Positions 1 to 64,000 of a stretch of DNA of 64,000 nt are shown here, in pieces. Origin of the DNA: Chiloscyllium plagiosum (taxonomy: Eukaryota); assembly GCF_004010195.1 (NCBI RefSeq), contig NC_057731.1:33826225-33890224 (forward strand). The letters are read 5' to 3'. A program made the position numbers and the translations under genes. How positions within the stretch are numbered: position 1 is the stretch's first letter; every line of letters starts with the position of its first letter. The notes under the pieces are model-generated. The model worked only from the letters and a program-made list of their open reading frames with translations, had not been told where the DNA came from and ran no database searches.

Positions 1-514
1 TCGGAAGGATGTTGTGAAACTTGTAAAGGTTCAGAAAAGATTTACAAGGATGTTGCCAGGGTTGGAGGATTTGAGCTATAGGGAGAGGCTGAACAGGCTG
101 GGGCAGTTTTCCCTGGAGCGTCGCAGGCTGAGGGGTGACCATATAGAGGTTTACAAAATTAAGAGGGGCATGGATAGGGTAAATAGGCAAAGTCCTTTCC
201 CTGGGGTTGGGGAGTCCAGAACTAGGGGGCATAGGTTTAGGGTGAGAGGGGAAAGATATAAAAGAGAACTAAGGGGCAATTTTTTCCACACAGAGAGTGG
301 CACATGTATGGAATGAGCTGCCGGAGGAAGCGGTGGAGGCTGGTACAATTGCAACATTTAAGAGGCATTTGGATGGGGTATATGAATAGGAAGGGTTTGG
401 AGGGATATGGGTCGGGTGCTGGCAGGTGGGACTAGATTGGGTTGGGATATCTGGTCGGCATGGACATGTTGGACCGAAGGGTCTGTTTCCATGCTGTACA
501 TCTCTATGACTCTA
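1..514 (+). mobile_element. CR1-clade LINE (HER1-like) 3' fragment
   Basis: RFTRMLPGLEDLSYRERLNRLG..SLERRRLRGD C-terminal ORF2 motif; tctatgactctat tail. Confidence 0.9.
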
Positions 515-1036
515 TTTCCATGTCCCAAATCACTGGCTATAGTGTGCTATGATGACTATGGAGTACATTCTGTACTGTCCACATCATATGTGAGACAGAC
601 TATAAGTCAACATGACAATAATCGAGTCATCTCCCTTACTTTCTATGTCTCCAACAGACTGGCTACAGGTCAACATGATAATAATTGAGTCTATGACCTT
701 ACTGTAAATATTCTCTATCAGTGTGACTGCAGTTTGACATACTGATAATTGAGTATCTGCCCTTATTATCAACATTCTGTATCAGAATTATTACAGTTCA
801 ACAAGATAATAATTGAGCACTTTCCCTGCCTATAAATGTCCACTATTGGATCGACTACTTGTCAACATGATGATAACTGACTTCAATCTCCTCCATCAGA
901 TGGACTACAACTCAACTTGACTATAACTCAATCTATTCCCTGACTGTCAATGCCCTTTATCAGACTAGCTAAAGCTTGGTATGATGATAATTGAGCATAT
1001 ACCCTTGCTGTCAATAGCCCTCTATTAGACTGGCTA

Positions 1037-2365
1037 CTGAACGTAGGTTTGCTCGCTGAGCTAGAATGTTCTTTTTCAGATGTTTCATCACCATACTAGG
1101 TAACGTCTTCAATGAGCCTCCTAATGAAGCACTGGTGGTATAGCCTGCTCTCTATTTACATGTTTGAGTTTCCTAGGGTTGGTGGTGTCATTTCCTGCGA
1201 TGACATAATTTCCTGTTCTTTTTCTCAGAGGGTGATAAACAGGATCCAAGTCAATGTGTTTGCTGTTAGAGGTTTCCTCTAATTAGTTTCATTTAGTGAT
1301 GACAAAGGTGTCATCCAAATCGCGGATCCAAAACTTTGGGTTGGATGGTTGGCAGAAGTGTTTGTTCAAGTCTCTGCATTACTGCCACTGCTAAGAACCC
1401 TGACATTGGAGATCCCATGGGTGTTCCATCAGTTTGTCTGAAGGATGAGAGGAAACCTTCAAGACCATCAAGAATACCCTTACTGGCATAAAATTCACTA
1501 AAAAGAGGAGAAAAACAATAACAAAAAAGAAACCACCATTCCTAAACGTTGCAGTAGAGCAAACAGCCATTGGGGAACTTCAAACCAGCATCTACAGGAA
1601 AACAACACATACAGACCAAATATTGCACCACAGAAGCAATCGTCCCAACATCCACAAACAAAGCTGCATTCGAGCACAGAGGAACTACGCAGGCCAGAGG
1701 AAAGTCAGCTATACAGTGTATTCAAAAAGAACACGTACTCTATGAACACAGTCCACTGATTTCTCAGCAACAAGCAGACAAAACATGTTCAGAAACCCTA
1801 GTCATTCTCCCCTACATCAAAGACATATCAGAAATGACTGCCAGACTACTGAGACCTCTTGGCATCATGGGAGCCCACAAACCCACCAACATTCTAAAAC
1901 AGCAGCTAATGAACTTGAAAGACCCTAACACAAACAAGCAAAATTAATGACATTTACAAAATACCTTGCAAAAAGTGTAACAAACACTAGAATGGACAAA
2001 CAGGCAGAAAACTAGCCAACAGGATACATGAACATCAAGTAGCCACAAAACGACATGACCCACGCTCACTAGTATCCTTACATACGGATGAGGAAGGACA
2101 CCACTTCGACTGAGACATCCATCTTAGGACAAGCCAAATAGAGACATGCATGAAAATTGCGAGAAGCATGGCATTCTAACCGAAACAAACACATCAACAT
2201 GGACCCCATTTACCACCCCCTGAGAAAAAGAACAGGAAATGAAATCACCATGGGAAATGCTGTCACCACAGGAAATGATTCAATCACCCTATGAAACTCA
2301 AACATATAAATAGAAAACAGGATACATCACCAGTGCTTCAGCGGGAGGCGCACTGAAGATGTTAC
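1037..2365 (+). mobile_element. Degenerate Penelope-like retroelement (RT C-terminus + GIY-YIG endonuclease) with an inverted 5' part
   Basis: IYKIPCKKCNKH*NGQTGRKLANRIHEH at ~1950-2040. The RT motif QTDGTPMGSPMS...DDTFV is on the minus strand at 1280-1445, and an inverted terminal repeat copy lies at 1037-1270. TSD ctat(t/c)agactggcta at 1022-1036 and 2366-2380. Confidence 0.85.
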
Positions 2366-2541
2366 CTATCAGACTGGCTATAACTCCCCATGATGATGAT
2401 ACTGTATTCCCTTACTGTCAAAGTCCTCCATCAAACTGGCTATAACTCCCCATGATGATAATCGAGTATATTCCCTTACTGTCAATGTCCTCTATCAGGC
2501 TGAGTGTAACTCCCTATGATAATAGAGTATATTCCCTTACT

Positions 2542-2753
2542 AGGAGAAAGTGAGGACTGCAGATGCTGGAGATCAGAGCTTAAAAATGTGTTGCTGGAAA
2601 AGCGCAGCAGGTCAGGCAGCATCAAAGGCGCAGGAAAATCGACGTTTTGGGCATAAGCATTCCTGAAGAAGGGCTTATGCCCGAAACGTCGATTCTCTTG
2701 CTCCTTTGATGCTGCCTGACCTGCTGCGCTTTTCCAGCAACACATTTTTAAGC
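2542..2753. mobile_element. Palindromic PLE-derived mini-element with hammerhead motif
   Basis: Inverted arms; 14-bp TSD TATATTCCCTTACT (2528-2541 and 2754-2767). Confidence 0.85.
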
Positions 2754-3091
2754 TATATTCCCTTACTGTCAATGTCCTCTATCAGGCTGACTATAACTCC
2801 CTGTGATGATTAGAGTATATTCCCTTACTATCAATGTCCTCTATCAGGCTGACTATAACTCCCTGGGTAATGATAATAGAGTATATTCCCTTACTGTCAA
2901 TGTCCTCTATCAGGCTGACTGTAACTCCCTGTGATGATTAGAGTATATTCCCTTACTATCAATGTCCTCTATCAGGCTGACTATAACTCCCTGTGATGAT
3001 GATAATAGAGTATATTCCCCTACTGTCAATGTCCTCTATCAGGCTGACTGTAACTCCCTGTGATGATGATAATAGAGTATATTTCCTTACT

Positions 3092-3184
3092 GATGGAAAT
3101 GTGTTGCTGGAGAAGCGCAGCAGGTCAGGCAGCATCTAGGGAACAGGAGAATCGATGTTTCGGGCATTAGCCCTTCTTCAGGAA
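3092..3184 (-). mobile_element. Single-arm PLE terminal-repeat fragment
   Basis: Same repeat family (cattagccc variant), flanked by a tt(t/c)ccttact duplication. Confidence 0.8.
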
Positions 3185-3261
3185 TTCCCTTACTGTCAAT
3201 GTCCTCTGTCAGGCTGACTGTAACTCCCTGTGATGATGATAATAGAGTATTTTCCCTTACT

Positions 3262-3449
3262 GGAGAAAGTGAGGACTGCAGATGCTGGAGATCAGAGCTG
3301 AAAATGTGTTGCTGGAAAAGCGAAGCAGGTCAGGCAGCATCCAAGGAACAGCCCTTCCTGAAGAATGGCTTATGACCGAAACGTCGATTCTCCTGTTCCT
3401 TGGATACTGCCTGACCTGCTGCGCTTTTCCAGCAACACATTTTCAGCTC
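3262..3449. mobile_element. Palindromic PLE-derived mini-element
   Basis: Runs ggagaaagtgaggactgcag...cagctc; near-perfect TSD tat(t/a)ttcccttact. Confidence 0.85.
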
Positions 3450-4061
3450 TATATTCCCTTACTGTGAATGTCCTCTATCAGGCTGACTGTAACTCCCTGT
3501 GATGATGATTATAGAGTATATTCCCTTACTGTCAATGTCCTCAATCAGGCCGAGTGTAACTCCCTGTGATGATGATGATAATAGAGTATATTCCCTTACT
3601 GTCAATGTCCTCAATCAGGCTCACTGTAACTCCCTGTGATGATGATGATAATAGAGTATATTTTCTTACTGTCAATATCCTCAATCAGGCTGAGTGTAAC
3701 TCCCTGTGATGATGATAATAGAGTATATTCCCTTACTGTCAATATCCTCTATCAGGCTGACTGTAATTCCTGTGATGTTGATAATAGAGTATATTCCCTT
3801 ACTGTCAATGTCCTCTATCAGGCTTACTGTAACTCCCTGTGATGATGATAATAGAGTATATTCCCTTACTGTCAATGTCCTCTATCAGGCTGAGTGTAAC
3901 TCCCTGTGATGATGATAATAGAGTATATTCCCTTACTGTCAATGTCCTCAATCAGGCTCACTGTAACTCCCTGTGATGATGATGATAATAGAGTATATTC
4001 CCTTACTGTCAATGTCCTCTATCAGGCTGGCTGTTCCTGGCATGTAGTTCATCTTGCTCCT

Positions 4062-4273
4062 CCGGAAATAGGGGCGAGACCGGTGACGTCACATCCGATT
4101 GGTTGAGTAGGCGTCTCCTTCTGTTTATTTTTGTTTGTTTTATTTCTATTTGATGTATCGCGGACTCAGTGTTATTGACTGTGGGAATTTTTTGATTTTA
4201 TTGTTGACCGTCATTATTAGGGGCAACAGGTTTCTGCTGGAGGGGGTGGGGCTGTGGGCACCAAGATGGCGGC
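4062..4273 (+). promoter_or_regulatory. PRDX3 proximal promoter motifs
   Basis: ETS/GABP-type CCGGAAAT 4062-4069, perfect CRE TGACGTCA 4084-4091, inverted CCAAT (ATTGG) 4098-4102, and YY1 consensus CAAGATGGCGGC 4262-4273 overlapping the ATG. CpG is locally enriched. Confidence 0.7.
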
Positions 4274-4289
4274 GGTAGCTGTGAGTCGG
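4266..4289 (+). CDS. PRDX3: PRDX3 coding exon 1 (MAAVA or MAAVAVSR)
   Basis: ATG in ccaagATGGCGGCG within a CpG-containing region. Two phase-0 donors: GCT|gtgagt (4281) and CGG|gtgagg (4290). The exon end is uncertain. Confidence 0.75.
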
Positions 4290-7200
4290 GTGAGGGGAAG
4301 AACTCTTTTTTTTTATTTCTCTCTGATTTAGGTCATTGCGAATTCTCGGTTATCTCTGTATGCTGACTTTATTTTTTGATCTTTAAGCGTCCCTATTTAT
4401 GAGTGCCGCGCGCTGCGATAGTGTTTACTGGACACTGTGGCCACTCGCTGCTCTGTCAATGTCCCACGCCCTGGACGTTCCAATGTGTCTTGTCCCTCTC
4501 GACAGAGACTTGGAGTTTGTGTGTTTTTTTAGCTCCGTGCCGCGTTGTGATTGCGCGGGACCAGCTTTAGCTCAATCACATGGCGACATGACTCCTCGTG
4601 TTCACTGGAGTAGCATCAGGAGGCAATCTGCCTGCCTTTAATTCCTGCCGTGCAGTTGCTGAAGGTCAACCTTCCCTTTTCCACCCCCAACATCTCTCTG
4701 CTTTTTTGTTTTGCCAGGTTAAACGATATGAAGTGATCTGAATTTCTTATCACTTAATTTAATTTGTTTGGGGAGCTAGGCTACTGTGAGCGTATGGTTT
4801 TATTTATCTTTGTGTCTGCCAGAAACATAAATGTAATATTTATCTAAATGTACTTTCAGTTGGTGTAATTTCTTGTCTGCTCTGTTTCTGTTGATTTTGT
4901 AGTTTTCTCGAGCATGCTTATTCGCCAGGGGAGTTTCTGCGGCTCTCCGACTGCACTACATACAGCAAAATGCAACAAGCTGGCGGAGTTCAGCATGTTT
5001 CATAAATCATAAATGCAATTTCAGTACAAGTAAGTACTCTGGGAAGCTAAGCTGTCCTAAAATGACCTTGGCTAGTTTGAGTGAAAATCATTAAACTGAG
5101 CCTTTCACTTCAGACTGAATGGAAGCAGATTGATTTTTATAGCTAAATTCGCCAGCACTAATAAGCAAGAATTTCAAATTAATGCAGCAACAGACACTGT
5201 CATCAAACCTGTATCCATTTTCTGGAAGAAACAAAATATGGAATAGAACTGGACAATTTAATGATAGGACTGAGATTAGTCTCTGTGTTGTAAGGGAATC
5301 TGACAAGCTTTGGGAGACAATAGTAAATCAAGTCTTTGTTATCAGCTACTCCACAGTTAACGTTTTATGCCTTGAAACACTCTTCCTTTGCCATGTAATC
5401 TCACTTTGGCCTTGCAAATACAGGTACTCTAAATGATATCACCTTGGTAGCTTTTCAAATTACCTATCCAGTTGGACAAAATCTGTTTACTTTGTTATTT
5501 TACAATCACCTCTAAGCCTGCACTTCTCTAATAAACATAGTCGTAGTTCCATGAGTTCGCAATGGGCATCATTGTGCTTACCCCACAAATTGGATCTATC
5601 TGCTTTCTTATTCCATTCCCAGTATCATATTGGTGTGAACTAGTAAACAGAATGTGATTGAATTTTGAATATTGAGTAACTTGCTATGATGCACCATTTG
5701 GGTTTTTAATTGGTTTACTAATCTTCCCCAAAAGTACTGAAATATTGTTCCTGATTTGTCTAACAAGACTTTTTTTTAAGTGATTAATTAAATAGTACTT
5801 GGAATGTATTCCACTCTTAATTTATTGCAAAATGACCATTTTCTGAATTAACAAGATTTGCCTTTGTAGAAAATGATGGTATTCCAGTGTTTTGTATTTT
5901 TTTTAGAATTATATTTTAAAACTCCACTTTGTGAAAAATATTGCTTTATGTTTTGTTAGTGTGTATTACCTCTTTCTGATCTCTTGGTTAGTATTTTCTC
6001 TTGTGAGGATCATATTTTCACATTCCAGAGAATGCTAATTGATGTTTCTATGTAGCAATTCTAAAAGTATTCTTTTGTGCAGGCATACTAAGGATATGAA
6101 TATTCATGCAAATGTTCTTTGTGTGTAATTGTGTGGTTAATAGGAAGAGTGTAGATAATTGGCCCTTGTACCTTCCAGCTTATTCAAACTTTACTCCTGC
6201 TGTTACCCAACCTGCTCCATTTTTCAAGGGCACTGCTGTGGCCAATGGTGAGTTCAAAGAGATCAATTTGGATGACTACAAAGGAAAATATCTCGTCATT
6301 TTCTTCTATCCTTTGGATTTGTAAGTAACCTTGGTATCTGAATTTGCTAAGAAGTTTTATTTTAAGAGGAAGAAACTTTTTTGCCACATTTCTCTCTCAT
6401 TTTGTAGTTTTCAAAATTTCTCGGCACCTTAAGACCAATTCTAATGCATACAAACAGTTTTTTTGTTTCGATTATTTTCTGAGGGTAGTTTTAGTCACGA
6501 CAGAAATTACACTGTTTTGCTCAGTTGAGGAGGAGATGGCCTTGCACATCTTGTCTATCTGTTCTGAAAATATTAGGCAAATGATGGGTGGAGTACATTT
6601 TTCAGGGAAGAACAACTGTTGTGCTTCCATACCTTGATTACTCATACTACTTTGTGGGTGGGGTTTGTTTAATCTATGATTTTTAACTTGTGTACAGTTT
6701 TTGGTTATTCTGTTACTTTCTTTATCAGCTTTCACTTCTGTTTTTGTTTGTTCTGACCTGTAACTTTGTTTTATTCCATTCTGAATCCCTATTCCACACA
6801 ATAACTGTCAAACTAACCCCACCAAATAAGCAATAATGCATGGCTACCTTTCTACTTTTAATTTCCTGGCTCAAATGTTCATTTTTGTAGGGATGGAATA
6901 GTTGTTGTAATCTCTGGTCTGCATTCCAGTCATGCTTGTAGTACAGCAAGTGAAAAATAAAATATTGTTTTTTTTATGCAGAATTAAATGTATTTAACAA
7001 CACTGTTGAAGGTATTTAGAATTGCTGGTTTATTATGCACGAGTTTGTTTTGCAATATTTAGGAAGTTGACCAGAAATTAAATGTTACATAAAAATAATC
7101 AGATTTCTACAGGCAGTTTTTATGAAGTTGTAAATGATATATTGTTTTCTGATCTTGGGGCTTTTTTCTCAATTATTCACACTTGAGCAATCCTGATGGC

Positions 7201-10200
7201 TTTCCCACATCAAACACTTCTGACTTTTTTGGAGATGAACCTGCTGAAATCTGTACATATATGTTTTCAAAACAGCTTTTAGATTGTTTAACCCTGTTTA
7301 CTAAATAGCTCCTTTTCAATGGCCACTGAGTTTAAGATTTTAATAGCACTTTTATTAAAAATGGAAAAATAAGTGCCCCATTAGTATTGGCACATTTTCT
7401 AAATATTGTAAATTAAACGTTGTACTAAATATGCCTCACACTTTAAGAGTAATAAATGCCAATGAATGATAAGTACTTCTAAAATTGAACAAAATAATGC
7501 ATTGAACGTAGTCATGTGTAGTTCCTAAAGACCAATTGGGCAGTTGTTGAGGCATTTAGGTACTTTTCCTTCTCATTATTATGTCTGCCTTTTCTCTGAG
7601 TGCACACGATCTTTTTCAGCCATTAATTTTGTTCCACCATTCAATGGGACTAAGGCCGCTTTGCGACCTAATTGCATGTGTCTGCCCTAGTCCTCCATTC
7701 TGTGTTGAAATAACAAACAGAGGAAAGGTACCTAAAATAAACCTGCTGAAGTTTGTATATATCCCCATATCCCTCCACAAATGATCAAACATCAATTACC
7801 AGAAGAAAAGTCTAAACTTCGACCACTCTTTTCATGTTCTATATTATAACTTATGACTCCTAATTTATCCCATCTGTTCCCTTAATATCTTGAAAACTTG
7901 ATTCAAACACCTCAAATATAAATCCTAAGGAATACAATCTTAGTTTATGTAATGTAGTAAGTTAACTGTTGGACTGTCTGTATCATCTGGCTAATTTAAC
8001 CTATACTCCTTCCAAGGCCTCTATATTTTTCCCTCGGTGTGATGCCCAGACTTGTCTTAGTGTTGGTATGGTCTAACTAGAGCTATGCTTTGCTATACCA
8101 AAACGTCTACTCCTTTTGTATAATCCTCTGGATTAAATAGAAAGTTGGCATTTTTTTTTATTGTTACTTTCTGCTGCTACAAAATTTTAAGTTATTTGCA
8201 CGGAGACCCAAATCTCTCTGGATCTCTATTTCTGACTGTGCATCATTTTGATGGTACTTCGTTTTATCCCTTTTTACATCCAAAACGGGTGACCTCACAT
8301 TCATCTACAGTGAAATCTATTTGTCGTAAACTTTGCCTATTGCTTTTTTCTTTCTTTCCCAATACTATATTTTATGCCATAGATATGTGGACACAGATTC
8401 CAGAGTTCAAGTTGCAGTTTATGAACCACTTTTAAAAATACAATTGTGCAAATAAAACAAATGTATTTGTGTTTGACCTATTAAATGTTTGCTAGAATCT
8501 AAGACATAATGGATTTTCTTTTAACCAGGTTTACCTTTTACTATTCTGGTTATTATTAGTTGATTAAAAAGACTGCATGATCTTACACTTAATTTTTTCT
8601 CAAATTTATTTTTGCAGCACATTTGTTTGTCCAACTGAGATTGTTGCATTCAGTAACAAAGCAAATGAATTCCATGATGTAAACTGTGAAGTAATTGGTG
8701 TTTCTGTAGACTCTCATTTCTCTCACCTTGCCTGGATCAACACTCCGAGAAAGGTATGGAAGGAAAGATGAAGATTTATACATCTGGACCTTTGAAGTTT
8801 ATTTGCATTTTAGAAAAATTTGAATTTCAGCTGTGTTTCAGTTGCAGTAGTTCTATAAAGTTAGTATTTGAATAAGATAACTGCTAAACAATAATTGCTG
8901 TTTCAAACTCTCAGATTATTGAATTTGTTTCAAAATTAGTTTTGGAAAGGAAAGAATGTCTTATCAAGCATTAATGATAAAAATGATATTTTTGGTGGTG
9001 TCTGAAAATAGTATTGTTGATATTAGTCTTTATAGAAAGTCAGGCACAGTAATCACAAATTCTCAAATTTATTTGTACTTAGTATAAAATTTTTAAAGTA
9101 GTAACTTCAGCAATAGGAAGTAAATTTTCCTTTTTAGTTTGTTTTTGGTAACTTTCCTTTGTTCTCTCAATTCAGAGCGGAGGTCTAGGGCATATGCATA
9201 TACCACTGCTGTCTGATATAACAAAGCAGATCTCTCGCGATTATGGGGTGTTATTGGAAAACGCTGGTATTGCACTGAGGTAAGAGGTTTTCATTGTTGC
9301 AGGTTAAACAGAATGGAAACAGTGGTCTAATTTCACTCTTGACTACCTCAATGGTAGTGGAATTAATTGATATAGTTGTAATAATGAGGTACAAGTTGAG
9401 ATTGAGGACACTTTTTTTAAAGCAGTTTAATGTATGTCATCAAGGACACTGGAGTTTGCACATTCTTCCCATGTCTGCATGGGTTTCCTCCGGGGTGCTC
9501 TGGTTTCCTCCCACAATACAAAAGATGTGCAGGTCAGGTGAATTGGTCATGCTAAATTGCCCATAGTGTTAGGTGCATTAGTCAGGGGTAAATATAGGGT
9601 AGGGGAATGGGTCTGGATGGGTTACTCTTCGAAGGGTCGGTGTTGACTTGTTGGGCTGAAGAGCCTGTTTCCATACTGTAGCAAATCTAATAGTATTGGA
9701 ATTTGTTCTGATTAGTTGCTTGCAAATAGATAAAAAGGCCTGCCTTCCAACCTGTGTTTTCAAGCTTGCAGATATGTTTGGATATTGACAGTAAAAACTA
9801 TTTAATTTGGTCCAGGTCGAGCACTCACTGATGAAGTCATTATCTTTTATCATTGACCTTGAGCTGTCCACATGATGTCACGAACCTTAGCATTGAGAAA
9901 TGCAGTGTAGTGTTAGATGTAGGAAGACTCTAGGAATATTGATGGCTGCTTAGCCTGTCTAATGGCAGTCATATTGGAAAAATTCTCACATGATAAACCA
10001 ACAAATAACAGACAGGTTTTATCAATTTCCCTTCCTAACAGCATTGTAGGTCTTCCAATGCCAAATGATCTGCAGTGGTTTAAGAAGGCAACTCACCACT
10101 GCTTTAAGGGCAAATAGAGATAGGCAATAAATGTTGTCTTAGCCAGCGATGCGATGTCCCATGAAAACCATTTAAAATCACCTAATGTAATCTTACTGAA

Positions 10201-13200
10201 CATAAAAAAAAAATATCAGGACAATGATGTGCAACTAAGGTAGAGCCTGACATAGGTTATTAAAATCTGTGGTATTGTGACTTGCGAAATGGAACACTCC
10301 TCCAATATAATAGTTTTCTCAAGCCAGCAGGCTGGATCAGTAGGAGCTATAGATTAGTATGCTGTTAAAACCAAGCATCAGCAACCTCTGTTCCAAAGAT
10401 TGGCAAATTTTTTTTTGCTTGCTTTCTTGCACTACTATAACGGAGTTTGTTGCATTGTTGGTGGTGCTATCTTTTAGATTTGTTAATTCTGCTGCTTTAG
10501 GTAGACACAAGTGGTCTTACAATTTTCTTCCCTCCCTCAAAATAATCATAAACTGATCTTTTGAGGATACATATTCATAGTCCATATGTAGAGCTTCACT
10601 CTATATACATAATGTTTGTGACTTTGCCTAAATAATTATATTTGAAAAGTGCACTGTTGTAAGCATTTTGGAATTTTCTGACAATGTAAAAGGTGTGCAA
10701 GTTTTTTTTTATTATTTTCCTCACCTCTATTCCCTTTTGTGTCCTGCCCAAAGACCGGCTGTTGGCTCATTACCTTCTGATAATTTTGTCCTCAGCCACG
10801 TTCCTTAACAGATTTGTGCATGGTAGATTGTCGGGGCAGAGCTAGGAGGCATGTGCCCATTCTGCCTTAAGCAGAGCAGGAATTGAACCTGTGCTTTATT
10901 TCATTAGTCTCAGCTTGAATTTAAATCTGAATTTAAATTTTGAATTTTAAAACTTGTTTGGTTGCAGATTGAAATGAAAGCTCTTGACTCAGGCTGATTG
11001 GCAGTCTTTTTCCACATCTCCACAAATTTTTAGAAGATAGAGTTTTTACTAACTACACATTACAATAGGAATTTGCAGAAAAAAGTTAACTTTTAATTGG
11101 CATTTTTTTCTGTTCTGCCAGAATTGTACACTGTTTTATTAATATTCTGTTCCTACCTGAAATTGAATGATGCGGTTCTCATTTTTTTTGCACATTTATA
11201 GTTTTACTCCACTTAAGTGAAATTTCCATTTCTGTTTTTAACTATGTATGTTGGAATTAATGCCTTGTCATGCAGTGATAAAGAAAGACCTTGCACTATA
11301 TCGTATGTCCCCCATTGTCAGCTGTGCAGCACTAATCCATCACTGCTCAGAAGTGTTTGTCTAGATTAAGCAGAAATGCTACTTTGTAGATGTAGCTTAC
11401 ATCTGAGAGTCCAACAACCAAGCACACAACTGACATGTGCTCGTGATTGTAAGCCATCAGCATGTGGACCCCTTGACACTGTTGCAATTAATTCTTAAAC
11501 TATTCAAAAAAAAGTTGTGGATGCAGGTTTGTGGAGGTTGGCAGAACAAGCTCACATGGTGCAACAAAGGTGAGAAAAAGAGGGTCAATTTTCCAATGGC
11601 AAAAGGTTGAGGAAGATCAGTTTTCCTAACGAGTAGCCATCAGTAGATGTGATTGTGCAAAGTTTTAGAATAGAATGGGATAAGTGTAGTGATGCTTCTG
11701 AATCCTAGAACTAAGTCTTGAATGTGCTACACAAGAAACCATTTGGATGTGAGTGCTTTAGCAGGCTTAAAGCAGTTTCGAGAACATGTATTTTAATGGA
11801 GTAGATATCAAAACAATTTTTCCTCAACAGTAGGATTGGTAATGGAGGATCCAGGCATTAGGTTGTTGGCAAACATACCCTATCTAAAAAGAAACCTTTC
11901 GTATGTAGTGAGTCCTAATGATCTGGAATCCACTACGTGGAAGAATGATGGAAATATTTCAGAAAGGATTTAATGTATGGATAAAAACTTTGAGGTAAGG
12001 TTAAAGATGGGGGAAGTCCAGCTCCTTTCAAGTGCTGGTATGGGCATAATGAACTGAAAGGCTTTGTTCTGTGCTCCAGCATTCCATGAATTCACAGAAT
12101 AAAGGCTGCAAAAGCAGAATAAGCAATCCCTCATTCTGTTCTCACTCAAACTGCCTATTCATGAATCGCGTCATTTTAAGAGAAGACTTGCATCCTCAGT
12201 GTCTCCTGTCAAATCTCCTAGAACCTGATAGAAACATTACAAGTCTATTAAAGTTTTCTGGCATCTGTAACTATCACTTAAAGCACAATATGCTTACGTC
12301 TGCCACATTTATCAAAAGTTGATGGTTAAGTGCTTACTGAAGAAGTGACAAATACTTATTCTCAACAATTCCTTTCTATGTTGCCAAATTTTGTCTATGT
12401 AACATGCATATCAATTTTGTTATCACATACTTTATCATTGCTGCCAAAGGGGAATTTGCTCATATGGCACTTTGCGTTTGCCATTGCAGTGTAAAGCATC
12501 TCATGAAGCAATAGTGTATCTCAACCAGTGACCTTGAATAACTTTAACTGCATGATTGTAACCTTCCATATCAATTATTCTGTGACTCGATGTTGACAGC
12601 TTTCCCTCTGACCTAAATTACAAGTAGCTTTTTCTTCAGCAACTTAAGGCACTTTATCAGGTGTCGAAGATTTAATTTCAGTTTGAACAACGCTTGAACT
12701 TCAGATTCAGAATTAAAACAACCATGTGCTAGCATTGTGTTCTATCTATTGCCTATACTCAGTTTTAAACATTAATGCTTTTTCCCCATCACTGAAACAC
12801 TTCAGGTATGTTTTCAACTCGTTTCAGTTTAACGATGCTTGAATAGAAGTGTGACAATTCTTCGCATTATAAATTTGAGATATGATCAATGCATTACTAA
12901 CAGATATTTATAGAATTATATTTTCTCATTTACTCACATCTAAAATGTTCCAATTTTTCCAGAGGTCTTTTCATCATAGATACAAACGGCATTATCAAGC
13001 ATATTGGCATCAATGACCTGCCTGTAGGTCGCAGTGTTGAAGAGACTCTACGTTTGGTTAAGGCCTTCCAGTTTGTGGAAACACACGGAGAAGTTTGCCC
13101 AGCTGATTGGACACCTCACTCTCCAACGGTTTGTTCAAATTCAGTGTGTTACAATTTAATGAAATGGCATTGTTTGTGCTTTTTTTGTGTTCTGTGTAAA

Positions 13201-14679
13201 AGCAAAACCAGAATTCTGTTGCAAATGATTTGAACACAATATTTTCATGTATTACAAAATCTCTATTTCCTTGTTATTCCTCAAATGTCCACATGTATGT
13301 CAAATTTCTTGTTTAAATCAGTAGATTTCCCATTTAATGTAGCTGTGTTTTAACATACTCCCAATAACCACTGACATCAACTGTTCCTCCTTCCAGCAGA
13401 GCTAAAGATGCATTTCCTCTCTTCCTCTCTTCAAACTAATGACGATTATGCTAAATACAACTTTTCTTACAATGTACATTTTTATCTTAATCTCTAGTTT
13501 TTGTATGTTGGTTTAGGTAAAATCGAACATTCCTTCTTTAGAAGACTAACTTTCTTTAATGGTGTGTCTTTTCTTTAAGGAGAAAGTGAGGACTGCAGAT
13601 GCTGGAGATCAAAGTTGAAACTTTATTGCTGGAACAGCACAGCAGGTCAGGCAGCATCCAGGGAACAGGAGATTCGACGTTTCGGGCACAGGCCCTTCTT
13701 CAGGCCATTCCTGAAGAAGGGCCTGTGCCCGAAACGTCGAATCTCCTGTTCCCTGGATGCTGCCTGACCTGCTGTGCTGTTCCAGCAATAAAGTTTCAAC
13801 TGTCTTTTCTTTAAAACAGTTGTGTGAAGAAGAATGGTTTGATTTTACAGTATTAAATGTTATAGATTATTTTGGCAACATAGGCTGTTTCAGTGCTCCA
13901 AAGTTGCTGTAATTCAGTTTATAACTTGCTATCGGCAATACTAATCTGTAGTTCATGACATATTAAAGTTTAGTCAACAAGTTTACGCATAAGATTACCA
14001 ACAAAAGTAACAATCCAGTTGTCAGATCCTGGTACTAGGACAGAAATCCCGCATAATTAAAATGGAAGCTTACACTGCTTCCTCAATTTTCATTATTGGA
14101 GAAGTTATTTGGCTCCTGAAGAAGGGCTTATGCCCGAAACGTCGATTCTCCTGCTCCTCGGATGCTGCCTGGCCTGCTGTGTTTTTCCAGCAGCACATTT
14201 TTCAACTCTGGTACTCCAGCATCTGCAGTCCTCACTTTCTCCTTTTAATGTGATATCTTGATTGACATTGGCATTGGGGAATTGAAGCTATTTAACACAT
14301 GCTGTGTGTTGATACTATATTTTGTGCACGGTTATACTGTTTATTTGACTAATTTACATTCAGTTCCTTCCTCAATTGATCCAAAGTCAAAAGGGTGAAA
14401 TGGGATTGCAATTGTATTCACCATAATCAATATAAGACAACGGCTTTCAGTATATTACCAATGACCATTTCCAATAAATTTCTGAACTGCCTTGAGCTAT
14501 CTGCACTTACAAATTCCCATGTTTATACTGCACCCTGTAACTTAAATTTTAAAAGATTAAATAACTTTAATAGCAAACATGTGTTTCACTAAGTGTAATA
14601 AATTTGTTCATGATTTATTTTACAGATCAAGCCTTCCCCAAAAGGTTCTAAGGAATACTTTGCAAAGGTCAAGGAGTAG
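4266..14679 (+). CDS. PRDX3: Peroxiredoxin-3 (mitochondrial typical 2-Cys peroxiredoxin), 7 coding exons, ~247-250 aa
   Basis: Join 4266-4280(or 4289),4903-5029,6179-6320,8618-8753,9176-9279,12963-13128,14626-14679. All introns are GT-AG and phases are consistent. The product has an Arg/Ser-rich targeting peptide, then [30 protein letters not shown] (peroxidatic Cys), [12 protein letters not shown] (resolving Cys) and KEYF. Confidence 0.97.
4903..5029 (+). CDS. PRDX3: PRDX3 exon 2 (mitochondrial targeting peptide [17 protein letters not shown]...KCNFST)
   Basis: ttttgtag acceptor and A|gtaagt donor; 127 nt open frame, phase 0 to 1, with no acidic residues. Confidence 0.88.
6179..6320 (+). 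CDS. PRDX3: PRDX3 exon 3 ([47 protein letters not shown])
   Basis: ttccag acceptor and gtaagt donor; 142 nt; classic Prx N-terminal motif. Confidence 0.97.
8618..8753 (+). CDS. PRDX3: PRDX3 exon 4 ([45 protein letters not shown])
   Basis: tttgcag acceptor and AAG|gtatgg donor; 136 nt; contains the peroxidatic Cys. Confidence 0.98.
9176..9279 (+). CDS. PRDX3: PRDX3 exon 5 ([35 protein letters not shown])
   Basis: ttcag acceptor and AG|gtaaga donor; 104 nt; GGLG motif. Confidence 0.97.
9447..9690 (+). mobile_element. HE1/V-SINE-like SINE (5'-truncated) in PRDX3 intron 5
   Basis: V-domain-like ggagtttgcacattcttccc...ggtttcctcccaca with a CR1-like 3' tail. Confidence 0.8.
12963..13128 (+). CDS. 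PRDX3: PRDX3 exon 6 ([55 protein letters not shown])
   Basis: tttccag acceptor and ACG|gtttgt donor; 166 nt; contains the resolving Cys. Confidence 0.97.
13579..13800. mobile_element. Palindromic PLE-derived mini-element in PRDX3 intron 6
   Basis: ~90-bp near-perfect inverted arms; 14-bp TSD TGTCTTTTCTTTAA (13565-13578 and 13801-13814). Confidence 0.88.
13707..13742 (+). ncRNA. Minimal type I hammerhead ribozyme motif (representative copy)
   Basis: ATTC-CTGAAGA-A-GGGC-CTGT-GCCC-GAAA-CG-TC|GAAT. Stem I is ATTC/GAAT, the core is CUGANGA/GAAA, stem II is GGGC/GCCC, and palindromic ACGT replaces stem III. Activity is untested. Confidence 0.7.
14114..14242 (+). mobile_element. Single-arm PLE terminal repeat with hammerhead motif (core at 14116-14143)
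   Basis: cctgaagaagggcttatgcccgaaacgtcgattctcc...ctcactttctcc. Confidence 0.82.
14626..14679 (+). CDS. PRDX3: PRDX3 exon 7 ([17 protein letters not shown])
   Basis: tttacag acceptor; YF motif; TAG stop at 14677-14679. Confidence 0.95.
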   Translation: MKPSPKGSKEYFAKVKE

Positions 14680-15051
14680 CCTCTAAATTTCATTCTTACT
14701 ATTCTTGTTCCAGCTTGGATTTTTTTTTGAATGTTTTTAAACCAGGGAATAGTGTTGGTTGTCTGATTTTTAAAATTCAGAAAGTACTATATTTAAAATG
14801 TCTGTCTAGTAATTTTGAATGAAATCAAGTACTAGCACTACTGAATTCTCTCTCAGAAGACATGTCTTGAAGAAAGCCAAATGTACAAGGTCTGGCAATA
14901 TATTGTGACAACTAATATTGAGATAGCTAACCAGGTACCAGAAATTGATTGTCTCCTGAGATTTATTTTTTATGAGCTCTACATTTAAACTTATTGTTTA
15001 AATAACCACTGACTTGATTTTTAAAATATATCATTATCATGCCTGCCTCAA

Positions 15052-15057
15052 AATAAA
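15052..15057 (+). terminator. Probable PRDX3 polyadenylation signal
   Basis: AATAAA ~370 nt after the stop codon, followed by T/GT-rich sequence. Confidence 0.6.
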
Positions 15058-15159
15058 GATATGAATGCTTATGTTCCATTGTCCTCTAATTTCTTTAAAG
15101 CTGCAACAGTGCTCAGGAATGTGTTGTTGTATTTCAGAAATTCAGACCATTAGCTAACA

Positions 15160-15660
15160 AAGTACAAAAGAGAAGTACAGCATAGGAACAGGCCTTTTGG
15201 CCCTGTAAGCCTGTGCTGATCATAATGTCCTAACTAGACTAAAAAACAAACCTGCCTTTATTCAGTCCATATCCGCCTCTTCCCTCTCTATTCATGTCAC
15301 CATCCAGATGCCTCTTAAATGTCGCCAAATTGCCTGGTTCCCCATTTCTTCTGGTGATGCGTCCCAAAGTCCTACCACTCTCTGCAGGGAAAAACCTCCC
15401 TCGCACATCTCCCTTAAACTTTTTCACCTTGAACCTATGCCCCCTTGCAATTGAAACTTTAACTGTGGGGGGTGAAAAAAGCCTCTGACTATTCAACCTA
15501 TCTATGCCTTTCATAATTTTGTAGACCTCTAAAAGGTCTCCTTCCAGCTGCTGTCTTTCCAGCAAAAACAATCCTAGTTTTTATTTTAAACCTTTCTTCA
15601 TGGCCAATGGCCTCGAGCAGGCAACAACTTAGTGAACCTTCTCCACATTCTCTCAAGTTT
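15160..15660 (-). mobile_element. Older CR1-clade LINE 3' fragment
   Basis: LEGDLLEVYKIMKG...RGHRFKV on the minus strand. Confidence 0.75.
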
Positions 15661-16889
15661 CCACATCCAAAGCATTGGAAAAATAGATTGCAAGTTAAAT
15701 ACTTAAAGCTTGTTGTGCTGAGCTAATTCTGTCATTTGGATTATTTTTGGCAGTGGATCTCTGCAGCATGACAACTATAGGATCATAAAATGGTTGCAGC
15801 ACGAATGTTATCTATTCAGCCTCCATGACTCTGGCATTCTGCAAGAATAAATCAGTTAGTTCCATTCCTTAGTCTTTGCCCCATAGTCGTACAAAATTTT
15901 TCTCTCCAGGCGTTTATCTAATTTTTCTATTGTAGCCACTATTTTTGTACCTCCAACACATTGTGCATTCTTAACCACTACCTGTATAAAAAGATTTCTC
16001 CTCAAGTTACTGTTGGACCTCAAGTTACTGTTGGTTCTTTTTTCATTCAATTTGCATTGGTGTCCTTTCATCATTGGAAGCAGTGTCTCTCAGGCAAATC
16101 ACAAGGATTTCAAAACCCTTTTGTGAAAGCTGGTTTTAACCTTTCCTTTTCAAGCTTTCATCTATGAAATTCATGTGCCTCATCCCTAGAGTTATCTTCC
16201 TAAATCTTTGTGCACCTTGCCCAATGTTTTCACCACCTACTCACTGTATGGTGCTCAGAACTGGAGATCAAGGAGCTTTTTACAATTACTTGTAGTTAGA
16301 CCAGAATATCATACCTCCTTACCAGTTCAACTTATCCCACACCTTCAATGATTTAAGCACAAATAACTCTCGCTCTGTACTTTTCAGAATTGTATTCTTT
16401 ACTTTTTCTCATTCTTTATTAAACTTAATCTGCTAAATGTCAGACCGTTCTACCAGCCTGTCCGTATTCTCAGTTTCCCAATATCTTTAAGCTTTCCAAG
16501 AGTCACTGCCTTCCACTGAGTTTGACTTAGGTTGATTTAATCATAGCTTTTAGTAAGGAATCATGTAACTGTCTGAAGAGAGAAAGGTTGCAGAACTACA
16601 GAGAAAAGGCTGGTGGAAGTATGACTGGCTAGGGAACTCATACAATCAGTTTAGACATGACTGGCATTCTGTGCTCCTACAATGTAGCCATTCTTTGATT
16701 CATACCTCATCCATGACATTTACCTCCATGTGTAGATCTATTAGTACCTAATTCATCACAACCCTCTACTGACTACGCTTCTACTATCTGTGCCTCTGAA
16801 AAACCTTTCTCTTTTGTCAAATTACTTCTCTCAATTGATTTTCTACTCCGTCCTTGACGTTTTGATTTGCTTCTAAACCTTTAAGTTCC

Positions 16890-17360
16890 TCAACTTGTTT
16901 GAGTTGTGGATGCCATTGGCTGGGCCAGAATTTATTATCCATTCTTTAAAAGGTTGTTGTGAACTTGCTTCTTAGAATGTTAAGTCTCAGTGCTGTTAGG
17001 AAGGCATTCCAGGATTTTGAAACTGAAGAAATGACTCCAAGTCTGGAGAGTGAATGGCTTGGAGGGCAACCTCTAGTTGGTTGTATTCCACATATCTGCT
17101 GTCCAGATACCACTTCCAGGTGGTAGTGATTATGGGTTGGGAAGGTGCTGTCTGAGGAGGCTTGGTGAATTTCTGTAGTGCAGCTCAGATAGTTGCAGCA
17201 CTCTACCATGGTATAGTGATGGAGGGAATGAATTTGTGGTGGCAAAGAATGGACTGCTGTGTTCTGAATGGCGTTAAGCCTCTTGATCGTGTTGGGGCTG
17301 CACTCGTCCAGGCAAGTATGGGAAGTATTCCAAACACTTTCCTGACCGGTTCCTTGAATT
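16890..17360 (-). mobile_element. Old LINE (L2/CR1-type) 3' fragment
   Basis: Minus-strand remnant ...TIKRLNAIQNTAV...IHSLHH; related to 49260-50330. Confidence 0.6.
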
Positions 17361-18414
17361 AACAAGATTAAAATAGAGCAGAATGACCATGCTCTTTCAA
17401 AGGTGCATTAGTGTATCAGGTGTGCTTCAATAACAATTGACAATGGTTACATGGCTGCCATTAAGCAAGCTTTTAATTTCCCAACTTTTTATTGAATTCA
17501 AATTCTCCATTTGTATTCAAATTAGCTAGGGCCTCTGGACAACTAGTCCAGTGACATTACTACTTCATTACCACCTCCCAAAGTGTGCACACTATTATGG
17601 GACTGGCGATCTGAAATAAAATCCAAAGTTGCTGGAAAAACTTAATAGGTCTAGCAGCATAACGGTTAGAGAAGCAGAATTAATGTTTTGCGTCCAATAT
17701 GACTCCTTGTAACCAATAACATTTGCTCCACCTTCTTAAGTTCCTGAGTACTTATCCCAATTAATACAATCCATTTAATATTTGTGTCCTTGAGATTGCC
17801 CCCCAAAAAAGCATCTAAATTCATCTTGAATGTATCTCAACATTTTTTTCTAATTTGCTTCTTCATTTGGAAATAATATTTCAAAGTATCGTCTCTTCCC
17901 TCCAAGTCTAAATTCTTACTGTTACTAATTGTGTGCTTATGATATTTAAATACTTTATTTTTTATTATTATGGTATGAGTCATGGAATTTTGCAGTGTAG
18001 GTAAAGTCTCTTGATCAGTCCCAGCCCAATTTAAGATGTAACCTGACTAGCCTGTACATGTCCAATATGGTCCAAAGCCTCAGAAATCTGATACTCTCCT
18101 CCTACAGCATTTCTCCAGCCACATGTTCAATTGATTGATCTTCCTGATCTTAATTTCACTAGTAACGCACTGGAGTAATCCTGTGACTACTGCTTATGGG
18201 GACCTCTCTTGAATTTCCTTCCCAACTCCCTGAAATCTACTTTTGAAACTCATCCCTCTTCCTACCTCTGAAGGTATTGTAGTAGAGAGGGCTTTAAATA
18301 GTGGAGGTAAGTGAATCACGTGTGAAGTGATGTGGTAAGTCAAAGGAAAACAAAAAAGTAAGAGTAGGATAGCAATTTGTGTAATGATAACCAGAGGGAA
18401 AGGGTAACTGAAGT

Positions 18415-18710
18415 TAGATTAGATTCCCTACAATATAGAAACAGGCCCTTCAGCCCAATAAGTCCACACCAACCCTCTGAAGAGTAACACATCCAGACTC
18501 ATATTTGCCCCTGACTAATGCACATAACACTATGGACAATTTAGCATAGTCAATTCAAAATCACAAAGCCTATGCATCTTTGTGATTGTGGAGGAAACCC
18601 CCACAGACACAGGGAGAACGTGCAAACTCTACACAGACCATTCCCGAGGCAGGAATTGACCCCAGGTCCCTGGCGCTGAGAGGTAGAAGTGCTACCCACT
18701 GAGCACCACC
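18415..18710 (-). mobile_element. HE1/V-SINE-like tRNA-derived SINE
   Basis: On the minus strand: A box (GGTGCTCAGTGG), B box (GGGTCAATTCC), V-domain and CR1-like tail. Confidence 0.82.
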
Positions 18711-20486
18711 AGTATTGACTTTCATAAATCTGGGGAATTCATGGAAAAAAATTGTGGAGGTATTGAGCAAAATTAACATGAGTTTGTGAAAAAGAAGCCA
18801 TGTTTAACTTATTAGAATGAGATTGAGGGTAGTAGTATGTTGAATTCAATTCCCCAGAAAACAGGAGTGTTTGGGTTATTGAACTTATTCAAGACAACTC
18901 TGGTATTTTCTTCATAGACACTGGTTATGGGGGTGATCGGGCAATTGCAGTTGAAAACACCAGATTAGTTAAGAACTAATTAAATCACAGCACAGTCTTG
19001 AAGAATCAATTAGCCTAATTCCACTTGTAAATTCTATGTTCGTGTGGAGAGGTGGATTTACCTTGTGAAATGTAAAACAGACAAAGATCATCAAGGCAAC
19101 ATTAACACAATGCAGTGAATTGTGGTAATGCTTTTGCATGTTCACTGTGGGTGTGTTGACTTCGTAGAGAATAGCCTGAAATGAAAATGCAAATAAAGTA
19201 ATGAACTGTGAACAAAAACAGTGCTGGAGAAACATAGCAGGTCTGGTAGCATCCAAAGAAAGAAAATAATGCTTACATTTCAAATTTAGTGACCTTTCAT
19301 TAGAAAGAAAATACAAACTAAAATTGGCTTCTCATTTCTCCATCAGCACATTTTCCCTACCTTCCTAATCGGTAATTTAAAGCATTTCATCTTCTAATGT
19401 GCAGTTTTTAATCTGCTATAGATTAAAAATGAAGTAGAAAATGGCAGAGATGTACACAAATATGGTTGTGATGACATGCCTGCATGTAACTGCATTATAT
19501 GTAATGGATCCTTTTAAGAATGCCATTGAAACTTGAATCTAATCTTGATAGCTACTGTCCAACTAGTCAAACTGTGCATGTGCACCAAAATTGGTGTTCA
19601 AGAGTCTGAGGACTTGCATAAGTGATGTCTAGCCCATTTTCTCCATTATTATCTTTCTATATAATTCAAATCAAGGTGCAGCTTTCCTGTTCTGAACTCA
19701 CCAACTGATTTTCCACTCTTGACAAGAAACATATGCGTATATTTTCCTTGTAATAGTTACGCATGTGCCACACCTGTGCTAATGGAATCTCAATTAACTA
19801 TTTTACTTGGCTTTGTCCAACCCTTCCTTGGACCAAAATGTTAGATTTCCCTAATCTCATTGGTATAATTAGAAACCAGTCTTGTTGATTATGGCTGAAA
19901 TTTGTTTATCTGAAATTTTCATTTTAATGGGGCTCTCTTAGCTTTTGGAATTTAGAGAAAGAACCTGATAATATTTTGTGATAACTCATCTTGTCACCAG
20001 TTGCATTAAAACAAATGAAAAGCAATGGTCGGAATCACTTAAAAATGTTTTTTTAATGACTGAAGTCTGATTTGTGGAGGGGGTCAATCCTATTGAAACT
20101 TCAGCCTTTGCCAACATAGCAAATACTTCATTAAATTTCTCATCTTTATGTGTCTGCTCTTAAATATTTAACACACTGTTTTCTATCTTGTTTACAATTA
20201 TATTAAAATATTGTGTTTCTCCTCCATAAAGTATACAAAATTAAATCTTTTTCTAAACTTTCTATTAATGATCTTTGAACCCCTTTATTCCTTGATGATA
20301 CTTTTAACAATGGGGAATTTACCAATTGGGTATTGTTTGGCCCTAGCAAGCTGTGTATTAACCCCAATTTATTTTATCAGAATAGTCAAATTCCTAGCTT
20401 GGACTCAGGTATACAGAGTGACAGATACTTTTAAAAGAATACAGCCACTTGGGATTTCTACACCAGGTTTCTCTAAAAGTATACCT

Positions 20487-20912
20487 GCAGGTTGAGTTGG
20501 TAGTTAGGAAGGCAAATACAGTGTTCCCATTCATCTTGAGAGTATTAAAATATAAAAGCAGGAATGTACCTCTGAGGCTTCATAAGTATTGTGAGCAATT
20601 TTGGGCCGCATACCTCAGGAAAGATGTATTGGCTCTGAGGCAGGTCCAGGGGAGGTTCATGAGAATAATCCCAGGAATGAAAGGCTTTATGTATGAGGAA
20701 CGTTTGAGGACTCTGGGGCTATACTTGGATTATAGAAGGATGAGAGGGGATCTGACTGAAATTTACAGAGTACTGAATGGCCTGGACAGAGTGGATTTTG
20801 GGAAGATGTTTCCATTGGCAGAGAGATGAGGTCCCGAGGGCACAACCTTAGAATAAAGAAATTTTAGAACAGAGATAAGGAGGAACTTCTTCACCAGGGA
20901 GTGGTGAAGCTG
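20487..20912 (+). mobile_element. CR1-clade LINE fragment
   Basis: YCEQFWAAYLRKD...YEERLRTLGLY...RGDLTEIY. Confidence 0.8.
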
Positions 20913-21581
20913 TGCATATTTTTAGCCTTTACAAAGAGTTCCGTGTAAGTGATAAACCTTAACAAATGTAGAAACAAGAAACTGAGAGGACTTAATGGGC
21001 ATGTTGGGAAGATCTTGAGAAGCTGAGGTAATAGTATCTACTAAACAAATTTCATAAAACATTTTGTTAATGGATTTGTGTTATGAATTGAATTTTTGCT
21101 TTCAAAAGAACATTATGGGTTGCCTACATAATTTAGAGTGATCAATAAGCTCATATTTCATAGAAAGTAGCATTTCCATTAAAAGAATATCTCTTGTTGA
21201 GGTTGTATGAAGGCACAATGCCCCCAAACCAAAAGAGTTTGACACTAGTATCATATTTTATTTACAAGGAAGAACTTGGGCTCAGTGCAGCTTGTTAAAC
21301 CAATTTGTTTTCTCCTGAAATGTCCATACATGGACAAAATTTACTCATAAGCACAATAGCCTCTTGAAGCAATTTCTTAAGATCTCAAATAGTGTTGCTT
21401 TTAATTGGAATTAAAAATAATCACCAAGCACCAGTAGATTAAATTCCAATGCATGGTTGTTTATAACAAGTATGATTGCTATCACAATGTAGTAACCGGT
21501 GTTTTCATTACCACTTGTGAAGATGACATATACCTGAGCCATTGTTCAAATTGCATTTGTTATAATGTATTGAAGCATTGT

Positions 21582-21595
21582 GCACCCCCTGCTGG
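21582..21595 (-). promoter_or_regulatory. Candidate CTCF site
   Basis: Minus strand CCAGCAGGGGGTGC is close to the CTCF core consensus. Confidence 0.5.
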
Positions 21596-24500
21596 TTAGT
21601 CTCAATTAACATGGCATTGACTTTGGGCTTCACGTATCTTGTGCCTTGCATCATTATGCACATTGTGAACGTAGACTTTTTCTGGTTTTAATTTATTTAA
21701 AATAGTGGAAGTGTAGGACTCTCATCAATATAGACTTTAGCTGCTATTTATATCAAAATTTGTAAAGGTTATTTCTTGCTTTAGTTATGGCTGCCTTATA
21801 TGGGAGTTTTCTGCTAAGGATTACAATTAGGACAAAGACTACTATTTACTAATTTTATTGGGTGATAAAAGTTAGCGTAAAATTGAAAGGCCCCAAATTT
21901 CGGGTCTGTTTCTATGGACAGAATGTTCCCACTTTCTGTTAATGTTTATTCAAGCTCAAGTCATTGTACCTGGTCCAACATAGTTTGTAACAAGATATCT
22001 CACACAACCTTCTGCTCTCACTTCATTGATAGTATGACCAGGCTCCTGCAAAATTTTATTAGGTGATTATATGGCTGGATAGAGAGAAGTACTTGCCACA
22101 GCTGGAGCCTTCTGTCTTTCACTCATCTGACACCATTTTTAAAAGGCAGCTATATGCCATTTCTGATGCTGAAAGTCAGAGTGACAACGCACACTGTGGT
22201 GCTTGATCATTATTACAAATCACATGGCCCAACAGAAAAGAAAGTTAGCTGCTTGCTTTGTGCACAGGAACCTGGAAGTATTAGTAGACATGGAGAAAGC
22301 AGCCATTTGCAGGAGGCCATGCCGGCAGTTCAAGCCAACTTTGATGGAAATTGCAAGTGAATTGGAATAGCCACCTATATGGGAAGAAGGTCAATGATCT
22401 TCTGCCACCATATTTAATGCCACCATCTCTGCTACCTCTCACTCACATGGCCAGCACCCATTCTAACTCTACCACTTTACACAACTCACTAAGGCAACCC
22501 TCAATATTGCATGCATCATGCCCACTCAATCGCTCTCACCCACCTCATCCTCCCAAAAACTAACCCTTCCTATCCTCAACATTTCCTATTTACTGCCTGG
22601 GGCACCTCAGCATCTCTCCTGCTAATGCATCATACTAATTTTCATCCAAGGTCCATAATAATTAATTCCCTCCTTTGACTTGTTGCAGTAAAAGCTGGCC
22701 CAGCCCAAGTGGGCTGAACAGTAATAAATGAAATTTAATCCTGAGATGTGAGACAATTTTGGGAGACAAATAAGGCAAGTAAGTACATGTATAATGGTAG
22801 GACCCCAGGAAGCCCAGATGGACTTTGATATGCATATCCATGGATCCTTGAAGGCAGCAGGACATAAAGATAAGGTGGTCAAGACAGCAAATGGGATATT
22901 GGACTTTATTGGTCAAGATATTGAATACAAGAGCAAGGAGGTTATAAAGGAGCCTCTTTCTGGGCTGTAGAAACTCTATGAATCTATGAATATCTATTTG
23001 GCCTGCCAATGTTTTGGTCCCAGCTAATGAAACTACTGGACAAATCAGATCCCAGAATGAAACTTGGCTTGAACAGATCATATTTTTTACTTTTGCCATT
23101 GGTTATCTTACTGGGTGGATCCTGAGCATATTCACACAAGGGCTGCAGTGATCTTTTAATACAAGAACACAGGTTTGTTATTCAAAGAGGAAAAACAAAC
23201 ACTAACAAACCTATGTGTATATATGCATGCCAATTTGAAAATATCTTAACATAAACAGCCAAAACATTTTCCCCAAAAATATCCTTTTCAGATACTCAAT
23301 CCCAGAGAAATACCACTTGTTTCTTAATGCTTTATTGTTAATTGACTGACCACTTTTCCATCTTGGACTGTTGAAACGTTTTGACTTATTTTCAAATGTC
23401 AAACTCCTTTTCAGTTCTGACAGCCAAAAGTAATTTCTGCACAAACTCTTTCATCTTGGAGATTCTACAAACCCAACAAAACTGCCTTGCTGCTAGGATG
23501 AAACTGCGTTTCTGAACCAAAATCCAAATTCTTCTGCAGGAATGAATCTGGAATCTAATTCTTTTGAACTGAACTCAAACTAAACTGCCATTTGTTTTTC
23601 TGTACGTAAAATACTCAGCAGTTTAAAAACTCCATCAATCAGCACTGTTGGTATATGGCTCGGCTTTTACTAAGTCATATGTTTTCTTGGAAGTGATATG
23701 TTTAGGTCACTTTTCAAAATGGCTTTCTGACCTCTATTTTTAAAAAAAGGTTACCTTCACAACATTGAAACTAAAATTCATTTGTCTCTATTTGAAAAAT
23801 CCAAATTCCCAAATTATGATTTTATATATTGTAAACTTTCACAGGACTGACTGTGCCCTAACCACTCTGTGTGCAAAGGATCTAAGTTGCAAACAGAAGT
23901 TTGGAAAGAATTCCTTGGAGCTCAAATCTGTCACCTCTTGGTGGCAAACCCTTGCGGTCTGAGCACACTCCACCATGCAGTGAGATATGCAAATACGGGG
24001 AAAATGTCAAGAATTGCGCAAGACTAACAGTGCTTGTCCAAGTGCACAATGACCTTTGATATTTGGTACCAATGGCAGGGATGCCAATGCATTTCAGGTT
24101 ATCCCTGTATTGGGTACAGCAAATAGTAGAATGGGGCTAGAATCAAGCAAGGGACATGTGATGATGTGGGATAGGTAGTTTAATGAAGTGAGTTTGGTAA
24201 AATGCATTGAGGACATTTTCTAGGACCCATGGAGAGAAACATTCTGTGAAAACCCAACAAAACTGATACTTGGCCAAAAAGAGTAATATTCAGCCGCATA
24301 GATTGAAAAAAGTATGACTTGTTCCATCACCACTGTAGCTCTTCTTTGCAGAAGCTCATAATTCTCCTCCTGGCTATCTTTTCTCCATTTGCAGTGGTAT
24401 GGCCTTCTCTGTGTAAAGTGTTGAAACTTGGAAAGTACAGTAAGGGGGTTTTTACTAAATACAAATAAACCAAAAAGCAGTTCAAGTTATATCCAAGTTT

Positions 24501-25195
24501 CCAGCCACATTCAGAAGACAAACCTAAGCCTTGTGGTTCCAGTCCAATTTTGCCAGAATCTACTTGCTTCTCCCTGATATTAATCAATTTCTCAATATAA
24601 GTTGTATTAAATTCAATTTGTAACTTTGCTTTGTACTTGTTTTCATTCCCATCTTGGAACATGGAGTGCAATTTTACCCGCCCTGGTGTGACATGAGCAA
24701 TGGCAAGAAATGTGGGAAAATATGGTGAGAATTTTAAAAACACGTCTTTGATGTTGAGATTGTTTTCCTGATTTGCCCTTTAAGACATAAATGGTGACTT
24801 TAGGATCTCATTCTTGAGTGGCATCTCATTAGCGCCCCAACTCACTGTATTGCAATACTGCCAATTTTCCTCTTGTTCAACGCAAAAGCGGATGGCAAAA
24901 TTTCCCACAAATAATTCAGAGCGGTTACCTGGTAGCTGCCACTCTCCGAATATTTTTACTGACCATCATATAACTGCTTCTTCAGAGAAATGCCCATGCC
25001 CACCATCCTTTGTGGGACTTTATAACCTTGCAAGTTGGCAACAGCAAACTACCAGCCTCATCACCTCAGCATGCCTGCTCTCAGACTAACTCTGTCAACA
25101 CTTCAAGCCTTGAACAATTTGGAGCTCCGGAGCACTAATAATCTGTGTGCTTCCTCCAGGTCATTTTACACACAGTAACACGCACTTACCTCAAG

Positions 25196-26284
25196 GATAC
25201 AGAACTGGCTCAAAGGTTGAAGACAGAGGGTGGTGCTGGAGGGTTGTTTTTCATACTGGAGATCTATGACTAGTGGAGGGCCACAAGGACCAGTGCTGGG
25301 TCCACTACTTTTCGTTATTTATATAAATGATTTGATTGTGAGCATAAGAGGTATAGTTAGTAAGTTTGCTAATGACACCAAAACTGGAGGTATAGTGGAC
25401 AGTGAAGAAGATTACTTCAGATTACAACAGGATCTTGATCAGATGGGACAATGGGCTGAGAAGTGGCAGGTGGAGTTTAATTCAGATAAATGTGAGGTGC
25501 TGCATTTTGAGAAAGCAAATCTTAGCAGGACTTATACACTTAATGTTAAGGTCCTAAGGAGTGTTGCGGAACAAAGAGACCTTGGAGTGCAGGTTCATAG
25601 TTTCTTGAAAGTGGAGTCACAGGTAGCTAGGATAGTGAAGAAGGCATTTGGTATGCTTTCCTTTATTGGTCAGAGTATTGAGTACAGGAGTTGGGAGGTC
25701 ATGTTGCAGCTGTACAGGACACTGGTTAGGCCACTGTTGGAATATTGCATGTAATTCTGGTCTTTTTCCTATCGGAAAGATGTTGTGAAACTTGAAAAGG
25801 TTCCGAAAAGATTTATAGGATATTGCCAGGGTTGGAGGATTTGAGCTATAGGGAGAGGCTGAACAGGCTGGGGCTGTTTTCCCTGGAGTGCCGGAGGCTG
25901 AGGGGTGACCTTATAGAGGTTTACAAAATTATGAGGGGCATGGATAGGGTAAATCGACAAAGTCTTTTCCCTGGATTGGGGGAGTCCAGAACCAAAGGGC
26001 ATAGGTTTAGTGTGAGAGGGGAAAGATATAAAAGAGACCTAAGGGGCAACGTTTTCACGCAGAGGCTGGTATGTATATGGAATGAGCTGCCAGAGGAAGT
26101 GGTGGAGGCTAGTAAAATTGCAACATTTAAAAGCCATCTGGACAGGTATATGAATAGGAAGGGTTTGGAGGGATATGGGGTGGGTGCTGGCAGATGGGAC
26201 TAGATTGGTTTGGGATATCTGGTTGGCATGGACGGGTTGGAACGAATGGGTCTGTTTCCGTGCTGTACATCTTTATGACTCTAT
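25196..26284 (+). mobile_element. CR1-clade LINE (HER1-like), RT to 3' end
   Basis: SGGPQGPVLGPLLFVIYINDL...SKFANDTK RT motifs with an in-frame stop; 3' tail present. Confidence 0.93.
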
Positions 26285-26499
26285 CTGCATAGGATGCATC
26301 TCATGGCTCTCAGCTCACTTTCTTAATGCTCAATCACTTTGCGTTTACTCTGTATACTTCACATGGCTTCCTTCATGCTCACTTGCTGGCCTCAATACAG
26401 ATGTGTAGCCTGCTAGCCTCTGTGTGCCTCACATAACTTCTTTAAAAGACAAGGTCTTCAGTACTCAGTTACAGTTTCCCAGTTTCTCAGTGCAGAGGA

Positions 26500-27100
26500 A
26501 TTGGGAGGTGGTTTGTTATGGTGGGGAGCACTGAACAATCATAGGGATGGATATGTCACTATGTGTCATCGAGCTTTATCAACATGATGCTTGCTACATA
26601 TGCCAGCAGTTTATACTTCGCGCTTCAGGCATGTGACCATGTGTTACAGTCAGGAGATAGCAATCCTGGGGCAAAGGAGGACGACAGTCAGTGCTGGGAT
26701 TCTACTGCAGTCAGTCCTGGGGCTGATCTAATTCCAGTTCAGGGCTTAGCTATGGGCATTCAGGTACTTAGTTCTGCCAGTGTCTTGCAACCCATGTCCT
26801 TGGTGTTGTCCAGGCTTCAACCAGGGCCTCACTGGATCAGATGACAGGGCTGCTGAGGCTGCTGTTCTTGGATGTTCAAGGATAATCTGGACAGAGTGTA
26901 TCACATCACCCTGGCATGCTGTGTTCTGCACAATTGCAGCAGCTGATATGATAGATGCTGAAGAACTGGGAGAACAGGAGCAGTCTTCATGAGGAGGAAT
27001 ACATTGGGGAGGAGAAAGCTGACTTTGTCCATGACAGGGTTCAGCTACATTAGGTGATACAAGCCAGAGAGAACTTCACCTATACCCTGTTCCAAGAGAC
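26500..27100 (+). mobile_element. Degenerate PIF/Harbinger transposase remnant
   Basis: FIN...QACDH...PG...DS and RVYHITLACCVLHN followed by an acidic tract, the typical HARBI1-like motifs. Confidence 0.65.
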
Positions 27101-28934
27101 AAGAGCAAGGTGGACTGTAAATTAATATTTGTTCATGATGCAGAAATTCGATTTGCATTATCAGGAGTAACTTCAGCCTCTATTGATTTCTGTAAATCAA
27201 AGCTCCTAACTGTATTTGTCCAATTGTTCGTCTGTATGTGATGTTCCCCTACTGGACAACTTGTACTGCAGATCTACACTGGACAGTGGGGATAGAATGT
27301 ACAGACAGGTAAAGAGTGTAGCTTGATGGTTAAACATCAGCTATGGAGAGAGAATGGGATTGTATATGCAAGGGAGTGTCAGCCATGCTGGCTCTGGTCC
27401 ATGGGTAATATGGCTTGAAGGGCTGCTGTGCCATGACATTTCTGGTGAGGGGCAACACCTAATTGTCAACATTTATCTGGGTGCACAACGACCTTTCAAA
27501 GATGGCACAAACAGAAGGGTATCCACTGAGTGGCAAGTGACTTCAGGAAGGGCATGTGATAAAACGGGGTGGAGATGATATGTAACAGATATCAATGGGG
27601 CACACGGTCTGTAACTAATATGGTGAGTTTGCTAAGATATGGTGATAAAACCTGCTAGGTTGGTGGAAAAGTGTCCAAAAGACCTGATACAACTTGAACT
27701 TAAATAAAACAACGTAAGGTTCAGACCATAGTATCTGACAGTAGCAATGTCAGTATGCTAGGAGATAATTTCAAACCAGATGTTAAATCAATCTGCCTAT
27801 TCTTGAGGTCCTGATATTAGAGATTCTATGGCATAATTCAGAGATCAAGAAGTTCTCCTGATATCTTGACTAACATTCCTCACTCTACTGTGCCATTATT
27901 TACAGGCTATCTGGTCATTAATTCAACTGCTGTTCATTTGTTTGAATTTGTATTTTCCCCAACATTTACCTATATAAAGCAAAAGATTGTACCTCTATCA
28001 TTTTAGAATATTTGAGAAATGTGACAGTGTACCAGAAAATTTAAGGCATTTAAATTCTTTTAAAAAACAATTACAATAAAAATCTCTGTTCAATTCATAA
28101 CACATAACACTGAGCAATTGTACAGCTATTCTTAAAAAAAAATACAAAAATAATCTATAGGGTCAATTTTGCAATCCCGTTAGAGTATTGGCAGCTTTAT
28201 TATAAATGGTGAAATTTATGTGCTAGGTTATCATAAGTCTTTGTGCTTATAATTGCTTTGTATACTAATCTACCAGGACAAATGTAAACACAGAATATAA
28301 TTATTGCTCTGCTGAATAGAAATTACCCTAGCTACCATATTTAAAGATCAAGTAACATGTTTTCTCAACAATAGATGGTAAAGTTGCCTCAGTTACACCC
28401 AGAAACCAGGTTTTAATTATGCAAGATGACCTGAACAATGAAGGATCACCTTCTCGCATTTATAAAGCAGGAGAATTGTGGATATCATTTACATTGATGG
28501 ATGTTGTAAGCTGATCAGAGGACTTTGTTATCATTAGAACCTTCATGGTTTAGTTAATCTTGCTGTCTAGATATTCTAGGTTATTTCTCATGATTTTTGT
28601 CAAGAGAAAAAGAAAACAATCATCCCTTCTTCTTTATGCTGACACTTTGCTGGCACAATCCAAAATTCACCTGATGGCAAATAGACGTTTACTCTACAAA
28701 TGAAGAAAAGTGGGATTATTTTCACATTGGTAATTTGTTAAGTGGAACAGTTCACCATCACCCAGAGTCCCAGAAATTTGACTTCAAATGGAATTTTCAC
28801 ATTATCTTCTCCTGCACCTGAAGATATTTTTACAATACAATTTCAATTTCCACTGGCCGTTCTGGGTCAGGCACTGACACAATCTTGGGGAAGGGGTTGC
28901 ATAGTGGGACTGTCAGTAGACTAGTAATCCTCAG

Positions 28935-29902
28935 GCAATCCAATAGTAATCCACAGCTACCTGGGCTACAACTTCTCCCTCCCCCGTAAAAATGCTATCC
29001 CTTACTCCCAATTCCTCTGCCTCCATTACATTTGCTCCCAGACGGACCAATTCCACTCTAGCACATCCCAGATGGTCTCCTACTTCAAAGACCATAATTT
29101 CACCTCCCACATGGTCAACAATGCTGTCCAGCGCATCTCCTCCACTTCCTGCACCTCTGCCCTTGGACCCCACTCCTCCAACAACAACAAGGACATAAGA
29201 GGTGTAAATTCTGCGCCAATATCTCCCCACTCACCTCCATCCAATACCCCAAAGGATCCTTCCACATCTGACAGAGATTTTTCTGCACATCCAAACATCT
29301 CACCGACCATGCCCGTTGCTCTCGATGTGGTCTCCTCTACTCTGGGGAGACAGGATGCTGAATTGTGGAACATTTCTGAGACACACGTGCCATCAATCCC
29401 ACTGGCCTGTGGTTGACCACTTCAACTCCCACTCTCACTCTGCCAAGGGTGTGCAAGTCCTGGGCCTCCCCCACCACCAAACCCTAGCCACCCAACGCCT
29501 GGAGGAAGAAGACCTCATATTCTGCCTTGGGACCCTCCAACCACATGGGATCAATTTCAATTTCACCAGTTTCCTCATCTCCCCTCCCCCCACCTTATCC
29601 CAGATCCAACCCTCCAACTCGACACCACCCTCTTGAACTGTCCTACCGCACACCTTCATTCCCACCTATCTGCTCCACCCTCAACTCTGACCTATCACCA
29701 TCATTCCCCATCTGCATCTACCTATTGCATTCCCAACTATTTTTCCCCAGCCCCACCCCCCCATCCGTTTATCTCTCAGCACCCTTGGCTCCCCTCCACC
29801 TCCCACCACATTCCTGATGAAGAGCTCATGCTCGAAACATCATCTCTCCTGCTCCTTTGGATGCTGCCTGACTGGATGTGCTTTTCCAGCACCACAACGT
29901 TT
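28935..29902 (+). mobile_element. Degenerate PLE 3' fragment nested in a SINE
   Basis: Remnants such as MVSYFKDHNF, HFNSHSHS and RLEEEDLIFCLGTLQPHGIN. Terminal repeat has CTGATGA-A-GAGC-TCAT-GCTC-GAAA (29814-29837). 16-bp TSD GACTAGTAATCCTCAG (28919-28934 and 29903-29918). Confidence 0.85.
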
Positions 29903-30278
29903 GACTAGTAATCCTCAGAGCTATATTCTGGGGACATAGAAGCATTGAAACTAGTAGCAAACGCTCTGCCATTTAATATGGTTGTGGCTGATCCTGTATC
30001 AAATCCTACCATGGCAGATAACAAAATTTGAATTCAATAAAAATCTGGTATTAAAAGGCTAACCTAATGGCAACCATTACAACGTTGTCGATTGTTGTAA
30101 GTATTCATCTGGTAAACTAATCTTCTTTAGGAATAGAACTTTGCCATTCTTACTCGATCTGGTTGACATATGACTCCATACCCACAAACAATGTTAACTG
30201 CCCTCTGAAATGGCTTAGCAAGCCACTCAGTTCAATGCCAATTAGAACTGGGAAATAAATGTTGGCCATGCAGTGACA

Positions 30279-30500
30279 GAGTCGAGAGTGTGGTGCTGGA
30301 AAAGCATAGCCTGTCAGACAGCATCCGAGGAACAGGAGAATCGGCATTTTGGGCATAAGCCCTTTATCAGGATTTCTGATGATGGGCTTATGCCCAAAAC
30401 ATCAATTCTCTTGCTGCTCGGATGCTGACTGACAGGTTGTGCTTTTCGAGCACCACACTCTTGACTCTGATCTCCAGCATCTGCAGTCCTCACTTTCTCC
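30279..30500. mobile_element. Palindromic PLE-derived mini-element (older copy)
   Basis: Inverted arms of the same terminal repeat with a decayed hammerhead core. Confidence 0.8.
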
Positions 30501-31689
30501 GTGGGGTGACAGGCACATTCCAAAAATGAATTTCATAGAAAATCTCAGAACAGAGCAATGTGAGACTCTTAGGAGTTGATGGTACTGGCATCCCTTCACT
30601 TCAGTTTGACATTGCATGGATTTCAACTTCAAACTTGGTTGAAGGCTCAGGGTTCCTTTGACCGAAAAACATATTTAACCAACCTGCAAACTGAAAACAG
30701 AACACAGAATACTGAAAAAACCCAGCAGGTCTGGAATCATCTGTGAAGAGAGAAATCGAGTTAACATTTTAGATCCAAAATGATTCTTCTTCAGTTCTGA
30801 CATGGGCATTGCCACCTGCATTGTACAAACATTTTAAATTTAACTTAGGTGATGAGTAACATGCGTATGTGTAAGAATAAAAAAAAGCATCTGCAGAATG
30901 CAGAACTTGGCCTTTTACCAAAGTAAATGGAGCACCATACTGCCTACTTGAAAACCACAATCCTAGCTGCTATCTAAAACCTGTCTAAATACAGCCTCAA
31001 AGTTGTATGACCCAGCTTTGTACACTTGAAAACCAGTCACCTTAAGTCTTTCTTACAAAAGTTTCAATAACACTTTTCTTTCTGAATATAAAGATTGAGG
31101 GTAAATAGGCTGAAATGTTGAAGTGTTTTCTTCCACGATTACTTGTTCTGATATCAGTGTTATCAATTACCTAGTAATTGGTATAATAATTGGTTCCTTC
31201 TGGTGTTTATATTTTGTTTCTTGTAATATCCAGAGCCTTGCAATAAAGACCAAAAAAAATGTAAGAAAGGGAGGCTGATCACAGATGTACAAACTGTGCT
31301 CACTTGAAACTGTTCTCTCAAAATTTGAATATCCTGATTTAGAACAGTGCTGATACATTGAACTGGCATTTAATGAAAAGGTCACAGGAGTACAGCAACA
31401 ACTTGATTATTTAGCATCTTTAACATGGAAAAATATCTCATGGTGACTTTCCATAGGTGAAATCAGATAAAAATGGACAAAATATTAGGAGGGTCAAAAT
31501 GCTTTGGTTGAGAAGGTATGTCAGAAGCAAAGTCCGAAAGGTGGAGATTGAGTTGAAGATGTGGAGATACTTGGCAGTGTGTACTCTAAAGAATAAGCCT
31601 AGACAGCTCTAGGCATGGCCACCAGTCATGTGGAAAGCAGAATAGAGGATCCATATGAAGTTAAAATTAGAAGGTAGAGTTTGTTACAA

Positions 31690-33720
31690 GTTTACAACAG
31701 TCTGGCTTGAACTGTCTCTTCATTGAACAGTTGTAAGATCTCTGTGACCATGGTCACAGGACTATGGCAAGCCAATATTGCATATCTATCCAAGTGTTCT
31801 TTTTTTGCAAGGAAAATCCTATCATTTTCATTTATACTTGGGTTACCCAAGTTAGCTATGATGCACACACTGTTCTTCTACATGAGCAGTTTGTTACTGT
31901 TGTCAGTCTCTGCACATGCATTGTGGACACAGTGTTAAAATCATACTGGTCTCTTAAAGGTATCCATGCATGTTGTTGGTCATTCATCTAGATGAGGTTC
32001 CTTCTCTAGGGACTTTGGTTCACATATCACTTGTTGTCACAGTAACTTGTTCCATTTCCGTTGTTGAGATGCTGTCGACCTCTGGGACTGATGGTTAACC
32101 TGTGGTCTGTGCAGATGGTGAATTCGCATCTTCCTCACGTCTGTCTGCAGTCATAGAGTCATAGAGATGTACAGCATGGAAACAGACCCTTCAGTCCAAC
32201 TTGTCCATGCTGACCAGATATCTTAACCTAATTTAGTCCCATTTGCCAGCACTTGGCCCACATCCCTCTAAACCCTTCCTATTCATATACCCATCCAGAA
32301 TCCTTTTAAATGTTGTAATTGTACCAGCCTCCACCACTTCCTCTGGCAGCTCATTCCATACACACACTACCCTCTATGTGAAAAAGTTGCTCTTTAGGTC
32401 CCTTTTCTACCTTTCCCCTCTCACCCTAAACCTATGTCCTCTAGTTTTAGACTCCCCCACCCCATAGCAGGGAGACCAGAATCATATGCAATACTCCAGA
32501 AGTGGCCGAACCAGATGGCTCACAAATCCTGGGATGAATGAAGGAGTGAGGAGGTCTGTGCAAGTGCCAAAGTGACCACTGTTGAGTGACGCCATTCCCC
32601 CCCCACCATCTCTGTCCCTCCCCCAGCCCCATACCCACCCCTTCCCAACCTCCCCAACCCCCCCAAACCAGGTTTCAGCCTTTCCCTCAGTGTCTACCTG
32701 CTTGATTTTCCCTGTTCATATGGAAGACCTCAAAGGACTTTTGTTCCTTGGCATCTCACCAGCCTCCCCGTTGAGATTGTCTAAGTTCATCACTGTTGAC
32801 ATCATGGACTTCACGGAAGACAAGTCGATGCTTCCGGGATTGTTTGGCAAAATCACTGCTGTCCCCTGGGCAGTGGTAGTGACAACCTCTGTAATAGCTT
32901 CTCTAATTGTGCATGTATGCCCCTGATTGCGATCTGGCTGTTTACTTCTCCAGTGTACAAACACTGTAGGCAGGTCCCAGGTTGCCACTTGTTGAGAGTG
33001 TTAAAGACTCATACCCTGACTGGCTCTCCTGTGCTCAGTTCTTGCAATGGCTTGGTAGTTTTGTTGAAATGAAAAGTGGCTTTCTGCCATTTCACCTTGA
33101 TTTTGTCACTAATCGTTGTTACTACTTTGTGTTTCTTCAAAGAGTAGTTTGGATACAATATGATATTAATCTTTGAACTGGACTGTTTTCCATGCCTCAC
33201 GTGGGTATGATACTTCACTTGAAAATTGCCTTGTGTGTGTGTAATATATATACAATATATATACGCACATATGTGTGTGTGTATGATGGTGTATTTGCTT
33301 GATTCCTGTATGATCCCTTTGGCTATTTTTACTGCTGCCTCAGCTTTTCCGTCTGAGCAGTGACAATGTGAAGATGATGATTCGTGTTGAATTTCCCAAT
33401 CCTTGATGAAGAGGCTGAATTATTAAGTTGTGAATGGAGGGCTATTGTCACTCATCGCAATATCTGGAATGCTGGAACAACTGTAGCTTTCACACATTCC
33501 ACAATTTCACTGGTAGTCATTGAAGCAATGGTGACCAGATAATCACCTCCTGCAAAGACGATGCACTTTGGGATGTTATGTGTCATCAGCATCTCTCTAA
33601 CTTGTTCAGCTTGGTATTCATTGCAAGCACTGCACTGGTTATTGGTCCTTGATCACTGTACTTTGCTCATGTTTGACCAGATGACCACATCTACTGCACC
33701 TCAAGTTGCTCCGGCAACTA
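31690..33720 (-). mobile_element. Degenerate Gypsy/Ty3 LTR retrotransposon remnant (integrase and downstream), with nested insertions
   Basis: Minus strand IPDIAMSDNSPPFTT*...FIKDWEIQHESSS...SDGKAEAAVKIAK (33300-33475) and KPLQELSTGEPVRV. Boundaries are approximate. Confidence 0.75.
32150..32463 (-). mobile_element. CR1-clade LINE 3' end inserted in a Gypsy remnant
   Basis: Reverse complement of the 1-514 type sequence with a (catagagt)n tail. Confidence 0.85.
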
Positions 33721-36223
33721 TCATCCTAGAACCAAGTCAGAAGTTACATGACACAGGTTATAGTCCAATAGGTTTATTTGAAATCACAAGCTCTTGGAGC
33801 TGTTGGACAAAAACCTGATGTTGTGTGACTTCTGACTTTGTCCACTCCAGTCCAACGTGGGCACCTCCACATCATGGCTACCATTGTAGAACCAGAGGAC
33901 ATAGTCTGAGAATTACAGCCAGACTGCTCATGAGAGATGTTAGGAAGCACTTCGACAATACAAAGGGTAGTAGATGCTTGGAACACTCTTCCACAAATGA
34001 CAGTGAACACTAGGTCAGTTGACAATTTTATATCTGAGATAAATAAAGTTTTGTTAAGCAAAGGTATTAAGAGATAAGAGTCAAAGGCAGATATGTGGAG
34101 TGAGGCCACAGACCAGCCATGATCTCATTGACAGTGAAACAGGCTTGTCCTGTTGCCAGGTTCCTATCGCAATGCTGCTGCAAGGACAGTGTGAGCCTAC
34201 CTGGAATCTCACAGCATTCCTGATTTGCCTTGCCTTGCTGGCTAGTGCAGTCACAAAGCCAGAGGCTTGTTATGGGCGTTGGCAGTCCTCAAGGGGGACA
34301 GTCTGCATTCAGGGAGTCCCAGCATAGTAAGCCTAGGGCAGCCTCTGAAACCAGTCCAGTGGCTTGGACATGGTCAGTCAGCCACTCAGGATGGTCAGAG
34401 TCAGGGTTTTCATAAGGGGTAGCCCACCATCCATCTTTACTCTTTCTGCCCTATTGTGTGGGCTGTTATACTCCTCAAATGAGAGAGGGGCAGGAATTAA
34501 GGAAGATGAAAATGGGTGGCATAGCTGTTACTTTTCCTGCAGGTGGAAATATGTTCCAAGTGAGTGAACAGACAACACTGACAGGCAGGGCTGCTGTAAG
34601 GGGTTTGCTGCGACAGTAACAGCAAGTGAGGCAGGATGTTGCAGGCTGTAGTGAGAGTAGTAGAGCATCAGCCTTGTTGGGAGGTGGGTGCAGGAGCTGA
34701 GATAGAATGAGTATGAGGGATCAGAGAGAAGTGGTGGGACTTATTCTGGTGGAGTGGAGGAGTTCATTGATATTCTTTCCACTGTTGGTCATGTGTCTAA
34801 ATGGCTGAGACATAACTGACCTGGGTGGCATGACCTGCTCTGCTGGTCCTGGAGGAAGAGCGCATCTTATCTCTGCACCACCCTGTCCATGAAGTGAGAC
34901 ACCCATTTCCCTCCAATTTCCATCGTGCCAGGCAGCTCCAGACTAACAATGCCTCTTTGGGTGCGCTAAGGATTTTTAAAGATGATGTAGGTAAAAGGGA
35001 TGCCAAGCAAGTTGTTCCGGGAATATCACATAGTAATTGTAATGAAGTCAGCCAGGTGGACCTCATAGAATATGAGTTCCCTGACTGGGGCTGTTAATCT
35101 GGTCCAATCAGGGAGTCTGGCTGATAGATATAAACAGGAGTGTCAGAGGTTCTGTTCACTCTGAAAGCTGGCTCTGAGAGAGCTATATCAATGCCAAGGA
35201 CTCTCCATGTGTAAATAAAGGGCCACTTGGTGATGGGATGCTGGCTTCTGTGTGTTATTTCAAAGCTCATGGCAACATGGGGATCAAATCAGGCATGAGG
35301 GATGATATGGGGTGGGGTAGATAGTTAGTGAGACACATTGGTACATTTAGCGAGAAATCTCACTAGGCCTTATGACAAGAGTCCTTCAAAAACTTGGACA
35401 CAATGGGCATTTAGCCAAAAGAAATGAGATTCAACCCAATATGTCTGGTTTTCAGCTGCAGCATGCTTCTTTGTTCATTTTCTGCAGCTTCTGTATCTTC
35501 TAACAGCGTTCAGCAGCTCTCAGCATTCCTGTGTTCCTCTTTTAGCAGCTGTGCTTCTAAACAGCTTTTCAACTTTCAATCTCAGCTCCACTCTGACTCT
35601 GTTATAAGCTCGTAGGACAGCATGCTAACTTATACCATCTCTTTAATGAACTGGTTGCAAAACAAATGTCGCAGTGTATTGCTCAGAACACATATGTCAC
35701 ATGACTACAGGAGCCATATTTGTATAGTGTTACATTTCTAACCCAGAGTTCTTGGAATTCTAGGAGTGAAGGAAGTTACAGAGATAGTGACAGGCAAAGC
35801 CATTGAGGGAATTTAGTTTGAGACTTCGGGATAATTGGAGCCAGTGTAGGTTGACAAGCACTCAATGTAGAATAGGGTACAGGCAATGTTTTGTCTTACG
35901 GGATACTTTGGCAATCTTGTGAAAGTAATATTAGAGATGAAGAAAGAACAATTCAAAAGGGGCTTAAAATCCACAGTGTAGATTTTTAAAACTGCAGAAA
36001 CCAAAGGACTCAAATAGAAAAGAGTTAAGTCTATAATAATCAAGGCTTTGTTCGAAGAATGTCAATGGTATGACACAGCTTCTAACTACTGTGCTCGGTT
36101 TTAATGACACTCTATTGAATTGACAATAGCAGAAGTTTGTTTAATTTAGTAGAAACCTTTAACAGACAGTCATTCAATCAGATCTCCCCTGCAGCTAATT
36201 CCTTTCAGAGGTATAGAATTGAG

Positions 36224-36258
36224 GTTGCCTATAGCAACACAGTTGTCGCTGTGACGAG
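36224..36258. promoter_or_regulatory. RFX X-box (plus an adjacent degenerate second X-box) upstream of the EF-hand gene
   Basis: GTTGCC-TAT-AGCAAC at 36224-36238 fits GTNRCC-N(0-3)-RGYAAC. GTCGCTGTGACGAG follows immediately. The pair lies ~100 bp upstream of the ATG. Confidence 0.7.
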
Positions 36259-36336
36259 AGTTCCTGTTTGCAGCAAGGACACCAGTGCTTTTCTAATCAC
36301 GGTGATTTAGCATTTGTTCAGCTCAAGTTAGACAAA

Positions 36337-36643
36337 ATGGCTCAGGTAAGCATTACCAGACCCGCTTCACATTCAGGGTTACCATCCATGTTTCCTGAAG
36401 TGCAGCACCCTTTGTCAAGGCTGGGCAATCCTGAAACTATTTCAGTTCAGGGAGAATCGAACCTGTCAAATGGAAGACAAGGTAGTGAAAGATCTGCTTC
36501 TCAGGAAGCTTCAAATAATGGAGGTCCATTGAAAACAAGTCCCAGAAGGCGTGAATACATCTCTACTTTGGAAAATGCGCTTAAAGAGCACAGTAGGGGA
36601 CAAATGGACAACTGGAGAAAGCTTGATCACTGGATAAATCTCA
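36337..36643 (+). CDS. EFCAB6-like exon 1 (MAQVSITRPASHSGLPSMFPEVQHPLSRLGNPETISVQG...HWINL)
   Basis: ATG in good context (aaaATGG); 307 nt open frame; A|gtaagt donor (phase 1) matches the next exon. Confidence 0.75.
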
Positions 36644-39600
36644 GTAAGTTCCACTATTAAATACATACTGATTAGTATCTCAGGAATAAGCGTGCACCAT
36701 GAATTACGTGTTCAGTGGTGTGAACATGCTCAGCTGAGTCTTGCAGCTGTGAACGATATAGTGGTTCGAAGATTACGTGAGCTGAACTGGATAGTCACTC
36801 AGAAAATATGAGTCAGGAAAGCATTAAAATTCAACCTATATTGTCCAGTTTTCAAATGCTCCAGGGAAACACTGCTTACTGCACAGGCTGATTCACCATG
36901 ATGAACCATCCTTTAACACCTCAAATAGCTGCTGGTGAAAAGAGGTCTTGGTTAGTTGCCTCTGCGCCCACAAATGATTGATTCATGGGAGAACCTTGAA
37001 AACAAATAGAGACTTTTCAAATACTTGATAAAAACCAATTAAGGAAAAGGTTTGCATGAGCAAGTAGCTATAATGATTGAACTTTAAATAATTTTGTTTT
37101 ACATTTTATAAGTAGGGTTGGGTATGGAATGAACTGCCAGAGGAAGTGGTGGAGGGTGGAAAATTACAAAATTTAAAAGGCATCTGGATGGGTCTATGAA
37201 TAGGAAGGGTTTGGAGAGATATGGGACAAATGCTGGCAAGTGAGACTAGATTTACTGAGGATATCTGGTTGGCATGGACGGGTTGGATCGAAGGATCTGT
37301 TTCCATGCTGTACATCTCTATGACTCTATGACTCTTTAAGGGGTGAATTAAATTCACAATTCTGTAACTTTTGGATGAAAAGAATGATTTTTTACATTAG
37401 AAAAACGGTGGGCCAGTGACCCCAGACTGGTTGATCATGATGTTGAGACAATTATCACAAGACCTGGTACACAAATGAGACTGCAAATTGATGAGGTAAG
37501 AAATTTAGAGCTGTAGAATTAAATATTATGCATTTTTAATGTGCTGCGTTTGCATTCTCAATTTGGTGTATATATAAATTAGAGGCAATAGCAAATAAAA
37601 AATTTGAAGCTAAGGCATAATCATTGCATGGTTTGAATTTTGCTTAAAAATGAATGATTGCACCAAGTTTAGAAAATTGTCTTGTGCCTATCACCTATCA
37701 AATACAGGAATAGGTGTTACAAAAGGGAATATGTTTGGTCAGCATGGTATTGGTCGGTGGATCTAGCAAATGGAGCCGAGATTCATTTCATGGGATCCTC
37801 ATGTACGTAACACAATTGATTCATAAAACATAATTCAGTGAATCCATCATTTAAATATCTGACTGAAAAATGTTCTTAAATTTGGGATCTCAGAAGCATA
37901 AATCCTTATTGTCTGCATTTCAGTTAAGGATCTCAGGCACATAAATGGCATCATTATACTCCTTTTTACACATGAGCTGAAATCAACAGAAAACATATTA
38001 ATTATATGTTTCCTGCTGATTTTAATGATTCTCTGTGTTCAAATAGAATAGAAATAATTGTTTTACTAAGTTAAACTGATTACATATTCGTAATAGATTA
38101 ATGTTTTGAGCTTTTGATGCATTTTAGAATTTATGTAACAATGCAGGGATGAAATGTGATGTAATAGGTTCTTTTAAAATATTCATTCCACTCCTTGGCT
38201 TTTTTCTTAATCAGGACAAAGTGAGGACTGCAGATGCTGGAGATCAGAGTCACGAGTATGCTGCTGGAAAAGCACGGCAGGTCAGACAGCTTCCGAGGAG
38301 CAGGAAAATCGATGTTTCGGACATATTCTTGAAGAAGGGCTTATGCCCGAAACATCGATTCTCCTGCTCCTCGGATGCTGCCTGACCTGCTGTGCTTTTC
38401 TACCACCACACTCTCGACTTTTTTTCTTAATCAGAATCCTAGGACAGATGTTCTGTTTAATAATGTACTTACTTTATTGTGCCCTTACTCCTACTCCATT
38501 TAATCACCTTTCTTTCCACAAAATCTGGATCAGCCCTACAGTTGGTCGATCTAATCCCAGCTATTGAAAGAAAAGAGATCGATGGCTCAGGTATTGACAG
38601 GCCAACACTTTCCTTTTTTAATTTTAGATTTTGAGCTTTTTCACATTCACTTCTATGAGGACTCATTGAAAATCAATCAAGAACAGGGACTCTGACTAAT
38701 TTCCATCTCCTTTGCAGCTTAATATCACTAGAGCTAAAAGCAGCATTTGTACAACTGCCTCAACAGAGATTGGGACAAATCGAGAATTGAACCCATGTTG
38801 TACCTTTATACTTCAGTACCATGTCATATTGTGCGTTAAATACATAGGTCGGCAGGACAGCAGATGCCTCTTCTGTGAATAGTGGAGTTTGGATCTTTTC
38901 ATTTTAGTGCTAGCAATAAGAGGCTGTGTGGAACACAGATCTCTGCTGTTCTTACCTAACAATGCAATGGTCTAGCTATCTTAGGGCACTCCAACAGGTT
39001 GTAAAATATTAAAGATATTCTGATAGCAAGTGGGTTTAACTGACAGGCATCTTTACTGTTAAAAACCACACTGACATTCTGGAAATAGCATAAGTATTCA
39101 GATTCCACCTTTGTAGATTAATTAATAGTTAGACTGATTCAGCCCAGATCAAGTAGTGGTGTATTATTGAGGTCAGAGTACCAACTATATTATCTATAAT
39201 AAAAGGAGTAGCCATGGGCACCCGCATGGGCCCCAGCTATGCCTGCCTCTTCGTAGGATATGTGGAACAGTCCATCTTCCGCAGCTACACTGACAGCACC
39301 CCCCACCTTTTCCTCCGCTACATCAATGACTGTATCGGCGCTGCCTCTTGCTCCCACGAGGAGGTTGAACAATTCATCTATTTTACCAACACCTTCCATC
39401 CCGACCTCAAATTCACCTGGACCGTCTCAGACTCCTCCCTCCCCTTCCTAGACCTTTCCATTTCTATCTCAGGCGACCGAATCAACACGGACATTTACTA
39501 TAAACCGACCGACTCCCACAGCTACCTAGACTACACCTCCTCCCACCCTGCCCCCAGTAAAACCGGCATCCCATATTCCCAATTCCTTTGTCTCCGCCGC

Positions 39601-42600
39601 ATCTGCTCCCAGGAGGACCAGTTCCAAAACCGTACAACCCAGATGGCCTCCTTCTTCAAGGACNNNNNNNNNNNNNNNNNNNNNNNNNNNNNNNNNNNNN
39701 NNNNNNNNNNNNNNNNNNNNNNNNNNNNNNNNNNNNNNNNNNNNNNNNNNNNNNNNNNNNNNNNNNNNNNNNNNNNNNNNNNNNNNNNNNNNNNNNNNNN
39801 NNNNNNNNNNNNNNNNNNNNNNNNNNNNNNNNNNNNNNNNNNNNNNNNNNNNNNNNNNNNNNNNNNNNNNNNNNNNNNNNNNNNNNNNNNNNNNNNNNNN
39901 NNNNNNNNNNNNNNNNNNNNNNNNNNNNNNNNNNNNNNNNNNNNNNNNNNNNNNNNNNNNNNNNNNNNNNNNNNNNNNNNNNNNNNNNNNNNNNNNNNNN
40001 NNNNNNNNNNNNNNNNNNNNNNNNNNNNNNNNNNNNNNNNNNNNNNNNNNNNNNNNNNNNNNNNNNNNNNNNNNNNNNNNNNNNNNNNNNNNNNNNNNNN
40101 NNNNNNNNNNNNNNNNNNNNNNNNNNNNNNNNNNNNNNNNNNNNNNNNNNNNNNNNNNNNNNNNNNNNNNNNNNNNNNNNNNNNNNNNNNNNNNNNNNNN
40201 NNNNNNNNNNNNNNNNNNNNNNNNNNNNNNNNNNNNNNNNNNNNNNNNNNNNNNNNNNNNNNNNNNNNNNNNNNNNNNNNNNNNCACCTATCGCATTTCC
40301 AAAGCCCCTCCCCAAGTCCCTCCTCCCTACCTTTTATCTTAGCCTGCTGGACACACTTTCCTCATTCCTGAAGAAGGGCTTATGCCCGAAACGTCGATTC
40401 TCCTGTTCCTTGGATGCTGCCTGACCTGCTGCGCTTTTCCAGCAACACATTTTCAGCTCTGATCTCCAGCATCTGCAGTCCTCACTTTCTCCTATAATAA
40501 GAATAGATTTGTTAATTATTCTTGATTGTGTAAGCAAAAATCAATTAGATAAACCTGGTCACAGTGAGACAATTTGTTGCATCTTGTTTTCAACGTATTT
40601 GATAGTGGAACAAATGTTCAATTTTTCAGGCCTCAGTTATAGCTTAGAAAATGCAAACAACATTTTGAAGATTACTGACAAATCAATAAAATATAAAAAC
40701 CATAAACTGCATGACTTCACACAAGGGATATGTATTGAATGGATTACAAGAACGCAAATTAAGAACACAGGTTCTGGACTCTAATTTCATTTTGGAGCAG
40801 CTTGTGTAATTAAAATAGTATAATTGCTGATTGCTTGTACTTCTTTGAATCTGTGAAATTACATTCTTTTAATTAGCTTTTTGCTATAGACCAAATGCTG
40901 TATTCTGATAATGCAGTGTTTTCTGATCTCCAGACTTGACAGTATGCAAAGTGAGTTTCAGTGCTTAACACTGCTTAGTTTTGCATCACACTATTTCATG
41001 AATGTGGAAATTTCAGATCATATTTATTGTGATCTTACAGAGTTGCCTTTCTCTGAAAACACAAGTGAAGAATGTCTGAAGAAAGCATGAATTGTAATTA
41101 TATGTTGACATGGGGCATTTTGTGGATCTAATGATTTCTCCTTATTGGTTTTCCAGCTTCAATATCTTCTACATGAAAAGCTTAGATCTGGTGGATTCTA
41201 CATTCTAAAACAGCTTTTCCAGGCGCATGACCCTACTGGTAGAGGTCATGTGACAAGGTGAAGCACAAGTCTTTTTCTTGACTGAAGCGTTTTAAATTTA
41301 AGCAAGCATTAATGTGGGTTAGTTTTAACAGTTTAAATCAGATTGTGTTTCATATAACTGAAGGTGCATTTTGTGTTACTTCATTGTTAGTATGGAGCTC
41401 ATTGGCTGAGAACTTGTGTAATAAAATCAGATGTTGAGATCAGCTTGCCTAATATATCTACTGCCTTTCAGAGGAAAGAAATTTGCCAGATTTCTGGTAA
41501 TAACCAGCATGAACTTCAACCCAACTTTCAGTTTTGAAATGGACGTGGCCAATTTATTGAAAATAATAAAGTATTTATTGAGTTAACACAAATTAATGTA
41601 AATAAAATATACTATATGCAGTGTTTGAATAAGTGCAAGTATTACACCTCATTGGGTATATCAAGCCCTGCTTTTTTGGTACCATCACAAATGCTAAAGA
41701 TTTTATAAAAGTATATGCAATTCCCCGAGTTCCTGGCTTTTAGATCCAGATTGACAGAAAACATGGACTAGGTCTCTTCAATTAACAAGAATTACTAATT
41801 ATTGAAAATAAATGGATTCTGGCTAAAGAGAAACAATTGGCATATACCTTTGCCAGTTAAAATTTAACTCCCCTTATAAAGCTACCCCCTACACATACAG
41901 ACAGACACAACAGAAAATGGGAAAATGAGATTCCCAATGAAGGGTTTTTGCCTGAAATGTCGAATCTCCTGCTCCTCAAATGCTGCTGAAACTACTGTGC
42001 TTTTCCAGCACCACACTCTTGACAACAGAAAATGGGTAACGGTGGAGGGAAAGACTGGGAGACTGGTTATGACGTCTATCCACTGGGTTCACTGAGATGA
42101 TCCTCTTAACTTGTAAGGACCTGCCACTCCCCAATCTTCCTTCCTCACGTGCTTTCATTTGCTTGCAGGAGGCACAGGATGACTGGCTCACGTTTATCAA
42201 CTCTCTAACTTATTGGTTAAAAAGCTAAGCTTGCAGCTACCATTAGGGTGGAATATACAGGCTTTCTTCAGATTCGTGGGTTCTTTTCACTCCAGAGAGA
42301 GAGAGAGAGAGACAGCTCCTCCCTTTTTGGAAGCCTGATGGTTTCGGCACAAACATTTATGCCCATAAGCTTCTCAGTTACCTGGGAACCAAATCATATA
42401 GTCGTTGACAGGGGGATGGCCTTTGTCATCGACAGAGGTCACTATTCCACAGACCACTCAGTTACTTGCTGCTGGCCTCCCTTCAACCAACCCCAACCCC
42501 CATATCTGATCCAGTTTGTCTATAGTAACTCCACTGCTTGAACAAATAGTTGTGTAAACAGTACCTGCAAAGAGTGCCAAGTTACCTACTTTTTAAAAAA

Positions 42601-45600
42601 ATATAGTAATCCTTTCTGTTATCCTTGGTTTTGAAACAGAACTTTCGCATTTCTGTCCACAATCAAAAATACAGAAGAATTAAAATAAAGATATGGCCTG
42701 TGCACAATGATCTAGACAGCAAACATTGCAGGCATGCATGGGACTGTTAGGAACCCTGGAGTCTTGCAGCTGGAGGGTAACTAAACAGAAGCAAGATAAA
42801 TGAACAGTGAAGCATAAGAATTCATAAAAGAGACAATATAAGCAAATTGATGAGATTTGTTATTGTGCACGCATAATGGACAATGAAAGCCTGTTTGCCA
42901 AAGACAGGCTCTAATTCTTAAAGACAGCACACATACTTACAAACATAGAGACAGGCAGCTATCTTAATGAAACAAAAGGGTTGAATTTACTACTGGCTAC
43001 CCTTTGAACAGTTTGGACAAAGACTTTTTAAAGAAGTTACACAGGATTGTGTGTACAGTTTTCTTTAAATCTTAAGTGATAATACCCAAAGTTTTTTTCA
43101 GGTGGATTTAAGCATATGAATCAATTTAAAGTTGACTAATCATGTTATAACCATCTTTGATTGACTATATAGCTATCACTCAATAGTAGGGAAATACAGC
43201 ATTGAATATTTTTGTTTAGATCAGTCACTGTCAGTATAAGTGGTAGTCGTTGACCAAGTATTATTGGCTGTACAATACAGCAATCTTTATTTTAGTATAG
43301 TATAGAAGTAACTTGTACTGTAATCATCCATAATCAAGTTTGACTGGGTAAATTTACCTTGCACTTTATGCTTGCCCATGCCAATACTCCATTAGAGACG
43401 TTCACAGCCACAAATAGAGTTCAGCTCTGCGGTGAAACTTGTTTACAGGTCAGTTGTCAATGAAATGGCTTCATTCAGTGACAGCCTCCCTTGTGAAGAA
43501 GATGCAGGCATCTTTTGCATTCCCTTGGTAGGACTGTCAGGATTTAAAAAGCATAGGTTCTCTTTTTGTCCTTGATTTATTAACAGATGTGAGTCATGTG
43601 AACCCGATCAGTTAGTCAAGAATTTTGCTCATGTTAGGCATTAAATTCTTTTCTGAGGTCAAGTAAACAGAAGCAAGGAGGTTTCATAAGGAAACTCCAT
43701 TATAATGATGAATTAGGGTGAGTTTGAGATTGATGGAGCCAGTTATCTTGCATGAAATTTCCAATAATTCATGCATGCAATATGCAAAGTGTACAGTAAG
43801 AAAACAATTTAGGTTTGAGGTTATTTCTGGACAATTTTATTTCTTTTTTCTCCACAATCTTTAGGACCTTTTGAGCTATTGCTTTGCTGTTTATATTTTC
43901 TTAGCATACTATTAATGGCAGTAATGGGTTTCCCACTGGAATTCCCTTATATCTTAACTTTATGCAGACAAGAAGTGAGACAAAATCAATTTTCCTTTTC
44001 GTCCATTTTGCTATAATTGGCTGCATTCTCATAAATTTCACCCCTTCTGAAATTTTATGGTCCCATCATTAGATCATCTCCTTTCACATGCCCAAATCTG
44101 TATCTGGAGCTATGAATGATTATGATTAGGAGCTAACCCCAATAAATTGCACACAATCAACACATCACGTCTTGGCTGAATTTTGCACCAATTTGCAAAC
44201 TTGCCTTCTCCTTCTCATAGGCAATTGGAAGCAAATGCAGGCATTGCTAGCAAATTTCAATAAATAATTTTAAAAAAGTGTTTTATTGGAAGGTTTACAT
44301 TTGCATGTCAGCAGCTAATTTATATGGAGAAAATCAAAGCTGAGCTCGCTTACTTTCTTAACCTGTGACCACAATCTTGCATATTATAACACAGACAAGT
44401 AAACAATAATCAGGAGTGGTTTCTCTTTCTGAGCCCAGAACATTTGAGTCCATTTATCCATCAAATTAATTTGCTAAGATCAATTAACTCAATATAGAGC
44501 AACAAACGACGAGGGTTTGCAAATACTAAACAGATTATCAGAAGTTAAACAGTTTTACTTTATTAAATGCTTGCATTAACAAAAGTTGAATTTTAGACAT
44601 GTTAAATAGAGGTCTTTTGTTAATCATATGTGCAAAGATGTGGAAATGCACTTCCCTTCAAAGTTTTTGGCACCGCATTTATTCCTTACTCTCCCTTACT
44701 ATTAAGTCCATGAATTTCCCCAAATATCCCTGGTCAGTCTACATGCACATCTATACTTCTGATTAGAATAGTGCATCACACCAATGCATGTATCCACATT
44801 TAAATTATTTCTAAATGATTAGAGTAAGAAAGGTTCATTTACATTTATTGAATTTTAGTCACTCAGAGAATTCTTGCTGTTTCCTCAGCTTTCAATTATT
44901 AGAAGCCTTGCATTGGGACAGAATTAGAATGGCACATTAACAACACTTGGCATTATTATCTTGTGAAAGATCCTACATTTCAGTGTGAAAGAGATATGCG
45001 ATGAGTTCTGATCCTTTGCAAATTACTAGAATGTTTGCTGCTAACTTCATCAAAACCAATTGCAGTCCTACCTTGTTAGGCTCCCCACTGAACCTAATGG
45101 ATTGAAATACTTTTTTAAAAATTTAACTTTTTTATGATCAGCCTATTCAGAGATGTTATTACACACCTCTGGAGCAGGTAGGACTTGAACCCAGACATCC
45201 CGATCCAGGTGTTGGGACACTACCACTGCATCATAAAAATCCTTCCTAATGGATTTATGATGCGATTACAAATAATTCCTGTTGCATCCATTTAAAGCTG
45301 GCAACTAATGTAATTCATATTCCTGACATTTTAATGGACCTTCCTGGCCCATGAAAGTATCAGTGAGGTTGTGAAATTATTCTGAGTTGTTCCTGGAGTT
45401 TATCTTTAAATGAATTTTATCTGTCTTACCAGTATTTTAATACAAGCTTTAGCATCTGCACTTTGTAAATATTGGAAATTGATAATTTTTAGGACCAAAG
45501 CACTTTAGCATTCAGAGAAATATTATTTGTTCAAATGATAATAAAATTGATTTCTTTCAGAAATGACGTACAAGTAACTTGGGACATGTAGTTAGTGCTG

Positions 45601-48600
45601 TATGCTTGACAGGAACAACATGACTTAGGATTTAGTTTTTCCACCGTGTAATTTCTGGTTGTAAACACTATGATAGTGGTATTAGAAGGCCACCTATATG
45701 AATCTTCACCTTTGTTTGTCTTTCAGTTCCTTCGTTCCTATGAGAACAATATCTACTGTGTATTTCACTTGATCATATTAGTTCTATCCTTCAATGTCGT
45801 TACATTTCACGCACCATCACTGGCTTTGGCTTTTAACTTCTCAAGGTTGATATAACAATTTTCAAACACAACTGAGTTACATTGCCCTCACCTTCTGCTT
45901 GTTTTTAAATGTCTTTTTTACGTTTCCTTCCTGACTCTTTATTCTATTTAGAGTCATAGAGTCATAGAGATGTACTGCATAGAATCAGACCCTTTGGTCC
46001 AACTCGTCCATGCCGACCAGATATCCCAACCCAATCTAGTCCCAACCCAATCTAGTCCCAACCCAATCTAGTCCCAACCCAATCTAGTCCCACCTGCCAG
46101 CACCTGGATCATATCCCTCCAAAGTCTTCCTATTCATATAACCAAATGTCTTTTAAATGTTGCAATTGTACTAGCCTCCACCATTTCCTCTGGCAGCTCA
46201 ATGCATAATCGTACCACCCTCTGTGTGAAAACGTTGCCCCTTAGATCTCTTTTATGTCTTTCCCCTCTCACCCTAAACCTATGCCCTCTAGTTTTGGACT
46301 CCCCACCCCAGGGAAAAGAAATTGTGTATTTATCCTATCCATGCCCCTCATAATTTTGTAAACTTCTACAAGGTCACCCCTCAGCTTTCGACACTCCAGG
46401 GAAAACAGCCCCAGCCTGTTCAGCCACTCCCTATAACTCAGATCCTCCAACCCTGGCAACATTCTTGTGAATCTTTTCGGAACCTTTTCAAGTTTCACAA
46501 CATCTTTCCGATAGGAAAAGAACCAGAATTGCATGCAATATTCCAACAGTGGCCTAACCAATGTCCTATACAGCCGCAACATGACTTCCCAAGTCCCGTA
46601 CTCAATACTCTGATCAATAAAGGAAAGCATGCCAAACGCCTTCTTCACTATCCTATTTACCTGCGACTCCACTTTCAAGGAGCTATGAACCTGCAGTCCA
46701 AGGTCTCTTTGTTCAGCAACACTCCCTAGGACCTTCTCTTAATCTCCTTTTATCTTGACTGCTCCCTTAAGTGTCCTCTTACTTCATCCTACATTTTCCT
46801 CCATCTAGCATAATTTTTCTTTCCCTTATATTTTAGTTTATTGGACATGAAAATAAACTCTCAGAAGCAACATTCATGAGGTCCCTGCTATGACATTGGC
46901 ATTGCTGTGCCATTATTGATTCAAAATCCCAATTACTTATACTACATAGAGTGCGATGTGAGTGGTGAGCTTTGAAGCTCACCTGACCTGCTATTGCAAC
47001 AGTTTTTGGCCTGTTTACATTTATTTGCATGTGATAAGTGTAAGAAATCAGTAATGGTTAGCTTATTTCAGAGATGAGTAATCTAATACAATTCAGCAGT
47101 ATAACTGAGAGTGAAAGCTAATGGATAAAGTTACACGCAATGTATGATGGAACAATTTTTCCATACTTCAGGGAAGTACTACTGACAATTCTTACTCGAT
47201 TTTTGAGAAGATACATTGCTGCAAGGCAGTTCTATCATCTTTTACTGAGGTATGTTATAATGTGTGTTTTGAATGACAAAGTAGTACTCAAGGACATTTT
47301 ATTCCACATCAGAAGCTCAGTGTTGACTGATATATGCAAGCTTTATTTTATTTTACTTTTATTTTGATGTCATTTTTTTTCTTTGTCTGTCTGGGTAATT
47401 ATAGTTATTGTTAAGGCTAATAACATATTTAATAGTTTATGCTGATGCAATGTTTCAGATGCCACTAGGAAATGATCTTTTAGGGGAGGCATTCAGTCTG
47501 TGGGCGAAGGTCTCATTCAGATGCTACAGTCACAATTAGAACTGATCCTCATGTTCCACTTGTAGATCAAGTGACCACAACTTCCCTGACTGACCCTTAA
47601 GCAATTAAGTTCTGTCCACATTCTGTGGAAGATTAAAACCTTGAAACTTTGGTCAAGTAGCAGGTTTACAGTCACCCAAGAGATGTATGATTAAGAAATG
47701 GCATTATTGTTAGTTTGTCAGGTGCAGTGTGTGTTCATGTAGGGGCTACAGGATTTCAGATGACTGAGTGGGTCTTCTTTGAGGTTCTATGTCAATGGGG
47801 GTGCTTTATTATCTGTCAGTCAGTGATGTTGTAGAAGGAGAATAAGTTTTGCCCTACTCAGGGTTACTCAGATAAATCCTATCTTCTCTTCCTATTTATC
47901 AGTTTTGCTTTTATATTATGTTTTATAAAATCATTATACCGTAACAGTTTTTTGTAGCTTATTAAACTTCATTTTAACTTAATCTGCTGGATATATGAAA
48001 GATAACCCAGTTGCCATCTTAAAATTTCTGTTCGTAAAATTCAACTTAGAAAGCATGGACTTCAAGCATAGACATTTCCGTAATTTTCCAAGGAGCTAAT
48101 TTGAATTTCTCTTAGACATTGAGATTGCCATCATAACAAATGTCAATAAAGCATCTTGAAACAGTAGTACATATTATTCTGAGGATTGTGGATCAAAGTG
48201 GGTTCCCAGATAAATTGTGTCTCTTCTTTTGTTTTTGCCCCAACTCCAGTTCACAAAATTCCTGAATAATTTGCACTGCCAACATTTTTTTAATGATTTG
48301 GAGATGCTGATTTTGGACTAGGGTGTACAAAGTTAAAAATCACACGACACCAGGTTATAGTCCAACAGGTTTACTTGGAAGTATGAGCTTTTGGTGTGCT
48401 GCTCCTTCATCACGTGGTTGTGAGGAGCAGCACTTTGAAAGCTAGTGCTTCCAAATAAACCTGTTGGACTATAACCTGGTGTTGTGTGATTTTTAACATT
48501 TTTATACTGTTTGTAAGTTATTCTGTTTTATTTGGGTGACCAAGATAAGAAAGAGTCTTAGACAGAAATTAAATAGCACTATTCATGTCGACTAAATAAC

Positions 48601-51600
48601 ACACTAAAGTAATGTTCAATATTTTTTCTGACCAGTATTGTTCAACATTTGCCTAATTACAGACTTAAACTTAATGCAAAGTCCATCATTACATTTGAAA
48701 ACTTTTATTCACACTTCAAAGAACAAGAACCAAAGGGGTATCCAGCTTGGATGGATCCTGTAAAAAGGCCCCAGGAAAACAAAAGAATGAGTGCAACACA
48801 AGTTCACATACAATTGAAAGCAATGGTTCGGGAAAGGTAATATCAATGTTTTTATAAAAATGTGAAGAAACAGTTTTTTTATTGTTTGCTTTAAACTTGA
48901 AAAGTATCTTTCTCTCTGTTTCCTTAAATGAAAAAAAAGTTATGCCTCATTAATGATAAGCTCTACTTGTGGTGTTCTCAGCTTTTAATAGACAGTGGGA
49001 TATTTATTTGGTGGGTGTTACTGACATGCCTAGTAAGTGGTAAGACTGTGTATGATTTTGCCACTGTTCAATAGGGTCTCTCATAGAAATATTGACACAA
49101 AATGATGAAATGACACAGCAAAATGTTGTAGGGTACTGGACTCAGGGTATGTGAAATCCTTAGGAGCTTAACACTGGTATTTGTCGATTTACATTTTCTC
49201 ATACGTGAATGTTTTATGCCTATACCTTTTGTATTCTTTAATTTGTTCATGGATTGTGCTAGCATGGTTGGTCGTTGTTCCCATCCCTAACTGTTCTTGA
49301 AAAGTTGGTGGTGAGCAGCCTTATGGGATTGTTTTAATATATCTGATATATGTACACCTACCATGCTGTTGCTAAACACTTTCAGGATTTAGACCCAGTG
49401 GGAGTGAGGGTGTTGGTGATATATTTTCAAGTCAAAATACTGTGGTATGGAAGGAAACTTGAAAATGGTGGCATTTTCTTGCGCCTATTGCTCTTATTCT
49501 TCTAGATGGTCAAAATTGTTTGTTTGGAAAGTACTTTCAAAGAAGCCTTGGCACCCAATGCTGCCAGTGTACAGCAACGTGAATGTTGAAGGTGGATGGG
49601 TACCGATCAGTGAGATGCATTGTTAAACATTGTGTTGAGCTTCTTGAGTGTTGCTTAAGCTACACTCATCCGAACTAGTGAAGAACATTCCACCATGTTC
49701 CTGAGTTATACCTTGTAAATAGTGGACAGGCTTGGGTTGTCAGGAAATCAGTTACTTGCTGCAAAATGTGAAGTCTCTAACCTGTTCTTATAGCCACAGT
49801 ATGCCTATGATTAATCCAGTCACGTTTCTGATAAATGGCAATTTCTAGGATGTTGACTGTGGGGATTCGACAGTGTTAATGCCTTTGAAAATCAACCAGA
49901 AATGGTTAGATTTTCTCTTGCTGGAAATGGTCATTTCTGACACTAATGTAGCACAAATGTTACTTGTCACTTAGCCCAAGACTGATTGTTGTTGAGGTCT
50001 TGCTGCAGACTGGCACAAACTCTTTCAGCGTCAGTAGAGTTGTGAATGCTACAGAACATCCCCATTTGTGACTAGCTGGTGGTGGGAAATCATTGATGAA
50101 GCAGCTGAAAGTGGTTAGATCTTAGACACTACCCTGAGGGACTCCTGAAATATTACCCTGGTGCTGAAATAGTTGGCCCTCCAACAACCACAGCTCTCTT
50201 CTTTTATTCTAAGTATGACTCCAGCCCATGGAGAGTTTTGCCCTTGATAGATCTTCTGGTAAATCTTTCTAGATCGTTTTGATATACTTGGCCCTGTGTT
50301 GCCTTGTTGTGAAGGACCATCATTCTCAACACATTAGCATTTCTGCAAAAGCTGCTAGATGTAAAGAATCACTTAAGTTCAGTGTTTGAAGGTTATTAGA
50401 TTTTATTTGATTGAAATAACACAGGAGTAGTTTGAGATCAACAAAAATAAAACAACACAAGTCCAGAGCATGTGGCGATATTCTAGTCTGAGGCTTGGTA
50501 GTCATTTCTCATAATATGATCATTAAACAGGGTTTATAAGATACATGCGCAAGTGACTAATGTTGAGAAATGCAAAGAATATTTTTCATGGTGCACTGTG
50601 ATAAACCAATATAGTTTAAACAGTGGATTAAAAAAAATCCTGTAATGAAAGGAGATTATTTGCAGTCAATTTAAACTGAAATGACACTAAATAGGGGCAG
50701 ATGTTGCACCTTGAATAATTCCTGTTTATTTCTTTCATTGTCCTCATGCCCACCTGCATTTCTGAAACTCAGAGGTTGATGCCATCTTTAAGGCCACTAT
50801 CATTCAAGGCTATGGGCCTAATGCAGAAAAGTGGGAGTGGTGTTGGTCGCAGTTTATTTTTGGTGGTACAGAATTGATGAGCCAAAAGGACTCTTCTGCA
50901 GTCTGTGATTCTATATCAGTGTCAGCAATTTGCTGATTGTTAGGATATTTGTAATGGGAGAAAGTGAGGTCTGCAGATGCTGGAGATCAGAGATGGAAAT
51001 GTGTTGCTGGAAAAGCAGGCAGCATCTAGGGAACAGGAGAATCGACGTTTCGGGCATTAGCCCTTCTTCAGGAATTCCTGCAATGCCCCAAGCTACCAAT
51101 AGTCCCCTGGTCCTGAATTCCCAACCTATCGTAAGCCCTCACCTATACTTGACAACCAAATCCCTAACCATCTAGCACCTGCATCCCCTCACTACCTGGC
51201 CTACTTTCCTGAAGAAGGGCTAATGCCCGAAACGTCGATTCTCCTGTTCCCTAGATGCTGCCTGACCTGCTGCGCTTTTCCAGCAACACATTTCCATATT
51301 TGTAATGGGGCCATGCAACCATTCCCCATCTGATGAAGCAGGTCTCTAGAAACCAAATTGCACCTCAGAATGTGTAAATATATAAATCTGCCTAACACAC
51401 GATTTTGTCTTATTTCCAGACCACTGGAACTGAGAGATCTTTTTATAAAAGTGGATAACGGTAGAATGCTTCCAGTCACATTTCAAAATGTTTTGCATCA
51501 ACTAGGAATTGAAATGGAACAAGAAGAATTCATAAAACTGTTGGAAAGGTACTATTAATAACTGCAATATTAGTAATGCAGTGATTTGTAGCAAATGGTT

Positions 51601-54600
51601 TGATGGCATGCAAGACTTGTATGATTAAAACACACAAAAAATCTGATTTTCGAAGGCTTATAACGCTTTTCTGAAGCAAGTGGCATTTTGGGGCAAGTGT
51701 TAAAACGCTTAAAATGAACACGTTCATATGTCCATTATGTGGTTAATAAATCTTGTGATCTGGTTGGAATCCCCATTTCCGAACAAAAATAGACTAAAGG
51801 TTGCCCACTTTACTTTGGTGGAACTTATCATGTGAACATCTAGGACATTTCCAGCTGAAGCAGCATACATGGGGTCAATAATACACACAACCAGCAGTGG
51901 AGTAGATCAGTGCTGAAACCACACACCCTTTTTCCAGTAGTAGGTGCAGTATTCAGTGGCTTAAAAGTCCTGTAGCCACTTTGACAGCTGAGAGAAGGAC
52001 AGTGTGTCTAGTAAGGGAGAGGGTTGAATGGCAGGTGGATGTGCTGCAAGGTGCCAATGGGGGGAGGAATAGGATGCCATGTGAGTTAAAGGAAGAGTGT
52101 CAGGGAGGAGTAAAGAGTGAGAGGGTTACAGATGGCAGATGGATGGAGATGTACAGGTTTGAAACTTTATTGCTGGAACAGCACAGCAGGTCAGGCAGCA
52201 TCCAGGGAACAGGAGATTCGACGTTTCGGGCACAGGCCCTTCTTCAGGAATGTTTCCTGAAGAAGGGCCTGTGCCCGAAACGTCGAATCTCCTGTTCCCT
52301 GGATGCTGCCTGACCTGCTGTGCTGTTCCAGCAATAAAGTTTCAACTTTGATCTCCAGCATCTGCAGACCTCACTTTCTCCTCGGAGATGTACAGGTGCC
52401 AGGTAGTGAGGGGATGCAGGTGCTAGATGGTTAGGGATTTGGTTGTCAAGTATAGGTGAGGGCTTACGATAGGTTGGGAATTCAGGTCCAGGGGACTATT
52501 GGTAGCTTGGGGCATTGCAGGGATTATGGAAGGTATAGGATAGTACGGTGAGTAATCGGATATGTAGGGGTTGGGTCAGCAAATGCCTGCATCAGAGACA
52601 TTGAGTCTAGGCAAGCAATGGGATAGGATGTGAATTGGGGATGTGTACATCAAGACCATGGAGTGGAGGTGGGGAGTTGAGGGTCAGGATGTGTGTTGTA
52701 TTATGGGGTGGTTAAAGGTTACGTCGAGCTGGGGAGTCAAGGAAGGGGGAGCATCAATCAGAGATTGGGGGTTAGGGAGTTGCTGGGATGTTGAGATGAG
52801 GGTCAGTTTTCTAATTATCAGCAGTTACAGCAGGTTTTTAATTCCATAATTTGTCCTTGCTAACTATTTAGCTAAGTGAGTTAGAACCATCCAAAACCTC
52901 TGAATCTACCTCGGAGTTGGAGACATTTTCAGGGGGCTATAGACTCTGTGCAATTGTCCATTGTAAAGTTGGGTCGATTCAGCTGTGTTAGGATCTTTGC
53001 TTGGTCCTGACACGTAAATCTCATCTATGCTGCTACAGTGACTACTTCTCCATAAATGGTTCTGGGTCAAAATGTTTGAATCCTATTTTTAAAATATTAA
53101 AACTTTAAGAGATCGCAAACCTCAGGGGCAAAGTTAGATAGCACCTGAAAACCTGAGATAATGATACAGGATTAACCTGTGCTCGTTTATTCTGCTGCTT
53201 GATGTTTTCATTCAGCCAGCATTAAGGTGCTGTTGAGTGAACAAAACAGTGAGATGCTCACACGAGTTCATGCTAAACTGCAAGAGTTAAAATCAACTTG
53301 TACCTCTTAAGAGGAAGGCATGTTGTTCTGAAAATTAGCTTGACCTGGTAAACATAGACAAATAGCACAACTTAGTGGAGAGTAGACTCCAAGTTTCTCT
53401 GATGTAGCACTGGAGACCATGGTGCAGGAGATAATAATAAGGAGAGAGATTCTTTAAGCACAGGAGACCTTTTGGACAGATACTGTAAAGGCAGCCAACT
53501 GTCATGGTCAATGCCTGTGGTATAGGATTGGAAGCAGGTGCCACAAAACATTCAATGGCATCCCACATTGCTCAAGGTTTATAAATGTATCCACATGCCA
53601 TATCCTTAAACCTGAACCATAAGCTCAGTTCCCTACACTCTGTCCATTCAATCTCTGTAAGTCATCACTTATGCCTCACCATCATCTTGCCCTCAAACCC
53701 TGGACTCTGAGAGCCTCTCAGTTTGCACACAATGCTACCTTTTCAAAACCATTCAACCATATCATTACTATCATACCTCACCCAGTGATGCACTGTCTTC
53801 TTCCCTGCATTACAAGATGGTGCAATACTGGAGGCAGCAGCAATTCACCATCATTGAACCAGCCATGTCTGAGGCTGTGGCCAGCAGCGGTGTTGAGAAA
53901 ATTGAAGATAATGATCTAAACCATCTTTTTAAATCTCACATCCTTAAAGTGTGTGATTTAAGGATATACTTGCTACATCCTTGCACATGCAACTTTATCA
54001 TTGTGCCTTTCTTCTTTCAGATAGCCGAGAACCTGGCTAGTCAGAGGTATAGGAGCAAGCAATTAAAGAGGAAATGTGGAATAATGATGAAGAAACAGAA
54101 TTACTTACTTTTCAGAATAGTTTGGAGGAGGGATGTGCATATGCTGAAATACTTAGTAACCTGCAGTTAGGAGAGGGGAAACCAGTTATCCAGATGTTAG
54201 CTTACAGATGGATCTGCTGCAGAGGACTCAGATGAGGGATGGAATACAGGAAAGGCTGATGGGAGTGCACAGTGAAATAGTTGGTACATCTCAAATACAG
54301 AAAACCTGTGGTCAATGTCAAGCATTTGGAGGAGTCATATTGTCATAGAGATCTACAGCATCATTTCCATGTTAGTCAAAAACAATCACCTAACTCTTCT
54401 AATTCCATTTTCCAGCAGTTGGCCCATAGCCTTGTCTAGATTAGAATGGTGCTGGAAAAGCACAGCAGGTCAGGCAGTATCCGAGGAGTCGGAAAATTGA
54501 CGTTTCAGGCAAAAGAAGGCCTTTAGCCCAAAATGTCGATTTTCCTGCTCCTCGGATGCTGCCTGACCTGCTGTGCTTTTCCAGCACCACTCTAATCTAG

Positions 54601-57600
54601 ACTCTGATTTCCAGTATCTGCAATACTCACTTTTGCCATAGCCTTTTCTGTCTTGGCATCACAAGTGCACATGTAAATGCTTCTTCAATATTATGAGGGT
54701 TTCTGCCTCTACCAACATTACAGGCAGTGAGTTCCAGATTCCTACCACCCTCTGGGTGAAAACAATTTCTCCTCACATCTCTTTGGAAACCTTCTGCCTC
54801 TTCTCTAAAATCTATGCCCCCAGTTTTGGATTACTTCATCAAGAGGAAAAGTTTCTTCCTGTCTATAAACCTCATAATTTTATAATCATCCCCCATCATG
54901 TCCCTTCTCAGTCTCTGAAGGTGAGGTGTGGAAATGTTGGTGAATAGGGAATTCAGTTTGTGTTCACTGGGACTGCAGTTGGACGAGCTGATCATGAACA
55001 CTTTGATCAGAAAAGGACAAGATTGGTTGCTTATCTTTCTCCTCTTCCTCCTCCTCTTCCACTTCTCATCTGGTTGCTGTACACTCCAGTGGCAAGGGCA
55101 GTGCCTTCATGATAGAGCAGACAAATTGTGACATATTCCACCAAGCATTGGTACACTGCATCAGAACAGTCCAGGCTGAATGTTGGCTTCACTGCAAAGA
55201 GGTTTTATTAAGATCTTCTTTGCAGCGATGGAAATATTGTAGTGAGATCCATTTTAACTCTTGGAGAGAAGTGGTGTGAGTACATATATTTCTGGTGCAC
55301 TACAAGCCAGGTTCACTAAATGCTTAGAAAAAGTGGATGCTTGTCCCTGTTCTCTGAATGCAACCAGAGCTAGAATGTTCTCCAAGGAAAGAAAGAATTC
55401 CAACAGCAGACAGTATAAATAAGGTAATGTTTTGCTGAAACCAACATTCCAACAATGGTCTCCAATCATTAGCTGTGATATAAGTACAGTTTTACAGATT
55501 CCAGGATATTTAATTGGTCAGTTGGTAGCATTAGTTAATGTACATTAGGTGTCCACAATAATTTTGGAATGTTTTAAGAGTAAAAAGCATATTCATTAAA
55601 AAATTGTGATAATGCAGGAGATAGGTGATATGATACAAGATTCAGCAAAGCCATTAACCTTGTAGTTAACGTATGGTCAGGGTTTCTTTTTCAGGAGCAG
55701 CCCCAGTGTAGATGATACACTTTGCAAATGGCTTTTCAATGCAAGGAACAACACATTGGAGAGGTCTTGTCACCATTCGGTATTATTCTTTCACAATGAG
55801 AATACGTCTTACATATTACATTAAATAGCTTAAGTATTTAAGTCATTATTTCTTGAAAAGAAAACAAGTCCTCCCCATTACAGTGATATAGAACTCGACT
55901 TTCTAGACTTTGATTTTGATTACTCATTATTCCCTTTCCATGCTAAACTTTTTCTGAGTTTTATTATCCTTTATCATCTCCATTTCCAGGTATGACCCAG
56001 ATGATCTTGGAATCGTTAAAGCTGGCAGTTTAATGAGGGCTTTGGGTTTCCAAACAACAGGTGAGAACAGAGCAGGATGGGGAGCAGTTCCATCAGCACT
56101 TGGCAAATCGACCAGATTCAGATTGCCAGAAGATCAACCAAGTATGTCTGGGTGCTTCCTTTATTCTTCATGGAGCTACAGGGTTGATTTTAACCATTAA
56201 GCTGTTGACTGGCTGTTCCATAGTGCCAGTAGGATGTCCAGTATATTTTTATGGTCAGGCCTTGCTGACATATTTGTAGTGAGCTGCAAGCAGCACATGG
56301 GTGTTGCGAGGCAGATTTCAAGCTCCAGGTTAGGAAAAAGTGAGGTTCATGGAGAGTTGGGACTAGGGAGTCCAGGGAGGCTGAAGCCCACATTATTCTT
56401 TCTCCTCATGGCCTCATCAGTATAATGCCACTTCTATTTTATTCTGAATTAGTGTCCATTGCTCAGCAGGCAGTAAAACCAGCACTGGGGTCCTACTTAT
56501 GGCATAGGGCCCTGATTTTCTTACTAAACCTCGGTTCTCCTGGTAGATGGGGGTGTCTTATTGCTAATTGGGATATGGGCCAATGGGCTGAAGAGTGCCA
56601 GATGGAGTTTAATTTAGATAAATGCAAGGTGCTGCATTTTGGAAAGGCAAATCAGAGCAGGACTTATACACTTAATGGTAAGGTCCTGGGGAGTGTGCCT
56701 GAACAAAGAGATCTTGGAGTGCAGGTTCATAGTTCCTTGAAAGTGGAATCGCAGGTCGATAGGATAGTGGAGAAGGCTTTTGGTATGCTTTACTTTATTG
56801 GTCAGAGCATTGAATATAGGAGTAGGGAGGTCATGTTGAAGCTGTACAAGACATTGGTTGGGCCATTTTTCGAATATTGTGTGCAATTCTGGTCTTCCAT
56901 CTATCTGAAGGATGTTTTGAAACTTGACAGGGCTCAGAAAAGATTTACAAGGATGTTATCAGGATTGGAGGATTTGAGTTACAGGGAGAGGCTGAACAGG
57001 CTGGGGCTGCTTTCCCTGGAACAACGGAGGCTGAGGGGTGACCTTAAAAAGGTGTATAAAATCATAAGGGGCATGGATAGGGTAAATAGTTATGGTAAAT
57101 AGGGTAAATCCATCTTTTCCCTGGGGGGGGGGGAGTCCAGAACCAGAGGGGTAGGTTTACGGTGAGAGGGGAAAAATCTAAAGGAGACCTAAGGGTCAAT
57201 CTTTTCATGCAGAGAATGGTAGTGTGTGGAATGAGCTGCCAGAGGAAGTGGTAGAGACTGGTACCAATGCAACATTTAAAATGCATCTGGATGGCTATAT
57301 GATTAGGAAGGGTTTAAAGGGATATGGGCCAAGTACTGGCAAATGGGACTACATTGGGTTAGGATATCTGGTCGGCATAGACAAAATAGACCAAAGGTTC
57401 TGTTTCGTGCTTTATATCTCTACGACACTATGACTCTATATATGTGAGTACCCAGCCAGGTAGAGGGAGACAACATATCCCTTAAATGAGAATTAGATGT
57501 AATAAAAATAAAATGCATGTTAATCAATCACATTAAAGTGCCTGAAGCTGTAACAAATCTTTGGCTTTGAATGTGTAAGAACGTGTATGTGAACCTGAGG

Positions 57601-60600
57601 GCTTGGAACTGTGTTCAACATGAAATCAGCATCCCTTTATTTTCCATCCAGCTCATAAGCAACCAAATGTAATCAGTACAAAGCAATATGCTGCATTTCA
57701 ATCTTTGCTGTTTAAAAGTTGTGCCACAATTACAGGTAAACATAGATATGAACATGAACTGATGAATCTGTCAAATCTTTGATGATCCAATTGCTTTCCC
57801 TAGCTGGATTTTGTTTATTATTTTTGCATTCATGGATTACCTTTCCCATTCAAATGCAGAATCCCCTGGAAGAAACCAAACCAAAGCAGGCATGGAGAGA
57901 AAATTGACATTGGACATAGAAAACTGGTTAAAGGAAAAGTTTAGAGAGGGTTTCAAGAGTATGCTGACTGATTTTTATTACTATGACCAAGACAACTCCG
58001 GAAAGGTAACTTGGTGTTCCTAGGACCTACATTGACATTAAATGTTGATGAAACTGCACAGATTGCTCAAAGTTCCATTCTAGTCTCAAGTGATTTTTAA
58101 CTTCTGTTTGTGTTTCTCTGTACCAGTCAAGACGAATTATGTGCGTCAGTATGGGGAAGGAGGAGCTTAAAATGCCTCAATATTGCAGTGTGCAAAACAA
58201 ATTAGCTTTTGTCCTATTCAGTTTTTTGGGGAATGTGCCAGTAGGTTAGATGGCCAATTTTCAAGTGACATTTGGAACGTACTGTAGGCTTAACAGAGTA
58301 ACTTCATAGAGTTATATAGTGGAGACAATTAAGGGACACTGTCTTCGTAATAGTGTTTGGTAAACATTTCATATTTGCTTGAAAGCATAAAAGCATGTAT
58401 GGCACTCATTGTTGGATGATTTATATGAGATATGCTTTTTATGAAAACGGTACACTTTTTCTGCTATTTAAAGAAAATCCAATTTTGAAAAGGGAATATT
58501 TATTTTGCCAAATTAAGGGATTGAGTGACACAATGGAAACTGGGCAGGAATCCAGCTGAGACTAAAAGGATACAGTTCTAACAGTAAATAATTCCACGGA
58601 GCCTTGACTCTGTTCCCAGTATAATTAATCCACAATGTAAATACTCTTCCAGATATTAAACACTAATTTACTGATTCAGCTTTGACAGGCCACAATGTCA
58701 ATGAGTCTGGTGAGTGGAGAGGTGCTGATGATATAATGGTGCTGTTAGTCTTCTTTGCAGGAATTTGAGGTAAGGGTGCATGTCAGCACACTGGAGAGAA
58801 ACATCTGTTAACTGAATGACCCATTATCCAGTCTATTGTAGAAAGATGGAGGTTGTCAATAGCATTGTTCTCAGTAACATTAGAAAAGCAGAGTATAAAG
58901 CTTTTTTTTTAAAATGAGCTACATCAAAACAATGGCCCCTTTAGAATTAAGTACCAGAATAAAAGTTATGTCTAAAAGCTAAGGGGTCTTTTAACTTAAC
59001 CCTTCAAATGGAAAATGAGTAGGACATGGTCAGGTGCCCATTTTACACTCTACCTGATTTGACTTTTCACTATAGTCAGCTGGTAACAGTTTAACATACA
59101 CAGCCAATAACAAATAAAATGAGAAATAGGGCAGGATGAAGCAATATTAACACAACGATAAATAATTTATTACAGGATAAATGTTGATAACTGGTTTTAG
59201 GTATTAATATGTTATCAGTCACCTTGTTAAGCGCTTTCATTAAAATTTACTTTGTGCTAGAGTGTCAATGCATAAATTGGGGAAACCACTTCTAGGAATT
59301 TTCTTTTCACATGAAGGTATCCAGAGACAACTTCCTATGTGTCTTGAAAAAATACAATCTTCGGCTGCAGGATGTCCAACTAAATACTTTCCTTGTGCGT
59401 TGTGGACTTCAAGAAGATGCAGCAACTATAAACTACATGGAGTTCCTTCACAATTTTCAAGATAGAAGTGGAAACGGAATACCTCACCGAATTATAACTG
59501 ATGAAAATCACAGGTGACAATGTAGTCAGGCAATAGGTATTTTCATTTGGAATTGTTTCTTTGTTTCATGCCTGCAATAGAAAACTGGTCCTACAGAATA
59601 TGTCTTGACTGCAGAAATAATGCAGTGTACATATGCTGTGAAATAATTTCAAGATGAATTCTGTTTATAGTGTTTATAATCATTCTTCATTGTCCAATGC
59701 AGATTTAACAAACTCAGAAGCTTTGGTTCTCAATCCTCAGTCACTGCTTTGGAGGCAAAGCTAATGGAACTGTTACACAATGAATTCCTTTCCCTTTTAG
59801 GAAGTTTTCAGTAAGTGATATAATTAATTTTATGCATTTGATGACCATCGCAAACTTATAACAAAGAAAAAAAACATGTGCCTAGAACAGCAATTGATAA
59901 CTTTCAGAGTACAATTAATGTTTTTACACAGATATTCTGTGTGGCTGGTACCCCTTAAGTGAGACTTTACTGCCCCACAAGGTGCTGAGCAAAATGTGCC
60001 GGCCAAAGGTATGGGAGGAGGGTGCACACCAGGACATCTCTATGCAGTGCTGTCCCTCGGGATGTCACCAATAGTGGAGATAGCAGCTTCTCAACTCCTG
60101 GAGATTGGAGGTTGACAAACAATTTAACTAATTAAAGATCCAGCCAGGGGCCATTAATAGCAGACTGACTCCTTGCTACATGGACAGTCCATGTTCTGCA
60201 TAGAGCTGGCCTGCCTGCAGTCTCTTGTGCGATAGTGGTTTGGGGGTGGAGGGAACGCCATCAGATGCAAAGACAACAATGTCTCAACAAGAGAACCCAC
60301 TGGGGCCAAGGATAACTTTAGTGGAATGCTTTCCTCAATAAAAGCTGAGACCTGCCTGTTTGAATAATGAAGTATTTTCCTCTTCTGTGAGGGAACTGTA
60401 AAATGGACGCATGCTCTCATTTTCCTTGCAGCCTTTCCAAGGGGCACTTCTCTCAATGGCAGTACAGAGCAGTTGGCCCTCTGCATTGGAGGGGGTTGGT
60501 ATAAAATTTCAACCAACAAATGGAACCCCTAACAACACATCTTGCCATCAATAATGAACTGAAATGTCAGCCTAGATTCTGGTTCAACAACAGAGGGATC

Positions 60601-61722
60601 ATGAGGTGCTTTTCCATAGATCCCCAAATGTAGCTGGGCAGGTTAAAGGGTGGTTAAGAAGGGGTGTGTCATACTTGCCTTTATCAATTGTGGCATAGAT
60701 TATAAGAGTAGGGAGGTTATGTTTGAGTTGTACGATCTTTATTTAGACAACAGCTGGAGTACAGTGAGCAGTTCTGGTCACCACATTATAGGAAGGTTGT
60801 GACTGCACTGGAGAGGATTGGCATGGAACATTTCAGCTGTGGAGAGAAGCTAGATAAGCTTGAGTTGTTTTCTTTAGAGCAGGAAAGATTGAGTGGGGAC
60901 CTGATAGAAGTGTATAAGATTATAAAGGGCATGGACATGGGAAACAGAAAGCAGCTATTCCCCTTAGTTGCAGGGTTAATAACAAGGGGGGGGGGGCATA
61001 ATTTTAACATGAAAAGCAGGAGGTTTAGTGGGGATTTGAGGAATTTTATTTTCACTGAGTGGACACTGGGGTTCTGTAATGCACTGCCAGGATAGTTGAG
61101 ACGAGAAGCCTCAGAACTTTTAAAAAGTACTTAAAGTGCCATAACATTCAAGGCTATGGGCCTGGTGCAGGAAGTGGAACTAGTGGAAGTAGTTATATAT
61201 TTCTGGTGTTACAGACTTGATGGGCTGACAAGCTTCTTTTGTACTGTATGATTCTAAGAACCTACAATTGTAGAGTGCATTTAGCTCAGCAAACTGATCC
61301 AAAGCACTTAACCATAACAGTAGCAATAAACACTTTTTTTGACATTCTTGGCATTAAGTCATAGAAGGAGAAATAAGAAATTCTGACCAAGAGCTTGATT
61401 AAAGAGGTAGACTTGGAGGTACATTCTGATGGAGGGCAGTGGTAAAAATATGGAGAGAATGGAAGATGGGAGACCCTGCCAGGAGAAAATTGGATTTGTC
61501 CAGTCTGGAGACACCAAAGGTGTGAATGGAGGTTGTTATTAGCAGAGGAGTTGATGGAAGATGAGTGGCGAAGTAGGGTGACATCACAAAACCGCACAAT
61601 GTCACATACTTTTCAAGTGCTTACACATCAAACTGATACAACCTCTTGTTTTACAGTAAAATTGACAAGCAGAAACGAGATGTAATCAGCCAACAAGCCT
61701 TCTGGACAATTTTAAAAAACAG
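36337..61722 (+). CDS. Multi-EF-hand protein, EFCAB6-like; first 11 coding exons (~490-517 codons), 3' incomplete
   Basis: Join 36337-36643,37401-37495,41157-41257,47172-47249,48663-48836,51420-51548,55990-56141(or 56060),57860-58005,59317-59513,59703-59810,61657-61722. All are GT-AG with an unbroken frame. Degenerate EF-hand loops recur (FQAHDPTGRGHVTRE, RYDPDDLGIVK, FYYYDQDNSGKVSRD, INYMEFL, FHKIDKQKRDVISQQAF). The EFCAB6 family assignment is by recognition, not by search. Confidence 0.85.
37118..37334 (+). mobile_element. CR1-clade LINE 3' UTR fragment
   Basis: ggaatgaactgccagaggaagtgg...ctctatgactctatgactct. Confidence 0.85.
37401..37495 (+). CDS. EFCAB6-like exon 2 (KRWASDPRLVDHDVETIITRPGTQMRLQIDE)
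   Basis: attag acceptor and GAG|gtaaga donor; phase 1 to 0. Confidence 0.8.
38214..38418. mobile_element. Palindromic PLE-derived mini-element
   Basis: Same repeat family; ~15-bp TSD TTTTTTCTTAATCAG. Confidence 0.8.
39202..40492 (+). mobile_element. 5'-truncated Penelope-like element (RT fragment + terminal repeat), interrupted by an assembly gap
   Basis: KGVAMGTRMGPSYACLFVGYVE...LFLRYINDCIG...LPFLDL...IYYKPTDSHSYL...IPYSQF is a PLE RT. The 3' end is the same repeat as the mini-elements, with a hammerhead motif at 40364-40399. ctataataa is duplicated on both sides. Confidence 0.9.
39664..40284. other. Assembly gap (N run)
   Basis: ~620 consecutive N. Confidence 0.99.
41157..41257 (+). CDS. 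EFCAB6-like exon 3 (LQYLLHEKLRSGGFYILKQLFQAHDPTGRGHVTR)
   Basis: ttccag acceptor and AG|gtgaag donor; phase 0 to 2; EF-hand-like loop. Confidence 0.87.
41922..42021 (+). mobile_element. Single-arm PLE terminal-repeat fragment
   Basis: Decayed copy of the repeat; 15-bp TSD ACAACAGAAAATGGG (41907-41921 and 42022-42036). Confidence 0.75.
45150..45240 (-). mobile_element. Short tRNA-derived SINE fragment
   Basis: Minus-strand A-box-like TGCAGTGG and B box GGTTCAAGTCC, but no full cloverleaf. Confidence 0.55.
45951..46735 (-). mobile_element. CR1-clade LINE 3' fragment
   Basis: ORF 46268-46678(-) LYRTLVRPLLEYC...RGDLVEVYK; tail agagtcatagagtcatagag. Confidence 0.92.
46025..46092. repeat. 4x perfect 16-bp tandem repeat CCCAACCCAATCTAGT
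   Basis: Units start at 46025, 46041, 46057 and 46073, inside a CR1 3' UTR. Confidence 0.95.
47172..47249 (+). CDS. EFCAB6-like exon 4 (EVLLTILTRFLRRYIAARQFYHLLLR)
   Basis: cttcag acceptor and AG|gtatgt donor; phase 2 to 2. Confidence 0.85.
48298..48497. mobile_element. Palindromic mini-element of a different PLE-type family (related copy at ~33735-33880)
   Basis: Inverted arms gttaaaaatcacac(g/a)acaccaggttatagtccaacaggttta; decayed hammerhead-like centre. Confidence 0.7.
48663..48836 (+). CDS. EFCAB6-like exon 5 (LKLNAKSIITFENFYSHFKEQEPKGYPAWMDPV...LKAMVRER)
   Basis: tacag acceptor and AG|gtaata donor; 174 nt; phase 2 to 2. Confidence 0.87.
49260..50330 (-). mobile_element. Old LINE (L2/CR1-type) RT and 3' fragment
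   Basis: Minus-strand SGVPQGSV-type motif at ~50125-50150 and the same 3' region as 16890-17360. Confidence 0.65.
50957..51295. mobile_element. Palindromic PLE-derived mini-element carrying a captured 124-bp spacer
   Basis: Inverted arms; TSD ATATTTGTAATGG(G); the spacer 51077-51200 is the reverse complement of 52398-52521. Confidence 0.88.
51420..51548 (+). CDS. EFCAB6-like exon 6 (PLELRDLFIKVDNGRMLPVTFQNVLHQLGIEMEQEEFIKLLER)
   Basis: tttccag acceptor and AG|gtacta donor; 129 nt; phase 2 to 2. Confidence 0.87.
52159..52383. mobile_element. Palindromic PLE-derived mini-element
   Basis: Near-identical to the 13579 copy in the opposite orientation; 14-bp TSD GGAGATGTACAGGT (52145-52158 and 52384-52397). 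Confidence 0.88.
53385..53580 (+). mobile_element. Harbinger-type Myb/SANT ORF remnant (similar remnants at ~22290-22410 + and ~34745-34900 -)
   Basis: PSFSDVALETMVQEIIIRREIL...VNA...RCHKTFN. The other copies give GKKVNDLL and GKNINELLHSTR. Confidence 0.55.
54434..54635. mobile_element. Palindromic PLE-derived mini-element nested in an old CR1 fragment
   Basis: Inverted arms; TSD CCATAGCCTT. Confidence 0.78.
55990..56141 (+). CDS. EFCAB6-like exon 7 (YDPDDLGIVKAGSLMRALGFQTT[GENRAGW...EDQP])
   Basis: tttccag acceptor; two phase-1 donors (CAG|gtgaga 56061 and CAA|gtatgt 56142). Confidence 0.8.
56571..57439 (+). mobile_element. CR1-clade LINE 3' fragment
   Basis: QWAEECQMEFNLDKCKVLHFG...RDLGV...RLRGDL. 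Confidence 0.92.
57860..58005 (+). CDS. EFCAB6-like exon 8 (SPGRNQTKAGMERKLTLDIENWLKEKFREGFKSMLTDFYYYDQDNSGK)
   Basis: tgcag acceptor and AAG|gtaact donor; phase 1 to 0; EF-hand loop DQDNSGK. Confidence 0.88.
59317..59513 (+). CDS. EFCAB6-like exon 9 (VSRDNFLCVLKKYNL...INYMEFLHNFQDRSGNGIPHRIITDENHR)
   Basis: Polypyrimidine tract with an aag acceptor; AG|gtgaca donor; phase 0 to 2. Confidence 0.87.
59703..59810 (+). CDS. EFCAB6-like exon 10 (FNKLRSFGSQSSVTALEAKLMELLHNEFLSLLGSF)
   Basis: tgcag acceptor and CA|gtaagt donor; phase 2 to 2. Confidence 0.87.
60590..61255 (+). mobile_element. Older CR1-clade LINE fragment
   Basis: LFSLEQERLSGDLIEVYKIIKG. Confidence 0.78.
61657..61722 (+). CDS. EFCAB6-like exon 11 (KIDKQKRDVISQQAFWTILKNR)
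   Basis: tttacag acceptor and AG|gtatat donor; phase 2 to 2; EF-hand-like. Confidence 0.83.
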
Positions 61723-62288
61723 GTATATTTTTAAAACTTTTCTTATGGATGATTTACGGTTTTTATAAGATTATAGACAGTACAGTAAAGTATTTGCAAT
61801 ATTAGGTTGCTAAGAACATAAACAATAATTTTGTTTACAGCAAACTTTGTGCAAAGTGATCTGCGCATGCAATGTGCCTGCCCAGTGTCATTATTAACGG
61901 GGATGGGGCAATCAGGTGGGTGACTAACTCAGTCTCTGAGCAGATTGCTCATTTAAATATTTTAACAAAGTTTATGCCTCAGACTTTATTCTCTGTTCCA
62001 GCTTTAATTTCCAGTTGCCTGAGGAGCGAATGCAGAGGGCACAGAGGGACTTTTGGAAATAGATCATGGGCATGAAGGACTTTGAGAGGACATTGGAATC
62101 TTGGAGGCATGGGGTTGTTTGAACACAGGCCTGAGTGAACTACACTCAAACAACCTCTTAATATTGTTATCTGCAGCCAGGAAATTATCATCAGTTTCTG
62201 CCATTAGATTTAGCAAAACCTGACAAGAACCCACATCTCCAGGTTTTGTATTTGCAGATCTGTGACACCCTGTAAATATCCTGATCAT

Positions 62289-63215
62289 TCATAGAGTCAT
62301 AGAGATAAACAGTACAAAAACTGACCTTTTGGTCCAACTCGTCCATGCCAACCAGATATCCCATCCTAATCTAGTCCCACCTGCCAGCACCCGGCCCTCA
62401 TCCCTCCAAACCCTTCCTATTCAAAGACCCATCCAGATACCTTTTAAATGTTGCAATTGTACCAGCCTCCACCACTTCCCCAAGCAGGTCATTCCACATA
62501 TGCACCACCCTCTGCGTGAAAAATGTTGCCCCTTAGGTCCCTTTCATATCTTTTCCCTCTCACCCTAATCCTATGCCCTCTAGTTCTGGACTCCCTCACC
62601 CCATGGAAAAGACTTTGCCTATTTATCCTATCCATGCCACTCATGATTTTATAAACCTCCATGAGGTCACCCCTCAGCTTTCGACGCTTCAGGGAAAACA
62701 GCCCCAGCTTGTTCAGCCTCTCCCTAGAGCTCCAATTGTCCAACCCTGTCAACATCCTTGTAAGTCTTTTCTGAATCCTTTCAAGTTTCACAACATCCTT
62801 CCGATAGGAAGGAGACCAGAATTGCATGCAACATTCCAAAAGTGGCCTATCCAAAGTCCTGTATAGCCACAACATGACCTCCCATGATCTCCCACTCAAT
62901 GCTCGGACCAATAAAGGAAAACATTCCAGATGCCTTCTTCACTATCCTATCTACCTGCAACTCTACTTTCAAGGAGCTACAAACCTGCACTCCAAGGTTC
63001 AGCAACGCTCCCTAGGACCTTACCATTAAGTGTATAAGTCCTGCTCTGATTTGCTTTCCCAAAATACAGCACCTTGCATTTATCTAAATTAAACTCCATC
63101 TGCCACTCCTCAGCCCATTGGCCCATCTGATCAAGGTCCTATTGTAATGTGAGGTAACCTTCTTCACTGTCCACTACACTTTGGTGTCATCTGCAAACTT
63201 ACTAACTATACCTCC
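62289..63215 (-). mobile_element. CR1-clade LINE 3' fragment
   Basis: ORF 62489-62911(-) QFWSPSYRKD...RGDLMEVYK; tail at 62289. Confidence 0.9.
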
Positions 63216-63280
63216 TGTGAATTATCTCAAAGCAATTTATAATGTTCTTAAACCTGTGGTATAAAATATTATCGTTAATT

Positions 63281-63658
63281 GAGGGGTGACCTTATAGAGG
63301 TTTATAAAATCATGAGAGGCATGGATAGAGTGACAAGATCTTTTTCCTGGGGTGGGGGAGTCCAGAACCAGAGGCTATGGGTTTAAGGTGAGGGGGAAAG
63401 ATTTGAAAGGGCGTTAAGGGACAGCTTTTTCACACACAGGGTGGTGCATGTATGGAATAAGTTGCCAGTGGAAGTGGTGGAGCCTGGTACAATTACAACA
63501 TTTAAAAGGCATCTGGATAGGTATATGAATAGGCAGGATTTAGAGGGATATGGACCAAATGCTGGCAAATGGGACTAGATTTATCTAGGACATCTGATTG
63601 TCATGGACGAGTTGAACTGAAGGGTCTGTTTCTGTACTGTACGTAACCATGACTCTAT
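63281..63658 (+). mobile_element. CR1-clade LINE 3' fragment
   Basis: gaggggtgaccttatagaggtttataaaatcatg...atgactctat. Confidence 0.88.
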
Positions 63659-64000
63659 AACTCTTTCATTGTAGTCTCACGCAGAGTCCACAGAAAAAGC
63701 AATGTAGATACAAATGGATCACTGAAGAACTTTTGCCAATACATTTTTTTTTGAGAAGGAAAGACAGATGTTATTGTATTGGTACAACTAGCTAACCTAT
63801 AGACACCTGAGAGTGTACTGCTTAAAAAGTTAAATCTAATGTGTGTTGCAACCTTTTTACACAGGAGTTTGAGCCATTAATGAGATACATTGTTACACTA
63901 GTTTGCAAGAAAGAAAAGAACAATAAAGAAGCTTTAGTATATGTGAATAATAATCATTGTTGTGTTAAATATACTACAGGATATTTCAAAATTACACACC

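Follow-up and report, generated by a model that had tools for sequence, protein, structure and literature searches.

Among the published features of Penelope-like elements (PLEs) are inverted pLTRs with a one-sided tail, solo pLTRs, and hammerhead ribozymes; our account of them, and of the systems compared below, follows the parts of the cited sources that were available to us. In Schistosoma, hammerhead pairs on opposite strands lie 100 to 700 bp apart (PMC4209133). Poseidon_Ac of Anolis carolinensis nicks and extends both strands in vitro and has been modelled as a dimer; two reverse transcriptase (RT) start sites bound its tail, unprocessed RNA is used, and the available part of the source describes no reads ending at the cut site (PMC11167929). 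How the inverted repeat and the tail of PLEs form, and what the hammerhead does, are stated as open questions in PMC8557442, PMC11167929, and PMC4209133, so far as these were available.

Within the window (the whole 64,000-nucleotide stretch of Chiloscyllium plagiosum DNA analyzed here, from contig NC_057731.1), an earlier note had described palindromic, ribozyme-bearing mini-elements and offered two readings of them: a non-autonomous retroelement class or a stereotyped abortive insertion product. The palindromes are real and abundant, and their architecture is known; the claim of a new class of ribozyme element fails. They are probably dead by-products of a PLE, assembled site by site from two run-off cDNAs of a capped, uncleaved RNA.

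The insertion at 13579 to 13800 and its parent element

The stretch from 13579 to 13800 is a 222-bp insertion flanked by perfect target site duplications (TSDs), and it consists of two copies of a PLE's 130-bp terminal repeat, joined head to head as a palindrome (Table 1). Its left arm is the reverse complement of the repeat with the tail, and its right arm is the repeat without it; the arms are 97% identical, both carry CTGAAGA-A-GGGC-CTGT-GCCC-GAAA-CG-TC, and the tailless arm has 4 nt of upstream template that are absent from the tailed one. The cut that had been predicted after C13738 agrees with the core on the plus arm, and what had been called a mini-element is the 130-bp repeat itself (-32 to +98 of the predicted cut site).

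TABLE 1 Coordinates of the palindromic insertion and of the other copies of the repeat in the window (signed offsets are relative to the predicted cut site)
Feature	Position	Strand	Details
Left TSD	13565..13578		14 bp
PLE tail	13579..13612	-	34 bp, confined to left arm; arm match starts at 13613
Tailed arm	13579..13704	-	+98 to -29; CTGT-loop subfamily
Hammerhead core, minus arm	13676..13703	-	predicted minimal type I
Inversion junction	13705..13705		single inserted base
Tailless arm	13706..13800	+	-33 to about +62
Hammerhead core, plus arm	13711..13738	+	predicted minimal type I; predicted cut after 13738
Right TSD	13801..13814		14 bp, perfect
Palindrome	2542..2753		tailed arm to -18, tailless to -33; within 62- to 66-bp minisatellite
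Solo tailless repeat	3094..3185	-	start -32; same site of the minisatellite hosting 2542..2753
Palindrome	3262..3450		tailed arm to +7, tailless to -31; same minisatellite site as 2542..2753
Solo tailed repeat	14114..14242	+	start -30
Older 5'-truncated PLE copy	29315..29910	+	stem II GAGC/GCTC; core at 29814
Diverged palindrome	30277..30500		tailless -30, tailed -32
Palindrome	38214..38421		tailed -15, tailless -32; 17-bp TSD, 1 mismatch
5'-truncated PLE	39202..40492	+	RT fragment, 621-N assembly gap, 3' UTR, hammerhead (40368), tail; 8-bp TSD
Diverged solo tailless repeat	41930..42010	+	
Palindrome	50957..51296		TAAT subfamily; 13-bp TSD
Palindrome	52159..52383		tailless -33, tailed -31; CTGT subfamily; 14-bp TSD
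Palindrome	54434..54635		TTTT-loop subfamily; both cores truncated (-17/-23); 10-bp TSD

All eight palindromes named in the earlier note (at 2542, 3262, 13579, 30279, 38214, 50957, 52159, and 54434) were found, together with the five non-palindromic copies listed in Table 1. The hammerhead ascribed to both arms is present on both in four of the eight (13579, 30279 with substitutions, 50957, and 52159) and lacking in the rest, and the TSDs, given as 10 to 16 bp, actually range from 7 to 17 bp. With 10 exact cores, the window is about five times as dense as the genome mean (29 per Mb). The palindrome at 52159 is 98% like that at 13579 yet has a different center, and the 128-bp center of the palindrome at 50957 (51073 to 51200) is an inverted copy, at 98%, of positions 52398 to 52525, 1.2 kb away.

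Relatives of the RT fragment in the window (88 to 97% identity) encode an RT, a CX4CxxC linker, and then a GIY-YIG domain. Two of them (L169 and L170) score above the Pfam cut-off for RVT_1 and, for GIY-YIG, 1 bit below it (E 3e-4); a Pfam search with the four window fragments alone and a PDB search with L161 each gave no match. The CX2-5CxxC linker between RT and endonuclease (EN), which is common to Neptune and Nematis (PMC8557442), is present as CNRRRCNTC in L161, L169, and L170. Also present is the CCHH motif, IIYCIRCSRCGLLYIG, with two cysteines between GIY and YIG, the arrangement that serves as the criterion for EN+ PLEs in PMC8557442, and with histidines further on; the same holds for other traits of EN+ PLEs, namely, a terminal repeat with a hammerhead, an optional 30- to 40-bp tail, and inverted 5' copies. 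By the motif definitions in the available part of PMC8557442, the parent is, judged from its predicted protein, an EN+ Penelope-like element of Neptune or Nematis type.

Following natural copies step by step in the 5' direction led to L250. Its repeat starts at -31, where it abuts unrelated DNA instead of 3' UTR, and extends past the hammerhead and the tail to at least 640 bp into the ORF start. From this layout, the unit of the element is therefore repeat, ORF, 3' UTR, repeat; the first in-frame ATG lies about 135 nt past the cut site. The PLE origin proposed for the palindromes is thus borne out, their arms being the terminal repeat of an element with RT and GIY-YIG.

The reading of the motif as a minimal type I hammerhead with a palindromic ACGU stem III is supported, as a prediction, by its core, its paired stems, and the palindrome, and the motif fits the features of minimal PLE hammerheads given in PMC4209133. 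A generic scan for minimal hammerheads over 1.46 Mb returned 174 matches, 107 of which have a stem II of at least 4 bp, against 3 to 5 matches and no stems in three shuffles. Four families in the sample keep the core, differ in their paired stems, and have ACGU or AGCU as stem III, and the loop varies within the PLE family of the window. The GAGC/GCTC change noted at 29814 is real (of 123 copies, 8 have A-U for G-C on both sides and 7 on one), and the copies that carry it are probably one older subfamily rather than many events. An Rfam scan of the window found no hammerhead family, only sub-threshold matches to miRNA hairpins.

In folding predictions, the minimum free energy structure of the 44-mer monomer has stems I and II, and the dimer cofolds into a partly intermolecular structure that differs from a clean ACGU dimer. 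A transcript across 13579 to 13801 is predicted to form one long hairpin at -200.9 kcal/mol, versus -143 kcal/mol with the hammerhead forced; with 58 kcal/mol separating this hairpin from the most stable fold that contains a hammerhead, the palindromes are predicted to be inactive as ribozymes, and a functional ribozyme on both strands, as the earlier note had it, is unlikely.

Abundance and ends of the repeat

The hammerheads are not due to chance: a genome-wide search by the exact core pattern gave 103,653 occurrences in the assembly (3.56 Gb) and none for the reversed control. Head-to-head pairs with both cores intact and 0 to 30 nt apart number 8,896 across the genome. In an unselected 1.4 Mb from seven contigs, we counted 46 pairs, of which 2 are doubtful, or about 31 per Mb; in the 1.46-Mb sample, 2 of 53 pairs are doubtful (one self-match and one double count). 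Extrapolated from the 44 in 1.4 Mb, the genome would contain about 100,000 near-perfect 200-bp hairpins, which may form a large source of double-stranded RNA in host transcripts.

Outer ends of the arms lie at two fixed sites, at about +62 in tailless and +98 in tailed arms. A tailed arm is joined to a tailless one in 50 of 53 pairs in the unselected 1.46-Mb sample, where unpaired copies divide 44:41; when all loci are taken together, such joins make up 68 of 75 pairs. Inner ends were placed for 185 uncensored copies scoring at least 40 (71 of 273 anchor matches scored below 40 and were excluded, as were 18 gap-censored copies): 56 fall at -34 to -29, 40 lie upstream of -34, and only 7 fall at -2 to +2, so there is no peak of genomic copy ends at the predicted cut site in this sample. 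Ends of long copies are rough, owing to self-matches to the reference copies within one mapping comparison. The palindromes had been thought to break at the ribozyme; their breaks lie on the 5' side of the core, some 32 nt before the cut, and because ends gather at -32 and -31 and are few at -2 to +2, the break is not at the cleavage site.

Most of what follows turns on position -32. L250 and six other repeat-to-ORF insertions (L275, L277/8, L279, L283, L292, and L293) begin at -27 to -33. Of the 28 further insertions examined, four (L274, L284, L286, and L297) have 3' UTR upstream of the 5' repeat, which implies that the template was in some cases multimeric, circular, or begun at a more upstream position, and the remaining repeat-to-ORF insertions are truncated or lie in gaps. 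About eight composite copies restart at -31 to -39 after a piece of the ORF start. We infer that transcription starts at A(-32) and that the RNA would be capped and its hammerhead uncleaved. The sequence at -32 resembles the initiator (Inr) consensus. Inr-like motifs are described in the repeats of PLEs (PMC3846280, PMC2377424).

The base that precedes A(-32) is G in 23 of 45 rows joined to flanks and in 53 of all 100 (background 0.24; p ~1e-4), where the template has C; these counts were made by hand among the first 100 rows listed from one contig, with flanks classed by eye. In CTGATGA subfamilies, the flank rows before -32 have G 22 times and A 17 times (p 0.03), and all rows stand at 49:51, with 0.36 to 0.40 expected. 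At the control position, -31, G occurs in 5 of 20 flank rows and in 14 of 100 rows in all; the direct contrast of -32 with -31 in flanks only gives p = 0.06. Untemplated G at the full-length 5' ends of L1 and SVA has been read as copying of the cap (PMC4859970), and by analogy the extra G suggests that a capped RNA not cut by its own ribozyme may have been copied, although the same G would be left if the RT added C at whatever end a template has, and the cap itself is not proven. In the literature available to our search, there was no cap-derived G and no mapped capped start in PLEs.

Position -32 might instead be where the RT pauses on a longer or circular RNA, at the 5' boundary of the folded hammerhead (or of a dimer between the two repeats). 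The boundary does coincide with the 5' strand of stem I; the centers of unrelated families, among the BLAST matches listed, also lie just 5' of the core; some templates do run upstream; and a circular template would, on the model in PMC4209133, likewise lack a peak at the cut site. A pause combined with a jump in the 3' repeat also explains the composite copies that restart near -32. Against this, in CTGAAGA subfamilies genome-wide 34,917 copies pass -36, set beside 12,883 that start at -32 and 14,252 at -31 (both undercounts, given the leading non-C letter of the search pattern), and in the sample about 1% of copies are lost with each further base upstream. The RT would, moreover, meet the 3' side of the fold first, and neither an extra G specific to -32 nor the correlated arm lengths described below are expected from independent stalls. 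We consider a pause quite improbable as the origin of the -32 end.

Two other sources of this end were rejected: a spliced template, as copies starting at -32 have no common sequence upstream, and cleavage by the hammerhead at -32, where stems I and III would be unable to form. Of the single-cell poly(A) run X20, whose species match to the assembly is not established, about 2% was read, and these reads cover the repeat in both directions and about 100 times deeper than the ORF start; no reads from run X21 could be placed. Starts and ends of the X20 reads do not pile up at -32 or at the cut site, but the library cannot map caps and hence provides no test.

Probable assembly at the insertion site

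We favor a scheme in which a capped RNA starting at -32 is primed twice. The RT-endonuclease would make a staggered cut 13 to 17 bp wide in the target, and the RT would prime at +98 on one target strand and at +62 on the other. The RT of a PLE does not destroy its RNA, which can therefore be primed again. Priming in the 5' repeat would give two cDNAs of 95 to 130 nt that run off the capped 5' end, and host end joining of the microhomology type would trim the two and join them head to head; priming in the 3' repeat would yield ordinary long copies with long inverted arms, and a single priming would yield solo repeats. In the palindromes, the ribozyme would then be carried along as a passenger, and any transcript would hide it within the hairpin.

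The relative lengths of the arms bear on whether one cDNA or two were made. The tailless arm extends further 5' in 34 of 50 pairs and the tail is on the other arm, so that neither arm is a subset of the other. Among 21 young pairs (6 of whose rows are unreliable, reflecting other families or indels under ungapped alignment), the clean cases that differ by at least 4 nt have the tailless arm longer in only 5 and the reverse in 2. Where one arm carries ORF sequence, its inverted partner passes -37 in 7 of 11 insertions; where one arm is short, the partner does so in 2 of 49 pairs, a figure biased by assembly gaps. Such gaps terminate 18 of 202 copies, so pairs of a short with a long arm are undercounted. 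The correlation in length is easier to reconcile with priming of both arms in one and the same repeat of the RNA than with stalls that occur independently.

Should a single cDNA snap back near its 3' end and copy itself, with the endonuclease resolving the hairpin at the tail boundary, a one-sided tail would also result; both halves of this route are published, self-priming by Arkhipova 2013 (PMC3846280) and a tail left by EN resolution by Craig 2021 (PMC8557442). The commonest junctions are overlaps of 2 to 4 nt, which a small hairpin could provide, the arms of an insertion are mostly of one variant and have private changes in common (L301 and L305), and in 16 of 50 pairs it is the tailed arm that is longer. 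In the other 34, however, the tailless arm holds upstream template absent from the tailed arm, which a fold-back could accommodate only with a later deletion. Some arms differ at subfamily sites (L304, L310, and L314), the two arms at 50957 have 128 bp of locally derived DNA between them, and the relative Poseidon_Ac extends both strands in vitro (PMC11167929). We therefore regard folding back as unlikely and two primings as the better account.

Identical centers were expected if the palindrome is itself mobilized and unique centers if it forms anew at each insertion. Among the 50 centers listed, most are unique, often with templated inserts, which supports de novo formation. Two recur: AAT/ATT in 9 of the 50 copies, spanning five loop subfamilies, and AATGATT/AATCATT in 5, spanning two, each in both polarities (20 of the 50 were fetched, picked for recurrence). 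The two commonest microhomology joins each recur in the TTAT, TAAT, and CTGT subfamilies. Within an insertion, the two arms are discordant at 25 of 350 diagnostic sites (7%); the rate is 37% when insertions are compared with one another and 2.8% for constant sites. In 7 of 50 pairs, two or more diagnostic sites are discordant, so the two arms did not in every case come from one RNA. Centers that cross subfamilies, a center copied from local DNA, and low discordance between arms together indicate that each palindrome arises where it is inserted and that a single RNA variant mostly supplies both arms.

This bears directly on the two readings with which the palindromes had been introduced. As a non-autonomous, ribozyme-bearing element mobilized as a unit, the palindrome could claim the recurrence of some centers (9 and 5 of the 50 listed), inverted junctions in RNA reads (12 reads with 10 starts, at the commonest join), the shortness of TAAT-loop copies in the sample, and the existence in the genome of a true non-autonomous derivative, a 224-bp tandem. 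Yet most centers are unique and one is copied from local DNA, those that recur cross subfamilies and polarities, no shared center among those listed is inherited within a clade, the hairpin is predicted to mask the ribozyme, and the 224-bp unit that is mobilized is head-to-tail, not palindromic. A mobilized palindrome is therefore highly improbable, and of the two options offered at the outset, the first falls, since centers vary, whereas the stereotyped abortive insertion product is supported.

The 224-bp unit is a separate matter. It lies outside the window and forms head-to-tail tandems in L277 to L281, and its junction occurs 40 times on 27 contigs. By its sequence, it would be a small, mobilized, retrozyme-like family, fitting the definition in the available part of bioRxiv 10.64898/2026.07.22.740005.

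Two primings on a capped RNA invite a broader proposal, whose chances of being right or wrong we judge to be evenly balanced. Tens of thousands of mini-insertions would be a footprint of integration, in which RNA started at the cap (-32) is copied uncut, with an extra G, by an RT acting at two sites (+98/+62); the hammerhead would work against, or apart from, retrotransposition, and circles arising from cleavage would serve only to supply a side product, for instance the 224-bp retrozyme. The copy ends suggest that the hammerhead does not process the template of retrotransposition. For the PLE family of the window, they predict a transcription start at a single base and give no sign of cleaved templates, and they provide base-level in vivo statistics on PLE integration, with two fixed priming sites, one per strand. 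We regard the locus as of moderate interest because these ends give testable in vivo evidence on how PLEs integrate.

Comparison with known systems

(i) Non-LTR retrozymes, as described in bioRxiv 10.64898/2026.07.22.740005, resemble the palindromes in being small, coding-free, PLE-derived, and equipped with a type I hammerhead. They are head-to-tail tandems, whereas the palindromes are head-to-head in all pairs (as the search defined them) and share no common junction; by this definition, the palindromes are not retrozymes.

(ii) The hammerheads of metazoan PLEs (PMC4209133, PMC6765202) share with the motif found here the CUGANGA core, an extra base between 9 and 10.1, the G10.1-C11.1 pair, and a palindromic stem III. 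They differ in having a stem II of 7 to 8 bp, as opposed to 4 bp here, where the motif in the palindromes is predicted to be buried in the hairpin.

(iii) Twin priming of L1 offers the closest parallel outside PLEs. Whereas the two segments of an L1 inversion derive from separate stretches of the RNA, the arms found here are both copies of one 95-nt stretch, with starts at fixed internal sites and no poly(A). What the two have in common is an inversion made from two primers at a staggered cut and an extra G at the full-length 5' end (PMC4859970). The literature searched holds no short PLE palindromes made by twin priming, although Evgen'ev & Arkhipova 2005, Arkhipova 2006, and Repbase/Dfam may already describe the ones reported here.

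(iv) Poseidon_Ac agrees with the family studied here in its two start sites bounding the tail, its use of both strands, its uncut RNA, and its lack of ends at the cut site. It belongs to another clade, and its ORF starts inside the hammerhead, in contrast to the more distal ATG here; the available part of PMC11167929 reports neither a capped start nor short palindromes.

(v) The nearest match is with the inverted-pLTR units of EN+ PLEs (Pen2a_Av of Adineta vaga, PMC3846280; the scheme in PMC8557442; and Penelope of D. virilis, PMC2377424), which likewise have a head-to-head terminal repeat, a one-sided 30- to 40-bp tail, a palindromic junction, a TSD, solo pLTRs, and Inr-like sequence in the repeat. 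Compared with what these sources describe in their available parts, the family studied here stands apart in the great abundance of its coding-free form (about 31 per Mb in the sample), in a single base position at which both arms stop, and in junctions that favor two primings over self-priming.

The 224-bp tandem unit and composites of the ORF start

Among copies of the subfamily with a CTGT stem II loop, a 224-bp unit is repeated head to tail with a single fixed junction, spanning about -50 to +176 relative to the predicted hammerhead cut site. That junction returned 40 matches across the 3.56-Gb genome, at ~38 loci on 27 contigs. The unit is a small, mobilised, retrozyme-like family derived from the 5' end of the Neptune-type Penelope-like element (PLE).

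The PLE ORF itself contains a 36-bp Pro/Thr/Ser minisatellite upstream of the RT, which elsewhere has expanded into an array of 72-bp period. The junction between the 34-bp tail and the ORF is retained in 976 genomic copies, and most of the 28 examined (L269-L298) are short composites in which a piece of the ORF start precedes a second terminal repeat, an arrangement that suggests template jumps.

Coordinates of repeat arrays and RT remnants
Feature	Loci or positions	Location
224-bp tandem unit (examples)	L277-L281	C1:16163062, C1:26522054
PLE ORF minisatellite / array	L187, L214, L232-L244	C15:4034396-4036248
Decayed RT fragments	20422-20829, 25221-26203, 46268-46738	window
Decayed RT fragments (continued)	56344-57102, 60727-61095, 62489-62938	window

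Insertion sites in the window

The PLE-repeat insertions at 2542, 3094 and 3262 are separate events involving different variants, and because all three occupy the identical site of one 62- to 66-bp minisatellite (2367-3500), they point to an endonuclease that prefers certain sequences. The centre of the 50957 insertion (51073-51200) is templated from 52398-52525, DNA that starts immediately after the TSD of the 52159 insertion; this adjacency may reflect either chance or a common cut site.

Other hammerhead families and surrounding sequence

At least three further predicted hammerhead families have different stems (L001-L140 of the 1.46-Mb sample; window positions near 30772 and 1092, minus-strand numbering), one of them with an AGCU stem III. 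Two likewise make palindromes centred 5' of the core, and palindromes account for 20 of the 68 matches of one family.

A short open frame ending in GT (41157-41258, + strand) may be a host exon, in which case the PLE insertions would sit in introns. The window also holds numerous decayed RT fragments, which we take to resemble CR1 LINEs.
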